Assembly: GCA_035577805.1 (NCBI GenBank)
Contig: DATLUX010000650.1
Location: forward strand, 16,943-80,942
Direction of reading: 5' to 3'
DNA length: 64,000 bases
Source: Verrucomicrobiia bacterium
Lineage (GTDB): Bacteria; Verrucomicrobiota; Verrucomicrobiia; Limisphaerales; JADJPG01
Below, piece after piece: positions 1 through 64,000 of this stretch (positions are counted from its first letter, which is position 1; each line of letters starts with the position of its first letter). A program made the translations under genes and the position numbers. A model generated the notes under the pieces. The model searched no databases. It was not told the DNA's origin and saw nothing but the letters and a program-made list of their open reading frames with translations.

Positions 1-579
1 GATATCGGTTGGGATCCTGACGCGGTTGTGCGCCTGCTCCAGCGTCCCGAGGACGTGATCTGTGGCGTGTATCCGCAAAAGAAGGATGCGCTGTCGTTCC
101 CCGTGACACTCGAACTGGCGCCCGATGGCCAAATGATCGAGAAAGACGGGCTCTATCTCGCGCAACTCGCGCCGACCGGGTTCATGCGGATCAAGCGGCA
201 TGTCCTTGAACAAATGGCGCAGAAGGTCGGCAAGTACTACGAGACGGACATCTACGGGGAGCGACTGCTCCAGTTCAACATCTTCGAAGCCCGCTACGTC
301 GACACCGACATGGAGGCACTACGCAAGACCGACCTGGAGGATCTCACGCGGGAGGAAGCGATCGCGCACCTGAGACGGTCGCTTGGCCTTGTGGTATCGT
401 CGGATATCGGCGGCTGGTGGGGCGAGGATTACTGGTTCACTGAGCGGTGGCGCGAAATGGGCGGGAAGGTCTGGGTGGACCCGGAGATCAGGTTCACCCA
501 CCGCGGTTCGAAAGCATGGGGAGCGACGTTCGGTGACAGCATCCGGGCGACGCTGGCCAAGATGAAGGAGGCGGCGTGA
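1..579 (+). CDS. Glycosyltransferase-like (GT2-fold) phage protein, 5' truncated by window edge
   Basis: Frame open from base 1 (DIGWDPDAV); motifs GVYPQK, PTGFMRIKR and GEDYWF...GGKVWVDP...HRG are typical of phage GT2-like proteins. Confidence 0.65.
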   Translation, partial: DIGWDPDAVVRLLQRPEDVICGVYPQKKDALSFPVTLELAPDGQMIEKDGLYLAQLAPTGFMRIKRHVLEQMAQKVGKYYETDIYGERLLQFNIFEARYVDTDMEALRKTDLEDLTREEAIAHLRRSLGLVVSSDIGGWWGEDYWFTERWREMGGKVWVDPEIRFTHRGSKAWGATFGDSIRATLAKMKEAA

Positions 580-1016
580 TGTCGGACTTCAAACCGACGC
601 TCTGCGTCGATTTTGACGGTGTTATTCACAGCTACGAGAAGGGTTGGAAGGGCGGTGAGATTTACGGCTCTGTCGTCCCGGGCTTCTTCGAGTGGGCTAT
701 GGAGACACAAAAGCAATTCAAACTTGTCATTTACTCGTCTAGGTCAAAGACCGAAGAACTCCTTCGTGCCATGCAGGAATGGATGCACGAGCGATACGCC
801 GAGTGGGCGAAGGCAAATGATCTGGATAGTGCCGATGACATTCTGAGCGGTAAAAACGTCATCAGCATCGAGTTCGCCCACGAGAAGCCCGCTGCGTGGT
901 TGACGATTGACGATCGGGCAATCCACTTTAAGGGTGATTGGTCCGCGCCAGAGTTGACCGCGGATGCCATGCGGGCCTTCAAGCCTTGGAATGCGAACCG
1001 GGAGCAACCGACATGA
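576..1016 (+). CDS. HAD-superfamily phosphatase-like protein
   Basis: Motif I CVDFDGVIH, SSR motif II, KP...IDDRA motifs III/IV. Confidence 0.75.
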   Translation: MMSDFKPTLCVDFDGVIHSYEKGWKGGEIYGSVVPGFFEWAMETQKQFKLVIYSSRSKTEELLRAMQEWMHERYAEWAKANDLDSADDILSGKNVISIEFAHEKPAAWLTIDDRAIHFKGDWSAPELTADAMRAFKPWNANREQPT

Positions 1017-1228
1017 AATCGTCGACGAAGAAAGGCAACAAAGCCCGCTCGGTAGGTGCCGCCGTGCCGGCGACATTCTCTGATCACGACTGGCAGGCGA
1101 GAGAAGCTCTCTCTACCCTGAAACGGGCCGAAGAGATCAAACGAGACCCCAAGCTCATGGACGCCGTGAAGAAGCATGCGGCGACCGAGCGCGAGGTTCT
1201 CGGCAAGGTCATGAGGAGGAAGACTTGA
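1013..1228 (+). CDS. Hypothetical protein
   Basis: ATGA overlap with upstream gene, GGGAG upstream; basic helical product. Confidence 0.6.
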   Translation: MKSSTKKGNKARSVGAAVPATFSDHDWQAREALSTLKRAEEIKRDPKLMDAVKKHAATEREVLGKVMRRKT

Positions 1229-2028
1229 TCGACCAGCGTACGATGCAAAAGCCGGGCGAGGGCATCGTTCGTCCCGGCGGGTCGGCGACCGAACACCAGC
1301 GGTATCCGTTGCACATGAGGCACCCTGGGTTTCAACCGGGCATCCCGGACAAGGAAATCAAGGTTGTGGATGAGAACGGAAGGCCGACCGGACAACTGCT
1401 TTACAGGGGAAGCCAGCCAATCCGATATCCTGATGTGCTGGTGCATGACGCCGATACAGAGGCGCGTCACGCAGCGGATGGCTACCGACCACTCGGCAAA
1501 TCTGATCCTGCCGCGTTCGCCAAGGCAGTGGCCGCCGCGGTGCCGGTGAAGGACAGCTATCAGCCGGTCGAGTATCCGAAATGGGTCAACGGCAAGCTGT
1601 TCAACTCGGCCGAGGAAGAAGCCGCTGCGCTGGGCACCGAACCCCCGGGGGCATCCGCGCCGGGAGAGAACACCACAACCGACATCATCGTCGCTGAACA
1701 ATTCCGGCCGCCGTCCGAAGCGGAGAAGCGCCTCGATGTCGTGGAAAAGCGGTTGGACGGGATCGAAGACAAAATGAGCGCCGGCTTCGCGCAACTGGCC
1801 GCACTGCTGACAGGCGGTGCGCCGCAACCCGCCTCGCCGAGTTCGGAAATGCCGGTGGCCGCACCTGCGGTCGATACCGAGGTCAACATGCTGGAAGTTT
1901 TCCCAGTGCAGCAGCTTGAACCGCCACCGGTGATATTCCGCGAACCGACCGAACCGAAACAAACGCCCCAGCAGAAGCGGCTGGCCACCCTGGCTCGCAA
2001 GAAGGCCGAGCGCGAGGCGGCGAAATAG
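1225..2028 (+). CDS. Hypothetical phage protein
   Basis: 267-aa ORF with GAGGAG RBS; contains an EYPKWV motif seen in phage head-region proteins. Confidence 0.6.
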   Translation: MIDQRTMQKPGEGIVRPGGSATEHQRYPLHMRHPGFQPGIPDKEIKVVDENGRPTGQLLYRGSQPIRYPDVLVHDADTEARHAADGYRPLGKSDPAAFAKAVAAAVPVKDSYQPVEYPKWVNGKLFNSAEEEAAALGTEPPGASAPGENTTTDIIVAEQFRPPSEAEKRLDVVEKRLDGIEDKMSAGFAQLAALLTGGAPQPASPSSEMPVAAPAVDTEVNMLEVFPVQQLEPPPVIFREPTEPKQTPQQKRLATLARKKAEREAAK

Positions 2029-2081
2029 ACTGAGTGCTGACCCGCTACCAATCGGCCTGACAACTCGCTAATCTATCACCT

Positions 2082-2134
2082 GCGGACCGGCACGCGCCTC
2101 GCCGGGCGGCTCCATCATCGCCCGGATACCGCCC
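2082..2134 (+). promoter_or_regulatory. Two-hairpin leader element, copy 1
   Basis: CCGGC-ACGCGCCTC-GCCGG stem-loop overlapping a GGGCGG...CCGCCC stem that ends at the ATG; similar elements at 9384 and 26647. Confidence 0.5.
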
Positions 2135-2884
2135 ATGCCCGTCGTGACCGCCCGAGATATCATTCAGGACGCGCTCGAACTGATGGGCATCTACAGCCCA
2201 GGCGACACCATCAGCGCCGCCGATCTGAGCCGGTCGCTGTCAACGCTAAACGACATGATGGATGTGTGGTCGAACGAAAGCCTCGCCACCTTCGATTGGA
2301 TCACCCAGACCTTCCCGCTCGTTCCGGGGCAATTCCAATACACCATCGGACCGGCCTCGCTGAATCCGGACATCGTCGGCGAGCGACCGTTGCGCGTGAG
2401 CGATGCACCGGGCTCGGCCTATCTGCTCGACAACAACCTCAACCGCTACCTGATGGACGTGGTCGATCAGCTTACGTGGAACATCCAGACCACGGCGGTC
2501 GCCAACTCCGATCTGCCGGACCATCTGTTCTACGACCCGCAATTTCCGCTCGGCATCATCAATGTGTGGCCCACGCCGTCGGTCGGCTACACCTGCTCGT
2601 TTCTGTCCTACCACCAGCTTGGCAATTTCCAGAGCGCGGCGACGGTGTTCAGCCTGCCGCCCGGCTACAAACGCGCGGTCACCACCAATCTGTGCCTGTC
2701 TCTCAAGCCCTACTTTGTCAGCGGTACGCTGGACCCGCTGGTCATCCTGGAGGCGAAGGAGACGAAGGGAATCGTAAAACGTAATAACATGCGCACCCAG
2801 GTGGCCGTGTTCGATCCGGAACTCGTGAGCCGAGGAAATCAGGTCTACAATATTTACTCGGATCGTGGGACCGGGCGTAACTGA
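2135..2884 (+). CDS. Head-to-tail adaptor (P22 gp4-like packaged DNA stabilization protein)
   Basis: TARDIIQDAL...LNDMMDVWS, YDPQFPLG.I.VWPTP and LPPGY motifs; lies directly before the gp10-like gene. Confidence 0.75.
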   Translation: MPVVTARDIIQDALELMGIYSPGDTISAADLSRSLSTLNDMMDVWSNESLATFDWITQTFPLVPGQFQYTIGPASLNPDIVGERPLRVSDAPGSAYLLDNNLNRYLMDVVDQLTWNIQTTAVANSDLPDHLFYDPQFPLGIINVWPTPSVGYTCSFLSYHQLGNFQSAATVFSLPPGYKRAVTTNLCLSLKPYFVSGTLDPLVILEAKETKGIVKRNNMRTQVAVFDPELVSRGNQVYNIYSDRGTGRN

Positions 2885-5169
2885 TGCCGAAGTCCCCAAT
2901 ACTTGGCGGCTTCTCGACGCAGCGCAGCCCGAACGCGGCCGATAACGAAGCAATCAACATCATCGCCGAGGTGATCGAGACCAAGGACGGGAAAGTCCCT
3001 GGGTTCCTGTTCCTCGCGTCCGGCCTCGATCTGGTCGTCACGGTCGGCGATGGGCCGATCCGGGGCGTGCTGCCGTTGGGCAACTTGCTCTACGTCGTTT
3101 CCGGCCAGGAGGTGTGGAGCGTTACCACCGGGTTGGTGAAAACGCTGTGCGGGACCATCGGCGACCAGGACACGCCGGTATCGATGTTTCAGAACACCCG
3201 CCAGCTTATGATCGTCGATGGGGTCGGTGGGTGGATCGTCCCTGGCGGTTACCCTTTGACTGGCGGCACGATCAATCTCCATGGCGGCCTGTACGCGGTC
3301 AACGATACCGTCACGCTGCAGGCGAACAGCGGGGTACAGACCTCCTACCCGATCATCACCATCACTGCGATCGCGGACAATCCGATCACCACCTATACGC
3401 TGGCCAACGCTGGCACGACCTATGCGACCGCCAGCGGCGTGGCGACGACAGCCATTCAACCGCATCCGGGGGGCGGAAGCGGTCTGACCATCAATGTGAC
3501 GGCGGCGGGCGCGGGCATCACCGCAGCGACACTGGGCGCGGGCGGGACCGGGTATGCGGTCGGCGACACGGGGATTATCACCAGCGGGTCGCGGGATGCC
3601 GTTTACCGGGTGACAGGGGTTTCCGGTGGCGTTGTGACCACGTTCGTCCTGCTGAACCGCGGGACCGCCTACAGCACCCTGGCGACGGCCTCCACACAGG
3701 CGGCTCCGGGGATCCAAAATAACCTCGGTGTCGGTTTCACGCTGAACATCACAGCGGCGGGGCCGATCACGGCGTCTGTTCTGGCGAACGGCGGCCACGG
3801 CTACGTCATCGGCGCGGCCGGGTTCGTCTCGGGTGGCACGGGCGACGCCACGTATCTCGTCACTGGCGTTGGTCCAACCGGATCGGTGATCGCGTTCACG
3901 ATCACACAGCCAGGGGCGATCGACACGCCGGCGACGCTCTTTTCACAGAGAGCCACCTCTGGATCTGGTTCCGGCCTAACCCTGACAAGTCCGTCATTTG
4001 GTTCATTTGTCGGTCTCATCCCGGTCGATCTACCGTTCCCCAACCCGATCGTCGGCGGGATCAGCGATGGCTTCGGCGTGCTTGTGTTCCTCGGGCAGCA
4101 GAATGTGGCGGCATCCGAGTCCCTGGACCTTTCGACGTGGCCAGCGCTGAGTTTTGGGCTGGCAAACCAGTCGCCGGACAATACGATCAGCCTCCATGTC
4201 ATCCATGACGAGGTGTTCGTCCTCAAAACCGACAACACCGAGGTCTGGGTGGATCAGGGGCTGCCGAATTTCCCATTCGCGCCGATCACCAGCGTCCACA
4301 TCGAGACGGGTTGCATGGCGCCGTTCTCGCCGGCGACGGTCGGCGAGGAATTGGTTTGGCTGTCCCGTAACAATCAGGGCCAAGGCATCGTGGTCGCTGC
4401 CAAGGGCTACCGTGTGACGACCATTTCGACGCAGGCGATGACTGCTGAATTCGACAAATATCCCAATCTCGGCGATGCGATCGGTTACGCGAGACAGGAA
4501 GGCGGCCACGAATACTACGTGCTGACTTTCCCCGAAGCGGACAAGACCTGGGAGTACGATCAAACCGCCTCTGCCTTGGTCGGGTATCCTCTCTGGCACC
4601 GTCTGGCCGCGTTCGACAATGGCGAATTCAAGCGCCATTGGGGGAATGCCTGGACGCCGTGGCGTGGCTCCGGAACGCTCGCGCAAACCAACAGCGCGTA
4701 TTCGCCCGAAGCGGTCAAAATCACCGACCCGACCGAACTTGACACTCTGACCGGATTGAATGGCCTGCCGATCAGCTTCTCGACGGCGATGTTTTCGGTC
4801 TGGCTTGATTTGTCGGATGCTGCGGCGACGGGGCTTATTTTCAGCAACCAGGGCGCAGGTGCGACACCCGGAATGGAAATCGTCATTCAGAACGATAGCA
4901 CGGGAACGCCGCAAATCACCGTGTCAGCATGGGATGGGGATGCGAACCCGATCGTGGTGGCGACATACAATTTCGCCACTTGGACCACTTGGGTGAACGT
5001 GATGATGGCGATCGACACCGCGAACCAGGACATCGAGGTGTATGCCAACACTGTAATCTCGGGCTTGCTGGTCGAAAGTCGACTGACGGCGGCCTCGTTG
5101 ACGTGGTCGTCGAGCAATCCGATCGCGCCCGCCGCCGACCATGCGTGGAAAGTCGAGGTCGTGACATGA
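2884..5169 (+). CDS. Tail hub/head-closure protein (P22 gp10-like), N-terminal and middle part, with Gly/Thr-rich and LamG-like insertions
   Basis: GPIRG, TEVW, IETGC.AP.S, ISTQA, Y.QEGGHEYYVLTFP..DKTW.YD and WH motifs of the gp10 family; the family C-terminus is missing from this ORF. Confidence 0.8.
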   Translation: MPKSPILGGFSTQRSPNAADNEAINIIAEVIETKDGKVPGFLFLASGLDLVVTVGDGPIRGVLPLGNLLYVVSGQEVWSVTTGLVKTLCGTIGDQDTPVSMFQNTRQLMIVDGVGGWIVPGGYPLTGGTINLHGGLYAVNDTVTLQANSGVQTSYPIITITAIADNPITTYTLANAGTTYATASGVATTAIQPHPGGGSGLTINVTAAGAGITAATLGAGGTGYAVGDTGIITSGSRDAVYRVTGVSGGVVTTFVLLNRGTAYSTLATASTQAAPGIQNNLGVGFTLNITAAGPITASVLANGGHGYVIGAAGFVSGGTGDATYLVTGVGPTGSVIAFTITQPGAIDTPATLFSQRATSGSGSGLTLTSPSFGSFVGLIPVDLPFPNPIVGGISDGFGVLVFLGQQNVAASESLDLSTWPALSFGLANQSPDNTISLHVIHDEVFVLKTDNTEVWVDQGLPNFPFAPITSVHIETGCMAPFSPATVGEELVWLSRNNQGQGIVVAAKGYRVTTISTQAMTAEFDKYPNLGDAIGYARQEGGHEYYVLTFPEADKTWEYDQTASALVGYPLWHRLAAFDNGEFKRHWGNAWTPWRGSGTLAQTNSAYSPEAVKITDPTELDTLTGLNGLPISFSTAMFSVWLDLSDAAATGLIFSNQGAGATPGMEIVIQNDSTGTPQITVSAWDGDANPIVVATYNFATWTTWVNVMMAIDTANQDIEVYANTVISGLLVESRLTAASLTWSSSNPIAPAADHAWKVEVVT

Positions 5170-7118
5170 GTATCGTCGCGCTTAAATGGGTCTCGTTCTC
5201 GGTCAGTCAACTTGATCCTCTGGTGGTCGATGTCGATCCAAATCTGCCACGCGGCGGCGTTCAGACTTCGAACAATGTCGTCGGACAGTCTTACAATGGC
5301 AGCAACATAAAGGCGGTAAAGTGGTTAGGTACGGCCGTCACGGCGCTGGATGACGTTTCGCCTGGAGGCGATACGCAAGCAATAAACATTTCAACAGATA
5401 GTTCAATTATTTATGGTTGGAGCGATTTCATGTCCGCGCAGCCGGTCCGATGGACCGGTGGCGGAACAACCGGGACCATATTGCTGCCGTTCGCGGGATA
5501 TTCGGGCACCCAGGTTGCCGCTGGACTAGGCGGTTCACTGTTTAATTACCGGGCCATGTCCGATAATGGACGTTACGTCGTGGGCACCAGCACGGGTGGC
5601 CCCGGACTTATCAATCGAGCAACGATCTGGGACAATGGTACGCCCGCACTATTGCCTGATCCAACGGGTGCCACGGTTGATTCGACGACCAGCGCATCAT
5701 CGTGCGACTCGACGGGCGCGACGGTTGTTGGCTTCGCCGGGTTCACTTATTTCGGGGGCGACGGCGCTTGTTTCTGGTATGGGGGGGCATGCTATCCTCT
5801 CCCGGGGTTGCCGTTTGGCACGAGTAATGGCGTCTCGTCTTTCGCTCGCGTCTGCACCACAGGAACAACGCCGAGCGGCGGGTTGATTTATGGTGGGATC
5901 GACAATCCTACTGGCAACCCCAACATCGGACCATGCTATTGGGACAGCCTGACAACGACGACGGCGCATAACGGCGTTACATTCTACGGCGTTTGCCATG
6001 TCCTGGATCGGTTTCCGGGCGGCCCGCCAGGAAGTATAAACGGAATTGCCGCTGGAGTTCCAACCGGAGTTGCCGTAGGCCAAATGCAGGATGCCGGCGG
6101 CGATAACTGGGCAGTCCGTTGGGATGGAACGACAGCGACCAACCTGGGCGCTCTTCCGGGCGGTGGGGAGTCAACCGCGACTGGGGTGTCCGATGATGGC
6201 ACGATCGTTTGCGGATGGTCGTTCGAGGATGGCTTTACACAAAAGTGGCCGGTCTATTGGGACGCTGCGAACGTCATTCACAAGCTACCGACCGTCGCGG
6301 ACTTTGGAGATTTTTTTCAGGGCGAAGCATTGGGAATTTCGCCGGATGGGACGTTGATCTGGGGGGATGGTGACGCACCGACTGGTCCGCCGCCGACTGA
6401 CAAAACCGCTACTGTGGCCGATCTCTGGTTTGGCCAAACCGGTGATTTCGTTGATCTCACGGTAGAGGCCAATCGGCGGAATTTCATTTCAGCGACCGGT
6501 GGTGCACGGTTCTTGGGTGTCACCGGAGAAAACCCCTTTGGTGTTACGCCACCGCTCTTTCTCACCCGAGACGGTGCGGCGACGACGTTCACGGTCAACA
6601 ATGGGCGTGGTGGTCCATTCAGTATTTCAAGCGGAACGCTTGGTGATCCCGCGACAAACCCGCCTGGCTCGTCCACCAGCACGACCGTCTTCACGCCAGC
6701 CGCCGCTGGCCGCGGCGTCCTCGGCGATTACCGGAATGGGAACCTGTATGCCTTCAATCCGGCGACCCTGACGGACAACGGTACGCAAAGACGCTGGCTG
6801 CGCCGGTGGCGGGCGCTCCCAGCGACGACGAACCAGGCGGTGCGGTTCCACTGGTTGAGCGTGGACATGCAGACCGGCGCGGGCATCGTGCCGGATGCAA
6901 GGCCGCAGGTGGTCCTGCGGTGGAGTGATGACGGCGGTCACACATTCAGTGATGAGAGGATTATCCCCGTGGGCCGTGAAGGAGAAACCAATTTCACCGT
7001 GAAGGCGAATAGACTGGGTGCCACTCGCCGCTTTAGTGGCGCGGACCGAATTTTCGAATTGTCATCGTCTGATCCGTTCGTTACGGCAATCCTCGATGCG
7101 GAGGTCGATGTCTCATGA
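5166..7118 (+). CDS. HAF-repeat/LamG-half protein carrying the gp10-like C-terminal part
   Basis: ATG 5166 overlaps the upstream TGA; HAF-like repeats (ATGVSDDGTIVCG, ALGISPDG); C-terminus GDYRNGNLY...LRWSDDGGHTFS...RLG...RIFELSSSDP is gp10-like. Confidence 0.75.
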   Translation: MSIVALKWVSFSVSQLDPLVVDVDPNLPRGGVQTSNNVVGQSYNGSNIKAVKWLGTAVTALDDVSPGGDTQAINISTDSSIIYGWSDFMSAQPVRWTGGGTTGTILLPFAGYSGTQVAAGLGGSLFNYRAMSDNGRYVVGTSTGGPGLINRATIWDNGTPALLPDPTGATVDSTTSASSCDSTGATVVGFAGFTYFGGDGACFWYGGACYPLPGLPFGTSNGVSSFARVCTTGTTPSGGLIYGGIDNPTGNPNIGPCYWDSLTTTTAHNGVTFYGVCHVLDRFPGGPPGSINGIAAGVPTGVAVGQMQDAGGDNWAVRWDGTTATNLGALPGGGESTATGVSDDGTIVCGWSFEDGFTQKWPVYWDAANVIHKLPTVADFGDFFQGEALGISPDGTLIWGDGDAPTGPPPTDKTATVADLWFGQTGDFVDLTVEANRRNFISATGGARFLGVTGENPFGVTPPLFLTRDGAATTFTVNNGRGGPFSISSGTLGDPATNPPGSSTSTTVFTPAAAGRGVLGDYRNGNLYAFNPATLTDNGTQRRWLRRWRALPATTNQAVRFHWLSVDMQTGAGIVPDARPQVVLRWSDDGGHTFSDERIIPVGREGETNFTVKANRLGATRRFSGADRIFELSSSDPFVTAILDAEVDVS

Positions 7119-7678
7119 AAAACTTCACGCTGATTGCCGAAGGTGTCGACGTGGCGCCGCTGCTCGCGGAACTCGATGCGCACCCCGAACTGTGGAACGA
7201 AAACCCTGGCCGTCTGATGGGGGTGGGCCCGCATCGAGAAACGTCGGACATTTGGGTTCGTTACCGCGCCCGCGAGGAATTGCGCGAGCCCGAGGACTAT
7301 CGGACCGAGCATAGATCGGTCTGGTATCCGGCCGCGGAAATCCTGCCGTCGATGCGCCGCACCGTGATCGCGATGATCGCTCCGATCCTCGCCGAAAGTC
7401 CGCGGCTGCGCCTTGGTGGCGTGCTGATGACCAAGATCCCGGCCGGGCGCAACGTGTACCCGCATCACGATCTGGGCACATGGCACAGCGAGTACTACAC
7501 GACCAAGCTGTGGATGCCGCTGCGGGCGAACGATCAATGCTTCAACACCAGTGAGGATGAGACGGTGGTCATGCGGCCTGGGTCGGTCTGGACATTCAAC
7601 AACCTATTGGTGCACAGCGTCCACAACCAAGGCGACACGGAGCGGATCGCGCTCATTGTCTGCACAAGGAGATTATGA
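7115..7678 (+). CDS. Aspartyl/asparaginyl beta-hydroxylase-like 2OG-Fe(II) oxygenase
   Basis: PHHD...HSVHNQGDTERIALIV (HxD...H...R pattern). Confidence 0.8.
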   Translation: MKNFTLIAEGVDVAPLLAELDAHPELWNENPGRLMGVGPHRETSDIWVRYRAREELREPEDYRTEHRSVWYPAAEILPSMRRTVIAMIAPILAESPRLRLGGVLMTKIPAGRNVYPHHDLGTWHSEYYTTKLWMPLRANDQCFNTSEDETVVMRPGSVWTFNNLLVHSVHNQGDTERIALIVCTRRL

Positions 7679-8073
7679 TGCCAGCAGTTTCGGTCGGACC
7701 ATCGGTGATCAAGGCGGCCATGGACCCAGCGCTTCCCTCTCAATTCGTTCGCCACCCTGAACAGCCCAACACCGTTTCTTTTGAAATGGTCGATGGCATA
7801 GGCATCGTCGCGACCTTGATCCATTGTGCCGGAACCTACATTCCGCAGCACGCGCATAATTACCCGCATACTTCGGTGATCGCTTCCGGAAAGGTGGCGG
7901 TGTGGAAAGATAGCTCCTACCTGGGCGAGTTCGTTTCTCCCCAGCAAATCGTCATCGACGCCAAGGTGAAGCATCTGTTTCAGGCATTGGAGGATAAGAC
8001 GGTCATCTTGTGTGTGCATAATGTGAGCCGCAACGGAGAGATCGAGATCTTTGAGGAAAACGGCATCGTTTAA
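7675..8073 (+). CDS. Cupin-domain protein
   Basis: PQHAHNYPH...G.V...KHLFQALED...CVH. Confidence 0.7.
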   Translation: MMPAVSVGPSVIKAAMDPALPSQFVRHPEQPNTVSFEMVDGIGIVATLIHCAGTYIPQHAHNYPHTSVIASGKVAVWKDSSYLGEFVSPQQIVIDAKVKHLFQALEDKTVILCVHNVSRNGEIEIFEENGIV

Positions 8074-8987
8074 TGGCCGACAAGCCGAATATCCTTCAGC
8101 CGCGGGAGCCGTTCCTCGACGGACGTGGCGAACCCGACCGGGACGGGAAGATCAAACCTGAAACGATGGGCGTCAGCCGTGGTTGGTGGCGCTACCTGAA
8201 CGACATCACCAATCTGTCCGGCCGGTTGCTCAACCCCCTGGTGATCGGCGCGAACAGCTTCTTCAACGCGACGTCGATCACCGACGGCGGGACGCTGGAA
8301 CCAGCCAACAGCCCGTCGCGCACCCTTCTGGGCAATAGCCAGGGCACCGAGGCGCCTGCCACACCGCAGACCGTCGCTCCGTCTCTTTCGTTCGAAAACG
8401 GCACCCTGGCGGCGGCGAATTTGGCGGCGCGCACCCTCGCTGGCAATCCTTTGGGGGTTGCCGCCCCAGTGTCGGAAATCTTTGTCGGCGAGAATTTGTC
8501 GCTCGATGGCAATATCCTGAACGCGACAGAGGGAACAGCCACGACGGCGGGAAGCGAACTGGCGTTCACGATCCGTGATGAAAGAGGAGAGGTCGATACC
8601 CTGCGGCGTCAGGTCAGCAACATCGAAACCCTGACCTTCATGGGAATGGAACATCGTAACAGCGGTTCGATCCTTCCTCTGGCCACATTGACCAGCGCGG
8701 CGACGATCACGCCGGATTTTGCCATCTCCCACAACTTCGTGTGCACGCTGACCATGAACGGAACGCTGGCTTTCCCGACGAATGTCGCAGGCGGCATGGA
8801 AGGCAATATCGAGATCGTGAACGGAACCACCGCCGCCTTCACCTTGTCGATCAATTCCGGCTACCAAAAGGCGGGAGGTGGTGCGATCACCATCACACCG
8901 ACCGCGGCGGCGCGCGATGTCTTCGAACTCTACGTGTGCAATGGTGGCGCGGTCATCGCGACCAACCCGCTGCTGAACATTTCCTAA
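8073..8987 (+). CDS. Putative virion structural protein
   Basis: W.RYL motif, two TL.GN repeats shared with the tail fibre, beta-rich C-terminus. Confidence 0.55.
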   Translation: MADKPNILQPREPFLDGRGEPDRDGKIKPETMGVSRGWWRYLNDITNLSGRLLNPLVIGANSFFNATSITDGGTLEPANSPSRTLLGNSQGTEAPATPQTVAPSLSFENGTLAAANLAARTLAGNPLGVAAPVSEIFVGENLSLDGNILNATEGTATTAGSELAFTIRDERGEVDTLRRQVSNIETLTFMGMEHRNSGSILPLATLTSAATITPDFAISHNFVCTLTMNGTLAFPTNVAGGMEGNIEIVNGTTAAFTLSINSGYQKAGGGAITITPTAAARDVFELYVCNGGAVIATNPLLNIS

Positions 8988-8999
8988 AAGGATGCCACA

Positions 9000-9341
9000 A
9001 TGACGGTCCAGGTCGTCCAACTCTTCCCGCCGACCACGCTGACCACGACAGCGGCGACGCTCTACACGGTGACCACCGTCCCGACGCAAATCCTTCTCGC
9101 TCGAGGTCGGATCCGGTTCACCAACACCGATACGGTCTCGCGCGCGGTGACCGCGTACGGCATTCCGTCGGGTGGTGCGGCCACGGTCACCAACACATTT
9201 TGTCCGGCATTAGTGGTCGCGCCGAACAGCGTTCTCGATGTCGACGTCCCTGTTCTCGCGGCCGGTGGGTTTATCCAGGCGAAGATCGATTCAGGTTCGG
9301 CGGTCGAGGCAAGCGCCCTCGACGGCATACTTTTCTCCTGA
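9000..9341 (+). CDS. Putative small virion protein
   Basis: AAAGGA RBS; beta-rich 113 aa (TLYT...FTNTD...L.AGGFIQA) typical of podovirus tail region. Confidence 0.6.
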   Translation: MTVQVVQLFPPTTLTTTAATLYTVTTVPTQILLARGRIRFTNTDTVSRAVTAYGIPSGGAATVTNTFCPALVVAPNSVLDVDVPVLAAGGFIQAKIDSGSAVEASALDGILFS

Positions 9342-9383
9342 TTGCTTCCACTTCCGACCAAATGCTAACCTGACATCGCCGAA

Positions 9384-9442
9384 CCGGGACGGGCCTCCCC
9401 GGGTGTCTCCTTTCTGTGGCGCATCGCGCTGGGGATACTCGA
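9384..9442 (+). promoter_or_regulatory. Two-hairpin leader element, copy 2
   Basis: CCGGG-ACGGGCCTC-CCCGG overlapping CGGGTGTCTCC...GGGGATACTCG just before ATG 9443; TTGCTT-16nt-GCTAACC promoter-like sequence upstream. Confidence 0.5.
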
Positions 9443-10273
9443 ATGCCGTGGGCCATCGCTGGTGCCGGATTAGCCGCCGCAGGATCGATTGGTAGTGGCC
9501 TTATCGGCGCGTCCGCGTCGAAAGATGCCGCGAAAACACAGGCCGACGCAGCCAATAAGGCAACCGAACTTGAACGCCAGATGTATGGCGAAACGGTTGG
9601 CCGGATGCAGCCGTATGTCGAAGCCGGCGGCAACGCGCTCGGCGAACTCCAGCGGCTCTTGGGTATTGGCGCGGGCGGTGCGGGTGCGACAAGCCCGCTC
9701 CTGCAAATGCTGGGCTACGGTGGCGCTGGCGGAACGGGCGCGGGCAACATCGATCCCAGGACATTCCAGGGCTCCCCCGGTTACCAGTACCAGCTTCAGC
9801 AGGGCACCAACGCCGTCACGAACTCGGCGCACGGTAATGTGGGGGGCAACGCTCTCCGGGCATTGCAGCAGACTGGACAAGGACTGGCAAACCAGAACTT
9901 CAACCAGTACCTCGGCAACTTCAGTGGCGCATGGGGAAATCTGTTGGGGAATCTGTCCAACCTGGCGGGCTCGGGACAGAACGCAGCGGCCAATTTGGGT
10001 GGCATCGGAACCGGAGTGGCCAGTCAGATCGGAGCGAACACGATCGGCGGGGGGAATGCCCTGGCGGCCGGGCAGGTAGGAGGCGCCAACGCGATTACAG
10101 GAGGCTTTGGCCAAGCCGGGACAGCCATCGGATCAGCGTTCCAAAATCCGCAGTTTCAGTCCTGGTTAAAGGGATTGGTTTCCTCTGGTGCGAACGACGG
10201 CAGTGGAACGCCGTCATATATTTCCTTGGATCCAACCGGTCAGTCGATAGCGCCTGGTTTCGCAACAGGCTGA
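9443..10273 (+). CDS. DNA transfer/ejection protein (P22 gp7-like)
   Basis: Gly/Ala-rich N-terminus, AAKTQADAA, PYVEAG..AL, SPGYQYQLQQG, G.NAAA motifs. Confidence 0.75.
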   Translation: MPWAIAGAGLAAAGSIGSGLIGASASKDAAKTQADAANKATELERQMYGETVGRMQPYVEAGGNALGELQRLLGIGAGGAGATSPLLQMLGYGGAGGTGAGNIDPRTFQGSPGYQYQLQQGTNAVTNSAHGNVGGNALRALQQTGQGLANQNFNQYLGNFSGAWGNLLGNLSNLAGSGQNAAANLGGIGTGVASQIGANTIGGGNALAAGQVGGANAITGGFGQAGTAIGSAFQNPQFQSWLKGLVSSGANDGSGTPSYISLDPTGQSIAPGFATG

Positions 10274-10285
10274 AGGTAAAATCTG

Positions 10286-12517
10286 ATGTCGGGTTCTGTT
10301 AACGCTCAAATCCCACTTGCATTCCGGCCCACACCTAATGTGGGACCAGATTACGGGGCAATGATTGCCAATGCACGGCAGACCATGGCCATGCAGCAGG
10401 AGCAACAGCAGATCCAGCAGGTGAACGCCCTGCGCAACGTCCTCGGTGCACCGGGCGCGATCGACAAGACTGGCAATCCGACCAGCGAGACGCTGTCCAA
10501 GGTGATGTCGATCGACCCGAATGTCGGGTTGAAGCTCGGGCAGAACCAGTTGGTGAACCAGCAGCGCCAAATGCAGATGGACAGCCTTCGCACTCGGGCG
10601 GTGGTCGAGAAGGCCGACATGCTGAACGGCACGTACGCGCCGATCCTGGAAGCCTACGAGCGGGCTTTACAGCCGGGCAGCAACACGTCTCCCGAGCAGG
10701 CCGCTGCGGCGGCGCAGAAGGCGACCACGGAGGCGACCGAACGCCTGCTGAAGAGCGGCACGATCTCGCCGGAAGAGGCTCAACGCCTGCCGACGAAGTT
10801 TGATCCGAACGAATTCCGCCAGCGCGCCATGGGCTACAGCCAGTATCAGAACTGGCTCAAAGAGCAGAGGATCGACAAAGAAAACAAAATCCGGGACGAC
10901 CGTGTCGGCACCACGGCGATGACCGATAGCGACAACCGACCGTTCATTCTTCGGCCGAATGCGAGCGGTCCCAAGGCAACCTACCTCGATGGCACGCCGG
11001 TTCCGGAAGACAAACTGACCGGAGCGCACAAGACTGGTACGGGGCGGGTGCCGATGGGGGCCAAGACCAGGGAAGCGATCCTGGCCGACATCAAAACGGA
11101 GCATCCCGACTGGACCGAGGGGCAAGCGAACCTCGAAGCGATCCGGCGCGAACGTGAAGCCGCGCAAAAGGCGAAACCCGAGGATCCGAGCAAGGGTTGG
11201 GAAATTCTGACCGATCCGACCACGAACGAGCAGTACCAGCACCAGAAGGGAACCGGGAAAAGCCTGACGCTCAATGGCGAGCCCTACACGCCTGGTGGCG
11301 CGCAACGACTGGGCGGTCCCCCGTCCGCGGCCAATCAGGACCGTGACGCGACCAAGCAGATCGTCACGCAAGGCTATGAGACGGAACTCGGTCGTCCGGT
11401 TGATCCGAAGAATAAGACTGAGGTGGCCGAACTCAATCGCCGGATCCAGGCCGCCGAGGACCGGCGCAAGGTGCAACTCACTGGTGACAAGGCGGGGGCT
11501 GCGACGAGAGGGCGACAGGACGCGGAAAACCAGGGCGTTCCGGAAACCCCGGAAGCGAAGGCGTCCTTGGCGGCGCAGGCGTCGACCGGCCAGCCGTTGA
11601 ATCAGATCGTCATGGGTTATGGAAAATCGGCCGTCCAGGCGCGCAAGGAGGCGCGTGAGGGTGCCATCGAGAAGATCATGGCCGACACGGGCATGACAGC
11701 CGAACAGGCCGGCGTCGAACTGGCCATGCGGGGCATCGAATATGCCACCGGCAAGCGCAGCGATCAGCAGCTCGGCACGATCCGGGGGGCCACCGTCGCC
11801 GCGGTGAAGCAGCTTGATTACAACGTCGATCAAGTGCTGGAGGACTTCAAAAAACTGCCTGGGTCCGACCTTTCGCCGATCATCAACGCCCTCGTACGCG
11901 GCGAGCAGAGGTGGACCGGTGACCCTGCCTATTCGCAACTGTTCTTCCACATGCAGGCGGTCGCCAATGAGTCCGCGCGTATCCTGTCAGGTGGTCAGGC
12001 GTCCATCGCGCAACTCGCCGAGGGTGCGCGGAAAGAAGCCGAGAAGTGGGCTGGCGTGAACATGACGCCTGCATCGTTCAAAGCCGTGGCCCAATCGATG
12101 CACGAGGAAGGCCAGGCGCGTATCCGGTCGTTCGATGAAGCTCGGAAGGAGCAACGTCTCGGCGAACCGAAGAAGCCGGACGCCGGTGCAGCCGCCCCCG
12201 CCGCGAAGACGTGGCCGACGCCGGTGCCGACCTCTGTTGATCGGTTGCGGCAGAACCCCGCCATGGCGCCGCAGTTCGATGAGGCTTACGGGCCCGGTGC
12301 GGCGCAGCGCGCCCTTGGGACAGCAGCCCCGACGCCGCTCGCGCCGTCGCGCCCAGTTGGTGCCGAGCCCAACGAGCCCGCCCGCACGCCGCCGACCGTT
12401 CCAGCACGCCCAGAGACGGTCCCGGCTGGCAGCGCTTATAGCCCGAGCCGTCAGATGTGGCGCGCGCCCGACGGCAGACTGTATAACGCACAGGGCAAAC
12501 CAGCGGCGGGACGGTAA
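10286..12517 (+). CDS. DNA transfer/ejection protein (gp20-like position)
   Basis: 743-aa helical, Gln-rich protein between the gp7-like gene and the giant internal protein. Confidence 0.55.
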   Translation: MSGSVNAQIPLAFRPTPNVGPDYGAMIANARQTMAMQQEQQQIQQVNALRNVLGAPGAIDKTGNPTSETLSKVMSIDPNVGLKLGQNQLVNQQRQMQMDSLRTRAVVEKADMLNGTYAPILEAYERALQPGSNTSPEQAAAAAQKATTEATERLLKSGTISPEEAQRLPTKFDPNEFRQRAMGYSQYQNWLKEQRIDKENKIRDDRVGTTAMTDSDNRPFILRPNASGPKATYLDGTPVPEDKLTGAHKTGTGRVPMGAKTREAILADIKTEHPDWTEGQANLEAIRREREAAQKAKPEDPSKGWEILTDPTTNEQYQHQKGTGKSLTLNGEPYTPGGAQRLGGPPSAANQDRDATKQIVTQGYETELGRPVDPKNKTEVAELNRRIQAAEDRRKVQLTGDKAGAATRGRQDAENQGVPETPEAKASLAAQASTGQPLNQIVMGYGKSAVQARKEAREGAIEKIMADTGMTAEQAGVELAMRGIEYATGKRSDQQLGTIRGATVAAVKQLDYNVDQVLEDFKKLPGSDLSPIINALVRGEQRWTGDPAYSQLFFHMQAVANESARILSGGQASIAQLAEGARKEAEKWAGVNMTPASFKAVAQSMHEEGQARIRSFDEARKEQRLGEPKKPDAGAAAPAAKTWPTPVPTSVDRLRQNPAMAPQFDEAYGPGAAQRALGTAAPTPLAPSRPVGAEPNEPARTPPTVPARPETVPAGSAYSPSRQMWRAPDGRLYNAQGKPAAGR

Positions 12518-15500
12518 TGGCGATCAATGCGTTACTTCGAAACCAGAGTAGATCGCCGGAAGAAGACGAAGGAGATTGGACGGACCGCACCATGCGCAGG
12601 TGGCGTCCGAACCCTCCCAATCCCAAGGGTGGTGGCGATTTCCCGGACCAGATCAAGGAAGGAATGGCCAGCCGCGATTTATTGGAGGGGGCTGATCCGC
12701 GAGAGGTCATCAACCCGGAGGCGGAACCGACGGCTGGCGGCGTAATCCGGGCATCCGTAAGGGCTGCCGAGGTTGATGATTGGATCGTCCCAACCGCCTC
12801 CGACAACAAGGGGAAGGGAAAGCAAGCCGCACCAGCGGAGGCCGACGACTGGATCGTGCCGCCTGCCGAGGACGCGAAACCAGCAGAGCAACCCGGTATC
12901 ATGTCCCGTGTTGGTGATGCGCTCGCTCCCGTTGGTCGCGCGGCGGTCAAGGCGCTGGACACCATCGGCAACGCTCCTGGCAACGCCATCAAGACCCTGC
13001 TGGAGCGCCAATACGAGGACATCACCAGCGGCTACGCGAACAAGCCGGGATACGAGTATGGTTCGGGGCTGCCATACCGGAAGAACGTCGAGACCGGCGA
13101 CGTCGAATGGGGCTACTCGCCTGAGTCGGCGCGCGCGGTCATCCGCGGGCTCGGGCTGGACCCGCTGAAATTCGACATGACCGATCCACGGCAGCGGGCA
13201 GACCTCGCCGCCGCCGCCGCCGCGCTTGGTGGCTTCAGCCGCGCCCCTGGTGGATTGGGCCTCAGTGATCAGATGCGGCTGCCGCCACCGGGGCGTGGAG
13301 GCCGCGTCGAGCCTGGCTTCGTACCTCCCGAACCATTGCCGGGTGGCGCGCCCGCTTCTCCCGAACCGATTGGACCAAGGCCGCGCCCGGAAGGCCCCGC
13401 CAATGCGCCAACACCAGAAGGAGCCCCGCCGGCCGCTTCGCCCCTGAGTGAGGCGAAAGCCCGCATCCAGCAAGGCGTTGAACTTGCCCAGCAGCATGCC
13501 GAGGAAATCAGGACGCTGCGCGAGCGAGGCGCGACGCCCGAATTGCTCGCCCCAGCGATAGAGCGCAACCGCGCCCATCTGCTGGAACTGCAGACGATGG
13601 CCGAACGGGTGCGCGACCTGGAAAAATCGTCCGCTCCCACGCCAGCGGGCGAACCCACGCCGGAACCGGACTGGTATCAGGAATACCAGCGGAGCATCCG
13701 GAGCCTGGTGCCGACCGATTACGTGCCACCCACGCCAGAAGCGCCGGCCGCTACGGTAGAGGCGCCCGTCGTCGAGGCCGCGTCGGAACCGGTCGCCCGG
13801 CCGGAACCGAGTGCACCGCCGACGGTGGAGACGTTCCAGGACTTGCGCACGGCTGGCTACGACCGGAATCCGGATCACCCTCTGGCGGGCCGCATTGAGC
13901 ATCTGAACGAACTCGCGGAAAACCCCGACCTATCACCGCGCGAGCAGCGAGAGGTAAAACGCCGCGTCCGCGAGTTCGAGCAGTTCATCTCCGTCGTGAA
14001 CGAATTGCCGGTCGAACAGCGGGCGATGGCGCGCTCTCTTCGCCCGGATGATGTCGTTTCCGGCAAAGACAAGGACGGCCGGACGATCGTCGGCGCAGTC
14101 GAGGGATTTGATCGTAATGGCGGGATTGGCGTCATCGACGCCAACGGCCTACAGCACACCATCAAGGCAGACACTCTTACGGACGTTCGTCACGTCAACC
14201 GGACCGGCGTGCCGCTTCCAGCCCCGCCAGCGGATGACGATAAGGAGAAGCCCAGCGGGCAGCAGGCAGAGGACAGCGGGCAGCCGGCGGCCAGCGAGCA
14301 AGCCCCCCCCGCTCCCACGATCGAGGCGCACGGCGGCCCCTGGTCTCCGGTGCTGGACGACAACGGCCAGCCGAAGAAAAACCACCAGGGCGACGTGCTG
14401 GTCGTGAACCCGAACGGTGTCCGAGCGATCATGGACAACGGCGTGCCATGGACCGAGTCAGTCACCGAAAACGAGAAAGGCCTGGTGCCGAAGAACCCGG
14501 ACGACCGGAAGCGGCAGTTCCGGTTCGCCGATGAACCGTGGGCCGATGCGCCAGCGCCGAAACCAGCGGCCAAACCCGAAAAGAAGGCAGAAGCGCCCGA
14601 AAAACCAGCATCGACGGACAGCACCGAAAAGCCCTCTGGCGACTGGAAGCAAATCGGCGAAAACGAGGAAGGCGACCCGCTGTTCGCCAACCCGCAGGGC
14701 GTCCATTCGATCGTCAAGGACGGCGTGCGCATCGTCGAGAAGGTGCGGCTGCGCCCGACGAAGGGCGGCATGGAAATGTCGGTGCCGCCGCCCGATCAGA
14801 AGGAAATGGCGTTCCGGCCGGTGGCCGAAGAAAAGGCCGCCCTCACAGCTTCGGAAACAGCAAAACAAGAGCGGGAGAAAGAAGGCCCGCGTGTCGCCCC
14901 TGTCGATGAACCGCCCGATGAGTTGCGGGGTGCGTTGTCCGGGCTGAGCGGTGGCCGCACACAGCAAACTCCAACAGGCGAAACGCCACCGGCTGAAGAA
15001 TCCCCAGACGAATTGCGTGGGCAATCGACCACGCCGGGTATGGAGCAAGTGCGCTCGGGCAATCTGAAGCCCGGCGATAGCATCATGGTGCGCGGTCCAA
15101 AGCCTTGGGTCGTCGAGAGTATCAAGACGATGCCGAACGGACAGCTTGGGATCAAATTCGAGGGAATCGAAAAGGCTCAAATCGCCAACCCAGAGCAACC
15201 GGTCGATCGGGTTTTGGCTGAATCGGCACCAGCGCCGATCGAGCCCGAGATCGTCACCCACGTCACCAAGAAGGGGAAAACCCTCACGGGGACGATCCGT
15301 AGGGACATCGGCCGCGACGAAGCCAAGGCGCTTGATCCGTACAGCTTCCGCAAGGATGGTGGGTGGTTCATCCGGTCGTCGGCGACGCAACCAACGGCGG
15401 AACCAGCCGCGCCGAAGCCCGCCGCAACGGCGCCAGCACCCGCGCCTGTGGCCGAAAAGTCCCCGGTGCGGCAAGCCGTCGATCGGGTGGAAAGCGGGCA

Positions 15501-18500
15501 GATGACCGTGCCGAGCGCGCTGCGCTCGATCGCCAATCATGCCGCGAACGGCAGCGCCACCGCCGCCGAGGTGCGGGAAGCCCTGGACGATCTGAACGTG
15601 AAGCCCGACGCTTCGGAGTGGCAGGGTGCGATGGCGATCTTCCCCGGCGCGCGCGCGCTGATGGGTGAGGCCACTCCCGAGCCATCGGCACAGACACCCG
15701 AGGAAGCCTTCGCCGCCGCTGACGCCGCGTGGCGTGCCTATCAGCCGACATTCGAGAAGGCGACTGCTGACTATCGTGCGCAGCGTATTGGCGACGACGA
15801 GTATCTGGCGGTCCGTGCGGAGCATGAGCGACTGAGAGACGCCGTCGATGCCGCGCAGGACGCCCTGCCGGACGCCGAGGAACTGGAAAACCAGCGTCGC
15901 ATCAAAGCGGGCATCGAAGAGGTCGCACTGGACGAAGCCTATCGCCAGGCTGACGATCCGGGGCTCGAAGACCAGATGGACGACATCCGCGACATGCTGA
16001 AGCGCGGCTGGTCGCCGGGTGATATCGCTGTTCAGGAGGGGATCGATCGCACGCCGGCTGAAATTCGCGCGCTTGAGCATGTGTGGCGCGAGCAGGGATA
16101 TCTGCCATGGGAGAGGCCCGATACCGGGCAACTCCCTCTGACCGATCGACCGATCCCATCGTCGCTCGACGTGGCCGAGCAGCAGGCGAAGAAGAACCAG
16201 GCCAACGCACCGGTGTCAGCCTTCCCCGACGCCAACAGCGACATGGACCCGCTACTGGCGAACAACATGGATCGGCTCCGTACGATGTATGGTCCCGATG
16301 GGATGATGGCGCGGATCGTCGCGCAATGGCTGCACGAGCGGGAGAAGATGCCTCTCGGTGAAGATCGGGCCATTAAGCCGCAGTCGGTGCAGAGCGCGGC
16401 CGAGTTCGTTTATGAGGGAAAACTCGCCGACAACGCTTTCTCGCGCGATCGGATGTATGACGCGGTCGAAAGCGGCGTGAACCTGTTCATCGCCAAGCAG
16501 CCCGAACGGTTCGCCCCGACCGGCGACCTCGCACGCGCCAATGAGCAGGCCGCGCAACTGGCCGAGATCAAATCCTGGCTCCCGACGCAGACTGTCCGGT
16601 CCGGCGACAAGGTCAAACTTCAGCAGTTCAGCACGCCACCGGATTATGCCTTCGCGATCTCATGGGTGGCGAACATCCGCCCGGGTGAAACCGTGATCGA
16701 GCCGTCAGCCGGCACCGGGGGCATCGCAGTGCACGCCATGAACGCGGGCGCGAAGGTGGTCGGCAACGAAATCTCGCCGCAGCGCCGCACCATGATGGAA
16801 ACCCTGCCGTTCGACCGGATCACGAAGGAAAACGCCGAGCAGCTTCACAACATCCTGCCGCGCGACATCAAGCCGACCGTGGTGGTGATGAACCCGCCGT
16901 TCTCGTCGGCCGGTGACCGCATGGGCGGCAAGATGGTGTTGGAAACCGGCGCGGTTCACATCGAGCAAGCTTTGAAGCGGCTGGAACCTGGCGGCCGTTT
17001 GGTGGCTATCGTGGGCGACGGCATGAAGCCAGAGGGTGCGGAGACAGCGGGGAAGGATGGCCGAAATAACGCCACCGGCCGAGCATTCCGTGACTGGTGG
17101 AAGAAAATTGGTGCGGAATACGATGTTCGTGCCAATATCGGTGTCGGTGGCGAAATCTATCGCAAATACGGCACGACGTTTCCCACCCGCCTTCTGGTGA
17201 TCGACAAGGTCGCGCCGAGCGGCCAACCACCATTGGTGACGACCGCGCTGACGTCGGCTGAACTGTTGGATGCGCTACAAGGAGTGCGCGATGCCCGCCC
17301 AGGAAGTGCCGGTGAACCAGTGGCCGATCAATCAGGCGGCGCTCCGGTGGCTCAACCAGGCCAAGGAGCCAGCGGATCCGCAGGTGCCGTACGTCCTCCA
17401 ACTGGCGACGTGGGGGCTGGAAGCGGACAAGATCGACCTTCCACGCCCTCTGGCCCCAAGCCAACCGGAACCAGAGGCGATCAAGCAGGTGGTGTTCGGC
17501 CTGGGAGCGGCACACGGCCGGCAGGAGGCGTACGAAGCGATGCGCCGACTGTTCAGCAACCCAAACCTGACGCACAGGGAGGAGCAGGACAACTTGCTGT
17601 CCAGCCTGCAACAGGCGAAGTCGTCCCAGGAAGCAGCCCAGGCGGTGATACAAGTCATACTCGACCTGATGGTAGCGACCTCGCCGTAACACCGCCGGCG
17701 CCGGAACTGCTGGAAACCAGCATCGTCGTCCCCGAGGAACAGACCGGCGGCGAACTGACCGAAAGCGTCTACGAGGATTACCGGCCGCAGCGGATCACCA
17801 TTGAGGGTGCGCAGCCACATCCTGGCCCATTGGTGCAGTCCGCGGCCATGGCATCGGTGCTGCCGCCGACGGTCACCTACAAAACGGCGCTACCTAAGAA
17901 GCTGATTACCGAAGGCGCGGTTTCCGCCGCGCAGTTGGAGGCGATCGTCTACGCCGGCAACGCCCATTCGCAGACCTTGGAAAAGGACAAGGACGGTGTA
18001 GTGAAGCGCCGGGGCTTCTTTATTGGCGACGGGACTGGCGTGGGTAAGGGCCGTGAGGTTGCCGGCATCATCCTGGACAACAAATGGCAGGGCAGGAAGA
18101 AGGCCATTTGGGTGTCGGAGAAGATGCCGTTGGCGAATGATGCCAAGAGGGACTGGGCTGGTCTTGGGCAGAACCCGAACGAAATCCTGGTGCACAACAA
18201 GATCAAGGCCGGTGACGAGATCAAGCACGAGGGGATTCTGTTCACCACGTATGACACGGTGAAGTCGGGAGAGAAGTTTGGTGGCGCTACCCCGGAGGAA
18301 TGGGAAAAACACGGGAGGCACGGGTTCTTTGACGGTGCCAAAGTCACGGCACAGCATCCATTAACTGGCCAGACCGCTGAATTGACAATCGTCGGCAACA
18401 AACCATCAAAGGACACCCGAACGGAGATAGAGTGGAAGGTCAAGGAGAAGAACGGCAAGACCCACAATATGGGCCAATGGCTTTTGCTGCCGCAGCAAGT

Positions 18501-21180
18501 TGGCATCGAAAAACCACAGGGGGCAGAACCGAAAACTCGCGTGCAGCAGATCGTCGATTGGGTCGGCAAGGACTTCGACGGTGTGATCGCCTTCGACGAA
18601 GCTCATAACATGGCAAACGCCACCAGCGAAAAGGGCAAACGCGGCACGAAAGAGGCTGCGGCCAAGGCGCTCGCCGGGCTCGAACTGCAGAACGCGCTAC
18701 CGAATGCCCGCGTGGTCTATGTTTCGGCCACGGGAGCCACCGAGGTCAACAATCTGGCCTACGCCGATCGCCTTGGATTATGGGGGCCTGGTACGGCCTT
18801 CGCCAATCGGAGCGACTTCCTCTCGCGCGTAGCCTCCGGTGGCGTCGCCGCGATGGAACTCGTCGCCCGGGACATGAAGGCGCTGGGCTACTACACGGCC
18901 CGGTCTCTGTCTTACGACGGCGTCGAGTATGACCGGGTGCAGCACGACCTGACGCCGCCGCAACGGGAGATGTACGACAAGATCGCCGATGCGTGGCAAC
19001 TCGTGCTGCGCAACATGATGGAGGCGCTGGCGGAAACCGGCGCCGACGGTAAGGGTGGGCCGAAGTCAGCCATCATGTCCGCATTCTGGGGTGGTCATCA
19101 GCGGTTCTTCAATCAGTTGATCACGTCGCTTCAGATGCCGAGTGTGATCGAGGGGATTGATAAAGACCTCGCGGAAGGGCGTCAGGCGGTGCTTCAGTTG
19201 GTCAACACCAACGAGGCCGGCCAAGAACGCGCGCTCGACAAGAGCAAAGCCAGCGGCGACGAAGACCTGGAAGAACTCGATATGTCGCCGCGCGATCAAC
19301 TCTTGCAGTTGGTCGATAAGGCCTTCCCGATCTGGCAATACGAGACCTATATAGATCCGGACGGCAATGAGCGTGTGCGTCTGGTTATTGATTCCGAAGG
19401 CAACAAGGTCGCCAATCCAGAGGCGGTCGCGGCCAAGGAAAAGCTGCTGCTGGACCTTGGCTCCCTCCGGGTGCCGGATGGACCACTGGAAATTCTGGTC
19501 AACCACTACGGGCCCGAGGCGGTTGCGGAGGTCACTGGTCGCAAGCAGCGGGTGGTGAACAAGCCCGACGAAACCGGCCGCATGAAGAAGGTGCTGGAAA
19601 AGCGAGGCACGGACGCGAACGTGGCCGAGGCCAACTCATTCCAGAGCGGCAAAAAGAAAATCCTGATCTTCTCGCAAGCGGGTGGAACCGGGCGTAGCTA
19701 CCACGACGACAAAACGGCGGAACGGGTAGACGATACTGGCCGGCTAGCCATCGGAGGCAATTCCGGTGCTCGACGCTCGCACTACCTCGTACAGGCTGGG
19801 TGGCGGGCGGATACCGCAGTGCAGGGTTTCGGCCGCACGCACCGCACGAACCAGTGGACCGCACCGATCTTCCACCTCGTCACGACCGATCTGGAGGGGC
19901 AGAAACGGTTCATTTCGTCGATTGCGCGTCGATTGGGCCAGTTGGGCGCGCTGACCAAGGGGGAGCGACGCACCGGTGATCAGGGCATGTTTGGCCTACA
20001 GGACAACCTGGAAAGCGACGAGGCCAAAGCTGGTCTTAGGCAACTGTTCGTCGACATTCACATGGGGAAGGTCGAGGGCTTCAGCGAGGAAGACCTGGCC
20101 GAACAGATGGGACTGATCATCTCGACGCCTGATGGTGCGCTGCGAGACGACCTCCCGCCGATGACGCAATTCCTGAACCGCGTTCTGAGCCTGAAGGTCA
20201 ACGACCAGAACCGGGTGTTCAATGAATTCGCCACGCGCTTCCGTGACATCGTGGACCGCGCCGCGGCGGCTGGAACACTCGACGCCGGGACTGAGACATA
20301 CAAGGCGGACAAGATCACCAAGGTGTCGGATCAGGTGGTCTACACCGATCCAAATTCCGGCGCGGAGACGCGGCACGTCCACCTGATGACCAGCAACCGC
20401 AACTATCCGACGTCGTTTACCGATCTGATGTCCGGTCAGGCGCAGCGCGCGGGTTGGAACGCACCGGAGTTTTTCATCCAGAACAAGCGAAGCAGCTACA
20501 TTTCGGCGGTCACCCCCACGACCTTCACCAAAGTTGAACCGAACGGCTTGGTGACCGAGCATTATCGCGTCACCACGCCGATCGACTGGCAGTTCGTGCC
20601 CAAAGACGAACTGGATGACTCAATGCGCGCCACCGGAAACCTGAATCGGATCACCAATCTCAAAGAGGCGAAAACCCTGTGGGATGAACGGGTCGCGAAG
20701 ACACCCGAGTTCAAGGAAGCCGATCTGCACATCATCACCGGCGCGATCCTGCCCATTTGGGACCGCCTGGCCGGCCAGCCAAAGATTTTCCGGCTTCAGA
20801 CCGACGCCGGCGAACGGATGCTCGGGCGCGTGGTCGACAACAAGGTCATCAATGAGACGCTGACGCGGTTGGGGGCCGAGAGCGTCAAGCTGAACATCAA
20901 ACCCGCCGAGGTTGTTGAGCGGATACTGGAGGGTGGCGTCGCCAGTCTGGCGAACGGCTGGATCATCAAGCGCCGCCGCGTGGCGCAAGAGTGGCGTCTC
21001 GAACTGACCGGACCAGACCTCTATAGCCACATGGGCGAACTGGAGGCGGCCGGGGTGTTCCGCGAGCGAATCCCTGGTACTTACGATACGAGGTACTTCA
21101 TTCCAACTGGGGAAGGCGGGGCTACCACGATCGAGGCGATCACGAAACGCCGTCCGATCATCTCCGTGGAGGGCGATTGA
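12517..21180 (+). CDS. DarB-like giant internal virion protein: N6-adenine methyltransferase plus Strawberry-notch SF2 helicase
   Basis: QFSTP, EPSAGTG and NPPF (MTase); GDGTGVGKGR, FDEAH, SATGA, AEVTGR and QGFGRTHRTNQ (SBNO AAA_34/Helicase_C_4 type). Confidence 0.85.
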   Translation: MAINALLRNQSRSPEEDEGDWTDRTMRRWRPNPPNPKGGGDFPDQIKEGMASRDLLEGADPREVINPEAEPTAGGVIRASVRAAEVDDWIVPTASDNKGKGKQAAPAEADDWIVPPAEDAKPAEQPGIMSRVGDALAPVGRAAVKALDTIGNAPGNAIKTLLERQYEDITSGYANKPGYEYGSGLPYRKNVETGDVEWGYSPESARAVIRGLGLDPLKFDMTDPRQRADLAAAAAALGGFSRAPGGLGLSDQMRLPPPGRGGRVEPGFVPPEPLPGGAPASPEPIGPRPRPEGPANAPTPEGAPPAASPLSEAKARIQQGVELAQQHAEEIRTLRERGATPELLAPAIERNRAHLLELQTMAERVRDLEKSSAPTPAGEPTPEPDWYQEYQRSIRSLVPTDYVPPTPEAPAATVEAPVVEAASEPVARPEPSAPPTVETFQDLRTAGYDRNPDHPLAGRIEHLNELAENPDLSPREQREVKRRVREFEQFISVVNELPVEQRAMARSLRPDDVVSGKDKDGRTIVGAVEGFDRNGGIGVIDANGLQHTIKADTLTDVRHVNRTGVPLPAPPADDDKEKPSGQQAEDSGQPAASEQAPPAPTIEAHGGPWSPVLDDNGQPKKNHQGDVLVVNPNGVRAIMDNGVPWTESVTENEKGLVPKNPDDRKRQFRFADEPWADAPAPKPAAKPEKKAEAPEKPASTDSTEKPSGDWKQIGENEEGDPLFANPQGVHSIVKDGVRIVEKVRLRPTKGGMEMSVPPPDQKEMAFRPVAEEKAALTASETAKQEREKEGPRVAPVDEPPDELRGALSGLSGGRTQQTPTGETPPAEESPDELRGQSTTPGMEQVRSGNLKPGDSIMVRGPKPWVVESIKTMPNGQLGIKFEGIEKAQIANPEQPVDRVLAESAPAPIEPEIVTHVTKKGKTLTGTIRRDIGRDEAKALDPYSFRKDGGWFIRSSATQPTAEPAAPKPAATAPAPAPVAEKSPVRQAVDRVESGQMTVPSALRSIANHAANGSATAAEVREALDDLNVKPDASEWQGAMAIFPGARALMGEATPEPSAQTPEEAFAAADAAWRAYQPTFEKATADYRAQRIGDDEYLAVRAEHERLRDAVDAAQDALPDAEELENQRRIKAGIEEVALDEAYRQADDPGLEDQMDDIRDMLKRGWSPGDIAVQEGIDRTPAEIRALEHVWREQGYLPWERPDTGQLPLTDRPIPSSLDVAEQQAKKNQANAPVSAFPDANSDMDPLLANNMDRLRTMYGPDGMMARIVAQWLHEREKMPLGEDRAIKPQSVQSAAEFVYEGKLADNAFSRDRMYDAVESGVNLFIAKQPERFAPTGDLARANEQAAQLAEIKSWLPTQTVRSGDKVKLQQFSTPPDYAFAISWVANIRPGETVIEPSAGTGGIAVHAMNAGAKVVGNEISPQRRTMMETLPFDRITKENAEQLHNILPRDIKPTVVVMNPPFSSAGDRMGGKMVLETGAVHIEQALKRLEPGGRLVAIVGDGMKPEGAETAGKDGRNNATGRAFRDWWKKIGAEYDVRANIGVGGEIYRKYGTTFPTRLLVIDKVAPSGQPPLVTTALTSAELLDALQGVRDARPGSAGEPVADQSGGAPVAQPGQGASGSAGAVRPPTGDVGAGSGQDRPSTPSGPKPTGTRGDQAGGVRPGSGTRPAGGVRSDAPTVQQPKPDAQGGAGQLAVQPATGEVVPGSSPGGDTSHTRPDGSDLAVTPPAPELLETSIVVPEEQTGGELTESVYEDYRPQRITIEGAQPHPGPLVQSAAMASVLPPTVTYKTALPKKLITEGAVSAAQLEAIVYAGNAHSQTLEKDKDGVVKRRGFFIGDGTGVGKGREVAGIILDNKWQGRKKAIWVSEKMPLANDAKRDWAGLGQNPNEILVHNKIKAGDEIKHEGILFTTYDTVKSGEKFGGATPEEWEKHGRHGFFDGAKVTAQHPLTGQTAELTIVGNKPSKDTRTEIEWKVKEKNGKTHNMGQWLLLPQQVGIEKPQGAEPKTRVQQIVDWVGKDFDGVIAFDEAHNMANATSEKGKRGTKEAAAKALAGLELQNALPNARVVYVSATGATEVNNLAYADRLGLWGPGTAFANRSDFLSRVASGGVAAMELVARDMKALGYYTARSLSYDGVEYDRVQHDLTPPQREMYDKIADAWQLVLRNMMEALAETGADGKGGPKSAIMSAFWGGHQRFFNQLITSLQMPSVIEGIDKDLAEGRQAVLQLVNTNEAGQERALDKSKASGDEDLEELDMSPRDQLLQLVDKAFPIWQYETYIDPDGNERVRLVIDSEGNKVANPEAVAAKEKLLLDLGSLRVPDGPLEILVNHYGPEAVAEVTGRKQRVVNKPDETGRMKKVLEKRGTDANVAEANSFQSGKKKILIFSQAGGTGRSYHDDKTAERVDDTGRLAIGGNSGARRSHYLVQAGWRADTAVQGFGRTHRTNQWTAPIFHLVTTDLEGQKRFISSIARRLGQLGALTKGERRTGDQGMFGLQDNLESDEAKAGLRQLFVDIHMGKVEGFSEEDLAEQMGLIISTPDGALRDDLPPMTQFLNRVLSLKVNDQNRVFNEFATRFRDIVDRAAAAGTLDAGTETYKADKITKVSDQVVYTDPNSGAETRHVHLMTSNRNYPTSFTDLMSGQAQRAGWNAPEFFIQNKRSSYISAVTPTTFTKVEPNGLVTEHYRVTTPIDWQFVPKDELDDSMRATGNLNRITNLKEAKTLWDERVAKTPEFKEADLHIITGAILPIWDRLAGQPKIFRLQTDAGERMLGRVVDNKVINETLTRLGAESVKLNIKPAEVVERILEGGVASLANGWIIKRRRVAQEWRLELTGPDLYSHMGELEAAGVFRERIPGTYDTRYFIPTGEGGATTIEAITKRRPIISVEGD
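17291..17689 (+). CDS. Putative nested out-of-frame gene (132 aa, helical)
   Basis: AAGGAG 6 nt before ATG 17291; amphipathic-helix composition, while the host frame is a G/P/S low-complexity linker over this span. Confidence 0.6.
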   Translation: MPAQEVPVNQWPINQAALRWLNQAKEPADPQVPYVLQLATWGLEADKIDLPRPLAPSQPEPEAIKQVVFGLGAAHGRQEAYEAMRRLFSNPNLTHREEQDNLLSSLQQAKSSQEAAQAVIQVILDLMVATSP

Positions 21181-23834
21181 TGGCGGACTATGATCCCGAT
21201 CGACTGATGACCGAACGGCCGACCGGCCCGGTCACCGTGCGCGCGGTGCGGTTGAACCGAGACGACGCTGAACGCCTGGTCCGGAAATACAATCCCGACA
21301 TCACGCAGGGCGCGGTCAAGGGCGAGGTCGACAACATCATGCGGGAGAGCGGCGGCAAATCCGCCGTCCCCGGTGATTTCGACAAATCGGGCCGGGCCAC
21401 GTCGGGCGGCATGTACCAGCACCACAACAAACGGCTGGACGAACTGAAATCCTATGCCAGCAAACACGGTACGGACTGGACCGACCCGGAAATCCAGATC
21501 CAGTTTTCGCGCATGGAGAAAGAGCGCGATTACCCCGGGCTCCTGAAGTTGCAACAGACCGTCGATGACCGAGGCCGCAACGAGGACGCCTTCAAACGCA
21601 TCTTCGAACGTCCGGCCTCGGTGCTGTGGCAGAACAACGCCAGCGGTGAACCGGTCCTCGGCAATGACCGGTTCCGCTTCTCCGACTATGCCATGAAGGA
21701 GCATGACGGCCGGCCGGGCACCGACATCCGCTACATGCAGCCAGCCGATTACCTGGACCTCTCGCCGGACCTGGAACATAAGCCGTTCGACAGCCCCTCG
21801 GGTCGGTCGCTCATGCGGTCGTTCAACCGCGGCGAGCCCATCGAGGCGATCCCCACGCTGGACATGAACGTCGAGGGCAACACCGGTACGGTGACTGCCC
21901 AGGACGGCCGGCACCGGGCGTTGCTTGCCCAGCAAGAAGGGGTGGACGCCATCCCGGTGGCGATCCGCCAGAAGGGCGAGGGAACGCCGACCGAAATCCA
22001 GGGTATGTCGGGCAAGCTCCTGCCGAACGATTTCGTGGAGCGGGGACAATTGCCGCGTGGACCGCGTCAGGAACCCCAGGAGCCCGCACCCAAGGAACCG
22101 ATCTCTCTGCTCGGGAAGATCGGCAACGCGATCATTCCGAGTGCGCAGGCGGCCGAAGCAAACCCATTCATGGCGGATTTGCAGCAGGCGCAACCGAAAG
22201 CGGCCGCACCAGCGAATCCGTTTCTGGCGGATTTGCAGGGAGCGGCACCGCAGCCGGACAACATGGTCATGTCGACGATCGGCGCGATTGGCAAGGGATT
22301 TGGCGACACCGTTCTGGGTGCGGAGGAGCTTGTCGGCAAGGGGATGCAGGCGGCGGGAATTCCTGGCGGTGAAACCCTCACTCAGGACGCCAGAACGGGC
22401 GTAGCGCGCCTTGAGAAAGAAAACGCCGCGAACAGAGCGGCACACCCCTTCGCCACCGGCGCTGGCGAGTTCCTGGGCGGCCTGGTCGCTCCATTGGGCA
22501 TCGCCGGCAAAGCGGTGAAGGCGGCGAACGCGCTGCGCTCCGGAGCGGCGGCTGGAGCCATTGGCGCGGCGATGACGCCAAGCGGCACTCAGCCCGGCCA
22601 GAAGGACGATCGGTACTGGCGGGACAAGGCAGCGGAAGTCGCCATCGGCACCGGTGCGGGAGCGGCGTTGGGCGCGGTCGGAAACGCGCTCGCCAAGGTC
22701 GTCAAGCCGAACTTTGAGGCAGCGGTGAAAACCTTGATGGGCGAGGGTGTCACCCTCACGCCGGGACAGATGGCGGGCGGCAAACTGAAGCGGATGGAGG
22801 ACGCGCTTTCCTCGCATCCGCTCATGGGAAATCAGGTCCGGGAAGCGCAGCGCAAGAGCATCGAGACCTTCAATCGCGCGGCGATCAATCGGTCGCTCGA
22901 CGACATCGGCGCCAAACTACCTCCCGGCGTGGATGCCGGGCATGACGCCATTGAAGCAGCGCGAAAGTCCTTCAGTGATGCGTATGACATGGTCATCCCC
23001 AGGATGCGTGGTGCGCTGGACCGCGACTTCATGAACGACCTGAACGCGATCGGCCTGAAAGCGCAGTCGATGAACCTGCCGCAGGGGCTTCGCGATGAAC
23101 TGATGCACATCATCAAGAGCGAGATTTTGGAACCCTTCAGGGCCGGGGCGGGCCGGATCACGGGGACAGACACGCAGAAGATCGGCACCATGCTGGACGA
23201 TTTGGTTCGGACGAAGGGCCGCGACAAAAGCCCGTACGAGCGCGATCTGGCGAAATTGCTGCGGGAGGCCGATACCGCCCTCGACAAGATGATGGCGCGC
23301 AACAATCCACTGCTACAGGCGGCCAAGGATCGGATCGACGCCGGCTATGCCAAGTTCAAGATCGTCCAGGACGCGGCCTCGGGTGCGGGCGGCCGGGCGG
23401 ATGGTGTGTTCTCGCCGAACCGGTTGAGCATGGCCGTACGGCGACGCGACACCAGCAAGGACAAGCGGGCCTTTTCCGAGGGGGCGGCGTTGCTCCAAGA
23501 CCTGTCCGGTGCCGCGAGCCAGGTGCTGCCCCAGGTGGTCAGGGACAGCGGCACAGCGGAGCGCACCGCGTTTCTCGGCCTGATGGGTCTGGGTGGCGGT
23601 GGTCTGGCGTGGCTCAATCCAGCGGCGCTTGGGGCCGCGGCTGTCGCTGCCGCACCCTACACCGCTGCTGGATCCAAGGGATTGAACTGGGCGCTCAACA
23701 AGCTATCGGCCAATCCCATGCCGCGCACGCAAAACGCGCTGGCCAACGTAGCGCGCGGCGGCGCGCAGGCCCTCGCGCCAGTAGCAGGCGCGGCACTGGC
23801 GCCAACTCTGCCCCAGCAGCCGGGCATGCAGTGA
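21177..23834 (+). CDS. Ejection protein with N-terminal lysozyme-like and ParB-like domains
   Basis: NIMRESGG...GMYQH...R...L...DPEIQIQF (phage tail lysozyme-like); QDGRHRA (ParB-like); LTPGQ..G and DSGTAER motifs of gp16-like proteins. Confidence 0.7.
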   Translation: MMADYDPDRLMTERPTGPVTVRAVRLNRDDAERLVRKYNPDITQGAVKGEVDNIMRESGGKSAVPGDFDKSGRATSGGMYQHHNKRLDELKSYASKHGTDWTDPEIQIQFSRMEKERDYPGLLKLQQTVDDRGRNEDAFKRIFERPASVLWQNNASGEPVLGNDRFRFSDYAMKEHDGRPGTDIRYMQPADYLDLSPDLEHKPFDSPSGRSLMRSFNRGEPIEAIPTLDMNVEGNTGTVTAQDGRHRALLAQQEGVDAIPVAIRQKGEGTPTEIQGMSGKLLPNDFVERGQLPRGPRQEPQEPAPKEPISLLGKIGNAIIPSAQAAEANPFMADLQQAQPKAAAPANPFLADLQGAAPQPDNMVMSTIGAIGKGFGDTVLGAEELVGKGMQAAGIPGGETLTQDARTGVARLEKENAANRAAHPFATGAGEFLGGLVAPLGIAGKAVKAANALRSGAAAGAIGAAMTPSGTQPGQKDDRYWRDKAAEVAIGTGAGAALGAVGNALAKVVKPNFEAAVKTLMGEGVTLTPGQMAGGKLKRMEDALSSHPLMGNQVREAQRKSIETFNRAAINRSLDDIGAKLPPGVDAGHDAIEAARKSFSDAYDMVIPRMRGALDRDFMNDLNAIGLKAQSMNLPQGLRDELMHIIKSEILEPFRAGAGRITGTDTQKIGTMLDDLVRTKGRDKSPYERDLAKLLREADTALDKMMARNNPLLQAAKDRIDAGYAKFKIVQDAASGAGGRADGVFSPNRLSMAVRRRDTSKDKRAFSEGAALLQDLSGAASQVLPQVVRDSGTAERTAFLGLMGLGGGGLAWLNPAALGAAAVAAAPYTAAGSKGLNWALNKLSANPMPRTQNALANVARGGAQALAPVAGAALAPTLPQQPGMQ

Positions 23835-23964
23835 GCCCAACCACCAACCGAACCGTTCTGCGGCACTCATCGCCGGCGGTCGCGCCGCGCGCCGCGCGCG
23901 CCAAGTCGCCCAAATGCCGATCGCCACGCTTTGCAGCAGGATCTTAGGGAGGTTATCCAGGGAC

Positions 23965-24318
23965 ATGACAACACCAACGGGTTACGTTTTCGAGGTTTCA
24001 GAGCCAGACCAAGGAACGCAGCGAATAGGGATTCGCAATCTGGCAACAGGCAATGTTGCTGGTGAGGTGGCTTTCAAAGGGCCGTTGCCGGACGCCGATT
24101 ATGTTCAGACGGCCATCATCGCTCTCCTCGATGATTTTGAGCGAAGGAATTTCCCCGGCAAGCTGACCACGCAAGAAACTGGGATCAGGGATGGTCGGAT
24201 GGCGTTCATTGCTGGTGTCACGCTCGGCAATATCGAGGTAGCGATAAAGAAGGCTACGCCCGACATGGAAAAACTGATGAAGGCGACCAGGGGATCAGAC
24301 CTGGGGCCAACAACATGA
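23965..24318 (+). CDS. Hypothetical protein
   Basis: GGGAGG RBS; ATGA coupling to next gene. Confidence 0.55.
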   Translation: MTTPTGYVFEVSEPDQGTQRIGIRNLATGNVAGEVAFKGPLPDADYVQTAIIALLDDFERRNFPGKLTTQETGIRDGRMAFIAGVTLGNIEVAIKKATPDMEKLMKATRGSDLGPTT

Positions 24319-24686
24319 GCCGGATCATCATCGAGGCGGTTCCAGCGGACAAGATGCGCCTGGACGCTTATAAATTCCCTGAGTGCGGCGATTGGTATTT
24401 TGACCCGTCAAACGGCGATCTGCATATCAAGGTTGTCGGCGCCGACGTCATGGATCAGGACGAGGTGTTCCTCGTCGCATTTCACGAGTTGGCGGAGGCG
24501 AAACTCTGCTTGAAGGCCGGAATAACGCAGGGGGCCGTGGATACGTTCGACGCGGCCTTCACCGGCGACGGAGAGCCCGGTGACTCCCCTTCAGCCCCAT
24601 ACCAACGACAGCACCGTGGGGCAATGTTGCTCGAACATATGTTCGCTATCCTGCTTGGGCGCTTCGATTACGGGGAAGTCCGGTGA
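24315..24686 (+). CDS. Hypothetical protein with HExxE motif (possible metal-binding hydrolase)
   Basis: GDWY, FHELAE, EPGD.P.APY..QH. Confidence 0.6.
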   Translation: MSRIIIEAVPADKMRLDAYKFPECGDWYFDPSNGDLHIKVVGADVMDQDEVFLVAFHELAEAKLCLKAGITQGAVDTFDAAFTGDGEPGDSPSAPYQRQHRGAMLLEHMFAILLGRFDYGEVR

Positions 24687-24693
24687 GTGAGAA

Positions 24694-25164
24694 TTATTGG
24701 GAAGGTATCCAGTCATGATGTGGTCTCGGCCAAATGCGGCCTGTCCGGATCATGGAAACAAGCGATCTACTGACGGAGAATTCTTCAGCCACATCCACGG
24801 CAGAACTACCGGATGCGCGGATGATGCAGACATCCTCCCACGCGAGACGTCTGCCGCCCCAGGCGCGACCTTTGGTAACCTTGTCTTCGATGTTGTCTTT
24901 GGTGGTGCCAAGAAACAGATGGTCGGGTCTGACGCATGGCGGATTGTCGCAGGTGTGCAAGACGTTCAGTCCTGGGGGAATATCCCCGTAAGACAAAATC
25001 CAGGCGACCCGGTGTGCTCGACTGGTTTTTCCGAGATAGTGGAATTGTCCGTACCCGGTGTCTTTTCTGTCGGATGTCCAAAGCCAACAGTCATCAGATA
25101 CTTCGACCTTGCTCCAGAACCTCTGGATCAACGGCACTCGATGCGTCACAATTTTAGCAGCCAT
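24694..25164 (-). CDS. HNH homing endonuclease
   Basis: RFWSKV..SDDCWLW, GYGQF, AHRVAW, HTCDNPPCVRPDHL..GT..DN. Confidence 0.9.
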   Translation of the reverse strand: MAAKIVTHRVPLIQRFWSKVEVSDDCWLWTSDRKDTGYGQFHYLGKTSRAHRVAWILSYGDIPPGLNVLHTCDNPPCVRPDHLFLGTTKDNIEDKVTKGRAWGGRRLAWEDVCIIRASGSSAVDVAEEFSVSRSLVSMIRTGRIWPRPHHDWIPSQ

Positions 25165-25271
25165 CGCTCCGCTCCAACGGATAGGTGGTCAGGGACGCGG
25201 TCAGGTCGGGCAACGGCCTGCCGCGTTCTGCTTTTATATCACTCCCCCGGAAGGAATGAAGGCCAGATGTC

Positions 25272-26603
25272 ATGCGCTGTCTGATTATTGACTCGGATCG
25301 ATGCGGGCTCGACCTGGCTATGCGTGCGGGTCTGGCCGGGCATGACGTGAAGTTGTTCCGGTATCAATCAAAACCGACGAAATATGCGACGGGATTTTCC
25401 CCATTGTTTGTCGTCGTTGACGATTGGCGTCAACACATGAACTGGGCCAAGGATGGGCTCATCGTCCTGACTGCGAACAATCGATATCTCACGGAACTGG
25501 ATCGGTTTCGGGATTTTGGTTTCGAACAGTCGATCTTCGCGCCGACACCAGCTTCGGCGAAACTGGAGATCGAACGGTCGGCTGGCATGGAATTGATGGA
25601 ATCCATCGACGCTAACCTTCCGCCTTATCAGGTGTTCAACAGTCTCGATGAAGTCGAGGCGTTTGCTCTGAAGACCGATCGTGCATGGGTATTCAAACCG
25701 TGCGGATCGGAAGAAGACAAGTCGGCAACATTCATGAGCAAAGATGCGGCGGACCTCGTCGGGTGGATCCGCCGGAAGAAAAAGGCCGGGGTGAAATTCA
25801 AGGGCAAACTGATGCTCCAAGAAAAGGTCGATCGGGTGGCCGAACTTGGGATCAGTGGATGGATGGGGAGCGAGGGCTTCTTGCCTGAAAAATTCCAACT
25901 CTGTTGGGAACATAAACCGATGTGTTCCGGCGATATCGGCCCCGCCACTGGCGAGATGGGCACGATTACGGCTTACACCGACAGTGACAAACTGGCTGAT
26001 GACTTTCTCTTGCCGTTGGAGACAGCTCTCCGCGCCCTTGGTCACCGAGGGGATACCGCATTGAATTTCATCATCGATACCAAGGGAAAGGCTTGGTTTT
26101 TGGAATTTACCATGAGGCTTGGTTATCCGTGCTTCTGGCTTCAGACTGCCTCCCATCGAGGCGACCCGCTCAACTGGATGAAGGGCGCGCTCACGGGCAA
26201 AGACAGCCTCAAAGTCAGTTATGATCCAGCCGCGGTGGTCGTAATGGCGCGGCCAGATTTTCCTTATGACGAAAGACCACCTGCGCTCTCCGAAGGTATT
26301 CCAATTCGCGGAGCCGAGAAGGTACTCCCCGACTTGCATCTGGTCGAGGCTATGAAGGGAATCGGTCCCATCATGGACGGCGGAAAAGTCGTCGATGGCC
26401 CAGTTTATCAAACCGCGGGCACATACGTTGCCTGCGCCACCGCGCTTGGGAAGACCGTTACAAAGGCCCGGGAAAGGGTCTATGAGGTAGTCGACCAAGT
26501 CAGTTGGCCCGATCGAATTTACCGCGACGACATTGGCGAAAAGGTCATTGAGACGCTGCCGGACCTTCACCGCTTCGGGTATGCCCTCGACGTCAAAGCC
26601 TAA
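25272..26603 (+). CDS. PurD-like (phosphoribosylamine-glycine ligase family) ATP-grasp protein
   Basis: AKLE..R, VFKP, LQEKV, EHK....GDIGPATGEMG, LEFTMRLGYP, YRDDIG. Confidence 0.8.
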   Translation: MRCLIIDSDRCGLDLAMRAGLAGHDVKLFRYQSKPTKYATGFSPLFVVVDDWRQHMNWAKDGLIVLTANNRYLTELDRFRDFGFEQSIFAPTPASAKLEIERSAGMELMESIDANLPPYQVFNSLDEVEAFALKTDRAWVFKPCGSEEDKSATFMSKDAADLVGWIRRKKKAGVKFKGKLMLQEKVDRVAELGISGWMGSEGFLPEKFQLCWEHKPMCSGDIGPATGEMGTITAYTDSDKLADDFLLPLETALRALGHRGDTALNFIIDTKGKAWFLEFTMRLGYPCFWLQTASHRGDPLNWMKGALTGKDSLKVSYDPAAVVVMARPDFPYDERPPALSEGIPIRGAEKVLPDLHLVEAMKGIGPIMDGGKVVDGPVYQTAGTYVACATALGKTVTKARERVYEVVDQVSWPDRIYRDDIGEKVIETLPDLHRFGYALDVKA

Positions 26604-26646
26604 CCTTGCTGATTTCGTAGGCTGCGTGGCATAGTCGCGCTGCGAA

Positions 26647-26694
26647 CCGGGGCGCGGATACCCGGGACATCTCACTTTTGCATGAGAAGTCCCG
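26647..26694 (+). promoter_or_regulatory. Two-hairpin leader element, copy 3
   Basis: CCGGG-GCGCGGATA-CCCGG overlapping CGGGAC.TCTCA...TGAGA.GTCCCG ending at ATG 26695. Confidence 0.5.
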
Positions 26695-26958
26695 ATGACC
26701 AGTCTGCTTGGCGCTCATGGTAGCTACTACGGCGCGGTCCAACTGACCGAGGATACCCCGGCCAACGGCCCCGGAACCGCCATCCAAATCGTCGCGTCGG
26801 TCGCCGGCACCGTCACATTGGTTCTGATGGACGGCAGTTCGATTGTGGTCTCGGTCCCGGCCGGAACGTCGATCTGGCCTTATCAGGTGACTAAGGCGAC
26901 CAAGGGTGGAGCGACGATCACCAGCTATTACAACCTGGTCGGCACGGGAACCGCCTGA
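26695..26958 (+). CDS. Small virion protein (spike-base-like)
   Basis: AGTVTLV..DG....V.VPAGT..WP.QVTK pattern resembling head-spike base proteins. Confidence 0.5.
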   Translation: MTSLLGAHGSYYGAVQLTEDTPANGPGTAIQIVASVAGTVTLVLMDGSSIVVSVPAGTSIWPYQVTKATKGGATITSYYNLVGTGTA

Positions 26959-27908
26959 TGTCCGGTTCGATGTATCTGTCACCGGCGCCGGTGCAGCAGT
27001 TTTGGGATGACGACGCGAACTTTCTCGTCGGCGGCCTACTGTTCACCTATGAGGCATCGACCACCACGAAGCAAAACGCCTTCACTGATTCCACCGGCGA
27101 TACCGCTCTCCCGAATCCAATCGTCCTGAACGCTCGCGGCGAAGTCGCGCCATCGGCCACGGGAACGTCATGTGGTTTGTGGCTGGATCCGACCCTCGAA
27201 TACAAGTTCGTCCTCGCGCCGGCTGACGACACCGACCCTCCCACCAATCCGATATGGACGGTCGACAACATTCTATCGCCTCAGGCCGCGATCCTGGCAT
27301 CCTTGGACCAATACAAGGCCACGCTCGGGGGTGTCCAAATCGGATCGATCCTGCCCTATGGCGGGACCACGGCTCCATCGGGATGGCTGCTTTGTTATGG
27401 TCAGGCCGTAAGCAGAACCACGTACGCGACCCTGTTCGCCACGATCGGCACGGCATTTGGTGCCGGCGACACGACCACGACGTTCAATCTGCCGGATCTG
27501 CGCGGACGTGTTCCGCTCGGCAAGGACAACATGGGCGGATCGGCCGCGAACCGGGTGACGAATGCGGTCTCCGGTGTGACCGCGACCACGCTTGGTGCCG
27601 TTGGTGGTGATCAGCACGCCCAGGCCGACACTATAACGGCGTCCAGTACTGCGGTGACGACGCTGACGGATCCTGGGCATCCACATGCCTTTTCCTTGCA
27701 GAACAATGGCGGCGGCCCGGCTGACGGACAGGCCACGAGCATCTCAGGGGGTGACATCGCCGACGGCACTACGAGGAACGCCTACACCAATATTGCGGCA
27801 TCTACCTCGGTCACGACCACGGCGACCTCGGCTCTGACAGGCACGTCGCAGAATATCCCACCGGTCCAGGTGACCAACTGGATCATATTCACGGCTGTCG
27901 CGTCGTGA
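26958..27908 (+). CDS. Tail fibre protein with phage tail-collar domain
   Basis: G.L.TYEA.TTT...NPIVLNARGE head-binding-like N-terminus; GSILPYGG..APSGWLLC.GQAVSRTTYA.LFA.IGT...FNLPDLRGR collar motif. Confidence 0.85.
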   Translation: MSGSMYLSPAPVQQFWDDDANFLVGGLLFTYEASTTTKQNAFTDSTGDTALPNPIVLNARGEVAPSATGTSCGLWLDPTLEYKFVLAPADDTDPPTNPIWTVDNILSPQAAILASLDQYKATLGGVQIGSILPYGGTTAPSGWLLCYGQAVSRTTYATLFATIGTAFGAGDTTTTFNLPDLRGRVPLGKDNMGGSAANRVTNAVSGVTATTLGAVGGDQHAQADTITASSTAVTTLTDPGHPHAFSLQNNGGGPADGQATSISGGDIADGTTRNAYTNIAASTSVTTTATSALTGTSQNIPPVQVTNWIIFTAVAS

Positions 27909-30900
27909 CGATCAACCCGAGTTCGACCCAGCCACCGCTGTTCGGCCAGGATGGACTGGTCGCGCTCGGTGTGACGCAGCAGACCGGGACTCCGCTCGTC
28001 CCGGTGGGTAACATCTTCCGTCTGGTCGTGCCGGGTGGAGCCGCGACGCTCCCCGGCCCGGATCAGAATTCCATCACCGTCTACAACGAGGATTCGGCCA
28101 ACGATCTGACCGTCTACCCGTTGTATGGCGATCGCATCGGCACGCTGGCGCTCAATGAAGGTGTGTTGGTTCCACACGGCGGAAGCCTGACCTTCACCAG
28201 TTTTGATACGCCATTGAAATACCCGCCGCGCAAATGGGTGATCAGTAATCAAGGCGCGAAAGGCGACGTCGGTCCGATTGGTCCATCCGGCGGCGTCGAA
28301 CTGGTAGCTACTTCCGGAGCGGGTATTTCGGGTGGCCCGATCACCGACAAGGGCACGCTAACAGTCCAGTGGAACGGCGGCGCGGTTTCAACCTTTGGGG
28401 CCGGTCTTTCACTGTCGTTGGGCACTCTTAGCCCTCAATGGCAGGCTGGATCGGCAACCAAGATCGGGGCTGGCCTAACGCTTCTGGCCGGAACGCTGGC
28501 CACTGTGACGTCAAATCTCGCGGCGAGCAGCCTGTTCGGGAATGCCGGTACGGTAGTCGGGCCCGGTGGGGCAATTGCCGTGGGAGCAGGTCTGAGCCTG
28601 TCTCCTGCTGGCACATTGAGTTCGCTCGGTGGTGGTGACGTCTTCTTGTCTGGCGGCCCGACCGTCGGACAGGCCGCGGAATGGGTCAATGCTGATTCCA
28701 TCAAAGGCGTCGATGTCACCGGGACCGGCAACTACCTGAAGGCGAGTTCGATCGCGAGCCTCGTCACGGGCCCATCTTCGGCGGTAGATGGCCATGTAGC
28801 GCTATTTGATGGCACGACAGGGAAGCTGATCAAGGACGGTGGGACGCTGACGGGCGGCTCGGTCACGAAGGTCTCCGTCGTCTCAGCCAATGGCTTCGCG
28901 GGCAGCGTGGCGACGGATACGACGACGCCCGCGATCACGCTGACGACCACCGTCACGGGCATACTGTCAGGCGATGGAACAGCGATCAGCGCGGCGAGTA
29001 CGACGGGTACCGGTGCGGTCGTGCTGGCTTCAGCCATTGCGGGCCTGGGAACGGGCACGGTCACCAATCTCGCGACTGGAGCGCTGCTCACGGGTGGTCC
29101 GGTAACGACCACTGGAACGATCTCCGTTGCCGCTATCGCCGCGTCAAGCATCATCGCCAACGCGACGACCGCGAGCGCTGTGCCTACCGCGATCCCGATT
29201 GGGTCTGGGTTAGCGTTTTCAGGTGGCAGTCTGGTCGCGACGGGAAGCGGCGGCACGGTAACGAAGGTCAGCACGGCCAACGGTGTCACTGGCGGCGACA
29301 TCACGACAACTGGCACGGTGTCGCTGTCCACACGCACCGCATCAACGCTGATGGGGAACCCGGGAACAGCCGCGGCAGTGCCTTCTGATATCGCCATTGG
29401 CGCTAATCTCACCCTCTCGACGGCTGGGACTCTGTCGGCCAGCGCTCCGGGGACGGGGTCCGTTACAAGTATTACGGTCTCTAGTCCAAGCAGCACGCTT
29501 TCGCTGGGCGGCACCAATCCGATCACCACGACAGGGACGATTACTGTCGATCTGAACACCGGACATGCCAATTCGTGGACCGCGACGCAAACCTTCAATG
29601 GTACGGCGACGGTTTCTGGTCTGCCCAATCCGTCCGGCAACACAGACGCGGCCAATAAAGCTTATGTTGATAGCGTCGCCGCCGCGCTCAATCCGGCCGT
29701 GGCAGTTCAGGCAGCGACCACGTCCGCGGGAGATACCAGCGGGTTCACATACAACAACGGCGCTTCCGGCATAGGTGCGTTTTTCACCGGATCGGTGAAT
29801 ACCGCCGTGACGATCGACGGCTATACCTTCACTGCCGTTGGGCAACGGCTGCTGGTTAAGAATGACACTCAGAGTCCGTCAGGTGCATTCAACGGTGTCT
29901 ACTACGTCACCCAAATTCAGACCGGGATTCTCCCACCAATCTTCACTCGCGCGCTGGATTACGACCAGCCATCGGATATCAATAATACGGGAGCGATCCC
30001 CGTCGTTAATGGCACGGCTAATGGCAGCACGACATGGGTGATCACGTCTCAGGTTACGACGGTAGGAACGGACCCCCTAACCTACACTCAGTTTTCGCTC
30101 AATCCCTCCACGGTCGTTGTTGGTCCGGCCAGTGCAACTGACGGACATCTCGCGGTATTCGATGGAACCACGGGGAAACTTATCAAGGATGGCGGTGCGG
30201 TGCCCGCCGGGTCCGTCACTTCCGTTGTTGCCGGGAGCGGTCTCGCCGGGGGAACAATCACCAATTCAGGAACGATCTCGCTTGCTACGCAAGCGGCGAC
30301 GACATTGCTTGGGAATGCGTCTACTGCGACGGCGGTACCAACAGCGATTGCCATCGGGTCTAATTTAACCCTCTCCACAGCGGGCACATTGTCAGCATCT
30401 GCCGGAACTGGCGGCGTCATCGCCAGTGGTTCGATCATCGCTGCCGGGACAACGGCTGTGTCGGTCCCCGGCACCGCGACGTGGTTCCATTTCACTGCTT
30501 ATGGAGGAGGTGGAGGCGGTGGTGGTGGGGCCGGAACAGCAGCGGGCACCCTGCGGCAGGGCGGCACTGGTGGTGGCGGCGGCGCACGCAAAGAGGATAC
30601 ATGGCTCGTCGCCAATCTGGGAACGGTCGTAACGATTATCGCCGGAACCGGAGGTGGCAAGGGCACCGGAGGCAGCAGCGCGGTCGGCAATTCTGGAACC
30701 AGCGGCACTGCTTCCATAATCAATAACATCACGGTCGCTGGCGGCGGCGGCTTTGGCCATGGCGGCGGTACGACGGCCGTCACATGGGCTGGCGGTGGGG
30801 GTGGTGGCGCGGGCGGCGTAGGAGCGAACGGTTCGGGTGCGAGTAGCAGCGGCACGTCGGCGGCCGGCGGCGGCCCTGTCACCGCTGCATTCGCGAATAA

Positions 30901-31372
30901 TGCGGTCGTGGGGGGCGCGGGCGGTAACGGCATTCAAGGCGCCGCCGGGCAGATCGCGGAATACGGCGGTGGCGGCGGTGGCGGCGAGGGCACGACGGGT
31001 GCCGCGGCGGTAGGCGGCGGCAGCATGTGGGGTGCTGGTGGTGGCGGTGCTGGCGGCGGAGTCACGGCGGCGTCTCCTGGCACATCGGCGGCGGGCAGTA
31101 AGGGTTCAACCGTCAATGCCGCAACGTCGGGCGGCGGGGCAACAGGCGGCGGCGCGGACGGTAACGCGGGCATCGGCACGGCCACGGCTGGCGATACTCG
31201 CTACGGCGGTGCGGGTGGCCCTGGCGGCGGTGGCAATAATGCCGCGACAGGAGGGAATGCGAACGCCGGAGCGACACCAGGAGGCGGCGGCGGGGGTGGT
31301 GGAGGAGGCACGTCAGTGGGCGGCGACGGTGCCGCGGGTGCCGACGGTGGCGTGTGGTGGTTTTTTATCTGA
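27905..31372 (+). CDS. Long Gly/Thr-rich tail fibre protein
   Basis: GTVT repeats, DAANKAYVD motif, duplicated FDGTTGKLIKDGG blocks, glycine-rich C-terminal domain. Confidence 0.8.
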   Translation: MTINPSSTQPPLFGQDGLVALGVTQQTGTPLVPVGNIFRLVVPGGAATLPGPDQNSITVYNEDSANDLTVYPLYGDRIGTLALNEGVLVPHGGSLTFTSFDTPLKYPPRKWVISNQGAKGDVGPIGPSGGVELVATSGAGISGGPITDKGTLTVQWNGGAVSTFGAGLSLSLGTLSPQWQAGSATKIGAGLTLLAGTLATVTSNLAASSLFGNAGTVVGPGGAIAVGAGLSLSPAGTLSSLGGGDVFLSGGPTVGQAAEWVNADSIKGVDVTGTGNYLKASSIASLVTGPSSAVDGHVALFDGTTGKLIKDGGTLTGGSVTKVSVVSANGFAGSVATDTTTPAITLTTTVTGILSGDGTAISAASTTGTGAVVLASAIAGLGTGTVTNLATGALLTGGPVTTTGTISVAAIAASSIIANATTASAVPTAIPIGSGLAFSGGSLVATGSGGTVTKVSTANGVTGGDITTTGTVSLSTRTASTLMGNPGTAAAVPSDIAIGANLTLSTAGTLSASAPGTGSVTSITVSSPSSTLSLGGTNPITTTGTITVDLNTGHANSWTATQTFNGTATVSGLPNPSGNTDAANKAYVDSVAAALNPAVAVQAATTSAGDTSGFTYNNGASGIGAFFTGSVNTAVTIDGYTFTAVGQRLLVKNDTQSPSGAFNGVYYVTQIQTGILPPIFTRALDYDQPSDINNTGAIPVVNGTANGSTTWVITSQVTTVGTDPLTYTQFSLNPSTVVVGPASATDGHLAVFDGTTGKLIKDGGAVPAGSVTSVVAGSGLAGGTITNSGTISLATQAATTLLGNASTATAVPTAIAIGSNLTLSTAGTLSASAGTGGVIASGSIIAAGTTAVSVPGTATWFHFTAYGGGGGGGGGAGTAAGTLRQGGTGGGGGARKEDTWLVANLGTVVTIIAGTGGGKGTGGSSAVGNSGTSGTASIINNITVAGGGGFGHGGGTTAVTWAGGGGGGAGGVGANGSGASSSGTSAAGGGPVTAAFANNAVVGGAGGNGIQGAAGQIAEYGGGGGGGEGTTGAAAVGGGSMWGAGGGGAGGGVTAASPGTSAAGSKGSTVNAATSGGGATGGGADGNAGIGTATAGDTRYGGAGGPGGGGNNAATGGNANAGATPGGGGGGGGGGTSVGGDGAAGADGGVWWFFI

Positions 31373-31564
31373 TGGCCTTCAGCCAATGCAATCCAACATA
31401 CAGGCCGCTCGCGAGCCCAACAGCCACGTTCAGCGCGGCGAGTGCGTATTGCGTGAGGGTTTCCATGGACGGACTCTGGAAAGGTCGTCTGGAAAAATCA
31501 ACACTAAAGAATAGGAAAGGGCACCATTCATGACGACCGTCCCGATCAAAACGCCGAGGTCACA

Positions 31565-31774
31565 ATGGTCCGGTCAGATTTGCGACGCACTCTTGTTGAC
31601 CGAAAATACGGAGACGCAGAGCCTATTGATCCGGCAGTGGCGACGGCGGCGTTGGGAACGCCGTGTGTGCTGATGTCTGGCGACGCCACAGGGTTTCCAA
31701 TCAATCAAGGAACCGGTGGCGCGTTCACGCCGACGGGGACTTTAACCAACGCCTCAACCAGCCCATCCGACTGA
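31565..31774 (+). pseudogene. C-terminal remnant of a LamG-associated tail protein
   Basis: SGDATGFPINQGTGGAFT.TGTLTNASTSPSD resembles the segment near 6550-6665; no matching N-terminal part or convincing start. Confidence 0.45.
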
Positions 31775-31786
31775 CGAGGAACACCG

Positions 31787-32137
31787 ATGACGCCTGAAGT
31801 CGCTTATATCCTCGACCACGTCTGGGGCATCGCTGGGACCCTTTTGGGAGCCCTAATCATCAATCGGCAAAACAGAAACAAAAAGACGATCGTCATCGAG
31901 ATCACGAACGCTCTCCATAATGGCGCGGGAGAAGTCATTGCCAGGAAGACCGTGGAACAGATAAAGCCCGTCTTAATTGAGGCGGCGGCGGGCGTCGTGG
32001 AGCAGGTCGGGCAGCAACAAGAAATTGTTGCACGAGCGCTGGCGGAAAAGGGAAGCGAAGGGTGGGACGGCACGGATCGCAGGACCGGCGTCGCGGATCG
32101 GAGGACGGGGCCAGCGGACAGACGCGGGACGGAGTGA
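31787..32137 (+). CDS. Membrane protein, one TM segment, C-terminal DRR repeats
   Basis: GAGGA RBS; hydrophobic N-terminus; WDGTDRRTGVADRRTGPADRR. Confidence 0.6.
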   Translation: MTPEVAYILDHVWGIAGTLLGALIINRQNRNKKTIVIEITNALHNGAGEVIARKTVEQIKPVLIEAAAGVVEQVGQQQEIVARALAEKGSEGWDGTDRRTGVADRRTGPADRRGTE

Positions 32138-32515
32138 GTGGACCAGATCGCCGCCCTTCGCGTCGAAAACGAAACGCTGCGGGAGGAGAACCGCCAGCTA
32201 AAGGCGGCGCGGAACATTCAGTTGTCAGCGGTCGATGGCGTCTATCTCACGCTTCAGTTGCTCGTGATGTTAACCGCTATCATAAGATCGACGCGACCTT
32301 GTTCGCATGATTATCTTCGGTGCTGCATTGGACAGTTCTGTCCCGATTCGGACCCGTCGGACAAAGCGCTAATGGTAAGCATGTGGAGACTTCGACGAGC
32401 GTTGGAGCGTGCGGACCCACCGTTTGACGGGCCGACCGAGATCATGCACGAGGCGCTTGGTTACTACATGCGGCCTGAAGACAGGCGGCGAATCATCCGG
32501 AGGTTGATCACATGA
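32138..32515 (+). CDS. Winged-helix (OmpR C-terminal-like) protein
   Basis: Coiled-coil N-terminus; K.L.V.MWRLRR.L...I....LGYY. Confidence 0.55.
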   Translation: MDQIAALRVENETLREENRQLKAARNIQLSAVDGVYLTLQLLVMLTAIIRSTRPCSHDYLRCCIGQFCPDSDPSDKALMVSMWRLRRALERADPPFDGPTEIMHEALGYYMRPEDRRRIIRRLIT

Positions 32516-32724
32516 AAATGCACACCGTCGTTCACTATGTCGCCGATATCCCCGGCGCGACACCAGAGGAAATGAAGATGGCCGAGGCGCTGATGCGCGA
32601 TCCCGACTACGTCGAGGCGATCCGGGTGATGACCAATGGCATCGCCACGCTCATGGCGCGGAAGGCGGGATTCGCGCATCCGTTCGAGATTACGGGGACG
32701 ATCCATTCGGTGGACCACAAGTGA
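32512..32724 (+). CDS. Hypothetical protein
   Basis: GGAGG RBS; overlaps neighbours on both sides. Confidence 0.55.
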   Translation: MKMHTVVHYVADIPGATPEEMKMAEALMRDPDYVEAIRVMTNGIATLMARKAGFAHPFEITGTIHSVDHK

Positions 32725-33113
32725 GCTTTACCTACGTCCAACGGACCGGTTCTCTCTACGGCCCTGACGGCGCTCTGCTGGCGCGGGGATACTCGGGGCA
32801 TGGCCCAGGCCTCAACGCCCCGGGGATGCAGAACGTCCATGCCACGGGGCCGATTCCCGTTGGGCGTTACCTGATCCGTGATCCGCAAGACCCGGTTGGG
32901 CACCTCGGGCCGATCGCGATGCCGTTAGAACCCGAACTGGCGAATGAGATGCACGGGCGCAGCGGGTTCTACATCCATGGTGACAATGCGGCGGCGAACC
33001 ATACAGCGTCGGATGGGTGTCTGATTTTCCCGAGGGTGATCCGCCAGGACATCAGAGACAGCCCGGAGGATCAGTTGGTGGTCGTGGCAGAGGAAAAGGA
33101 TGTGAAGGGATGA
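32721..33113 (+). CDS. Tlde1/DUF2778-like L,D-transpeptidase-fold protein, probable endolysin
   Basis: GYSG, GPIPVG.Y, GRSGFYIHGD......SDGC (H...SxGC catalytic motif); upstream of holin-like gene. Confidence 0.8.
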   Translation: MSFTYVQRTGSLYGPDGALLARGYSGHGPGLNAPGMQNVHATGPIPVGRYLIRDPQDPVGHLGPIAMPLEPELANEMHGRSGFYIHGDNAAANHTASDGCLIFPRVIRQDIRDSPEDQLVVVAEEKDVKG

Positions 33114-33286
33114 GTGCCGGCGATCTGCCTCCTTGGATGCCAGGACAGTATCCGGCATTTCCAATGGCGCTCCCGGTACTACCCGTTGGCTGTATCTGCC
33201 CATCTGGCGCGAACAAAGAGTGCGAGAATCCGATGTGTCCGCGCAAGCCCGCTAAATCACCCGTTGCGATTGGATCCTCGAAATGA
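33110..33286 (+). CDS. Small Cys-rich protein
   Basis: ATGA overlaps; GCICP...CENPMCP. Confidence 0.5.
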   Translation: MSAGDLPPWMPGQYPAFPMALPVLPVGCICPSGANKECENPMCPRKPAKSPVAIGSSK

Positions 33287-33567
33287 GCGGCACCACTCCC
33301 ACCCCCGCGATCGTCGCGGCGAGCACCAATGACAGCCTCATCTCCCCTCAGTTCATCCTCGCCGGCGTGACCATGGCCATCGTCGCCGGCACGGTCGGTG
33401 CGGTCCTGCTCCACGGGGACGACGGCAATATTAAGCTCGTGCTCGGGTTTGTGTTTGGGCTCGGGAGCGGGGTTGGCGGTTTCTATTTCGGTTCAAGCAA
33501 ATCCAGTCAGGCGAAAGACGCGGTAATCGCCGCGCAGGCTACTCCAGCACAAGGAACCACACCATGA
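33283..33567 (+). CDS. Putative holin
   Basis: Two TM segments and FYFGSS.SSQ.KD motif. Confidence 0.7.
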   Translation: MSGTTPTPAIVAASTNDSLISPQFILAGVTMAIVAGTVGAVLLHGDDGNIKLVLGFVFGLGSGVGGFYFGSSKSSQAKDAVIAAQATPAQGTTP

Positions 33568-33884
33568 AGCCCGCCATCCTCATCGGAATTCTCGCGCTCG
33601 CCGGGTGCACGCTCGCTGGGTGCAGCGACACCACCAATGCGAAGATCGACCGTGCGATTGTTCAGGGGCAGCTATTTTGCGCCAGAGCTTCCGCAGCCGG
33701 TTCGCTCGTGGTCGCGCTCGCGGATGCAGCCGGCGCACCGATCAGCGTGACAGGACGCTCGGCAGCGTCCGTGGCAGCCGCTTGTGCCGCCGTCGGCGCA
33801 ATCCCCGTGTCGCCGCCGCCGAACCCATCTCAGGCGCCAGTGGTGGCGGCTCCAATCGCGGCAACGCCGGCACCGAAGAGTTAG
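33564..33884 (+). CDS. Lipoprotein, possible spanin
   Basis: Signal peptide with LAGC lipobox (twice), Pro-rich tail, last gene of lysis cassette. Confidence 0.55.
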   Translation: MKPAILIGILALAGCTLAGCSDTTNAKIDRAIVQGQLFCARASAAGSLVVALADAAGAPISVTGRSAASVAAACAAVGAIPVSPPPNPSQAPVVAAPIAATPAPKS

Positions 33885-33915
33885 GCTCCCTCGGACAACG
33901 CAGCGTCGGTGTCGG

Positions 33916-34062
33916 TCATGGACCGAACCCGCAGGTGATTTCTCCGGTCGTGACATCCCGGTAGGCGTGGGACAGGATGCACTCCTGGACGGGGGCGTTA
34001 GGCCGGGCCGGCGGCGTTGCACACGCGGACAGGGCGAGTAGCGCGAGGATGGCCAGTCTCAT
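33916..34062 (-). CDS. Small lipoprotein (48 aa, not in ORF track)
   Basis: MRLAILALLALSAC lipobox; ATGA overlap with ASCH gene; translated by hand. Confidence 0.55.
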   Translation of the reverse strand: MRLAILALLALSACATPPARPNAPVQECILSHAYRDVTTGEITCGFGP

Positions 34063-34451
34063 GGGGTTGGTGCTTCCTTGAAGTTGGTCCAGCGAATCAG
34101 AACGCCCGAGAAGACCGGGGTATCAGGGTGATTCTCGTGCCAGAACGCCCGCATGGCCTTCCAGTCGTCGAACCCGTCCATGCGGGCGAAGTTGTCCAGT
34201 TCGTCGATCGTGGTCAGCGTGCGCCCGGTCTGAGTGCCGATAACGGCGTTCTCGACCTCAATGCGGATCGGCTGCACCGTGAAACACGTCGCAGTCCCGA
34301 TCGCCTTGCACTGGCGCGTTCGCATGCCGGTGTAGAGTTGCAGCGTCTCGCCCTCCCGAGCGTGCCGTTTTCGGTCTGCCCTGATGGTCTGCTGCTTTGT
34401 GCCAGCGATAATCGGGGCGCGAAACTGTGGACGAAACGAGTATGCAACCAC
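34059..34451 (-). CDS. ASCH/PUA-domain protein
   Basis: SF...F...I..GTKQQTIR, LYTGMRT..C, FAR.DGF. Confidence 0.75.
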   Translation of the reverse strand: MVAYSFRPQFRAPIIAGTKQQTIRADRKRHAREGETLQLYTGMRTRQCKAIGTATCFTVQPIRIEVENAVIGTQTGRTLTTIDELDNFARMDGFDDWKAMRAFWHENHPDTPVFSGVLIRWTNFKEAPTP

Positions 34452-34921
34452 TAGAATGGCACCTCGTCGTCGAGGTCGCCCCCGCTGTATTGCGGGTTGC
34501 CCCGGGCGTCGGTGCGGGTCGCCTGTCGCTGTTCGTAGCCATCGCCGGCGGATGCCCCGCCTTCGCGCTTCGGCGACCCCATGAGCTTCAGGACGCCGCG
34601 CATCTGGGTCAGCACGACCTCGGTGGTGTGTCGCTCTACACCTTCCCTATCTTGCCATTTGCGGGTGCGAAGCTCGCCCTCGACATAAATTGTCGAGCCC
34701 TTTTTGACGTACCGCTCGATGACGTTGACCAGCGCTTCATTGAACACGCACACGCGGATCCACTCAGTTTTTTCTTTCCGCTCCCCCGATGCACGGTCCT
34801 TCCACCGCTCGGATGTGGCGATTGTCATATTGGCGATCTTGCCGCCAGACTGCGTGTTATGGATTTCAGGATCGCGGCCCAAATTACCCTGAATGATGGC
34901 AAGATTAACTGAAGCGTCCAC
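34451..34921 (-). CDS. ssb: Single-stranded DNA-binding protein
   Basis: SVN..I.GNLGRDPE, ATSERWKD, KGS.IYVEG.LRTRKW, acidic tail DLDDEVPF. Confidence 0.95.
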   Translation of the reverse strand: MDASVNLAIIQGNLGRDPEIHNTQSGGKIANMTIATSERWKDRASGERKEKTEWIRVCVFNEALVNVIERYVKKGSTIYVEGELRTRKWQDREGVERHTTEVVLTQMRGVLKLMGSPKREGGASAGDGYEQRQATRTDARGNPQYSGGDLDDEVPF

Positions 34922-35630
34922 GGGCGTCTCTCTTTCTTAGTTTTACATTCTTTAGGGCATGAAGCCGCATATGTTCTCTGAGAGGGAGCAGCTTCAGATT
35001 ACTCGGGTCGTTATTGCTTTTGATTTCATCATCGTGGTGAACGTGCTCGCTACGCAGAAGTTGGCGTCCTTCACGTTTTTCAGCCAGAACTCGGTGAACC
35101 CCGCGACCTTTGTTCGGTCCTCTTGTGTATTCCACGTAACCGCTTGGCTTCAGGCTAACGCCGACGGCATTCTTCTCCCCCCACTCAATACGAGCGGCAC
35201 GTATATTCTCTTTGTGTTCGTCAGTCATTGTAAACCGCCGACCGCGCGTACGGGAGCCAAGATCTGGATAGTCTTGCATCCAGTCCGATACCTTCCGCAT
35301 CTGAACGCCAAATGCGATGAGATGTAATCGAATGGTGCTTCGTGGTATGTTGTACTTGCTTTCGAGAGACGCGAGGGAAATTTTGCTGTTGTAGTCTCGT
35401 GCAATCGCTTCGATGTTTGGGATTGGCCGCGTCATCATCTCCACCACCAGGCACCCACAAGAGCGTGTATCACCGCTCCTTAAGCTACCGGTGGTAGTGA
35501 TTGTTGTTCGTCCGCAGTCGCATCGACAGTTCCACATTGGACGCGTTCGGTTTCCTGATGGAACTTTTCCCGAGAGAGATTCGACAATCAGACGACCGAA
35601 CCATTGTCCCGTTAGATCGATGAACCGCAT
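34905..35630 (-). CDS. HNH homing endonuclease
   Basis: DLTGQ.FGRL, W.CRCDCG and SCGC N-terminus; HRVLAE...VHH.DE.KSNN..SNL; start reassigned to ATG 35630. Confidence 0.85.
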   Translation of the reverse strand: MRFIDLTGQWFGRLIVESLSGKVPSGNRTRPMWNCRCDCGRTTITTTGSLRSGDTRSCGCLVVEMMTRPIPNIEAIARDYNSKISLASLESKYNIPRSTIRLHLIAFGVQMRKVSDWMQDYPDLGSRTRGRRFTMTDEHKENIRAARIEWGEKNAVGVSLKPSGYVEYTRGPNKGRGVHRVLAEKREGRQLLRSEHVHHDDEIKSNNDPSNLKLLPLREHMRLHALKNVKLRKRDARGRFS

Positions 35631-35725
35631 TTCGGTTCTCCGTAATGAGAGAACGATATTAACAAATCCTGTCATTCTCGGATAGTCGAATCCGATCTCA
35701 ACGCTCAAGATATCGATCTTTCCTA

Positions 35726-36484
35726 TTAACCCAGGGCCCACATGCCGGAATCTGCTTCCAACATTCGCTGCCACTCGCTGTCCGACCGCGTTGAACCCGT
35801 CAGAACTTCCACGATGCCATCGCGTTTCATGATGTCGCAATATTCCTGAACCAACGCCTCAAAGCGGATCAGTGCCCTGTCGAGCGCTTCAATATCGTCT
35901 AGGTAATCCTCTCGGCGGTACGGGATGATCACTTCCTTCAGGTTCGGACTATAGCTTACGAAATCCCAACCATCGAATCCCGAAACCAGGATTGAGCCGA
36001 CAACCTGCCAGCGATAGTCAGCGCCGGGCCCTTCCACCATGTATTGGAGGTGCTGCGCGGCGGAAGGCACTTTGATTTCGACGCCCCATAGGCGGTCAGT
36101 GCTAATTCGATCTGGTGAGCACGCCCGAGTGCCGTCGTCCGATATGATGATACCGATCGCGTCGGTGGTTCTCCCACGCACCGTCTCGTAATGTTTGACG
36201 GCGTTTGGCTCCTCTTTCTTCCCTCTCTCGACCCAATATAGCCCGTCAATCGGTTTCTCGGTGTCCTCCTTCAGAAGGCGTTGAACCGCCACTTCGCGAG
36301 CATATTTTTCAGCCGATCCCGTGGTGCCTTTCGTGCGGCCTGTCTTCCATTGGCCGGTGGCCTCGCTGAGTATCCGATCAAAGCTGGATGCGGTTGCTCG
36401 CCCCATGCGTAGTTCGCGCCACTCTGGGCTCCCTTGGGCCAGTAGGTTCTCCGTCCCCTCGATGTGCGTGAGGAACTTCGGCAT
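35726..36484 (-). CDS. YqaJ/lambda-exonuclease-family recombination nuclease
   Basis: QGSPEW..LR.G..TAS, ERG..EEP.A, CSPD, EIKVP, Y.WQV. Confidence 0.9.
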   Translation of the reverse strand: MPKFLTHIEGTENLLAQGSPEWRELRMGRATASSFDRILSEATGQWKTGRTKGTTGSAEKYAREVAVQRLLKEDTEKPIDGLYWVERGKKEEPNAVKHYETVRGRTTDAIGIIISDDGTRACSPDRISTDRLWGVEIKVPSAAQHLQYMVEGPGADYRWQVVGSILVSGFDGWDFVSYSPNLKEVIIPYRREDYLDDIEALDRALIRFEALVQEYCDIMKRDGIVEVLTGSTRSDSEWQRMLEADSGMWALG

Positions 36485-37365
36485 CAGAGTTTGACCTTCT
36501 GTTCGATGGAGGTCAGGTGCTTGGCCTTCAGGCTCAACAGCGCGCGCCGCACGCGGACGTTGTCCTCCTGGCGGATTGAAATGTAGCCCTTCGGAAGTGC
36601 GTAGCCGAGCATGTCGTTGAACCACTCGACAATGATAGTCTTGCGTTCGTCGGGTCCAAGTCCTTCACCAAGCCCGGCTTCCTCGACCATGATCTTGATC
36701 TGCGCGGCCTCATCGAAGGTGATCGGTAGACCGCCGGCGGCAACTCCATCGTCATCAGCACCCTTTCGCACAATTCGGAAGAACCCAATCAGGATGTATT
36801 TCTGACCGTAGGTGTCGGTCGAGCCTGCGGCCTGGAGGTTCCCGCGGCCTGGGCCGCTGTCCAGCGGCAGAGGGAACGAGGCGGTGATGTTGTGCCCTCC
36901 CCGATGCCAAAGCGTGCCAGTGACCACGAACCCGCCTCCGTCGCCCTGTCGGGGGGCCCTGTCGTAGGTAACTGAGAAGCCATACTTGGTCATGATCGGG
37001 CGGATCATCTCGTCGATGTCCTCGAGCGCGGCATAGCGGTAACCGCCCTTGTTCTCGCCCTCCTTGCCGAGTTTGACCTCGGCGTTGCGCACCACGGCCT
37101 GACACTCGGACTGTGCCGCTGCCATGTCGACGGCGAATGCGCGTAGGGCTTGGCGGTCCTCGGCCCGCTCTTGCATCGCGGTGAGAGCCTGCAGCTTCGC
37201 CACGTCGAATGACGGATCACGCGCGAGTTCCAGGATCGCGCTCCGGACAATCTCGCCTTGGTTCGCCGTTTCGATTGCTCCCTCGTGTCGCACAGCGACG
37301 TCCTGTGCGATTGGCGTGTCGATCCCGAGGTCTGTCTGTTCGGCTTCGATTGTTTTTGTTGGCAT
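36484..37365 (-). CDS. ERF-family single-strand annealing protein
   Basis: YRYA.LEDI...IRP...KYG, H.GGH, QAAGST.TYG.KY, DDDG. Confidence 0.85.
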   Translation of the reverse strand: MPTKTIEAEQTDLGIDTPIAQDVAVRHEGAIETANQGEIVRSAILELARDPSFDVAKLQALTAMQERAEDRQALRAFAVDMAAAQSECQAVVRNAEVKLGKEGENKGGYRYAALEDIDEMIRPIMTKYGFSVTYDRAPRQGDGGGFVVTGTLWHRGGHNITASFPLPLDSGPGRGNLQAAGSTDTYGQKYILIGFFRIVRKGADDDGVAAGGLPITFDEAAQIKIMVEEAGLGEGLGPDERKTIIVEWFNDMLGYALPKGYISIRQEDNVRVRRALLSLKAKHLTSIEQKVKL

Positions 37366-37580
37366 CAGAATGGAATCCTTGTGAAGCGTTGGGTAACGAT
37401 GTCCTGACGCTTGGTGACCGAGATCGGTTCGAGGACGTAGAAGTCGTGGCCGGGATGCTCGCGGGCCAGCCTAGTGGCTTCGTCCATGGCAGACCGCTCA
37501 TTTGGGTGCTGACGGCTGGGCGAGCGTCCCTGGGGATCCCAGACGAGCCAGAATGGCGGCGTAGTAATTTGATCTCTCAT
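37365..37580 (-). CDS. Hypothetical protein
   Basis: FWLVW...P...H....A..EA.RLA..HPG..FYVL pattern. Confidence 0.6.
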   Translation of the reverse strand: MRDQITTPPFWLVWDPQGRSPSRQHPNERSAMDEATRLAREHPGHDFYVLEPISVTKRQDIVTQRFTRIPF

Positions 37581-38188
37581 GCAGCCTTCCCCAGGCTTTT
37601 CAGGTGGAAGTAAATTCGACCCGCATACCGAGCGTCGGCCAGCGCGCCGTGGAGCCCTTCGATCGCCTCGTCGGGGAAGAAGTGCTTCACGCACTCGGCC
37701 AGGTTCGGCGGCTTCGGGCCGTTTATCCCCTTCGCAACCATGCGCTCCGTCGGTGGCAGGTTCACGATCGCCTTGGAGTTGTTCATCGTGCAGAAGCTGG
37801 GTCGCTTCTCGATGAACTCGATCACGTCGCGCTGGAAGCCGTACCGCGTCAGGGCGATGCGGGCCACGCGATCGTCAAACGACCCATTATGGGCAACCCG
37901 TAACGTCGCCCGCGCCATCGACATCAACCAAAGGCTGATGACGTGTTCCTCCGGGATGCCCTCGGCCTCGCGCTGCGCCTCGGTGATGCCGTGCGCCTTG
38001 AAGGCGTCCGGCTGGCTGACCGACCCATTGACCGGCTTGGCGAGGACGTGGCGGCATGACAGTTGGGTGCCGTCGTCCGCGTATTTGATGATCGCCATGC
38101 TGACGATGTGCGGATGCGAAGGATCATGGCTTCGCTTGGTGAAATCGATCAGGCCCTCGGTCTCGAAGTCGTGTGCTGTGATGGTCAT
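37577..38188 (-). CDS. DEDDh 3'-5' exonuclease (DnaQ-like)
   Basis: DFETEG, HGIT, VAHN.SFD, CTM, HGALAD. Confidence 0.9.
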   Translation of the reverse strand: MTITAHDFETEGLIDFTKRSHDPSHPHIVSMAIIKYADDGTQLSCRHVLAKPVNGSVSQPDAFKAHGITEAQREAEGIPEEHVISLWLMSMARATLRVAHNGSFDDRVARIALTRYGFQRDVIEFIEKRPSFCTMNNSKAIVNLPPTERMVAKGINGPKPPNLAECVKHFFPDEAIEGLHGALADARYAGRIYFHLKSLGKAA

Positions 38189-38712
38189 GGTGACACTCCT
38201 TTGCCAGACAGTTCGACTTTGCGCAGAAGCTGCGGGTTAACCAGACGACCATGTTCAGCGGCGTGGCAAATATGGCAGAGCCATATAACATCGAGCGGCT
38301 TAGAATAGTCCGGATGGTGCGCGTGCGTCTTTGCCTCGCCGCATCGTTCGCATGGCTTTTTCGTTATTTTTCCAGCTTTGATCGCGGCCGATACAGCCGT
38401 GCGTGCGGCTACCTTTTCAGGATTTTTTTGTTTGGTGCGCGCGTCGCTTATCTTCGTTGCGGCCTTTCCGGCCTCAGTTTTCCGGTAGACCAAAACCCGA
38501 TCCATGACTTTCTCGGGTGCCGCAAGATACAGGGCTTTGTGATAGGAGCGGCGACCCTCTCTGTTCCGGTCGCCATATTCCCGCCAACTCTTGCGTTGGC
38601 CGACCCGGGCGCATGGGGGAGAGCAATATTTCCCCATGCTATGCCGAGTTTCAAAGGTGGTTTGACAGACCGCACAGTTTACCGAGCGCGGCATCATCCT
38701 CCCTTTTTTCAT
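38185..38712 (-). CDS. Zn-finger/HNH-like protein
   Basis: CAVC, YCSPPC, PCERCG...HAHHPDYSKPLDVIWLCHICH. Confidence 0.7.
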   Translation of the reverse strand: MKKGRMMPRSVNCAVCQTTFETRHSMGKYCSPPCARVGQRKSWREYGDRNREGRRSYHKALYLAAPEKVMDRVLVYRKTEAGKAATKISDARTKQKNPEKVAARTAVSAAIKAGKITKKPCERCGEAKTHAHHPDYSKPLDVIWLCHICHAAEHGRLVNPQLLRKVELSGKGVSP

Positions 38713-40163
38713 AGAAGATTACCGCTTGGTTGATCGTCAGTCGGCGGCTGGTCGGCCAAGTGTCCATCGACCAAAACAAACCCTACCTTCTCCCCATTAC
38801 CAACTACCTCAACCCAAATCTGCATGTCGGCTTCGTCTGCCATCTGAGCGAGCAGCTTCATGCCCTCGTCGTCCAAGAGGGAGCCGTCCCGCACCCGGAT
38901 CACCTTCAATGGGCCCGCCGTCGCGATGGCGATGGCGATCGACGTGCGGAGTTGCTGCGCGTCGCTCGCCTGGTCGAAGGGTAGGCCATCGATGGTCACC
39001 ATCCCATCGCCGAAGCCCAGTCCCTCCACCGGCAGTTTCGCCGCGGCGATCGCGTCGGCCTTCGTCTTGTCGCGTGCGGCCATGGCAGTCGTCAGTTCCA
39101 GGGCCTCCCCTTCCAGACGTTCGGCGTCCGCCTCGTGTCGCTTGCGCTGATCCCGCAGGCGGATGGCGGCGTTGGTGTTGCGCGCCTCGGTGATGCGCGC
39201 GGTCAGCGCCTCGGTGTCGATCGGTTCGGGTAGTGGCTCCGCGTCGTTAAGCGTCTTCTCCAAATCGTCGGCGGCTTCGCGGGCCTTTTTGACATGGTCA
39301 GCCGTTATCTCCCGGGCTTCAGTGATCATAGAGTTCGCTCGCTCCTGACGCTCGACGATCCGCTTTTCAAGCAGTGCGATTTGCTCTCTGAGCGAGGCGA
39401 TATCCTGGTCTCGAACCTTTTCGTGTCCAGCAATCAGATCGGGTAATTCACCCTCCACGCGATCGGCCGTGGCGCGATTGGCTTCCACCTGCTTCCGCGC
39501 CGCTTCGCGCCGGTCCGCCCTGGTCGTGATGCTGGCGTTGTGGTTCGCGGCGCCGTTCAACTGCTCGATCAGCGCGGCCTCATCCACGGGTTGCGTCGTG
39601 TCGTCGATGCTGTCCGGCACCTGCACCGACAATGCCGCCGAGCGCGCCTGCTTGGCGTCGCGGTTGACCTCGGTACGCTTGGTGAAATCGGACTTGTTGC
39701 GCGCGGCGATGTCGTCGAAGTCGACGTCGGGTACGAACACCCGCAACTGGTCGAATTGCTCCTTGGACTTCATCCGGCTGAACGCGAGCGGATCCATGGT
39801 GATCCGGCCCATCAGCTTGTCCATCATGGCCTGGGGCGATGGCGCGCGGAAACCGTCCGCGGTCTCGACCGTCAGGGTATTGGTGAAGCCCGCCGCCTCC
39901 TTCCGCCGCCGCAGCGTGCGGGTGGCGATCAGTTCGACCTTGTCGCCTCCCAGCTTCAACTGCATCACGGCCTTGTCTTGGCCCTTGCGGATCGGCGCCG
40001 CCTGAATCGCATCCGCGCCCTCGAGTACGGCCCATATCCCGTCCAGCACCGAGGTCTTGCCCTGACCGTTCTTGCCGGTGATCTGCACCAGATTCCCGGT
40101 CGGCGTGATCTGGACGACGGATATGCGCTTGAAGTTCTCCGCGGAGAAATTGAGGATTTTCAC
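38709..40163 (-). CDS. SMC/SbcC-like coiled-coil P-loop ATPase
   Basis: ENFKRI, Walker A GKNGQGKTS, long coiled coil, QAS..QQL, DGSLLD; GTG start 40163. Confidence 0.85.
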   Translation of the reverse strand: MKILNFSAENFKRISVVQITPTGNLVQITGKNGQGKTSVLDGIWAVLEGADAIQAAPIRKGQDKAVMQLKLGGDKVELIATRTLRRRKEAAGFTNTLTVETADGFRAPSPQAMMDKLMGRITMDPLAFSRMKSKEQFDQLRVFVPDVDFDDIAARNKSDFTKRTEVNRDAKQARSAALSVQVPDSIDDTTQPVDEAALIEQLNGAANHNASITTRADRREAARKQVEANRATADRVEGELPDLIAGHEKVRDQDIASLREQIALLEKRIVERQERANSMITEAREITADHVKKAREAADDLEKTLNDAEPLPEPIDTEALTARITEARNTNAAIRLRDQRKRHEADAERLEGEALELTTAMAARDKTKADAIAAAKLPVEGLGFGDGMVTIDGLPFDQASDAQQLRTSIAIAIATAGPLKVIRVRDGSLLDDEGMKLLAQMADEADMQIWVEVVGNGEKVGFVLVDGHLADQPPTDDQPSGNLL

Positions 40164-40336
40164 GGTGTCGTTTCCTTTGCCAGATGGGCGTTGGTCTGCC
40201 AGTGGAACGGCGCGACCTTGATGTAGGTGCGCTCGCATCCCTCGCAGAAATACGGTGACTCAGTCGCCTCGCGTTCGGTCAGCGGGGCCATGCACGACCA
40301 GCACCGCAGAGGGGTGCCGCTTTTGGTTGTCAGCAT
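40160..40336 (-). CDS. Small zinc-ribbon protein (58 aa, not in ORF track)
   Basis: CWSC...FCEGC; fills the gap exactly with overlaps at both ends. Confidence 0.55.
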   Translation of the reverse strand: MLTTKSGTPLRCWSCMAPLTEREATESPYFCEGCERTYIKVAPFHWQTNAHLAKETTP

Positions 40337-40680
40337 CAGTCCCTCCCGTAATCCGGATCACGTTCCGGAATGCACTCGTTGAAGTCGTCCGCGTCACGGG
40401 TGGACAGCCAGTGTTGGCAGAACTCATCAAGCCATTCGCCCTGCTGAATCCTGATCCAATGCTTGTTGCCGCCTGGGTCCGTGTGTTCCCGCTCGGCGTA
40501 GTCGTAATCAACCTCGTGGCCTGAACCGGGATCGTACCGCGCGGGATCGGCCAGATAGCCGCGTCCGGTCTCCGGTGTGCCCGGCGTGAAATCGAAATGA
40601 ATGCGCAACTCCACAAAGCCGGGATCGCCAGCGGGCGCGTCGTATTCGAAGGTCGTATCCAGAAAGGTTTTGATGCTCAT
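40336..40680 (-). CDS. Hypothetical acidic protein
   Basis: ATG 40680; TGATG coupling to next gene. Confidence 0.55.
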   Translation of the reverse strand: MSIKTFLDTTFEYDAPAGDPGFVELRIHFDFTPGTPETGRGYLADPARYDPGSGHEVDYDYAEREHTDPGGNKHWIRIQQGEWLDEFCQHWLSTRDADDFNECIPERDPDYGRD

Positions 40681-40684
40681 GACA

Positions 40685-41065
40685 TCATCGCACTTCAATG
40701 TCCGGAATGATGACGGTCGGCTTGAACACCACGCGATATCGATAAGTGCTGGCCGGTGCGGGTTCGAGTTGCTCGGCAAAATAGGTGACGTTATCGGACA
40801 CTCCGAGAAAGTGCTTTTTGTAAGCCCCAGGTCCTGTCTTACAGATGACGTAGATGGCCTTGGGAGTGGCCGCCGGCCCAATCGAACACTTTCCCTCAAT
40901 CTGAAGGATGTAGTTGCCGGTGATACCGTTATAGAAGACGACCCTACGATCGATCTCGAAGTTGTCAGCCGCCGTTGAGATATTGCGCGAGGCAACGTCG
41001 GCGTCCTTGTCGCAAGACATCAATGCTAAGAGACCAAAGCCCAATAGTGCCGTACGACTTTTCAT
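40685..41065 (-). CDS. Conserved phage lipoprotein
   Basis: Lipobox LMSC; ADVASRNIS.AADNFEI.RRVVFYNGIT...CKTG...YKKHFLG. Confidence 0.75.
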   Translation of the reverse strand: MKSRTALLGFGLLALMSCDKDADVASRNISTAADNFEIDRRVVFYNGITGNYILQIEGKCSIGPAATPKAIYVICKTGPGAYKKHFLGVSDNVTYFAEQLEPAPASTYRYRVVFKPTVIIPDIEVR

Positions 41066-41253
41066 GATCTATCCCCCCTTAGTGCTTTCAGCCCGACCTT
41101 GGGCGACGTCGCCACCAGCCTCCACCCGCCGCGACGGCGCTCCAGGCGCCAAGTCGTCCCGGACTTGTGATACAGGCCGCCCCAGAACTCGAAACCGTCG
41201 TCCAGCAGCATCGCGTGCAGATCGTCCAGGATCGGCGGAAGAGGTGCGGACAT
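41062..41253 (-). CDS. Hypothetical protein
   Basis: ATG 41253; ATGA overlap downstream. Confidence 0.45.
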   Translation of the reverse strand: MSAPLPPILDDLHAMLLDDGFEFWGGLYHKSGTTWRLERRRGGWRLVATSPKVGLKALRGDRS

Positions 41254-41255
41254 GG

Positions 41256-41390
41256 TCAGATGATCATCATTATGTAGATCAGCCCGAGGATGATCCCACC
41301 GAGCAGTGCGCCCGCCGTGATGCGCACGGAGAGCGGAGCGGGTGTCGGCTCGATCCGGCGCGGCCGGTGCCAGTTCAACGAGGAAGCCAT
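41256..41390 (-). CDS. Small membrane protein (44 aa)
   Basis: C-terminal TM segment; AGGGA upstream; translated by hand. Confidence 0.45.
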   Translation of the reverse strand: MASSLNWHRPRRIEPTPAPLSVRITAGALLGGIILGLIYIMMII

Positions 41391-41519
41391 GGCTCAATCC
41401 CTATGTGGCGGACGGCCCCGCAGGACCGCCTGGAAAGTTGCCGGTGCTCTCCCGGCTGTCACACCACTGGGCGCAGTTCCTCCCAGGTGTCGGGACGGCG
41501 AGCCGGTTACCCGACCCTT

Positions 41520-41630
41520 CCCCCCAACCCTAGTTCGTTGGGGGCGACAAGAAACAAGCATGTCTTGCGATAGTTCCGCAAGCCGCAATTTCGCCTTGCG
41601 ACGCTTTTTTTTGAATGGTAAGGGATTCTC
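41520..41630. promoter_or_regulatory. Divergent promoter/operator region
   Basis: Strand switch point; palindromes CTTGCG-7nt-CGCAAG (41564-41582) and CGCAA-7nt-TTGCG (41584-41600); TTGCGA...TGGTAAG promoter-like sequence before cro. Confidence 0.6.
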
Positions 41631-41822
41631 ATGCGTGACGAACCGCTTGCAAAGGCAATCCAGGTCGTGGGGTCGATAGCAGCTTTAGCTGCGAAGATCG
41701 GTGTGAAACCGCAAGCAGTGTCTGCTTGGGACCGGGTCCCGGCGGAACGCGCAAAGGCCGTAGAGGCGGCTACCGGCGTTCCGCGGCATGAACTTCGCCC
41801 TGATCTATGGGATGCACCTTAA
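41631..41822 (+). CDS. Cro/YdaS-like transcriptional regulator
   Basis: AI..VGS..ALA..IGV.PQAVS.W.RVPAER...VE..TGVPRHELRPDL. Confidence 0.9.
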   Translation: MRDEPLAKAIQVVGSIAALAAKIGVKPQAVSAWDRVPAERAKAVEAATGVPRHELRPDLWDAP

Positions 41823-42295
41823 TGCCGGTTTATATAGTTCGCGCCGACGAAACAGGCCCGGTCAAGATAGGCTGGAGTAACAGTGTCGTTAAGAGGATGC
41901 GCGCAATCAAGCCTACGCCAACGACGGAACTGACAATCATCAGGCTTCTTGACGTTCCGCGGTGCGTTGAGCCATGGCTACATCAAATATTCTCCGAGCA
42001 GAGGCTGAATGGAGAGTGGTTCACTTTTGATGAGCGTATGCTGACAATAGAGCCATTCGTAGCACCAGAAACCTCTCCTGGCACTCTCGAAGAGGATAAT
42101 CTGTGTGCCGCCGATATCGAGCGCATGGCGACCGAGCGTGGGCGTACCATGCAGCAAGTTTGCGCTGATTTGGGTGTTGCTTACACCACGTTTTGGCGCT
42201 GGAGAGCCGGGAAAGGCGAACCGTCGCTGTCCATGTATCGTCGTCTGAGGGACGCCGTTTCCACGCCGACCGAATCCACCCACCAGGAGCAATGA
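41822..42295 (+). CDS. T5orf172/GIY-YIG-like domain plus C-terminal HTH
   Basis: VY....GPVKIG.S, E..LH..F...RL.GEWF; HTH ending TFWRWRAG..EP. Confidence 0.7.
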   Translation: MPVYIVRADETGPVKIGWSNSVVKRMRAIKPTPTTELTIIRLLDVPRCVEPWLHQIFSEQRLNGEWFTFDERMLTIEPFVAPETSPGTLEEDNLCAADIERMATERGRTMQQVCADLGVAYTTFWRWRAGKGEPSLSMYRRLRDAVSTPTESTHQEQ

Positions 42296-43032
42296 GTATG
42301 GGACGACCAGCCGGATCGAAGAACGCGGCCAAGAAAGCCGCCGGGAAGAAGGCAGCCGGGAAGAAGGCGGCGGCGGGAGCGGCCACGCCACCGCGCGAGG
42401 CCAAACCGATGTCGCCAGCCCAGCAGTCGAACGGCCCGACCGAGATCGAGATCCGCCAGTATCTCGAACGCTACCGCAATCACCGTCGCGCCTTGGCCGA
42501 CATCATGAAGGAGGCAGGAGAGGAACGCGGCAACGGTCGGTCCATCCTGAAGTCGTTCGAGAGCAAGGGTGGGAACCCGGACATGCTCCGGAAGATGTTC
42601 GATTTGACCGATATGACGAAGGCCGAGGCCGACGCCTTCATCGCCGAATACATGGGGTACGCGATCAAGGTCGGTATCGAACCGCCGAGGGTGATCTTCG
42701 ACGCCCAGGGGCAGGGTTCCTTGGCCGATGTGCTGGAGACCCCGATCAAGCCAACGGTAGAGGCGGAAGAGGCTCTGGACCGCACCCGCGCTTACAATGA
42801 TGGCTGGAACAGCGCGAAGGAAGGCGGCCTGGTGACGCAGAATCCCAAGATCGCTGGGACAGCCGACCACCAGAACTGGGCCAAAGGCTTCGGCGACTGG
42901 CACTGGGAGAAGGAACATGGAGGCAAACCCACAAACGGCACTGCCGCTCAACCTAACGCCGACATCCCCGCCGATCCGACTGCGTTAGCTGCTTCTCTGC
43001 ATTCGAAAGTGTCGGATGCCACAACCGGCTAA
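42292..43032 (+). CDS. Putative GapR-like DNA-binding protein with histone-like N-terminus
   Basis: GRPAGSKN and KKAAG repeats; IRQYLER...SKG...LRK...Y...G helical pattern. Confidence 0.45.
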   Translation: MSMGRPAGSKNAAKKAAGKKAAGKKAAAGAATPPREAKPMSPAQQSNGPTEIEIRQYLERYRNHRRALADIMKEAGEERGNGRSILKSFESKGGNPDMLRKMFDLTDMTKAEADAFIAEYMGYAIKVGIEPPRVIFDAQGQGSLADVLETPIKPTVEAEEALDRTRAYNDGWNSAKEGGLVTQNPKIAGTADHQNWAKGFGDWHWEKEHGGKPTNGTAAQPNADIPADPTALAASLHSKVSDATTG

Positions 43033-43885
43033 AGCCTCCGTGGAGGAACTGACCGCCGCCTACGACCAAACGCCCAACGTCTGGCGCGTGGCCGAGCGGT
43101 TTGGGATGTGCGGTCAGTCCGTTCATGAAAGATTGAAGAAGGCCGGGGTGATAAACCCGAAGCGGGTGTTCACCAATGCTGAACGGCTTGTCCTGATTGC
43201 TCGTTACGCTGACCATGCGGACAATGGCACCCTTTCTATCCTCGCCAAGGAAATGGGCCGCACAAAGCACTTTATCTGTCGTCAGGCAAACGATCTTGGC
43301 TTAACCGACTGGGAGAGGGTGGGTAATTTCGTCAACCCAAACCTGTTTCAGGAATGGGGCGCGAACAATCCGCATCCTCGGGGGATGCTCGGGAAGCGCC
43401 ATGACTGGACCATAGAAGAGATCGCGGCGAGGACACGAAAAATGCAGGACACAATGATGGAGCGGTACGGGAAGCTGGTTCCCGACACCGACAGTCAGCG
43501 TAGTTGGAAGTCTGGTTGGCGGGAGGTCGCTGGTCGTCGCGTGTTCTTTCGATCCAGTTGGGAGGCGAATTACGGTCGATATCTGCAATGGTTGAAGGAA
43601 CACTCAGCCATCGCTGAATGGGAGCATGAGCCGCAAGTATTCTGGTTCAACAAGATCAAGCGCGGCACCAGAAGCTATCTGCCGGACTTTCGTGTGACTG
43701 AACTGAATGGCGAAATCGCCTACCATGAGGTCAAGGGCTGGATGGACCAGCGGAGCCGGACCAAAATCAAGCGGATGCGGATTTACCACGGTAAGGTTAA
43801 ACTGATCGTGATCCCCCGCAAAACCTACAAGATGATCGAAGGCCAAGTTGGCCGAATGATTGAGGGATGGGAATGGTCCAAGTGA
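43016..43885 (+). CDS. HTH plus PD-(D/E)xK nuclease
   Basis: FRSSWEANY, W.HEP, YLPDF...YHEVKGWMD. Confidence 0.75.
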   Translation: MPQPAKASVEELTAAYDQTPNVWRVAERFGMCGQSVHERLKKAGVINPKRVFTNAERLVLIARYADHADNGTLSILAKEMGRTKHFICRQANDLGLTDWERVGNFVNPNLFQEWGANNPHPRGMLGKRHDWTIEEIAARTRKMQDTMMERYGKLVPDTDSQRSWKSGWREVAGRRVFFRSSWEANYGRYLQWLKEHSAIAEWEHEPQVFWFNKIKRGTRSYLPDFRVTELNGEIAYHEVKGWMDQRSRTKIKRMRIYHGKVKLIVIPRKTYKMIEGQVGRMIEGWEWSK

Positions 43886-43913
43886 TCGATATCCGGTCCA
43901 TGGCTGGCGAGGA

Positions 43914-44120
43914 ATGAGCGACCGTCTGCGCGGCAACACGAACCGCTGCAAGCCGCACCATCCGAAGACCCTCATTCAGCGCGCACGTCAGTTCTGGGAT
44001 CTTGGCTACTCCGCATCTGAGGTAGCGTTTTTCGTGGAGTTATCGCGTAGCGCGGTGTGCGGGATCGCGCATCGGAACGATTTTCCGGCGCGTGAGCCGC
44101 CGATAAAGAGGTCGCCATGA
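43914..44120 (+). CDS. GcrA-like N-terminal HTH protein
   Basis: W..G.SASEVA....SRSAVCG.AHR matches the GcrA N-terminal pattern. Confidence 0.65.
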   Translation: MSDRLRGNTNRCKPHHPKTLIQRARQFWDLGYSASEVAFFVELSRSAVCGIAHRNDFPAREPPIKRSP

Positions 44121-45100
44121 TGTCTCCGGAGGAAGCAGCGTCTTTGACCGCCGCCGTCGCGCTTGAAGTCGCCGGCGGCCTCGTGGATGAGGCGGCAAAA
44201 TATTCCGCTCGGCGTCAGTCGACATACCGGCATGACAATCCGGGGCTCGTTCGTGACCCTGTCGACCGTGTCCAGCGCACGTTTCACAACAAGAGCCGGG
44301 CAACATCCACCCTGGCTCGCTTCGTGAACCTAGCAGTGACGGAACCCTCACGTCGATCCACGGCGGCGCTGAACCTGCGGCACCCCGCCTTGAGGGAAGG
44401 TCGTACTATCTTCTCGACCCGAGTGTTCGACGCACACGAACGCGACCGAGTACTGATCAGCGGCGAAAACAACGCGAAACTGGGCAAGAGGGTAACCGTC
44501 GGCGACTGGGCCGGATTTCCGATTTACACGATGTCGCTTGAGGAACGCGCGACATGCCCGCGGACGTGTGCCGCGTGGGCTGAGTGCTACGGTAATGGCA
44601 TGCCCGCTGCCGTTAGGTTCCGGTACACACCAGCGCTCCTGCTGGCGATCCATCGTGATCTAACGATCCTGTCCAAGTTGCCCAGATCGAAGCGTGGGTT
44701 CGTGGTCCGGTTGCATGTTCTCGGTGACTTCCCGGACGCTCGTTATGCTCGCGAGTGGGCTCGGTGGTCGAGCGAATTCCCGGCTTTGCGCGTCGAGGGT
44801 TATACAGCGCACCCAAGGCATAGTGAGATTGGGTCAATCATCGCGGCGATGAACGCGAAGCGGTCCAATCGTTGGCAAATCCGTAACTCAGTCGCTCCCG
44901 ATGCGCCGTACGAGCCTATGCAGGTGACCACGCTTTGGGAGAAGCCAGATCGGAACGTCTACGATCCGGCGACGAAAACGATGGTCTGCCCGCAGGAACT
45001 CGGCAAAACGCAAACCTGCGGAACGTGCGGCGTTTGCTGGAAGCCCGAATTGAATCACGTCCGCGTTGCGTTCTTCGGCCATGGTGGCCGAGGCCAATGA
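44117..45100 (+). CDS. Gp88-like Cys-rich phage protein
   Basis: N.KLG, SLEERATCP..C....CY, RLHV.GDF, GYT, CP.......CGTCG.CW. Confidence 0.65.
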   Translation: MMSPEEAASLTAAVALEVAGGLVDEAAKYSARRQSTYRHDNPGLVRDPVDRVQRTFHNKSRATSTLARFVNLAVTEPSRRSTAALNLRHPALREGRTIFSTRVFDAHERDRVLISGENNAKLGKRVTVGDWAGFPIYTMSLEERATCPRTCAAWAECYGNGMPAAVRFRYTPALLLAIHRDLTILSKLPRSKRGFVVRLHVLGDFPDARYAREWARWSSEFPALRVEGYTAHPRHSEIGSIIAAMNAKRSNRWQIRNSVAPDAPYEPMQVTTLWEKPDRNVYDPATKTMVCPQELGKTQTCGTCGVCWKPELNHVRVAFFGHGGRGQ

Positions 45101-45330
45101 CCCTTCACCTGAAACCCATAAAGGATACCGCTATGCAGCCTGACCTTTTATCGAGCCTCAGTTTCTCCAAGATGGAGAACGCCGTCGAAACATCCATCCA
45201 GGCGGTCAGTGGCCACCGGATCGCCGTGTTTTCGAAGTTCCTCGCCGCGCTGCACGCGAATGGGTATTGCGTTCAGCCGTTACCCGAAGGGGCGGTGGTG
45301 CCCGTTCCTGTTGAGCGGCCGGACGAATGA
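45097..45330 (+). CDS. Hypothetical protein
   Basis: ATGA overlaps on both sides. Confidence 0.45.
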   Translation: MTLHLKPIKDTAMQPDLLSSLSFSKMENAVETSIQAVSGHRIAVFSKFLAALHANGYCVQPLPEGAVVPVPVERPDE

Positions 45331-45518
45331 TATCCCCCGGCGGCCTGCGGTCCGTGGACATGGCCCAGCGGCTTCTCACGGCGTCGCTGAACCTGGAAGA
45401 GGCGGCGAACACCTACGCGATCAATCCTACCGTTGTGAATTACCACGAGATGCTGGTCTGCATGAAGGAGCACTACGAAGTGCTGACCGCCTCGTTTCGG
45501 GAGATCGCATTGCGGTGA
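45327..45518 (+). CDS. Hypothetical protein
   Basis: Coupled ORF, helical. Confidence 0.5.
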   Translation: MISPGGLRSVDMAQRLLTASLNLEEAANTYAINPTVVNYHEMLVCMKEHYEVLTASFREIALR

Positions 45519-45559
45519 CCGCTTGACGCTACCCCGATGCGGGGGATCGGTGTTGTCAC

Positions 45560-45740
45560 TCAGGTCTGGTGAAGCGGCGGGCCGAAATTGACATCGGCTG
45601 CTGGGCCTCAGTAGGCGGGCAGGGCGTCATCCCTGCGTTGTGTGATACCCCGCCGGCGGTTCCACACCGTCAGAGCCAAGAGTTGCGTCCACGCGCTCCG
45701 AACATGCTGATCCGGCTTAGTCCCCGGGGCATCGGCCTGA
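45560..45740. ncRNA. Putative structured non-coding RNA
   Basis: Closing stem TCAGGTCTGGTG/CATCGGCCTGA around several hairpins, in a gap without credible ORFs. Confidence 0.3.
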
Positions 45741-45809
45741 CCGCGCACACCTTGTGTGTCCTTCCACACCGCCGTTCGCTTCACCAGATTCCCTTTGTCC
45801 GTATGGTTG

Positions 45810-45983
45810 TCAGTCTTTTGCGCGGCGCACAATCTTTGTGGTGTCGCGCACGCGCCCGGTGCGCCCCCAACTGTCCGCCTCATCATTCGCAAGTCGCCGA
45901 GCTTCGGTCGGGTCACGCGCCTCGATCTCGCACGAGGTTTCGTATTCGACCCATTCCTTCATTTCGACAACGTATTTGGGCAT
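45810..45983 (-). CDS. Cassette gene, hypothetical (57 aa, not in ORF track)
   Basis: MPKYVVEMKEWVEYETSCEIEA...; fits exactly between two repeats. Confidence 0.6.
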   Translation of the reverse strand: MPKYVVEMKEWVEYETSCEIEARDPTEARRLANDEADSWGRTGRVRDTTKIVRRAKD

Positions 45984-46004
45984 CGAGACTTCCGTTTGGA
46001 TCTC

Positions 46005-46262
46005 TCAATCTGCGTCCGACCATGGGCGCACATATTTCCATCCTTCTTTCAGCATGTCGCCGGCCGTCCAGTCAGAATCGGGCTGATCTAATTCATCAAC
46101 CGCCCACCAACGATCTTCTCCGAACAGTTTGCTCCAACCGTGGAAATAGAGGCCTGGCTCAGTTTGAGTGGTGGGATGCCGCAACAACCAATGTAACCCG
46201 CGCTGCGCGTCTTCAAACGGGTTTGATGTTGATATAATCGATGTTCTTTGGGCATGTGGCAC
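46005..46262 (-). CDS. Cassette gene, Trp-rich hypothetical
   Basis: GTG start after a repeat carrying GGAG; stop just before the next repeat. Confidence 0.55.
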   Translation of the reverse strand: MPHAQRTSIISTSNPFEDAQRGLHWLLRHPTTQTEPGLYFHGWSKLFGEDRWWAVDELDQPDSDWTAGDMLKEGWKYVRPWSDAD

Positions 46263-46282
46263 AATCGTTCCGCTCCGTCCGT

Positions 46283-46513
46283 TTAGGGTTGTCGTGCAGC
46301 ACAGGCGATTTGTAGCCGATTTGTCGCTGCCTTCAGCTTCTCGTCTGCCTTCATCAATTCGTCCAAAGCGCCTCCCTGTTGTTTGGCGACGCGCTCCCAT
46401 TCGCGGGCGCGATATTCCGCGCCGTCGGCACGCTCCCATTGAACAAACAGGACGCAAGAGAGAGCCACGCAGAACGGCAGAAAAGCGAACGGGGCGAGAT
46501 GTTTCAAGGCCAT
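46283..46513 (-). CDS. Cassette gene, TM plus coiled coil
   Basis: Stop TAA lies inside the repeat CAACCCTAAACGGAC. Confidence 0.6.
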   Translation of the reverse strand: MALKHLAPFAFLPFCVALSCVLFVQWERADGAEYRAREWERVAKQQGGALDELMKADEKLKAATNRLQIACAARQP

Positions 46514-46521
46514 TTGTCCGT

Positions 46522-46710
46522 TTAGGGTTGTATCATTGAGGCAGGCAACAGCGGAGACTTCGCCCGCATCATGTCATCGATCTGACGGGTGATCAGATAG
46601 CTGGCGACGTCATTGGTCGTGAGACCGAACAGTCCGGTTTTTCGCATAGCTTCCAGGCAATCGATTAAGGGATCCGGCAAGGTGACGTCGATCGTCTCGT
46701 GATGGGCCAT
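46522..46710 (-). CDS. Cassette gene, ribbon-helix-helix-like
   Basis: IDVTLP......LE...KTGLFG....VA; stop inside the repeat. Confidence 0.6.
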   Translation of the reverse strand: MAHHETIDVTLPDPLIDCLEAMRKTGLFGLTTNDVASYLITRQIDDMMRAKSPLLPASMIQP

Positions 46711-46730
46711 TCGCTCCGTCCGTTTGGTAC

Positions 46731-46994
46731 TCAGTGTTTCCAGCCGTGCGTGCACCAGCAATATCCCGCTGCTCCCGCGACGATCTGCGGGAACTGCGCC
46801 AGGATGGCGTCGGCCTTCTTTGGAGAGAGGCGCACGGTCACCCTGGCATTCCCCACAATCTGGATATTGCCGCGGCCCAGCATCGGCGCCAGTCGGTCAG
46901 TCGCATCGCGCACGGCTTGTTCCTCGGCGCTGCCCATATCAACTAGGATGTGCTTGCCACCCATGCCGTTTTGTAGCCAGAAACTTTGCACCAT
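46731..46994 (-). CDS. Cassette gene, hypothetical
   Basis: 87-aa ORF bounded by repeats. Confidence 0.6.
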   Translation of the reverse strand: MVQSFWLQNGMGGKHILVDMGSAEEQAVRDATDRLAPMLGRGNIQIVGNARVTVRLSPKKADAILAQFPQIVAGAAGYCWCTHGWKH

Positions 46995-47014
46995 CGCATT
47001 TCTCCGTTTGGTGT

Positions 47015-47329
47015 TTAGGTTGCGCGATTGGTGATCCAGGACGCCAGATCGTTTGCTCCGCCATGCATTTCAGCCGGGCCTCGGGGGCCTTCCAGAAGGA
47101 AGTAGATAGTGTCTGACCCATTGGCATACCGACATTCGACCGCCCATCCTGAACTGGATGTGCTCGTGACGATCGGCCGCAAGTCCTGAATAGTGTCGGC
47201 ATTAAAGAAAATTCGATGCGGGTGAATGCCGTGTCCACAGCATGACTCGAAGGTCATGATACCCGGTAGACAGTTGAGTGCATCACAGAGGGCGATGCAC
47301 TCCCGATCAATGTCTGGCGGGTATTTCAT
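47015..47329 (-). CDS. Cassette gene, hypothetical (ESCCGH motif)
   Basis: ID.EC..LC.ALN..PGI.TFESCCGHG; bounded by repeats. Confidence 0.65.
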   Translation of the reverse strand: MKYPPDIDRECIALCDALNCLPGIMTFESCCGHGIHPHRIFFNADTIQDLRPIVTSTSSSGWAVECRYANGSDTIYFLLEGPRGPAEMHGGANDLASWITNRAT

Positions 47330-47555
47330 TGCATTTGTCCGTTTGGTTACACGCAAAAAATCGTCGCGCCCGAACGTCATCGCCCGCACTGAGCCATTAA
47401 CGCCGGTTCCTGCCTCCAGATCGGACGCGCGACGCGCCCCACAGCTACCCCGGCAGTCGGGGTCGGACGGGTTACTCGGCTTGCCGTCCGCATGACCAGA
47501 TTTTTGAGGATGGAGCGCATCACGCCCGAGGGCCAAAGGTCGTCATTTTCGATTG

Positions 47556-47589
47556 TCCGTATCGTTGACTTATTGCGAAATCGGACATA
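47556..47589. other. res-like recombinase binding site
   Basis: TGTCCG...CGGACA inverted repeat about 50 nt upstream of the recombinase ATG. Confidence 0.55.
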
Positions 47590-47641
47590 CCGTCGCGAAA
47601 CCAACTTGTCAACCAACTATCGCCGTGATAGTGGAATTGAC

Positions 47642-48298
47642 ATGTCGAAAACGCCGTCCGAGCCCTCTGAAGAAGTCCCTCGTCGAGGCCCGACACTGCC
47701 AGACGGCTCGATCATGATCGGCTACGCGCGGGTCTCGACCGGCGACCAGGACAACCGCCGACAGAAGGATGCGCTCGAGGCGTTCGGGGTCGATCCGCGC
47801 GACATCTGGGAGGACAAGGCAAGCGGTCGCAGCATGAACCGCGCGGGCTGGCAGGGCTGCTGGAGAGACATTCGGGCCGGTGATCTGCTTGTCGTCCACT
47901 CCATCGACCGCCTTGGCCGCGACCTGATCGAGCTGGTGAGAACCGTGCGGGATCTCCATGAAAGAGGCGCGAACCTCAAAGTCCTGACTATGGACATCGA
48001 TACCCGGACAGCGACCGGACGCCTGCTTTTCAACTTCATCGCCGCCTTGGCTGAATGGGAGCGCGACCTGATTGTCGAACGTACCCGCCACGGCCTCGCT
48101 GTAGCGCGATCAATGGGGCGCCTCGGGGGCCGACGTCAACAGATCACCGACGAACAGGTCAAGCAGGCGATCTGCCGACTGCACAAGGGCGAGACATTGG
48201 AAGAGATCGCCAAGGACATGGGGTTCACCAAGCAGGGCATTTCCAAGCGGATCCGCGCTGCACAAGCGAAGGAGTCAGCCGATGGCGACAAATCCTGA
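47642..48298 (+). CDS. Small serine recombinase (resolvase/invertase family)
   Basis: IGYARVSTGDQ, EDKASG, GD.LVV.SIDRLGR, AEWER..I.ERT..GL..AR..GR.GGR, C-terminal HTH. Confidence 0.95.
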   Translation: MSKTPSEPSEEVPRRGPTLPDGSIMIGYARVSTGDQDNRRQKDALEAFGVDPRDIWEDKASGRSMNRAGWQGCWRDIRAGDLLVVHSIDRLGRDLIELVRTVRDLHERGANLKVLTMDIDTRTATGRLLFNFIAALAEWERDLIVERTRHGLAVARSMGRLGGRRQQITDEQVKQAICRLHKGETLEEIAKDMGFTKQGISKRIRAAQAKESADGDKS

Positions 48299-48482
48299 AA
48301 CAAGACCAGAGCCGAACGATCGAAGCATAATAATTGACCGCCTGGCACGTGCCCATGCGGATGCCTGTCGCACAGGCGACGAACACATGCGCCGTATCCT
48401 GGTCAGTCGCATTTGCCACCACATCCAGGCCGAGGCGATGGATCGACGGGAGCGCGAAATCCTGGGGAGAAACGAACAGTGA
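48282..48482 (+). CDS. Hypothetical protein (array gene)
   Basis: AAGGAG RBS; 66 aa. Confidence 0.55.
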   Translation: MATNPETRPEPNDRSIIIDRLARAHADACRTGDEHMRRILVSRICHHIQAEAMDRREREILGRNEQ

Positions 48483-48667
48483 GCGCAGACCAACCGAGCC
48501 GGGCGCAACTTGCCGTCGAGCGCAAGCTGGAAGTGGTCACGCTAACGATCACCTGCACCAGCCAATATGCGGCGATGGAACTCTACGATCAGGTGTGCGC
48601 CAGCGCGCGCGACGGGTATGTCGAACTGCAACTAGAGACCCGTGAAAGGAACGCCGATGCCATCTGA
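48479..48667 (+). CDS. Hypothetical protein (array gene)
   Basis: GTG start, GGAG RBS; begins MSADQPS. Confidence 0.55.
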   Translation: MSADQPSRAQLAVERKLEVVTLTITCTSQYAAMELYDQVCASARDGYVELQLETRERNADAI

Positions 48668-48887
48668 TACGAGCCGCCTGCGGCCATTCGCGGCCCTGGT
48701 CTGTGTTTTTGCCCTGCTCGGGTGCGCTCAGCGCCGCGACCGTGCCGCCGAGGTTGAGGAAATCGCCGCGGTGATCGCGGATGGTCAAAACATCCGCGAT
48801 GAGGAATTTCGGACAAGTATCTATTTCCGACCGGATTGGCGTGACCGGGCAATCGCCAGGATGATTTTGAGGAGGCTCGACCGATGA
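48657..48887 (+). CDS. Putative lipoprotein/membrane protein (array gene)
   Basis: AAAGGA RBS; hydrophobic stretch ending LLGC. Confidence 0.5.
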   Translation: MPSDTSRLRPFAALVCVFALLGCAQRRDRAAEVEEIAAVIADGQNIRDEEFRTSIYFRPDWRDRAIARMILRRLDR

Positions 48888-49111
48888 GTGAAAGCGACAA
48901 AGGCTCTAACCAACCGAGCGACCTGCCACAGCTAGAGCCTTGGCAATTTCAACCTGACAACGATTCTCCCGGTCTTTACCTTCAGTGCTCCAGCGCCGCA
49001 CAGCGCGATGCGATCATGCGTGCCTTGGGCGCTCCCGTTTGGTCTGCCCAGGAAATGAATGAAGCCGATCGGGAGGCCGCGAAGCTCGTGGAGAACATCA
49101 GATGGGAGTGA
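48884..49111 (+). CDS. Hypothetical protein (array gene)
   Basis: GAGGAGG RBS; NQPS near N-terminus. Confidence 0.55.
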   Translation: MSESDKGSNQPSDLPQLEPWQFQPDNDSPGLYLQCSSAAQRDAIMRALGAPVWSAQEMNEADREAAKLVENIRWE

Positions 49112-49344
49112 CAAATCGAACGGCACTGGCTCGCGGTTCCGTCCGCTATCACGGCGAGGTGTTCCGGCGAAGCGGAGACTTCCTCAAGATCGAAGGCGAG
49201 ACGGGAGGGTATGCGCCGATCGTGACCATCACCGTTCAAATGGACTGCGGCGAGATCAACCTCTGGCTTCAACCGGAAGAGGCGTCCGAACTCGCACGAC
49301 ACCTGACCAACGCCAAGGAGTCAATCGACCGTGCCAAACTCTGA
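49108..49344 (+). CDS. Hypothetical protein (array gene)
   Basis: GTGA overlap; L.PEEA.ELA..L motif. Confidence 0.5.
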   Translation: MTNRTALARGSVRYHGEVFRRSGDFLKIEGETGGYAPIVTITVQMDCGEINLWLQPEEASELARHLTNAKESIDRAKL

Positions 49345-49525
49345 AACGAGTAATCTTGTCCGCTTGACGGTCACAGACGGGCGCACTGAAAACTGGCGAT
49401 TCCCGGATGGAACAGTCGTGACGATGACCGTGCCGATCGATGAGCCGCCAATCACAGTGAAGCACGCCGTCTACTGCCTGTCATCCATCCTGCATCAGAC
49501 ACACCGAGCAATGGAGGACGGCTAA
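49331..49525 (+). CDS. Hypothetical protein (array gene)
   Basis: AAGGAG RBS. Confidence 0.55.
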   Translation: MPNSETSNLVRLTVTDGRTENWRFPDGTVVTMTVPIDEPPITVKHAVYCLSSILHQTHRAMEDG

Positions 49526-49779
49526 TGACCGATACAGCCAAGTGTCCGATGCCGGACGACGTTTGCGCCGATTGCGGACATCGCTGCGCGCCGCCCAAAC
49601 CAGACAACTCCATCCATTATTACAATCTGTTTATGCAAGCCAAAGCGGAGGTCGAAAGCCTGCGCCAGCAACTTGCGGCGCTGGACAAAGAATGGCGCGG
49701 CGGCTGTGCGATGAACGGTAGTTGCCGGGTCACGTTTCTGCTCGACCAAGGTGAGGCGGCAAGTGACAAACCCCATTAA
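49525..49779 (+). CDS. Hypothetical protein (array gene)
   Basis: GGAGG RBS; CADCG plus coiled coil. Confidence 0.5.
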   Translation: MTDTAKCPMPDDVCADCGHRCAPPKPDNSIHYYNLFMQAKAEVESLRQQLAALDKEWRGGCAMNGSCRVTFLLDQGEAASDKPH

Positions 49780-50050
49780 CCAACCGAGCGCGCCCGAAGA
49801 TAACCCCTTCGAGAACGGCTACCTGGCTGGCCAGCGTCGGGTCTACCTGGAAATGCTGGCGACCGCTTTGCGTGGGCTGGGGCGCGACGCGCCGGAATGG
49901 CAACTCGGCCGCTTGATCTCCGAACGAGAGGAGGCGGTAGCAACGTGCCGTCGAATTTGCGTCGAGCATGGAGACAACGATTGGCCCGATGACCTGCACC
50001 TATCGGACATCATCGAGAAGCACGTCTGGGCTGGTTGCGATGGAGGGTAA
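49763..50050 (+). CDS. Hypothetical conserved phage protein (array gene)
   Basis: GTG start; NQPS; ERE.A...R.IC.EHGDNDW.D.LHLSDIIEKH. Confidence 0.6.
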   Translation: MTNPINQPSAPEDNPFENGYLAGQRRVYLEMLATALRGLGRDAPEWQLGRLISEREEAVATCRRICVEHGDNDWPDDLHLSDIIEKHVWAGCDGG

Positions 50051-50125
50051 GACAGTGGATGGCCAAGACCAACCGAGTGCATCATGCTGAACACACTCGG
50101 CTTTACGCTGAACGACGGGCAGTAG

Positions 50126-51007
50126 ATGGTCACGACGATTTACGCTTTGCGGGACCCGCGCGAGGACCAAAATAGTCTCTTGACTATCCGGTATATCGGC
50201 AAGACCATATCGCCGCTCCACAAACGCCTCGCTGGGCATTTCACCAAGGCAGTGAACCCGAGGAGTGGGCGCTACGATCTGTGGGTAGCAAGATGGATCA
50301 GGACACTTACGGTCGATGGCGTTCGGCCAACCATCTCTGCCCTCGAACGGGCTGCGGATGATTGGGCTGAACGTGAAGCCTTCTGGATAACCTATTGTCG
50401 CGAAGCCGGTGCGATGCTCACCAACCTGACGGCCGGCGGCGAAGGAACCTACGGCAGAAAGGCAACGGAAGAACAGCGAGAGAATTGCAGGCGGGCGGCC
50501 GAGAGGCGTTGGTCTCAAGTGGATCAGCGAGAAATCGCTCGCAGGAACGCGCTGCGACAATTCTCTGATCCTGAACAGTTAGAAGCGCTGCGCCAGCGAA
50601 GCCTCAATATGTCCTCCGAAACGATCGAGAAAATCCGGGCGGCCGCAGTTGCTCAAGCTGAAGCTGCTGGAAGTGACCACATGAAGGGTATGGCGCTGGC
50701 CGCCTGGACTGACCCAGATAGCCGATCAAGGCTGTTGGCGTCCCGCAAACAGGTCGCCAGTGACCCGGAATTTCGAAAGCGGGTAGGTGAAGGTGTCTCG
50801 CTGGCATGGTCTGATCCGGATACTCGGGACCGGTTCATGGAAGGGATCAGAGGCAGGCCACCGCAGTCAAAAGCGTCCAGAGAGCAGGCTGCCGCATCCA
50901 ATCGCGGGCGGACACGGTCACCGGAAGCGCGGGCTCGCATTAGCGCTGGATGTCTTGCCCGTGAGGCAAGAAAACGTGCTTTGCACATGATGGAAAACGA
51001 ACAGTGA
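50126..51007 (+). CDS. GIY-YIG homing endonuclease with NUMOD3-like repeats
   Basis: IYALRDP...RYIGKT....KRL..H, E.FWI, LTN.T.GGEG, SPEARARIS. Confidence 0.85.
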   Translation: MVTTIYALRDPREDQNSLLTIRYIGKTISPLHKRLAGHFTKAVNPRSGRYDLWVARWIRTLTVDGVRPTISALERAADDWAEREAFWITYCREAGAMLTNLTAGGEGTYGRKATEEQRENCRRAAERRWSQVDQREIARRNALRQFSDPEQLEALRQRSLNMSSETIEKIRAAAVAQAEAAGSDHMKGMALAAWTDPDSRSRLLASRKQVASDPEFRKRVGEGVSLAWSDPDTRDRFMEGIRGRPPQSKASREQAAASNRGRTRSPEARARISAGCLAREARKRALHMMENEQ

Positions 51008-51051
51008 AGGCCACGCGGCCGACGCACGGGCTATTTTGCGTGTGATACAAA

Positions 51052-51088
51052 TGAAAAGGGCCGAGGCTTGACGCCATCGGCCTTTCAG
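51052..51088. terminator. Intergenic hairpin (possible terminator)
   Basis: TGAAAAGGGCCGA...TCGGCCTTTCA. Confidence 0.35.
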
Positions 51089-51260
51089 TAGTCTGATGAG
51101 GGCGCTCGGTTGGTTGTCCAGACCTTCCGAGCATGCTGACCGAATACACCGGTCGAACAGTTCGTGTTTGAAGGCCATAATTTATTGGCGTTTCCCACGA
51201 ATTGCAACCCCGGTCCGCAACGGTCATCAACCGTTAACCTGGACGACACAGGGGGTTACC

Positions 51261-51587
51261 GTGGGAAAGCGTAAATCCGACGAGATTTTATTGAAGCACC
51301 TGCACCGCCAGATGATGCGCCCGGGGCAAGCGCCCGGCGACGCCGCCGAATACTGGATCGTCATCAATCTGTCGCCACACAAGCAACTACACTACATGCC
51401 GCCGAGGTTTCCGTTTCGGCACCCATCGCTCGAATCCGCCATCACTGAGGCCAACCGGCTGGCTGGCGAACCCGACAAGCTCGGCTGGCGGTTCGGCGTG
51501 TTCCACTTCACCGGGATCGCCGCGAAGGTCGAGGTGGCTAAGCCGGACGAAGCGCCGGCGGTCGAGGTCGAGCAGCAAGCGGCCTGA
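51261..51587 (+). CDS. Hypothetical protein, related to 37365-37580
   Basis: FRHPSLESAITEANRLA...FGVF. Confidence 0.55.
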   Translation: MGKRKSDEILLKHLHRQMMRPGQAPGDAAEYWIVINLSPHKQLHYMPPRFPFRHPSLESAITEANRLAGEPDKLGWRFGVFHFTGIAAKVEVAKPDEAPAVEVEQQAA

Positions 51588-51590
51588 CCC

Positions 51591-52349
51591 GTGGCCGCCA
51601 ATCGTCGCTGGCTGAAGTTCTGGCCGCAGGACTGGCAGCGCGATCCTGCGCTCCGTTCTTGTGGCCTCGCGGCGCGCGGTCTCTGGATTGAGATGCTTTG
51701 TATCGCGCACGACGCGACCCCTTTTGGCCACGTCACCATCAACGGGAAGACGGCTACTCTCAGGCAACTGGCGACCATAACAGGCACTCCGGAAAGGGAG
51801 GTTTCGAGACTCCTGGCCGAACTGGAAGAAGCGGGAGTTTTCAGTAAAACAGAGGAAGGAACCATTTTCTCCCGCCGGATGCTACGCGACGAAGAAGCAG
51901 CGAAGGCTGGTAGGCAGAACGTCGAAAAGCGATGGGAAAAAGTCCGCGAGCCCAAGAAGCCAGATGTTATCCCCCCTACGCCTGACCCTATTAGGGGGGG
52001 TGATACTCTATATTCAGAAGCAGAAGCAGAAGCAGAGTCAGTCTCACTACGTTCGACTGACAGAGCGCGCACCAAGGGCACGCGCCTGGCTGACGACTGG
52101 ACGCCAGGACCGGAGGGAGCGGTCTATGCCCGAAAGCTCGGATTAAACCCGACCGCTGTTTTCACCGTGTTCCGGAATTATTGGCAGTCCAAGGCCGGGC
52201 AATCAGCGATCAAACTGAATTGGTCCCAGGTTTGGCAAAATTGGTGCATCAAAGAGGCCGAGCGAACGGGCTCTAAACCCCAAGCTACGGTTGACCTTCT
52301 AAACCCGGCTCGCCCTAGCTTTCTTCCAACTGTGTCGAACGGTCTTTGA
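51591..52349 (+). CDS. Phage replication initiator (YdaU/DUF1376-like N-terminus)
   Basis: W.KFWP.DW..DP.LR.C.LAARGLWI.MLC, GVFS....G.I.SRRM.RD; C-terminal RL.DDW.P, FRNYW, K.NW...W.NW. Confidence 0.8.
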   Translation: MAANRRWLKFWPQDWQRDPALRSCGLAARGLWIEMLCIAHDATPFGHVTINGKTATLRQLATITGTPEREVSRLLAELEEAGVFSKTEEGTIFSRRMLRDEEAAKAGRQNVEKRWEKVREPKKPDVIPPTPDPIRGGDTLYSEAEAEAESVSLRSTDRARTKGTRLADDWTPGPEGAVYARKLGLNPTAVFTVFRNYWQSKAGQSAIKLNWSQVWQNWCIKEAERTGSKPQATVDLLNPARPSFLPTVSNGL

Positions 52350-52759
52350 TGGCTATCATCGACGACTTCCGGGAAAACGTCGTGCCGCGTCTCAAAGAGG
52401 CAGCGAGGGTGCAGGCGTTCTTCGTGGCGCTGGAATTTATCGAGCCGTGGATCGCCAAGGACGAGGTCATCACTCTGGCTCGAAAGTTGGGTTCCCCTAT
52501 GCTCTCGTCGAGGGATCAAGATCGTTTGATCGACTGGATCGGAGAAACAGTCTGGCGGGAAATCGAAAAAGCTGACGATCGCGTGGCCGTGATCGAGATG
52601 CGCATGGACGCGGCGATCGCCGACAATCCAGCCCGGTTTTACGACGGTCTGGCGTCTCGTTGCTCCGATCCAGAACGGATGCGTCTGACCTTCGGCGCGA
52701 TTTCAAAACCTTACCGAGATCATCTGACCAGGGAGCGTCAACGTGCAAGAAAAGCCTGA
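52349..52759 (+). CDS. Hypothetical protein
   Basis: Coupled between initiator and helicase. Confidence 0.55.
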   Translation: MAIIDDFRENVVPRLKEAARVQAFFVALEFIEPWIAKDEVITLARKLGSPMLSSRDQDRLIDWIGETVWREIEKADDRVAVIEMRMDAAIADNPARFYDGLASRCSDPERMRLTFGAISKPYRDHLTRERQRARKA

Positions 52760-54230
52760 TTTCTGGGACACAAGCCCTCGCGCCGAGGCAAAGCCGGATT
52801 GGGTGTACGTGTGGTTCGCTGATCGGAAGATCGGCGCGCGCGTGGTGGATGCTTTCGGCGCGGAAGCCGCGCGTTGGACGTTCGATCCCAAAGTCGGTGA
52901 AGTCGATGCGATCGCATTGACGCTCACGAGCAAGGGCATTCCGGTCAATCGCGTCCTGTTCGCACGGAAGGGCGATGCCTCGGTTTTGGAAAATCCCAAG
53001 GTGGCAGCGGTATTCAATGCGGCGGCGTTCGCTGGCATTGAGCCGATCGTTTGGTGCCAGACTGAGTTGGATGTGCTGGCGCTGGCTGAGTGCGGAGTGG
53101 CCGGCGGTGTGTCTTCGACCCGGGCGGATGCGCTGGCTGCGCACGCGGATCAGATCGCACCCACGCATCGCGTGATCCTGGCCTTCGGCGACGACGTCGC
53201 GCAGCGCGAAGAGACGGCGCGACGGTTAGGGCGGCATCGGTGCTGGATTTCGGCCGGGTCGCCTTTCGCTGCGCTCCTGGATGATCCTGAACTGGTCACG
53301 AAGGGGGTTGAGGACGCCACGCCATATCCGATCGAAGGGATGCACCGAATCAGGCGTGGAACCCTGGCAATGCTGCGCAGCCTGCCGCCGCCCGGGGTGA
53401 TGACGACAGGGACGGCGGCGAGCGATTACGTGCTGAAGCTGCCGATGGAAGGCCGCTTGATCGTGGTGACCGGATGGCCTGGTCATGGCAAAACGAATTG
53501 GACCCGCTACGTGATGGTTCACACCGCGGCGAACCACAATCGACGCTGGTGCGTGTTTTCGCCGGAAAGCCAGCCATGGGAGCAATTCGCGGCGGAATGC
53601 GCTGAAGCATACATCGGGAAGCCGTTCTACGAGATGGACCGAATTCCGTCGATGACGGCGGCCGACATCGAGGAAGCAGAAGCGTTCCTGGCCGACAAAG
53701 TGACGATGCTGGTCTGTGATGCCGAAGACAAAGCGCCGTCGGTGAATTGGCTGCTCGAGCGCGCGCGGGCTTGTGTTCTACGGGAGGGGACGACGGACTT
53801 TCTGATCGATCCGTGGAATGAGGTCGACCAGGACCGAGCGGGCATGTCCGAGACGGATTACATCGGGCTGTGTCTCCAGCGGTTGAAGGCTTTCGCGCTG
53901 CGCCACGGCTGCAACGTGTGGGTAATCGCGCACCCAGCCAAGCCGATGCCTTTGCGGCCGAATGAAAAGCGCGCCGCCCCGGGGCCCTACGATATGTCCG
54001 GAAGCGCCAACTGGGTGAACCGGACAGACCTCGGCCTGACCGTGCACAGTCCGGATCCTGGGGTAGCTGAGTTGCACCTGTGGAAGTCCAGGGCACGACG
54101 GTGGGGGTCGAGATCGACGCTAGCGACGATGGAGTTCGACAAATTCACCGGACGCTACAGCACGCCGACGCAGGCCAGGGATGCAGCCGCGGCGATGGGT
54201 GATGATTTGTTGGCGGGGAACTGGCGCTGA
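52743..54230 (+). CDS. SF4 (T7 gp4/Twinkle-like) replicative helicase with degenerate TOPRIM
   Basis: Walker A TGWPGHGKT, FSPE, IDPWNE, IAHPAK, YDMSGSANW.N.TD. Confidence 0.85.
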   Translation: MQEKPDFWDTSPRAEAKPDWVYVWFADRKIGARVVDAFGAEAARWTFDPKVGEVDAIALTLTSKGIPVNRVLFARKGDASVLENPKVAAVFNAAAFAGIEPIVWCQTELDVLALAECGVAGGVSSTRADALAAHADQIAPTHRVILAFGDDVAQREETARRLGRHRCWISAGSPFAALLDDPELVTKGVEDATPYPIEGMHRIRRGTLAMLRSLPPPGVMTTGTAASDYVLKLPMEGRLIVVTGWPGHGKTNWTRYVMVHTAANHNRRWCVFSPESQPWEQFAAECAEAYIGKPFYEMDRIPSMTAADIEEAEAFLADKVTMLVCDAEDKAPSVNWLLERARACVLREGTTDFLIDPWNEVDQDRAGMSETDYIGLCLQRLKAFALRHGCNVWVIAHPAKPMPLRPNEKRAAPGPYDMSGSANWVNRTDLGLTVHSPDPGVAELHLWKSRARRWGSRSTLATMEFDKFTGRYSTPTQARDAAAAMGDDLLAGNWR

Positions 54231-54538
54231 TGCCAATTCGTGCGGAAAATCGTCACAGATACCCGCCAGAGTGGCCGGTTATCAGCCTTTGGGTGCGCGT
54301 GTGCGCTGGCTGGAGATGCGAGTGGTGCGACATCGAACAGGGCGCGAAGTTGCCGTCTGGGTGGCGCGTCGTGCTGACCGTAGCCCACATTTTGAACGAT
54401 GCTCCGGAGGACGTTCGGCCAGCCAACCTGGCGGCGCTTTGTCAAAAATGCCACCTGGGGCACGATCGGCCGCACCACATGCGCGTCCAGGCAGCGAACC
54501 GCCGTGCGGCACTCATGGTCGAGGAATTGCCATTGTGA
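54230..54538 (+). CDS. HNH-like Zn-binding protein
   Basis: MPIR.ENR.RYP..W, CEWC, LTVAH, NL.ALCQKCH..HD. Confidence 0.75.
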   Translation: MPIRAENRHRYPPEWPVISLWVRVCAGWRCEWCDIEQGAKLPSGWRVVLTVAHILNDAPEDVRPANLAALCQKCHLGHDRPHHMRVQAANRRAALMVEELPL

Positions 54539-54726
54539 AAGCTGGCGATCGTGTCGCACTTACGCCGGAAGCTCGCGCCGAAGTCTGGAAGTATGACGAC
54601 GTCGGCACCCGGTCTGGTATCGTCAAGGCAGTGGGGACCAGCGTCCATGTCGAATGGGACGGCTTGCCGTGTGTCAGCGGCTTTTCGCGGGCGATCGCTG
54701 AACGAGATTTGGAGGTAATTGCATGA
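54535..54726 (+). CDS. Small SH3/KOW-like hypothetical
   Basis: KAGDRV...G.V....V.VEWDG. Confidence 0.5.
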   Translation: MKAGDRVALTPEARAEVWKYDDVGTRSGIVKAVGTSVHVEWDGLPCVSGFSRAIAERDLEVIA

Positions 54727-55001
54727 CCGACCTGTCCCATCGTCTACGTGACACGACCAAAGCCGTCGAGGACGTGCTTGTCGCCTCCCATGGCCTCATG
54801 CACGATTTGGCGGCGCACCACGAGAAGGCCGGAACGGTGATGCCGCCGTTCTGGGTGGTCCAAGGTGATCTTTCTCCCGCGGAAAACGAGAAGACGTCGA
54901 TCGCGGAGGCGTTGAAAGTGTACGGGCCTGGGCCCCTGTTCCACCTCTGGACTGTGTGCCGCTCAATTGAGGCGCTGCGCGTGGCTTGGACCGGGAAGTG
55001 A
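54723..55001 (+). CDS. Hypothetical protein
   Basis: GGAGG RBS, coupled. Confidence 0.55.
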   Translation: MTDLSHRLRDTTKAVEDVLVASHGLMHDLAAHHEKAGTVMPPFWVVQGDLSPAENEKTSIAEALKVYGPGPLFHLWTVCRSIEALRVAWTGK

Positions 55002-55188
55002 TTTCATGAAGCGGTTTTTCATCGGCTTCGCGTGGGGGCTGCTGATCCCGTTTGCCGTGCTGGCGGTGGTATGGGGCTGTCTTAGCGCCATCGTCCTGAT
55101 GCACTTCCTGAGCCTTCCGGCGGCCATGGTGCTTTTCATTGCCGCGGCGACGTGGAGGCCGGATGGCGATCTGAGGCGCATATCATGA
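54998..55188 (+). CDS. Small membrane protein
   Basis: Two hydrophobic segments. Confidence 0.45.
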
Positions 55189-56194
55189 TCTGGCGCGTCC
55201 TTGATCTGTTCAGCGGGATCGGTGCTTTCACCTTGGGACTCCAGCGCGCTGGTATGGAACCAGTCGCTTTTGTCGAAATTGACCCATTTTGCCGCGATGT
55301 CCTCGCGCGTCATTGGCCAGGAGTCCCGATCCTTGAAGACGTTAGAAGTGCCGCGTTTCCTGCGGCGGGTTCCCCTGCCAGGACATCTCCCGAGCCGGGA
55401 AACGCGCCGGCGTTACCGGAGAGCGTTCAGGACTGTACCGGGAACTGGTGCGTGCCATTCGCGTGGTTCGACCGCGCATCGCGATTGTGGAGAACGTGGC
55501 AGCTCTCCTTGACGATGGAATGGGCACCGTTCTTGGAGACTTGACCGAGGGCGGGGATTGTGTTGAATGGGATTGCGTACCGGCGAACGCCCTCGGCGCT
55601 TGTCATGAGAGGGACCGCGTATGGATCGTTGCCCACGCCGACAGCGACGGACGGCGGTCCGGACAGGGAGGACAAGCCTCGCTCGCACGGGATGAACCTT
55701 GCGGGTGTCCTCAAACACCGGTCCCTTCCCAGTCTACCGACCCCGACAGCGTTCGATGCGGTGCCGGCCTGGGGGCCGAGGAACCAGGACGGGAAGAGGC
55801 ATGGCGGCGGGAACTCTCCGGGACTGCGTCATCTAGCGGCACTGCCGACGCCCAGGGCGACGGATGCGGACAAGGGTGGCCGCGGCGACCTCCTGACAGT
55901 TTTGCGCGGATACGAGACGAAGCACGCCGGAACGCTGCCGACCCCTACGGCGCGAGACTGGCGTTCCGGTTTGGCTTCGGAAGAAACGCATTCGACCAAT
56001 TCGAGGCCGCTGAACGAAGTCGTGGCCAGGATGTCGGGGAATCGATCTGGCCGGATGAACCCGCGCTTTCGGGAGTGGATGATGAGACTCCCGATTGGAT
56101 GGACCGAACGAAAGCCACCGGAAATACTCTAGACCCCTTGATCCCCGAGTTGATCGGGCGCGCAATCATCGAGGCTGCTCATGACTGGACCTGA
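55185..56194 (+). pseudogene. C5-cytosine DNA methyltransferase (alpha chain), frameshifted near 55360
   Basis: LDLFSGIG (motif I) in one frame; GGFPCQDIS (IV), ENV (VI), H.RDRVW (VIII) and GN...P (X) in another. Confidence 0.75.
55560..56132 (+). CDS. Overlapping-frame C5-MTase partner chain (TRD repeats plus motif IX)
   Basis: Four LPTP.A.D repeats and MNPRFREWMMRLPIGWT. Confidence 0.65.
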   Translation: MLNGIAYRRTPSALVMRGTAYGSLPTPTATDGGPDREDKPRSHGMNLAGVLKHRSLPSLPTPTAFDAVPAWGPRNQDGKRHGGGNSPGLRHLAALPTPRATDADKGGRGDLLTVLRGYETKHAGTLPTPTARDWRSGLASEETHSTNSRPLNEVVARMSGNRSGRMNPRFREWMMRLPIGWTERKPPEIL

Positions 56195-56408
56195 ACTCCG
56201 CTCCCTGCTGGCCGAGTGGAGCATAAGCAGGCGTCAGTTTGCCGACGCGCTCGCGTTCGAGGGTTACCAGATCGACCTCCACACGATGGATCGGTGGAAA
56301 GCCAGACTTCCGGCGACCGCGCAACGGCTGATTGAGCGGTGGCGCGACAATCCAGCTGAGCGCCCCGGCAAGGTCGCGCCGCACATTTCAGGGGTGGGAA
56401 TGCGATGA
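56181..56408 (+). CDS. HTH-like protein
   Basis: MT..ELR..L....IS..QFA..L......T..RW. Confidence 0.55.
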   Translation: MTGPELRSLLAEWSISRRQFADALAFEGYQIDLHTMDRWKARLPATAQRLIERWRDNPAERPGKVAPHISGVGMR

Positions 56409-56803
56409 GCGTTGTTCCATTCTTTAAGGTGCCGGTCATACGCAGTCGGCCACATTTGGAATTTGTGTCGTACATGGGCTGCGTGGTCCCCGGCTGCCGC
56501 TGGTGGTGCTCGCCAGCGATGATTGAGCGCATCATGGAGGGCATCCGCACCCACGGGCGCGGGTATGTGATGCAGAACCCCTATGTGGTCGCGCACCATG
56601 TGAGGCGATCCTCTTCGAGCGGCACCGGGGTAAAGCCGCCAGATACGGACTGTTGCGGACTTTGTGCGGCGCACCATTCCGAATTGCATCAGCGCGGCGA
56701 AAAGACGTGCGCCACGGAATGGGGGCTGGATCTGATGGAGGAAGCAGCGCGTATCGCGGCGGCGAGCCGGATGCTCGGGTTCTTGCCGGAGAGCGCGGCA
56801 TGA
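56405..56803 (+). CDS. DUF968-like Zn/HNH-type protein
   Basis: HL.FV...GC.V.GC, AHHVR....G.G.KP.D....LC..HH.ELH..GE. Confidence 0.7.
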   Translation: MSVVPFFKVPVIRSRPHLEFVSYMGCVVPGCRWWCSPAMIERIMEGIRTHGRGYVMQNPYVVAHHVRRSSSSGTGVKPPDTDCCGLCAAHHSELHQRGEKTCATEWGLDLMEEAARIAAASRMLGFLPESAA

Positions 56804-58458
56804 CGATCAGGGTGCTGCATGGAGATTGCCGCGACATCCTCAAAACGCTGCCCGATGCGAGCGTGCAGATGTGCGTAACTAGTCCGCCGTACTGGGGATT
56901 GCGCGACTATGGAGTGGATGCAACCGTTTGGGGAGGTAATCCCGAATGCGACCACGAATGGGGCGACGTGATCGCGGTCAATGCCACGAATCACACCGAT
57001 AAACGCCGATGGAACCAAACGCGGAACGGTCGAGACGAAGAACAACCGACAGAGAAGCGCGTCGCGTGGCTACGGACGAAGGTGCCGCAGGGGAAGTTCT
57101 GCCACCATTGCGGCGCATGGGCGGGGGCATTGGGCCTGGAGCCCACCCCAGAACTGTTCATTGCCCATATCGTTGAGGTCTTCGCGGAAGTGCGCCGTGT
57201 GTTGCGGGATGATGGCGTACTGTTCATGAATCTAGGCGACAGCTATGCGACCGGCGGGGGCTCCATCGGTCGAAGTCCTGGCGGTGGTGAACAGGGGGCG
57301 CGCTTCCTTCGACAAGGGCACATCAACACACAGCCCAATCGGATGCCGCTGCCTGGGTTAAAGCCGAAAGACTTGATCGGCATCCCTTGGATGGCGGCAT
57401 TTGCCCTGCGCTCTGCGGGGTGGTGGCTACGGTCCGACATCATCTGGGCAAAACCTAATCCCATGCCCGAAAGCGTTACCGATCGTCCTACTTCAGCGCA
57501 TGAGCATTTGTTTCTGTTCGTAAAATCCGGTGATCATACATTCTGGACGCACCGGAACAGGTCGGGCACGCGCAATCACCCTGAACCAGATTATCGTTGG
57601 ATACACCGTAAAACGAAAGAAGAGGTCCGCACCGCGCCATCCGGCTCACCGGAGGAGGTCAAACAAATCTGGCAGCGCGTCAATTTGTGGTCAGGTCATG
57701 ATTATTTCTGGGACGCGGAAGCAATCCGACAACCGATGGCCGAAGCATCTATCGCCAGATTGGCACAAAATATTGAGGCGCAGGAGGGCTCGGCTAGAGC
57801 CAACGGAGGGGCCAAAATCAATGGGACCATGAAAGCGGTGGGGCGAACGGACAAGCAACGCGGACACGGACGCCGTCACGATGGTTTCAATGATCGTTGG
57901 GACGCCATGCCAAAAGACGAGCAGCAGGCGATGGGAGCGAATTGCCGGAATGTTTGGACCATGGCAACGCAACCATTCTCCGAGGCGCACTTCGCCACCT
58001 TTCCGCCCGATCTGGCAGAGCGTTGCATCTTGGCGGCCACGTCCGCACATGGCTGTTGTTCGGCCTGTGGTGCTCCGTTGGCCAGGATTACAACCAAGGG
58101 TGAGCCTGACATGGTGCACCGCGCCGCGTCCGGTGCTGACGCCTCTGGCGGCTATAGCGGGCGATCCACGAAGGGTCACGACAGCGCGGGGGTGCAGAAC
58201 GCCAGTGACGTGAAACGCCGCATCCTCGAAGGGATGCGAGAGAAAGCCTATTCTTGGGAACCGACATGCTCATGCGACGCCGTAGTGCGCCCGTGCACTG
58301 TGTTGGATCCGTTCGGCGGGGCCGGAACCTCTGGCCTCGTGGCTGATCGTTTGGGCCGCGATGCCATCCTGATCGAGTTGAACCCGGAATACGCTGATAT
58401 GGCTCGCCGACGGGTGGAGCGCGATGCTGGGTTGTTCGCCGAGGTGGTTAACGCTTGA
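56800..58458 (+). CDS. N4-cytosine/N6-adenine DNA methyltransferase (beta class)
   Basis: GDCR..L, TSPPYWGLRDY, DIIWAKPNPMPES, HFATFP, VLDPFGGAGT, IELNPEY. Confidence 0.9.
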   Translation: MTIRVLHGDCRDILKTLPDASVQMCVTSPPYWGLRDYGVDATVWGGNPECDHEWGDVIAVNATNHTDKRRWNQTRNGRDEEQPTEKRVAWLRTKVPQGKFCHHCGAWAGALGLEPTPELFIAHIVEVFAEVRRVLRDDGVLFMNLGDSYATGGGSIGRSPGGGEQGARFLRQGHINTQPNRMPLPGLKPKDLIGIPWMAAFALRSAGWWLRSDIIWAKPNPMPESVTDRPTSAHEHLFLFVKSGDHTFWTHRNRSGTRNHPEPDYRWIHRKTKEEVRTAPSGSPEEVKQIWQRVNLWSGHDYFWDAEAIRQPMAEASIARLAQNIEAQEGSARANGGAKINGTMKAVGRTDKQRGHGRRHDGFNDRWDAMPKDEQQAMGANCRNVWTMATQPFSEAHFATFPPDLAERCILAATSAHGCCSACGAPLARITTKGEPDMVHRAASGADASGGYSGRSTKGHDSAGVQNASDVKRRILEGMREKAYSWEPTCSCDAVVRPCTVLDPFGGAGTSGLVADRLGRDAILIELNPEYADMARRRVERDAGLFAEVVNA

Positions 58459-58485
58459 CGGAATCGGGCGCGCTCCCCGACAAAC

Positions 58486-58523
58486 AAAAAAAGGACCCGC
58501 CCCCGAGCGAGTGAAGGGCGGGC
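58486..58523 (-). terminator. Rho-independent terminator of the leftward early operon
   Basis: Minus strand GGCCCGCCC...GGGCGGGTCC followed by T7. Confidence 0.7.
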
Positions 58524-58617
58524 CAAGTGTGGGGTGGGTATGCGCGGGACAGATAAAAACCGCGCACCCACGGTTAAATCGCAAGATTGAAGAAATTACC
58601 AGCGAAAAATCGTTAAT

Positions 58618-58812
58618 CTAAGTGTGTTTGTCGGGGACCGTACGATACGGAACGACATTCCCGAGTGCTGGCCTCAACAATCCCGCCAGGATTTTCGCGC
58701 TTTGTTCGCGCGAGGCGACGCGCCATTGTTTGCCGCTGGGACGTAGCACGACGGGGTTGCCATCGAGGTCGAGGACGCGCCGGTAAGTGATTGCGTTCAA
58801 CGTGATTTGCAT
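58618..58812 (-). CDS. Hypothetical protein
   Basis: GGAG RBS, 64 aa. Confidence 0.55.
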   Translation of the reverse strand: MQITLNAITYRRVLDLDGNPVVLRPSGKQWRVASREQSAKILAGLLRPALGNVVPYRTVPDKHT

Positions 58813-58883
58813 GGGTGACTCCGGTGTTGCCCGTCCCGTGTGTCACGGAACGGCTTTCAATCGGATTTCAGTCCCGGCGTTGT

Positions 58884-59105
58884 TCAGTAGGGCGTGTCCA
58901 GCATTTCCATGATCTCGCTCGCCTCATCCGCCCCGACCGGGCGATAGGTGATCCGCGTCCGCATCAGGGCCTTCATCCCGGCCGATGCGCCCGAGATTTG
59001 GAAGTTCGCCCGCATTTGCGCGATGGCCTGGGTCTCCCCGAAGCCCATGCAGAACATGCCGTCGGTCGATGCGTATTCCGCCGCGTATCCGGCGATCTCT
59101 GTCAT
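58884..59105 (-). CDS. Hypothetical protein
   Basis: AGGAGGAG RBS. Confidence 0.55.
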   Translation of the reverse strand: MTEIAGYAAEYASTDGMFCMGFGETQAIAQMRANFQISGASAGMKALMRTRITYRPVGADEASEIMEMLDTPY

Positions 59106-59350
59106 GGCCACGCTCCTCCTGTAATTGATCGTAACACCGCGTCACGTTGTGGTTGGCTTAGAGCGGCGTGCGCGCGGCGCGTCTCGGCTTGTTCGCACGT
59201 TTGGTGCACCATTTCTCCATCTGGCCGATGCTCGCCAGGCCAGTAGACGCCGCCACCGGTCCATAGAGCCATCTTGTCGGCACCACGTTCACCGCACAGC
59301 CCACAAATATCGTTGTCCGAATTTTCGCACGAAAAAAGATGGAGCGTCAT
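59102..59350 (-). CDS. Small Cys/His protein
   Basis: CGLCG...WPGE...VH..CE. Confidence 0.55.
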   Translation of the reverse strand: MTLHLFSCENSDNDICGLCGERGADKMALWTGGGVYWPGEHRPDGEMVHQTCEQAETRRAHAALSQPQRDAVLRSITGGAWP

Positions 59351-59727
59351 ATTCCTAACTCCCGTTTATTGAGGTCGACCGCGAGCGTTTGCGCCGCGAT
59401 CCGGTGTCGCCAGCCGTCTACGGGGCCGGTCGGGGCTTCCAGCAGTGCAGCGTAGGATTTCACCCCGTCATCGAGGTCGCGCACCACCTGCCAGCCCTTG
59501 AAGTCGCTATCGCAGCGCCATTGCTCGACGCGCCAGGGAGTGCCAGCAGGCACCCATGCGACCATCCCCTTTGCCTCGTAGCCGTGGGCCTTGCAATCGT
59601 CGCAGAAGCCACTCTGGAAGCCGCTGGCGCCCGTGCCAAGCCACTTCGCGGGCTTACCGCACTCGTGGCCGTAGGTGCCCGGTTCAGCGTTGTGACAGAT
59701 GCCATCGAGCGCATAGAGATTGGTCAC
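59347..59727 (-). CDS. Hypothetical Zn-binding protein
   Basis: GTG 59727; CHN...HECG.PA...FCDDC. Confidence 0.55.
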   Translation of the reverse strand: MTNLYALDGICHNAEPGTYGHECGKPAKWLGTGASGFQSGFCDDCKAHGYEAKGMVAWVPAGTPWRVEQWRCDSDFKGWQVVRDLDDGVKSYAALLEAPTGPVDGWRHRIAAQTLAVDLNKRELGI

Positions 59728-59891
59728 GGTTTTTCCTCCGCGCTCAAAGGCTCGGGGCGGATCCCCGCGTCTCCAAGCATTTCCAGCAGGCGCCACGCCC
59801 ACATGGACGCCTTGGCATCGTCGCCGCATTGTTTGAACGCCAACGATTTCGCGAGTGCCTGGCTGATCAGGCGGCGGGTGTCGGGGGTCAT
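59724..59891 (-). CDS. Hypothetical protein (55 aa, not in ORF track)
   Basis: MTPDTRRLISQALAKSLAFKQCG...; overlaps both neighbours. Confidence 0.5.
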   Translation of the reverse strand: MTPDTRRLISQALAKSLAFKQCGDDAKASMWAWRLLEMLGDAGIRPEPLSAEEKP

Positions 59892-60190
59892 TGATTTTCA
59901 ACCGCAACGAGGACGGCCTGTAGCGCGTCCCAGGTGTTGCCGTCGCCAAACGGCAGGCGAGCCAACCAGGGAGCGGCCTGCGGGCAGCCGGAGATGGCTT
60001 GCAGGACCGCGAACATATCGCGGGCGTTCGCTTTGATCCGGTCCTGGCGGTCGAATGCTCTCGCGAGGCGTTCGCCGCGCTCTATGGCGCTGATTACCTG
60101 CTTGGCCGTGGCTTCGATCCCGGGCGTCTGCGGGTAACCTGTATCGTTGGTGGCAGCAGTGCGTTTGCTGCGATTAGGGTGATTTGTAAT
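59888..60190 (-). CDS. Hypothetical protein, apparent ATT start
   Basis: GGAGG-5nt-ATT followed by TNHPNRS. Confidence 0.5.
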   Translation of the reverse strand: MTNHPNRSKRTAATNDTGYPQTPGIEATAKQVISAIERGERLARAFDRQDRIKANARDMFAVLQAISGCPQAAPWLARLPFGDGNTWDALQAVLVAVENQ

Positions 60191-60256
60191 TGGAACCTCC
60201 TGTGCTGGCCGTTGCACGAAACGCCCCGGACGACCCGGGTACGTCTCGCGGCACGG

Positions 60257-60622
60257 TCAGAGGCTGGCGAGCAGCGCCCTCAGTTCGTCCTCGCTGGCGC
60301 CTTCCAGCTTGGCGTTCTCGCGCGTGGCGAGGATGCCGAGGATCTGCTGTTTCTTCTGCGCCCGATCCTTCGCGTCCTTGGCCTGCTGCGCCTCGTTAAG
60401 CCGCACGTCGATGACGTGCTTCGCGATGTCGAAGCGGAGTTGCACGGTCTCGTCCGGCTTCCTCTCGTTGATGAACGAGGTCGTATCGGTCTCGAGACTG
60501 CGCTTCAGCCCGACGGCCAGGTTGTCCAGGGACTTCAGCGGCAAATCCCAGAGGTCTTCCGCGAGTAGTGGCCCATGGCTGCTTTCAAACCGCAGTTTCA
60601 GGCGAGTGGCTTTTTCGAACAT
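60257..60622 (-). CDS. Conserved phage hypothetical protein
   Basis: MFEKATRLKLRF...EDLWDLPL...SFI; AGGAG RBS. Confidence 0.75.
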   Translation of the reverse strand: MFEKATRLKLRFESSHGPLLAEDLWDLPLKSLDNLAVGLKRSLETDTTSFINERKPDETVQLRFDIAKHVIDVRLNEAQQAKDAKDRAQKKQQILGILATRENAKLEGASEDELRALLASL

Positions 60623-60636
60623 GGTGGTCTCCTGGG

Positions 60637-62640
60637 TTAGAATTGCACGCGGACAACCCGCGCGCCGTTCACGCGAACGATCGCGTCGTTGCGTTGGGTC
60701 GATGAGAAGCCGAGGCCGCTCAACTGATTGGTCGCCTCGTCGGTGCGCATCTTCGCACCCACGAGTTCCAGCACCTTCCGGTGCTGATCGAGGTCGCCGC
60801 GGAGGAATTCGTTGTAGAAGCCCCGAGCGGTGCCGTCGTTCTGGCAGTTTGCCAGCATGAAGAAGTGGTGCCGGTTGCCCACGCCATGCCCGTCCCAGTG
60901 GTTGGGCGAGAGCATGACGACGTTCACCCGGTTGAAGGTGCCTGTGTCGATATTCCAGACCTTCCGGGAGGTTGTTGTCGACGGGAGGGACTCAATGATT
61001 TCGAGCCCCTTGGCGTGACTGTAGCGGAAGGTGGCCACCGTGACAGTTTCGCCGAGCCGCAGTGCTTTCGGGTAGGCGAAGCGATAGACAGTGCCCTTGA
61101 AGTCGATTTCAGCTTCAAAGCCAACGTCAGCCGTGTTCCGTTTGGTGAACTGGTTCACGGCGAGTTGGTATGTGCCTTCGCGCATCCTGGCGGTTGTCTC
61201 GTAGAAGATATTTTCTACGGGATCGCGCACGAGGGTCATGACGTTCATATCCACGTCCAGTTGACCGCGCGACACGCGGCTGATTTTGTTGGCATAGTAG
61301 ATATGCTCGGGCCCAGGCTCGACCATGTGAAAGTCCAGATCGTCGGTGTTGAACCAACCCAGCCGACAGCACAGTTCCCCGGTGACGTTGCCGCCCGCCT
61401 TTTTGACCCGCTCCTTCACCGAGTCAGCGAAGTCTCCCGCATAGGACCACGAGAAGCGGTTATCCCACCTGAACAACTGGCCAGCGTTCGGGTCTACCGG
61501 GGCGATCAAGCTGACCAGATTGCCCGCGTGGCGGTTTTCCACGAGCAATTCGACGCTGGTAGACTGCGGCAGCACCTCGGCGAGGAATTCGGCGATGCCG
61601 ACATTCTGGGCCTTCTCGAATGACGCGGGCTTGACCGCGGCCGACGTCGCGATGTCATCGAACGCGCCGCCGCTCATCGCCTTCTTGGCGCTCCGGTCCG
61701 CGTACAGCACGTTGTTGACCGTGATGTCGGTCAGGTGGGCGTACCGGCGTTCCAGGGCCGACGTAAGGCCCAGTTCCTCCACGGTGGCCTTTGCTTTCGC
61801 CACCATCGCCGGCGTTACTAGCGCCGTGGGCCGTTTGTAGTTGGCAGGCGCCACCATGGCCTCGAATTTGCGGACCGCGCCTTCCAGGTCCATGCCCTCG
61901 GACAGGTCGACCAGCAGCGTACCAATGCTGGTGTTGCGGATTTTGGACACCGAACCGGGAAGCGTGCCGATTTGGGACCACACGAACGGTTCCAGGTTCG
62001 TCGGCGAGAGTTGCGCGAAAGCGGTCTGTGTCTGGCGGAACGTGGTCAGCGCGTGCTGATGTTCCTGCCCTCGGTAGAGCGCGTTCTGTCCGATCAGTTC
62101 CAGCACTGCGTCAACGGCATCGACCTTGATCTCGACAAGGCTGCGTTTCAGCACGTCATGAAGCGCGCGCGTCTCGGACAACCGTGGCCCGATATCCACA
62201 CCCCTGCAAACCCGGCTGTTGGGCAGGCGCACGAAGAAATGCTCCCATGTCAGTGCGCCAGTGTCGGTCTGTTCATAATTCTTGTCGGTGCCGGCGGTCG
62301 CCTCGGTGTGCAGAAATACGTTGTCGATGGTCTTCTCACGGACAAGCTCGGCCATGGCCTGGGCCACGGTCTGATAGGCCTGGTTGGGCGTTTCGATGTC
62401 CCAAAGGCTCACGATCCTGCCGTCCACGATGGCGACGACGTCACCGATCGCGCGCACGAACTGACGGCAGCACGAGCAATCATGCTCGGTTCGCTCGCGG
62501 AAGATCGGATTGCTCCCCTTGGGGAATGATCCGAGGTAGGTGGTCCACATCGCGTCCTTGTCGGCTCCGGTGCGGAATAGCTCGTGTTTGCTCATCGCCT
62601 GCCACTGGCGGTCGATCGCGGCCTTGAATTCGCTGAACAT
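60637..62640 (-). CDS. Conserved large phage protein with C-terminal YfaP/DUF2135-like domain
   Basis: HDCSCCRQF, VAPANYKRP, W.N.DDLD.H..EP, LDVDMN, VENI; AAGGAG RBS. Confidence 0.7.
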   Translation of the reverse strand: MFSEFKAAIDRQWQAMSKHELFRTGADKDAMWTTYLGSFPKGSNPIFRERTEHDCSCCRQFVRAIGDVVAIVDGRIVSLWDIETPNQAYQTVAQAMAELVREKTIDNVFLHTEATAGTDKNYEQTDTGALTWEHFFVRLPNSRVCRGVDIGPRLSETRALHDVLKRSLVEIKVDAVDAVLELIGQNALYRGQEHQHALTTFRQTQTAFAQLSPTNLEPFVWSQIGTLPGSVSKIRNTSIGTLLVDLSEGMDLEGAVRKFEAMVAPANYKRPTALVTPAMVAKAKATVEELGLTSALERRYAHLTDITVNNVLYADRSAKKAMSGGAFDDIATSAAVKPASFEKAQNVGIAEFLAEVLPQSTSVELLVENRHAGNLVSLIAPVDPNAGQLFRWDNRFSWSYAGDFADSVKERVKKAGGNVTGELCCRLGWFNTDDLDFHMVEPGPEHIYYANKISRVSRGQLDVDMNVMTLVRDPVENIFYETTARMREGTYQLAVNQFTKRNTADVGFEAEIDFKGTVYRFAYPKALRLGETVTVATFRYSHAKGLEIIESLPSTTTSRKVWNIDTGTFNRVNVVMLSPNHWDGHGVGNRHHFFMLANCQNDGTARGFYNEFLRGDLDQHRKVLELVGAKMRTDEATNQLSGLGFSSTQRNDAIVRVNGARVVRVQF

Positions 62641-62722
62641 GGTTGCTCCTTGGTTGACCTGGGTTTCTGCTCCAGGCGTTCCCTGTCCAGCACGGCGCGG
62701 GTACAGGGGACGTCAGGGTCAG

Positions 62723-63067
62723 TCAGTGGCCTTTATGAAAAGTCTCGCCCCCATCATGGGAGTGCCAACCATTGGTCAACGCCGCACGGTCAACCGTCCG
62801 GCCGGCCAGCATTTCCGCCTTCGCGATGGCCTGCTTCGCCAGGGCTGATCCGGTCGCCATCACGATCCGGTAAGCGCAGGCGTCAGTCACGCGGGCGGTC
62901 TCGCCTTCGGCCCATCCCCTGAACGCCACCGAACCGGTAGCGCGGGAGACGATGGCCTTGGCCTGGCCATTCGCCAGCAGGACGGACAGGCGCGCGATAG
63001 CCGTGCGCACCTCCGCTTTCCGTTGGTCAAAGGTCTGATTTGGGCGGCGTTGGGTGTCGCACGGCAT
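62723..63067 (-). CDS. Hypothetical protein
   Basis: GGGAG RBS; 114 aa. Confidence 0.6.
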   Translation of the reverse strand: MPCDTQRRPNQTFDQRKAEVRTAIARLSVLLANGQAKAIVSRATGSVAFRGWAEGETARVTDACAYRIVMATGSALAKQAIAKAEMLAGRTVDRAALTNGWHSHDGGETFHKGH

Positions 63068-63081
63068 TGCGGTGGTCTCCC

Positions 63082-63872
63082 TCAGAATTCAATGGCGGGG
63101 GTGGCGACGCCAGCGGCGGGAGCCGGGGGCGGGGGATCCGGCATGTCGGCGTCCAGGTCGATCGCGCGGCCGGTCACGGTGGCCTCGCGCACCTCGGCGG
63201 CGTCGTCCATGTCGATGAAGCCCGCGCGCGACTGCTGGATCGTGCGCATCGTTTGCTCATCGAGTTCCGCCGCGCCTGTTCGCCGGCCTTGACGATCTTG
63301 CGGGCCGCGCTGCGGGCGGCGTCGATGCCGCGTTGGGCCCGTTCCGCCGCGTCTGGTGACAGCATCGTGCTTAATGCTTTCGCCTTGTTGGCGGCGTCCC
63401 GGACCGCCTGGACGTCGAGGTTCCGAAGGCCGCGTTCCATGGCGGTCATGAGGTCGCGGATCTCGCCATTGATCGCGCGGATTGCCTCCACGTCATCAGC
63501 GGCGACGCGCCCGATGATCACGTAGACCGCGATACGGGTCACGTTGGCGGTGCGGTTGAACGCATCGGCCAGACCGCGCGCCTCTTCCACCGCGGCGGTC
63601 AGCTTCTCCCCGTCGGACGCGGGGCAAAGCAGGCCGAACGATGACGGCGAGCAAACCGAGGTAATCAGGCTCCGCGCCTTGCTGCGGATCTTGGTCGCTT
63701 CCTCATGCTCGCGCGGATGCTCGATGCCCCGCTTGGTCTCCCATGCGGCCTGCCGGGTGCCGTCATCGGTTAGGTGGTCGGCCTCGATGTCCATCTTCGT
63801 GTAGCTGACGTTGCCGCGCATGGAGGTTTTAAGTGATACGAGCAATCCGGGGCGCAGAGTTGAGATTTGCAT
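63082..63872 (-). pseudogene. Hypothetical protein with 1-nt frameshift near 63272
   Basis: ATG 63872 (MQISTLRPG); after AGEQA the protein-like sequence continues in another frame (AELDEQTMRTIQQSRAGFIDMD...IEF stop 63082). Confidence 0.55.
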
Positions 63873-64000
63873 TGTCGTGGTGTCCTTGTGTGTGAGGTTC
63901 AGAGATCGATGGACCGGGCGGCGATGGTGCCCCCGGCGATAGCGGCCTCGGCGGTGGTGGCGCGGCGCGCGCGTCCCTCGGCCCATGAGCGGAGCGTGGC

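What the first reader, a model, noticed from the sequence alone, without database searches (positions are those of the whole stretch)
45792..48298. Integron-like array: six single-gene cassettes delimited by resolvase-half-site repeats next to a serine recombinase
Seen: divergent from a small serine recombinase, six unrelated minus-strand ORFs (57-104 aa) are each bounded by one motif. Minus-strand copies: GTAACCAAACGGACAAATG (47335), ACACCAAACGGAGAAATG (47001), GTACCAAACGGACGGAGCG (46716), ACAACCCTAAACGGACAAATG (46514), ACAACCCTAAACGGACGGAGCG (46275), ATCCAAACGGAAG (45990), ACAACCATACGGACAAAG (45795), plus TCAACGATACGGACAATC (47555) inside the res-like site. There is one copy per junction, two genes use the repeat as their stop, and left and right flanks reassort between copies as expected of crossover products. 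Known: TGTCCG is the half-site bound by gamma-delta/Tn3-type resolvase HTHs, whereas integrons use tyrosine recombinases. Inference: a phage gene-capture system in which the resolvase serially inserts or excises small accessory genes. I know of no named system matching this.
Basis: partly seen in the sequence, partly recalled or inferred. Interest (0 to 1): 0.88.

Follow-up and report, generated by a model that had tools for sequence, protein, structure and literature searches.

The report
Repeated junction motif in phage operon
A short sequence repeated between seven tiny genes of a soil phage, beside a recombinase gene, is real and recurs in other phages, but it looks more like a gene-expression and joining signal than an integron-like capture site.

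Summary
Eight same-strand copies of a ~16-20 nt motif (core CCAAACGGAC) lie at window 45791-47568. One sits in the leader and one fills each stop-to-start gap of seven small unrelated minus-strand ORFs. The operon is divergent from an intact Gin-like small serine recombinase. In the 9.74 Mb assembly only 9 sites score >=20 bits, and 7 of them are this array. None of 58 other gene starts of the phage has the motif.

The integron-like mechanism is not supported:
- The sites are lone asymmetric half-sites with no dyad partner.
- They have no hairpins.
- They sit 3-15 nt before start codons and often carry GGAG.
- The same motif precedes small genes in other uncultivated GC-rich phages. In two of them the divergent neighbour is a resolvase-fold protein that lacks the catalytic Arg68/Arg71 equivalents. 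A third record has no resolvase at all.

Best reading (about 0.4): a portable junction linker (stop, A/C-rich spacer, SD, start) that drives translation of each cassette. Its repetition also gives microhomology for cassette gain and loss by general recombination; the phage encodes Erf.

Rivals: stoperator-like DNA sites for the resolvase-fold protein (0.25), recombination linker only (0.12), true serine-recombinase cassette capture (0.1).

Two other soil samples show variants that break at motif edges.

The parts
47642..48298 (+). Small serine recombinase (218 aa), Gin/Hin-like, with catalytic motifs intact
   Evidence: Pfam PF00239 E 3.7e-40. Matches PDB Gin invertase 4m6f at E 2e-35 and gamma-delta resolvase at 7.6e-25, with YARVS and DRLGRD aligned. 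Best phage matches are annotated DNA invertases at about 45% identity.
47584..47612 (-). Inferred sigma-70-like promoter of the small-gene operon: TTGACA (47612-47607), 17 nt, TATGTC (47589-47584)
   Evidence: Read. The consensus scanner did not call it. Inferred from the same TTGACA-N17/18-TAnnnn arrangement at the equivalent place in L102, L103, L104 and L106.
47554..47587 (.). 34-bp TGTCCG-N22-CGGACA inverted pair overlapping the -10. Its right arm is motif copy J0.
   Evidence: Read. Only the outer 6 bp are symmetric; the inverted-partner score is 0.9 bit, at chance level.
47551..47568 (-). Motif copy J0 (TCAACGATACGGACAATC) in the leader, followed after 9 nt by an 8-codon mini-ORF
   Evidence: core alignment.
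47377..47520 (-). g0, a possible 47-aa leader ORF (uncertain)
   Evidence: GC1,2,3 = 0.62/0.62/0.69, a weak coding signal.
47331..47350 (-). Motif copy J1 (GTAACCAAACGGACAAATGC)
   Evidence: 25.2 bits. Its own ATG opens a 2-codon ORF; the true start is 5 nt further on.
47015..47329 (-). g1, 104 aa, Cys-rich ORFan
   Evidence: No Pfam or PHROG match. One relative at 67% identity. The nearest Atlas clusters are viral hypothetical proteins, score 0.92.
46996..47015 (-). Motif copy J2 (AACACCAAACGGAGAAATGC)
   Evidence: 26.9 bits. The stop of g1 (ACC TAA) lies just before it.
46731..46994 (-). g2, 87 aa
   Evidence: Full-length 45%-identity homologues in two IMG/VR contigs (L024, L025). These lack the motif.
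46712..46731 (-). Motif copy J3 (AGTACCAAACGGACGGAGCG)
   Evidence: 24.5 bits. In sample X4 a contig matches through this motif and then diverges.
46522..46710 (-). g3, 62 aa
   Evidence: One small relative, 74 aa at 43% identity, E 3.3e-5. Ends CAA CCC TAA inside J4.
46510..46529 (-). Motif copy J4 (AACCCTAAACGGACAAATGG)
   Evidence: 28.0 bits.
46283..46513 (-). g4, 76 aa, hydrophobic N-terminus
   Evidence: Ends CAA CCC TAA inside J5.
46271..46290 (-). Motif copy J5 (AACCCTAAACGGACGGAGCG)
   Evidence: 24.3 bits.
46005..46262 (-). g5, 85 aa from a GTG start (doubtful gene)
   Evidence: No homologue; GC3 0.51.
45984..46003 (-). Motif copy J6 (AGATCCAAACGGAAGTCTCG), the weakest copy
   Evidence: 20.3 bits, leave-one-out 8.8 bits.
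45810..45983 (-). g6, 57 aa
45791..45810 (-). Motif copy J7 (ACAACCATACGGACAAAGGG)
   Evidence: 25.5 bits.
45608..45784 (-). g7, 58 aa from a GTG start; last gene of the operon
36484..37365 (-). Phage Erf-family single-strand-annealing recombinase. With the exonuclease at 37577-38188, it is a candidate agent of motif-to-motif recombination.
   Evidence: PF04404 E 8e-14 and PF00929 E 5.4e-8. Its role at the array is inferred.

Best explanation
The repeat is a portable junction linker of one accessory-gene operon. Each stop-to-start gap is filled by the same module: the stop of the upstream gene, an A/C-rich G/U-poor spacer (ACAACCnAAAC), a GGA/GGAG purine block, and then a start codon 3-15 nt later.

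It most likely acts on the polycistronic mRNA as a start-associated sequence. The spacer would give an unstructured ribosome landing or re-initiation site, so that each small, foreign-looking ORF is translated. A host or phage RNA-binding factor may use the same site.

Because the same ~16-20 nt recur at every junction and in other phages, they also serve as microhomology. General recombination (the phage encodes Erf plus an exonuclease) or illegitimate recombination can add, drop or swap single genes there. This is the way T4-type phages use their PeSL repeats.

The neighbouring serine recombinase belongs to the same conserved module (a resolvase-fold gene, a divergent promoter and a small-gene operon). 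It is not needed to make the array.

Shown: the array, its operon specificity, its start association, its recurrence in other phages, the absence of dyad symmetry and of hairpins, and the A/C-rich composition. Inferred: the action on translation and the recombination by-product.
For: - Position. All 8 copies are followed by ATG or GTG within 3-15 nt, and upstream stops lie in or just before the motif.
- SD content. J2, J3 and J5 contain GGAG.
- Other phages. The motif precedes start codons in L049 (3 copies), L062 (2-3 copies), L103 (1), L018 (2) and L070. L018 and L049 share the 16-mer ACGGAGAACTGAGATG at gene starts.
- Different neighbours, same core. The core is the same although the neighbouring resolvase-fold proteins are only about 21-22% identical. 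L018's record gave no match to the canonical resolvase model or to the A2 profile. This points to a shared, non-phage-specific reader.
- Composition. A+C at -28 to -10 is 0.69 for the 7 array genes against 0.52 for 58 other genes (Mann-Whitney p 7.6e-4). The sister operon L104 has no ACGGAC core yet is 0.61-0.89 A+C, with '(A)CC TAA (A)CCCC' junctions at 5 of 7 genes.
- Copying. In J1 and J2 the motif's own ATG is not the gene start, so the junctions look copied rather than convergent.
- Recombination. The arms occur in all four combinations. In sample X4 a near-identical phage diverges right after J3. In X3, 5 substitutions and a 3-nt deletion cluster in 14 nt at the left edge of J1, against 4 changes in the other ~320 nt.
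- The phage encodes Erf.
- Precedents. Start-associated sequences of Cluster K phages are a 13-bp asymmetric repeat 3-7 bp before starts, in one orientation, in non-structural genes (PMC3203893, passages read). PeSL-mediated shuffling is described in PMC2839356 (abstract read).
Against: - The distance from motif to start varies (3-15 nt). J3, J5 and J7 carry a separate SD downstream of the core, so the core itself is not the SD.
- No other gene of the phage uses the motif, including structural genes.
- In the binned host genome, AAACGGA[CG] is barely start-associated: 23.7% against 16.9% for a control word. The bin may not be the host.
- J0, and a leader copy in L049, lie just after the -10 in an operator-like position rather than at a real gene start.
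- The A/C-richness test is partly circular for the window, because the motif itself is A/C-rich.
- 16-20 nt is short for Erf-type recombination.
- No expression data exist.
Confidence: 0.4

Rival explanations
1. Stoperator-like DNA sites. The divergently encoded resolvase-fold HTH protein would bind an operator at the promoter (J0) plus one asymmetric site in every short intergenic gap. This would silence initiation and elongation of the accessory operon, as the L5-type mycobacteriophage repressor does.
For: - A resolvase-family gene lies divergent from a motif-bearing operon in the window, L049 and L062, and with one copy in L103.
- In whole records the motif is confined to that operon: G402 has 3 hits against 0 for the control, and the window phage behaves the same way.
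- A copy sits just after the -10 in the window and in L049.
- All sites are asymmetric and face the direction of transcription, as described for stoperators (PMC9283540, passages read).
- The partner protein in L049 and L062 keeps its HTH but has lost the R68/R71 equivalents, which fits a DNA-binding, non-catalytic role.
- The core contains TGTCCG. That this is the outer part of gamma-delta/Tn3 half-sites is recalled from memory, not taken from a call.
Against: - The core is the same in phages whose resolvase-fold proteins are about 21-22% identical and have unlike recognition helices.
- L018 has junction copies but gave no match to the canonical resolvase model or to the A2 profile in an 86%-complete record.
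- L104 and L106 have the protein but no ACGGAC junctions.
- Resolvases bind as dimers to two half-sites, and none of the junctions has a partner.
Confidence: 0.25
2. Integron-like capture. The serine recombinase would recombine the junction motifs as quasi-half-sites, serially inserting or excising single-gene cassettes.
For: - An intact Gin-like recombinase lies next to the array.
- The left half of J4 and J5 plus the next two bases (CCCT AAA CG GA) resembles Hin/Gin half-sites (TCCT AAA CC AT and ...AAA CC GA; PMC3985619 Table 1, read).
- There is one site per junction, all direct.
- The arms are mosaic.
- Variants in X3 and X4 change at motif edges.
- The ORFs are unrelated ORFans with low GC3.
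Against: - No dyad partner exists at any junction.
- No hairpins: z-scores run from -1.6 to +0.8.
- Arrays exist beside resolvase-fold proteins that lack R68 and R71, and in a record with no resolvase match.
- Direct repeats of a functional site beside an active resolvase should delete one another.
- Wild-type resolvases need accessory sites and invertases need an enhancer (PMC2794168 and PMC3798978, passages read).
- No joints were seen, although that call saw contigs only.
Confidence: 0.1
3. Pure recombination scars or linkers. The repeat would have no role in expression. It would persist only because genes were pasted in by microhomology-mediated or homologous recombination with other phages carrying the same junction, and because gene conversion homogenises it.
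For: - Mosaic arms.
- Decoy ATGs in J1 and J2.
- Identical 16-mers in unrelated phages.
- An Erf gene in the phage.
- Population variants at motif edges.
Against: - An invariant ACGGA core in 8 of 8 copies, and conservation across very divergent phages, imply selection.
- Placement is strict relative to stops and starts.
- L104 keeps the composition but not the sequence.
Confidence: 0.12

Closest known systems
Start-associated sequences (SAS) of Cluster K mycobacteriophages (PMC3203893)
   Same: A short asymmetric repeat, in one orientation, a few nt before start codons. It sometimes holds the upstream stop and contains an SD-like core plus conserved bases that cannot pair with 16S rRNA. It is limited to non-structural genes, sits in front of unrelated gene families, and is rare in the host genome.
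   Different: The sequence is unrelated (GGGATAGGAGCCC there). SAS copies are spread over half a genome (11-19 copies), whereas here there are 8 in one 1.8-kb operon. The distance to the start is more variable here (3-15 against 3-7). No neighbouring resolvase-family gene is described for SAS. The function of SAS is itself unknown.
Stoperators of Cluster A mycobacteriophages (L5 gp71; PMC9283540)
   Same: Asymmetric sites both at a promoter and in short intergenic gaps, oriented with transcription, with an HTH regulator encoded nearby.
   Different: Stoperators number more than twenty and are spread genome-wide. Their binder is a monomeric dedicated repressor, not a resolvase-fold protein. Binding has not been tested here.
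PeSL cassettes of T4-type phages (PMC2839356, PMC4122927)
   Same: Repeats flank small ORFan genes in a plastic region. Recombination between the repeats adds, removes and swaps genes and can release mini-circles, with no dedicated site-specific recombinase.
   Different: PeSLs are a promoter plus a stem-loop terminator. Here the junctions show no hairpin and no promoter, and the repeat is much shorter.
Integrons (IntI, attI, attC)
   Same: A recombinase gene divergent from a promoter-led array of promoterless single-gene cassettes, with one repeat per junction.
   Different: The recombinase is of the serine type, not the tyrosine type. There is no attC-like imperfect palindrome or hairpin. 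The repeat lies at the 5' start side and carries the RBS. Sister arrays exist without a catalytic recombinase.
Tn3/gamma-delta res and Gin/Hin gix/hix sites with their recombinases
   Same: The enzyme family matches. The motif resembles one half-site (PMC3985619 Table 1). That resolvase also represses divergent genes from res is recalled knowledge, not taken from a call.
   Different: Those sites are dyads of two half-sites, with accessory sites or an enhancer. Here each junction is a lone half-site, and there are seven in direct repeat.
Resolvase-like small serine integrases of Ralstonia phiRSM phages (PMC4471427; only the search listing and the start of its abstract were seen)
   Same: A small resolvase/invertase-type enzyme encoded by a phage. 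This suggests an ordinary job for the window's enzyme, such as integration or multimer resolution.
   Different: No attP/attB pair was identified here, and the phage type is unrelated.

Membership tests
Integron | Tyrosine-recombinase integrase (IntI) | tested here: not met
   The neighbouring gene is a serine recombinase: PF00239 at E 3.7e-40, and Gin and gamma-delta structures are the best PDB matches.
Integron | attC sites: imperfect inverted repeats that fold as hairpins at the 3' end of each cassette | tested here: not met
   Folding 100 nt around each of 7 junctions gave z-scores from -1.6 to +0.8 and no shared structure. No inverted partner was found.
Integron | A promoter beside the recombinase gene that drives an array of promoterless cassettes | tested here: inconclusive
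   TTGACA-N17-TATGTC lies at 47612-47584 and is conserved in position in sister loci. The scanner did not call it, and there are no expression data.
Small serine recombinase crossover site (res site I, gix, hix) | Two inverted half-sites around a central dinucleotide, bound by a dimer | tested here: not met
   The best inverted-orientation score within +/-70 nt of each of 8 copies is <=1.0 bit. The null mean is 1.2 and the 95th percentile is 7.3.
Small serine recombinase crossover site (res site I, gix, hix) | A half-site sequence like that of the closest characterised enzymes | tested here: inconclusive
   CCCT AAA CG GA in J4 and J5 compares with Hin TCCT AAA CC AT and Gin ...AAA CC GA (PMC3985619 Table 1). 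By my own rough estimate, a similarity of this size is expected by chance a few times in a hundred.
Small serine recombinase crossover site (res site I, gix, hix) | A catalytically competent partner enzyme wherever the sites occur | tested here: not met
   The window's enzyme is intact. In the partner family of L049 and L062, LDRLGR is replaced by L-VLAW. L018's record has no match.
Small serine recombinase crossover site (res site I, gix, hix) | Recombination products: circles, deletions or joints at the core | tested here: inconclusive
   No joints appeared in 4 runs, all held as contigs. One X4 contig diverges after J3 for only 9 nt. Raw reads were not available.
Start-associated sequence (SAS-like element) | A short asymmetric repeat in one orientation, a few nt before start codons of unrelated non-structural genes | tested here: met
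   8 of 8 copies lie on the same strand with a start 3-15 nt downstream. The ORFs are unrelated. The other 58 gene starts lack it.
Start-associated sequence (SAS-like element) | Rare in the rest of the phage and in the host genome | tested here: met
   Of the 9 sites in the 9.74 Mb assembly that reach 20 bits, 7 are the array.
Start-associated sequence (SAS-like element) | The same consensus as the Cluster K SAS | tested here: not met
   The consensus is different (PMC3203893). This is an analogue, not a member.
Stoperator system | The same asymmetric site at a promoter and in short intergenic gaps, oriented with transcription | tested here: met
   J0 lies just after the inferred -10, and J1-J7 lie in the gaps, all on the minus strand.
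Stoperator system | A repressor binds the sites and blocks elongation | not testable with these tools
   This needs EMSA or footprinting and reporter assays.
PeSL | An early promoter plus a stem-loop terminator in each repeat | tested here: not met
   No promoter-like or terminator-like site lies at the junctions, and there is no shared hairpin.

The most novel reading that the evidence does not exclude
A serine-recombinase counterpart of the integron. A Gin-like phage recombinase would use a full site at the promoter (TGTCCG-N22-CGGACA) and hix/gix-like quasi-half-sites at each junction to capture and release single accessory genes at low frequency. The motif would double as the RBS, so that every captured gene is expressed at once. 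The catalytically degenerate relatives would be fossil arrays.
Probability: 0.1. Interest if true: 0.9.

Novelty: new variant of a known kind. Interest (0 to 1): 0.5.

Why it matters
Phage accessory regions are where anti-defence and host-takeover genes turn over fastest, and how single genes get in and out and are expressed at once is poorly understood.

This locus shows a compact, repeated stop-spacer-SD-start linker. It recurs in several unrelated uncultivated GC-rich phages. It is tied to a module headed by a resolvase-family gene, including a previously unnamed family of resolvase-fold proteins that seem to have lost catalysis.

- If the linker is a portable translation and recombination joint, it is a simple rule for plug-and-play gene exchange, and it could be used to find accessory-gene islands in metagenomic phages.
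- If the resolvase-fold protein binds the linker, this would be a case of a recombinase domesticated as a stoperator-type repressor.
- If the recombinase cuts there, it would be a new class of gene-capture system.

Tried and rejected
Close relatives of the locus.
- blastn of 44000-50500 against 50,697 phage records: no match.
- DNA of 45500-48400 against 61 genomes: only two chance-level short hits.
- Recombinase in viral contigs: 0 relatives.
- Recombinase in genome contigs: 2 hits at 31-37% identity.
- Recombinase in metagenome contigs: 5 hits at 37-45%.
- Recombinase in 401 genomes of the order: 10 genomes with a match including the window's own; the other nine are at most 46% identical.
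- g1 in viral contigs: 0.
- The GP88-like neighbour in viral contigs: 0.

The resolvase-fold family (alignment A2).
- 0 matches in isolate phages and 0 in plasmids.
- 1 of 401 genomes of the class, and 1 of 81 of that genome's family; both hits are the same short contig.

16-mer scans of IMG/VR.
- Returned 10, 25 and 31 stretches.
- Most are single in-gene matches in low-GC phage families or a 75-nt coding tandem repeat (L075, L101). I set these aside as chance or unrelated.

RNA-level ideas rejected.
- Rfam found nothing at E <= 1.
- There is no shared hairpin.

Other ideas rejected.
- The motif is not a phage-RNA-polymerase promoter: the 2887-aa ORF is not a polymerase and matches only methyltransferase-like PHROGs.
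- It is not a generic host RBS.

Expression: no RNA holder was listed.

Other runs: the small shares of the stretch held by runs X2-X5 were laid for X2-X4 only. Parts without cover are not evidence.

Tools and files closed.
- Supplementary files of PMC3203893 (SAS site tables) were not seen. They could refine the comparison but not the verdict.

Full report
WHAT THE WINDOW IS

The window is bases 16943-80942 of an 88,248-bp contig whose two ends share an exact 141-bp direct repeat. This is the signature of a complete circular or terminally redundant genome of about 88.1 kb. The genome is phage-like:
- head-closure and adaptor PHROGs;
- a tail-lysozyme domain;
- a 667-aa protein 55% identical to one of Caulobacter phage phiCbK;
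- an Erf recombinase, an exonuclease, an SbcC-like ATPase, and HNH and T5orf172 nucleases.

It was binned with a 9.74 Mb, 661-contig assembly. That assembly need not be its host.

Read on the minus strand, 45608-47620 is one tightly packed operon. Eight copies of a motif with the invariant core A[AT]ACGGA lie in it, all on the same strand. One copy is in the leader (J0, 47551-47568). One fills each stop-to-start gap before ORFs g1 to g7 (J1 to J7).

Enrichment:
- The loose core occurs 1249 times in the assembly on both strands, or 0.128 per kb. Eight same-strand copies in 1.76 kb is therefore about seventy times the per-strand expectation.
- Exact CCAAACGGA is no commoner genome-wide than its reversed control (133 against 134). 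Four copies nevertheless sit within 1.35 kb here.
- A 20-nt weight matrix finds 9 sites of 20 bits or more in the whole assembly, and 7 of them are the array. Leave-one-out scores are 8.8-24.7 bits, with J6 the weak copy.
- None of 58 other gene starts of the phage has the motif; they use ordinary GGAG-type sites. It is not simply this phage's RBS.

The ORFs:
- They are mutually unrelated and have no Pfam or PHROG family.
- g1 has one relative at 67% identity.
- g2 has two full-length relatives at 45% in IMG/VR contigs that lack the motif.
- g3 has one small relative at 43%.
- g5 has none, and its GC3 of 0.51 makes it doubtful. GC3 of g1 and g5 is well below the phage's usual 0.73-0.80.

THE RECOMBINASE

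Bases 47642-48298 encode a 218-aa small serine recombinase (PF00239, E 3.7e-40).
- Its best solved relatives are Gin invertase (E 2e-35) and gamma-delta resolvase (E 7.6e-25).
- The YARVS nucleophile motif and DRLGRD are intact.
- Its best phage relatives, at about 45% identity, are annotated DNA invertases.

TESTS OF THE INTEGRON-LIKE READING

Small serine recombinases work as dimers on sites made of two inverted half-sites. Wild-type resolvase also needs accessory sites, and invertases need an enhancer (PMC2794168, PMC3985619 and PMC3798978; passages read).
- I scanned +/-70 nt around each of the eight copies for an inverted copy of the 13-nt core. The best scores were 1.0 bit or less, against a null mean of 1.2 and a 95th percentile of 7.3.
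- Only J0 has a TGTCCG 22 nt away, overlapping the inferred -10. That symmetry is limited to 6 bp.
- Folding 100 nt around each junction gave z-scores from -1.6 to +0.8 and no common structure, so nothing resembles attC.
- Rfam found nothing.
- No promoter-like or terminator-like site lies at the junctions.

The left half of J4 and J5 with the next two bases (CCCT AAA CG GA) does resemble Hin and Gin half-sites (TCCT AAA CC AT; ...AAA CC GA; Table 1 of PMC3985619). I rate this as suggestive only.

RELATIVES

No close relative of the locus was found. I searched phage isolates, IMG/VR, JGI metagenomes, one genome per species, and 401 genomes of the bin's order. The comparison of cassette content in near relatives could therefore not be made directly.

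POPULATION DATA

Five soil runs hold part of the stretch. X1 is probably the source. Laid as contigs:
- X2 and X4 carry a near-identical phage; their flanking pieces are identical to the window.
- One X4 contig (depth about 5) matches 46711-46966 with 2 differences. This covers g2, its stop and the whole of J3. It then continues for 9 letters unlike the window, so a different sequence follows J3 there. That junction is not found anywhere in the assembly.
- One X3 contig (47177-47512) has 9 substitutions and a 3-nt deletion. Five substitutions and the deletion fall within 14 nt at the left edge of J1, while the core and right arm are unchanged.
- No joints were reported. Contigs drop rare forms.

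These are thin data. They do point to exchange at motif edges.

THE SAME MOTIF IN OTHER PHAGES

Exact 16-mer scans of IMG/VR gave mostly chance or in-gene hits. Several GC-rich contigs stood out.
- L049 (GC 0.63) has three copies on one strand, each just before an ATG: ACACCAGACGGAGAACTGAGATG, ACACCAAACGGACGGAGCGGGTAAGATG and TGAACACCAGACGGAGAATTACCCCCCATG. It also has a leader copy (CAACGGACA) just after a TTGACA-N17-TACGTT promoter.
- L062 (GC 0.64) has CCAAACGGACGGAGCGGACAG(G)ATG twice, 426 nt apart, plus a weaker third copy.
- In the whole records the core is confined to these operons: G402 has 3 hits against 0 for the control.
- L018 (GC 0.62) has two junction copies and shares the 16-mer ACGGAGAACTGAGATG with L049.

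In L049 and L062 the operon is divergent from homologous 228-233-aa genes. That family has 16 sequences (alignment A2). Evidence that it has the resolvase fold:
- Pfam PF00239 at E 2.7e-4, below the family cut-off.
- The only PDB sequence hit of its profile is Tn3 resolvase, at E 0.06 and collinear.
- hhalign against the window's recombinase plus nine homologues gives probability 94.9% and E 4.6e-8.
- The AlphaFold model has pLDDT 89.6. Every Foldseek hit listed through rank 39 is a serine recombinase (the listing skips some ranks), and 8 hits have E <= 0.001.

Evidence that it has lost catalysis:
- It keeps an invariant Ser at the end of strand 1.
- It has L-VLAW where resolvases have LDRLGR, so it lacks the R68 and R71 equivalents.
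- In Tn3 resolvase these mutants cleave about 1000-fold more slowly (PMC2794168).

Two more members were found by profile search:
- L103 has one copy (GACGGACATG) at the first divergent gene.
- L104 has none. Five of its 7 junctions read '(A)CC TAA (A)CCCC' and are 0.61-0.89 A+C.

The record of L018 (86% complete) gave no match to the canonical resolvase model or to the A2 profile. The PF00239 search also missed the known A2-family genes of the other four records, so for that family only one search counts. No cassette protein is shared between any of these phages and the window. Overall they share only a methylase with it.

WHAT THIS MEANS

The link between resolvase-family genes and motif-bearing small-gene operons is real. 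Two of the few GC-rich 16-mer hits lie beside members of one rare protein family. Three findings argue that recombinase catalysis is not what makes the arrays:
- Arrays exist beside proteins that have probably lost catalysis.
- Motif junctions exist in a record that matched neither resolvase model.
- The core is the same although the neighbouring proteins are only about 21-22% identical and have unlike recognition helices.

A shared reader such as the translation apparatus or another host factor, or horizontal spread of the junctions themselves, explains that better than co-evolving DNA-binding specificity.

Two further points bear on how the motif works:
- The motif always lies 3-15 nt before a start and often holds the upstream stop. 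It consists of an A/C-rich, G/U-poor stretch followed by a purine block. A+C at -28 to -10 is 0.69 for the 7 array genes against 0.52 for 58 other genes (p 7.6e-4). This test is partly circular for the window but independent for L104.
- In J1 and J2 the motif's own ATG is a decoy and the real start is 5 nt later. These junctions therefore look copied rather than independently evolved.

VERDICT

The most likely reading (about 0.4) is a portable junction linker.
- It works on the mRNA as a start-associated sequence, giving each small gene an unstructured landing or re-initiation site.
- Because it is repeated, it is also a hotspot for gain, loss and swapping of single genes by general recombination. 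The phage encodes Erf.
- This combines what is described for Cluster K start-associated sequences (PMC3203893) and T4-type PeSLs (PMC2839356).

The main rival (0.25) is a stoperator-like system in which the resolvase-fold protein binds J0 and every junction (PMC9283540). It is favoured by the synteny, the operon specificity and the operator-like leader copy. It is weakened by the conserved core across divergent proteins and by L018, L104 and L106.

A recombination linker with no role in expression rates 0.12, and true serine-recombinase cassette capture about 0.1.

None of this could be settled without binding, reporter and recombination assays, or deeper population reads.

In the binned genome, AAACGGA[CG] is only weakly start-associated (23.7% against 16.9% for a control word). 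The motif is not a common host signal there, but the bin may not be the host.

LITERATURE SEARCHES

- 'serine recombinase' + 'gene cassettes' + 'integron-like' + 'bacteriophage' listed no paper describing a serine-recombinase cassette array in a phage.
- Searches for start-associated sequences, PeSL and stoperators gave the analogues cited above.
- That TGTCCG is the outer part of gamma-delta/Tn3 half-sites, and that resolvase represses from res, are recalled from memory and not taken from any call.

Noticed in passing
whole contig (window = bases 16943-80942 of it): The 88,248-bp contig has an exact 141-bp direct repeat at its two ends. It is therefore a complete circular or terminally redundant phage genome binned with a 9.7 Mb assembly, not an integrated prophage.
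   Followed up: partly
L049:1372-2058, L062:2584-3285, and proteins P0003-P0017: An unnamed family of 210-233-aa proteins from uncultivated phages has the resolvase fold and a C-terminal HTH. It has an invariant YxS at strand 1, but the DRLGR motif is replaced by (A)VLAW. The gene always lies divergent from a TTGACA-type promoter and a small-gene operon. No Pfam assignment; no match in isolate phages or plasmids.
   Followed up: partly
L104:2100-3900 (minus strand): A sister operon with 7 small genes. Five of them end in xCC TAA followed by (A)CCCC, and two starts share GGAACGAGCGGATG. This is a different junction vocabulary with the same A/C-rich composition.
   Followed up: partly
window 12517-21180 (+): A giant 2887-aa ORF whose residues ~1340-1575 match methyltransferase-like PHROGs. 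Possibly an ejected or internal virion protein.
   Followed up: no
window 25272-26603 (+): A 443-aa protein with phosphoribosylglycinamide-synthetase-like ATP-grasp domains (GARS_C, E 8e-11) inside the structural region.
   Followed up: no
window 60637-62640 (-): A 667-aa protein of unknown function (phrog_1735, E 2e-268). It is 52-55% identical to a protein of Caulobacter phiCbK-like jumbo phages and has matches in 558 phage records.
   Followed up: no
window 34905-40238 (-): A recombination and nuclease block: an HNH endonuclease, an Erf single-strand-annealing protein, an RNase T-like exonuclease and an SbcC-like ATPase.
   Followed up: partly
window 47360-47355 and 47348-47361: A T6 run and the 14 nt before J1 are hypervariable between soil samples. 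The X3 contig shows 5 substitutions plus a 3-nt deletion there.
   Followed up: partly
L075 and L101 (IMG/VR): A 75-nt tandem coding repeat whose unit contains CAAAACGGACAAGTGC. It was picked up by the 16-mer scan and is unrelated to the finding.
   Followed up: no
window 55448-56194 and L102:3267-4238: The only clearly shared gene between the window phage and the L049 phage is a DNA methylase-like ORF (44-71% identity by tblastx).
   Followed up: no
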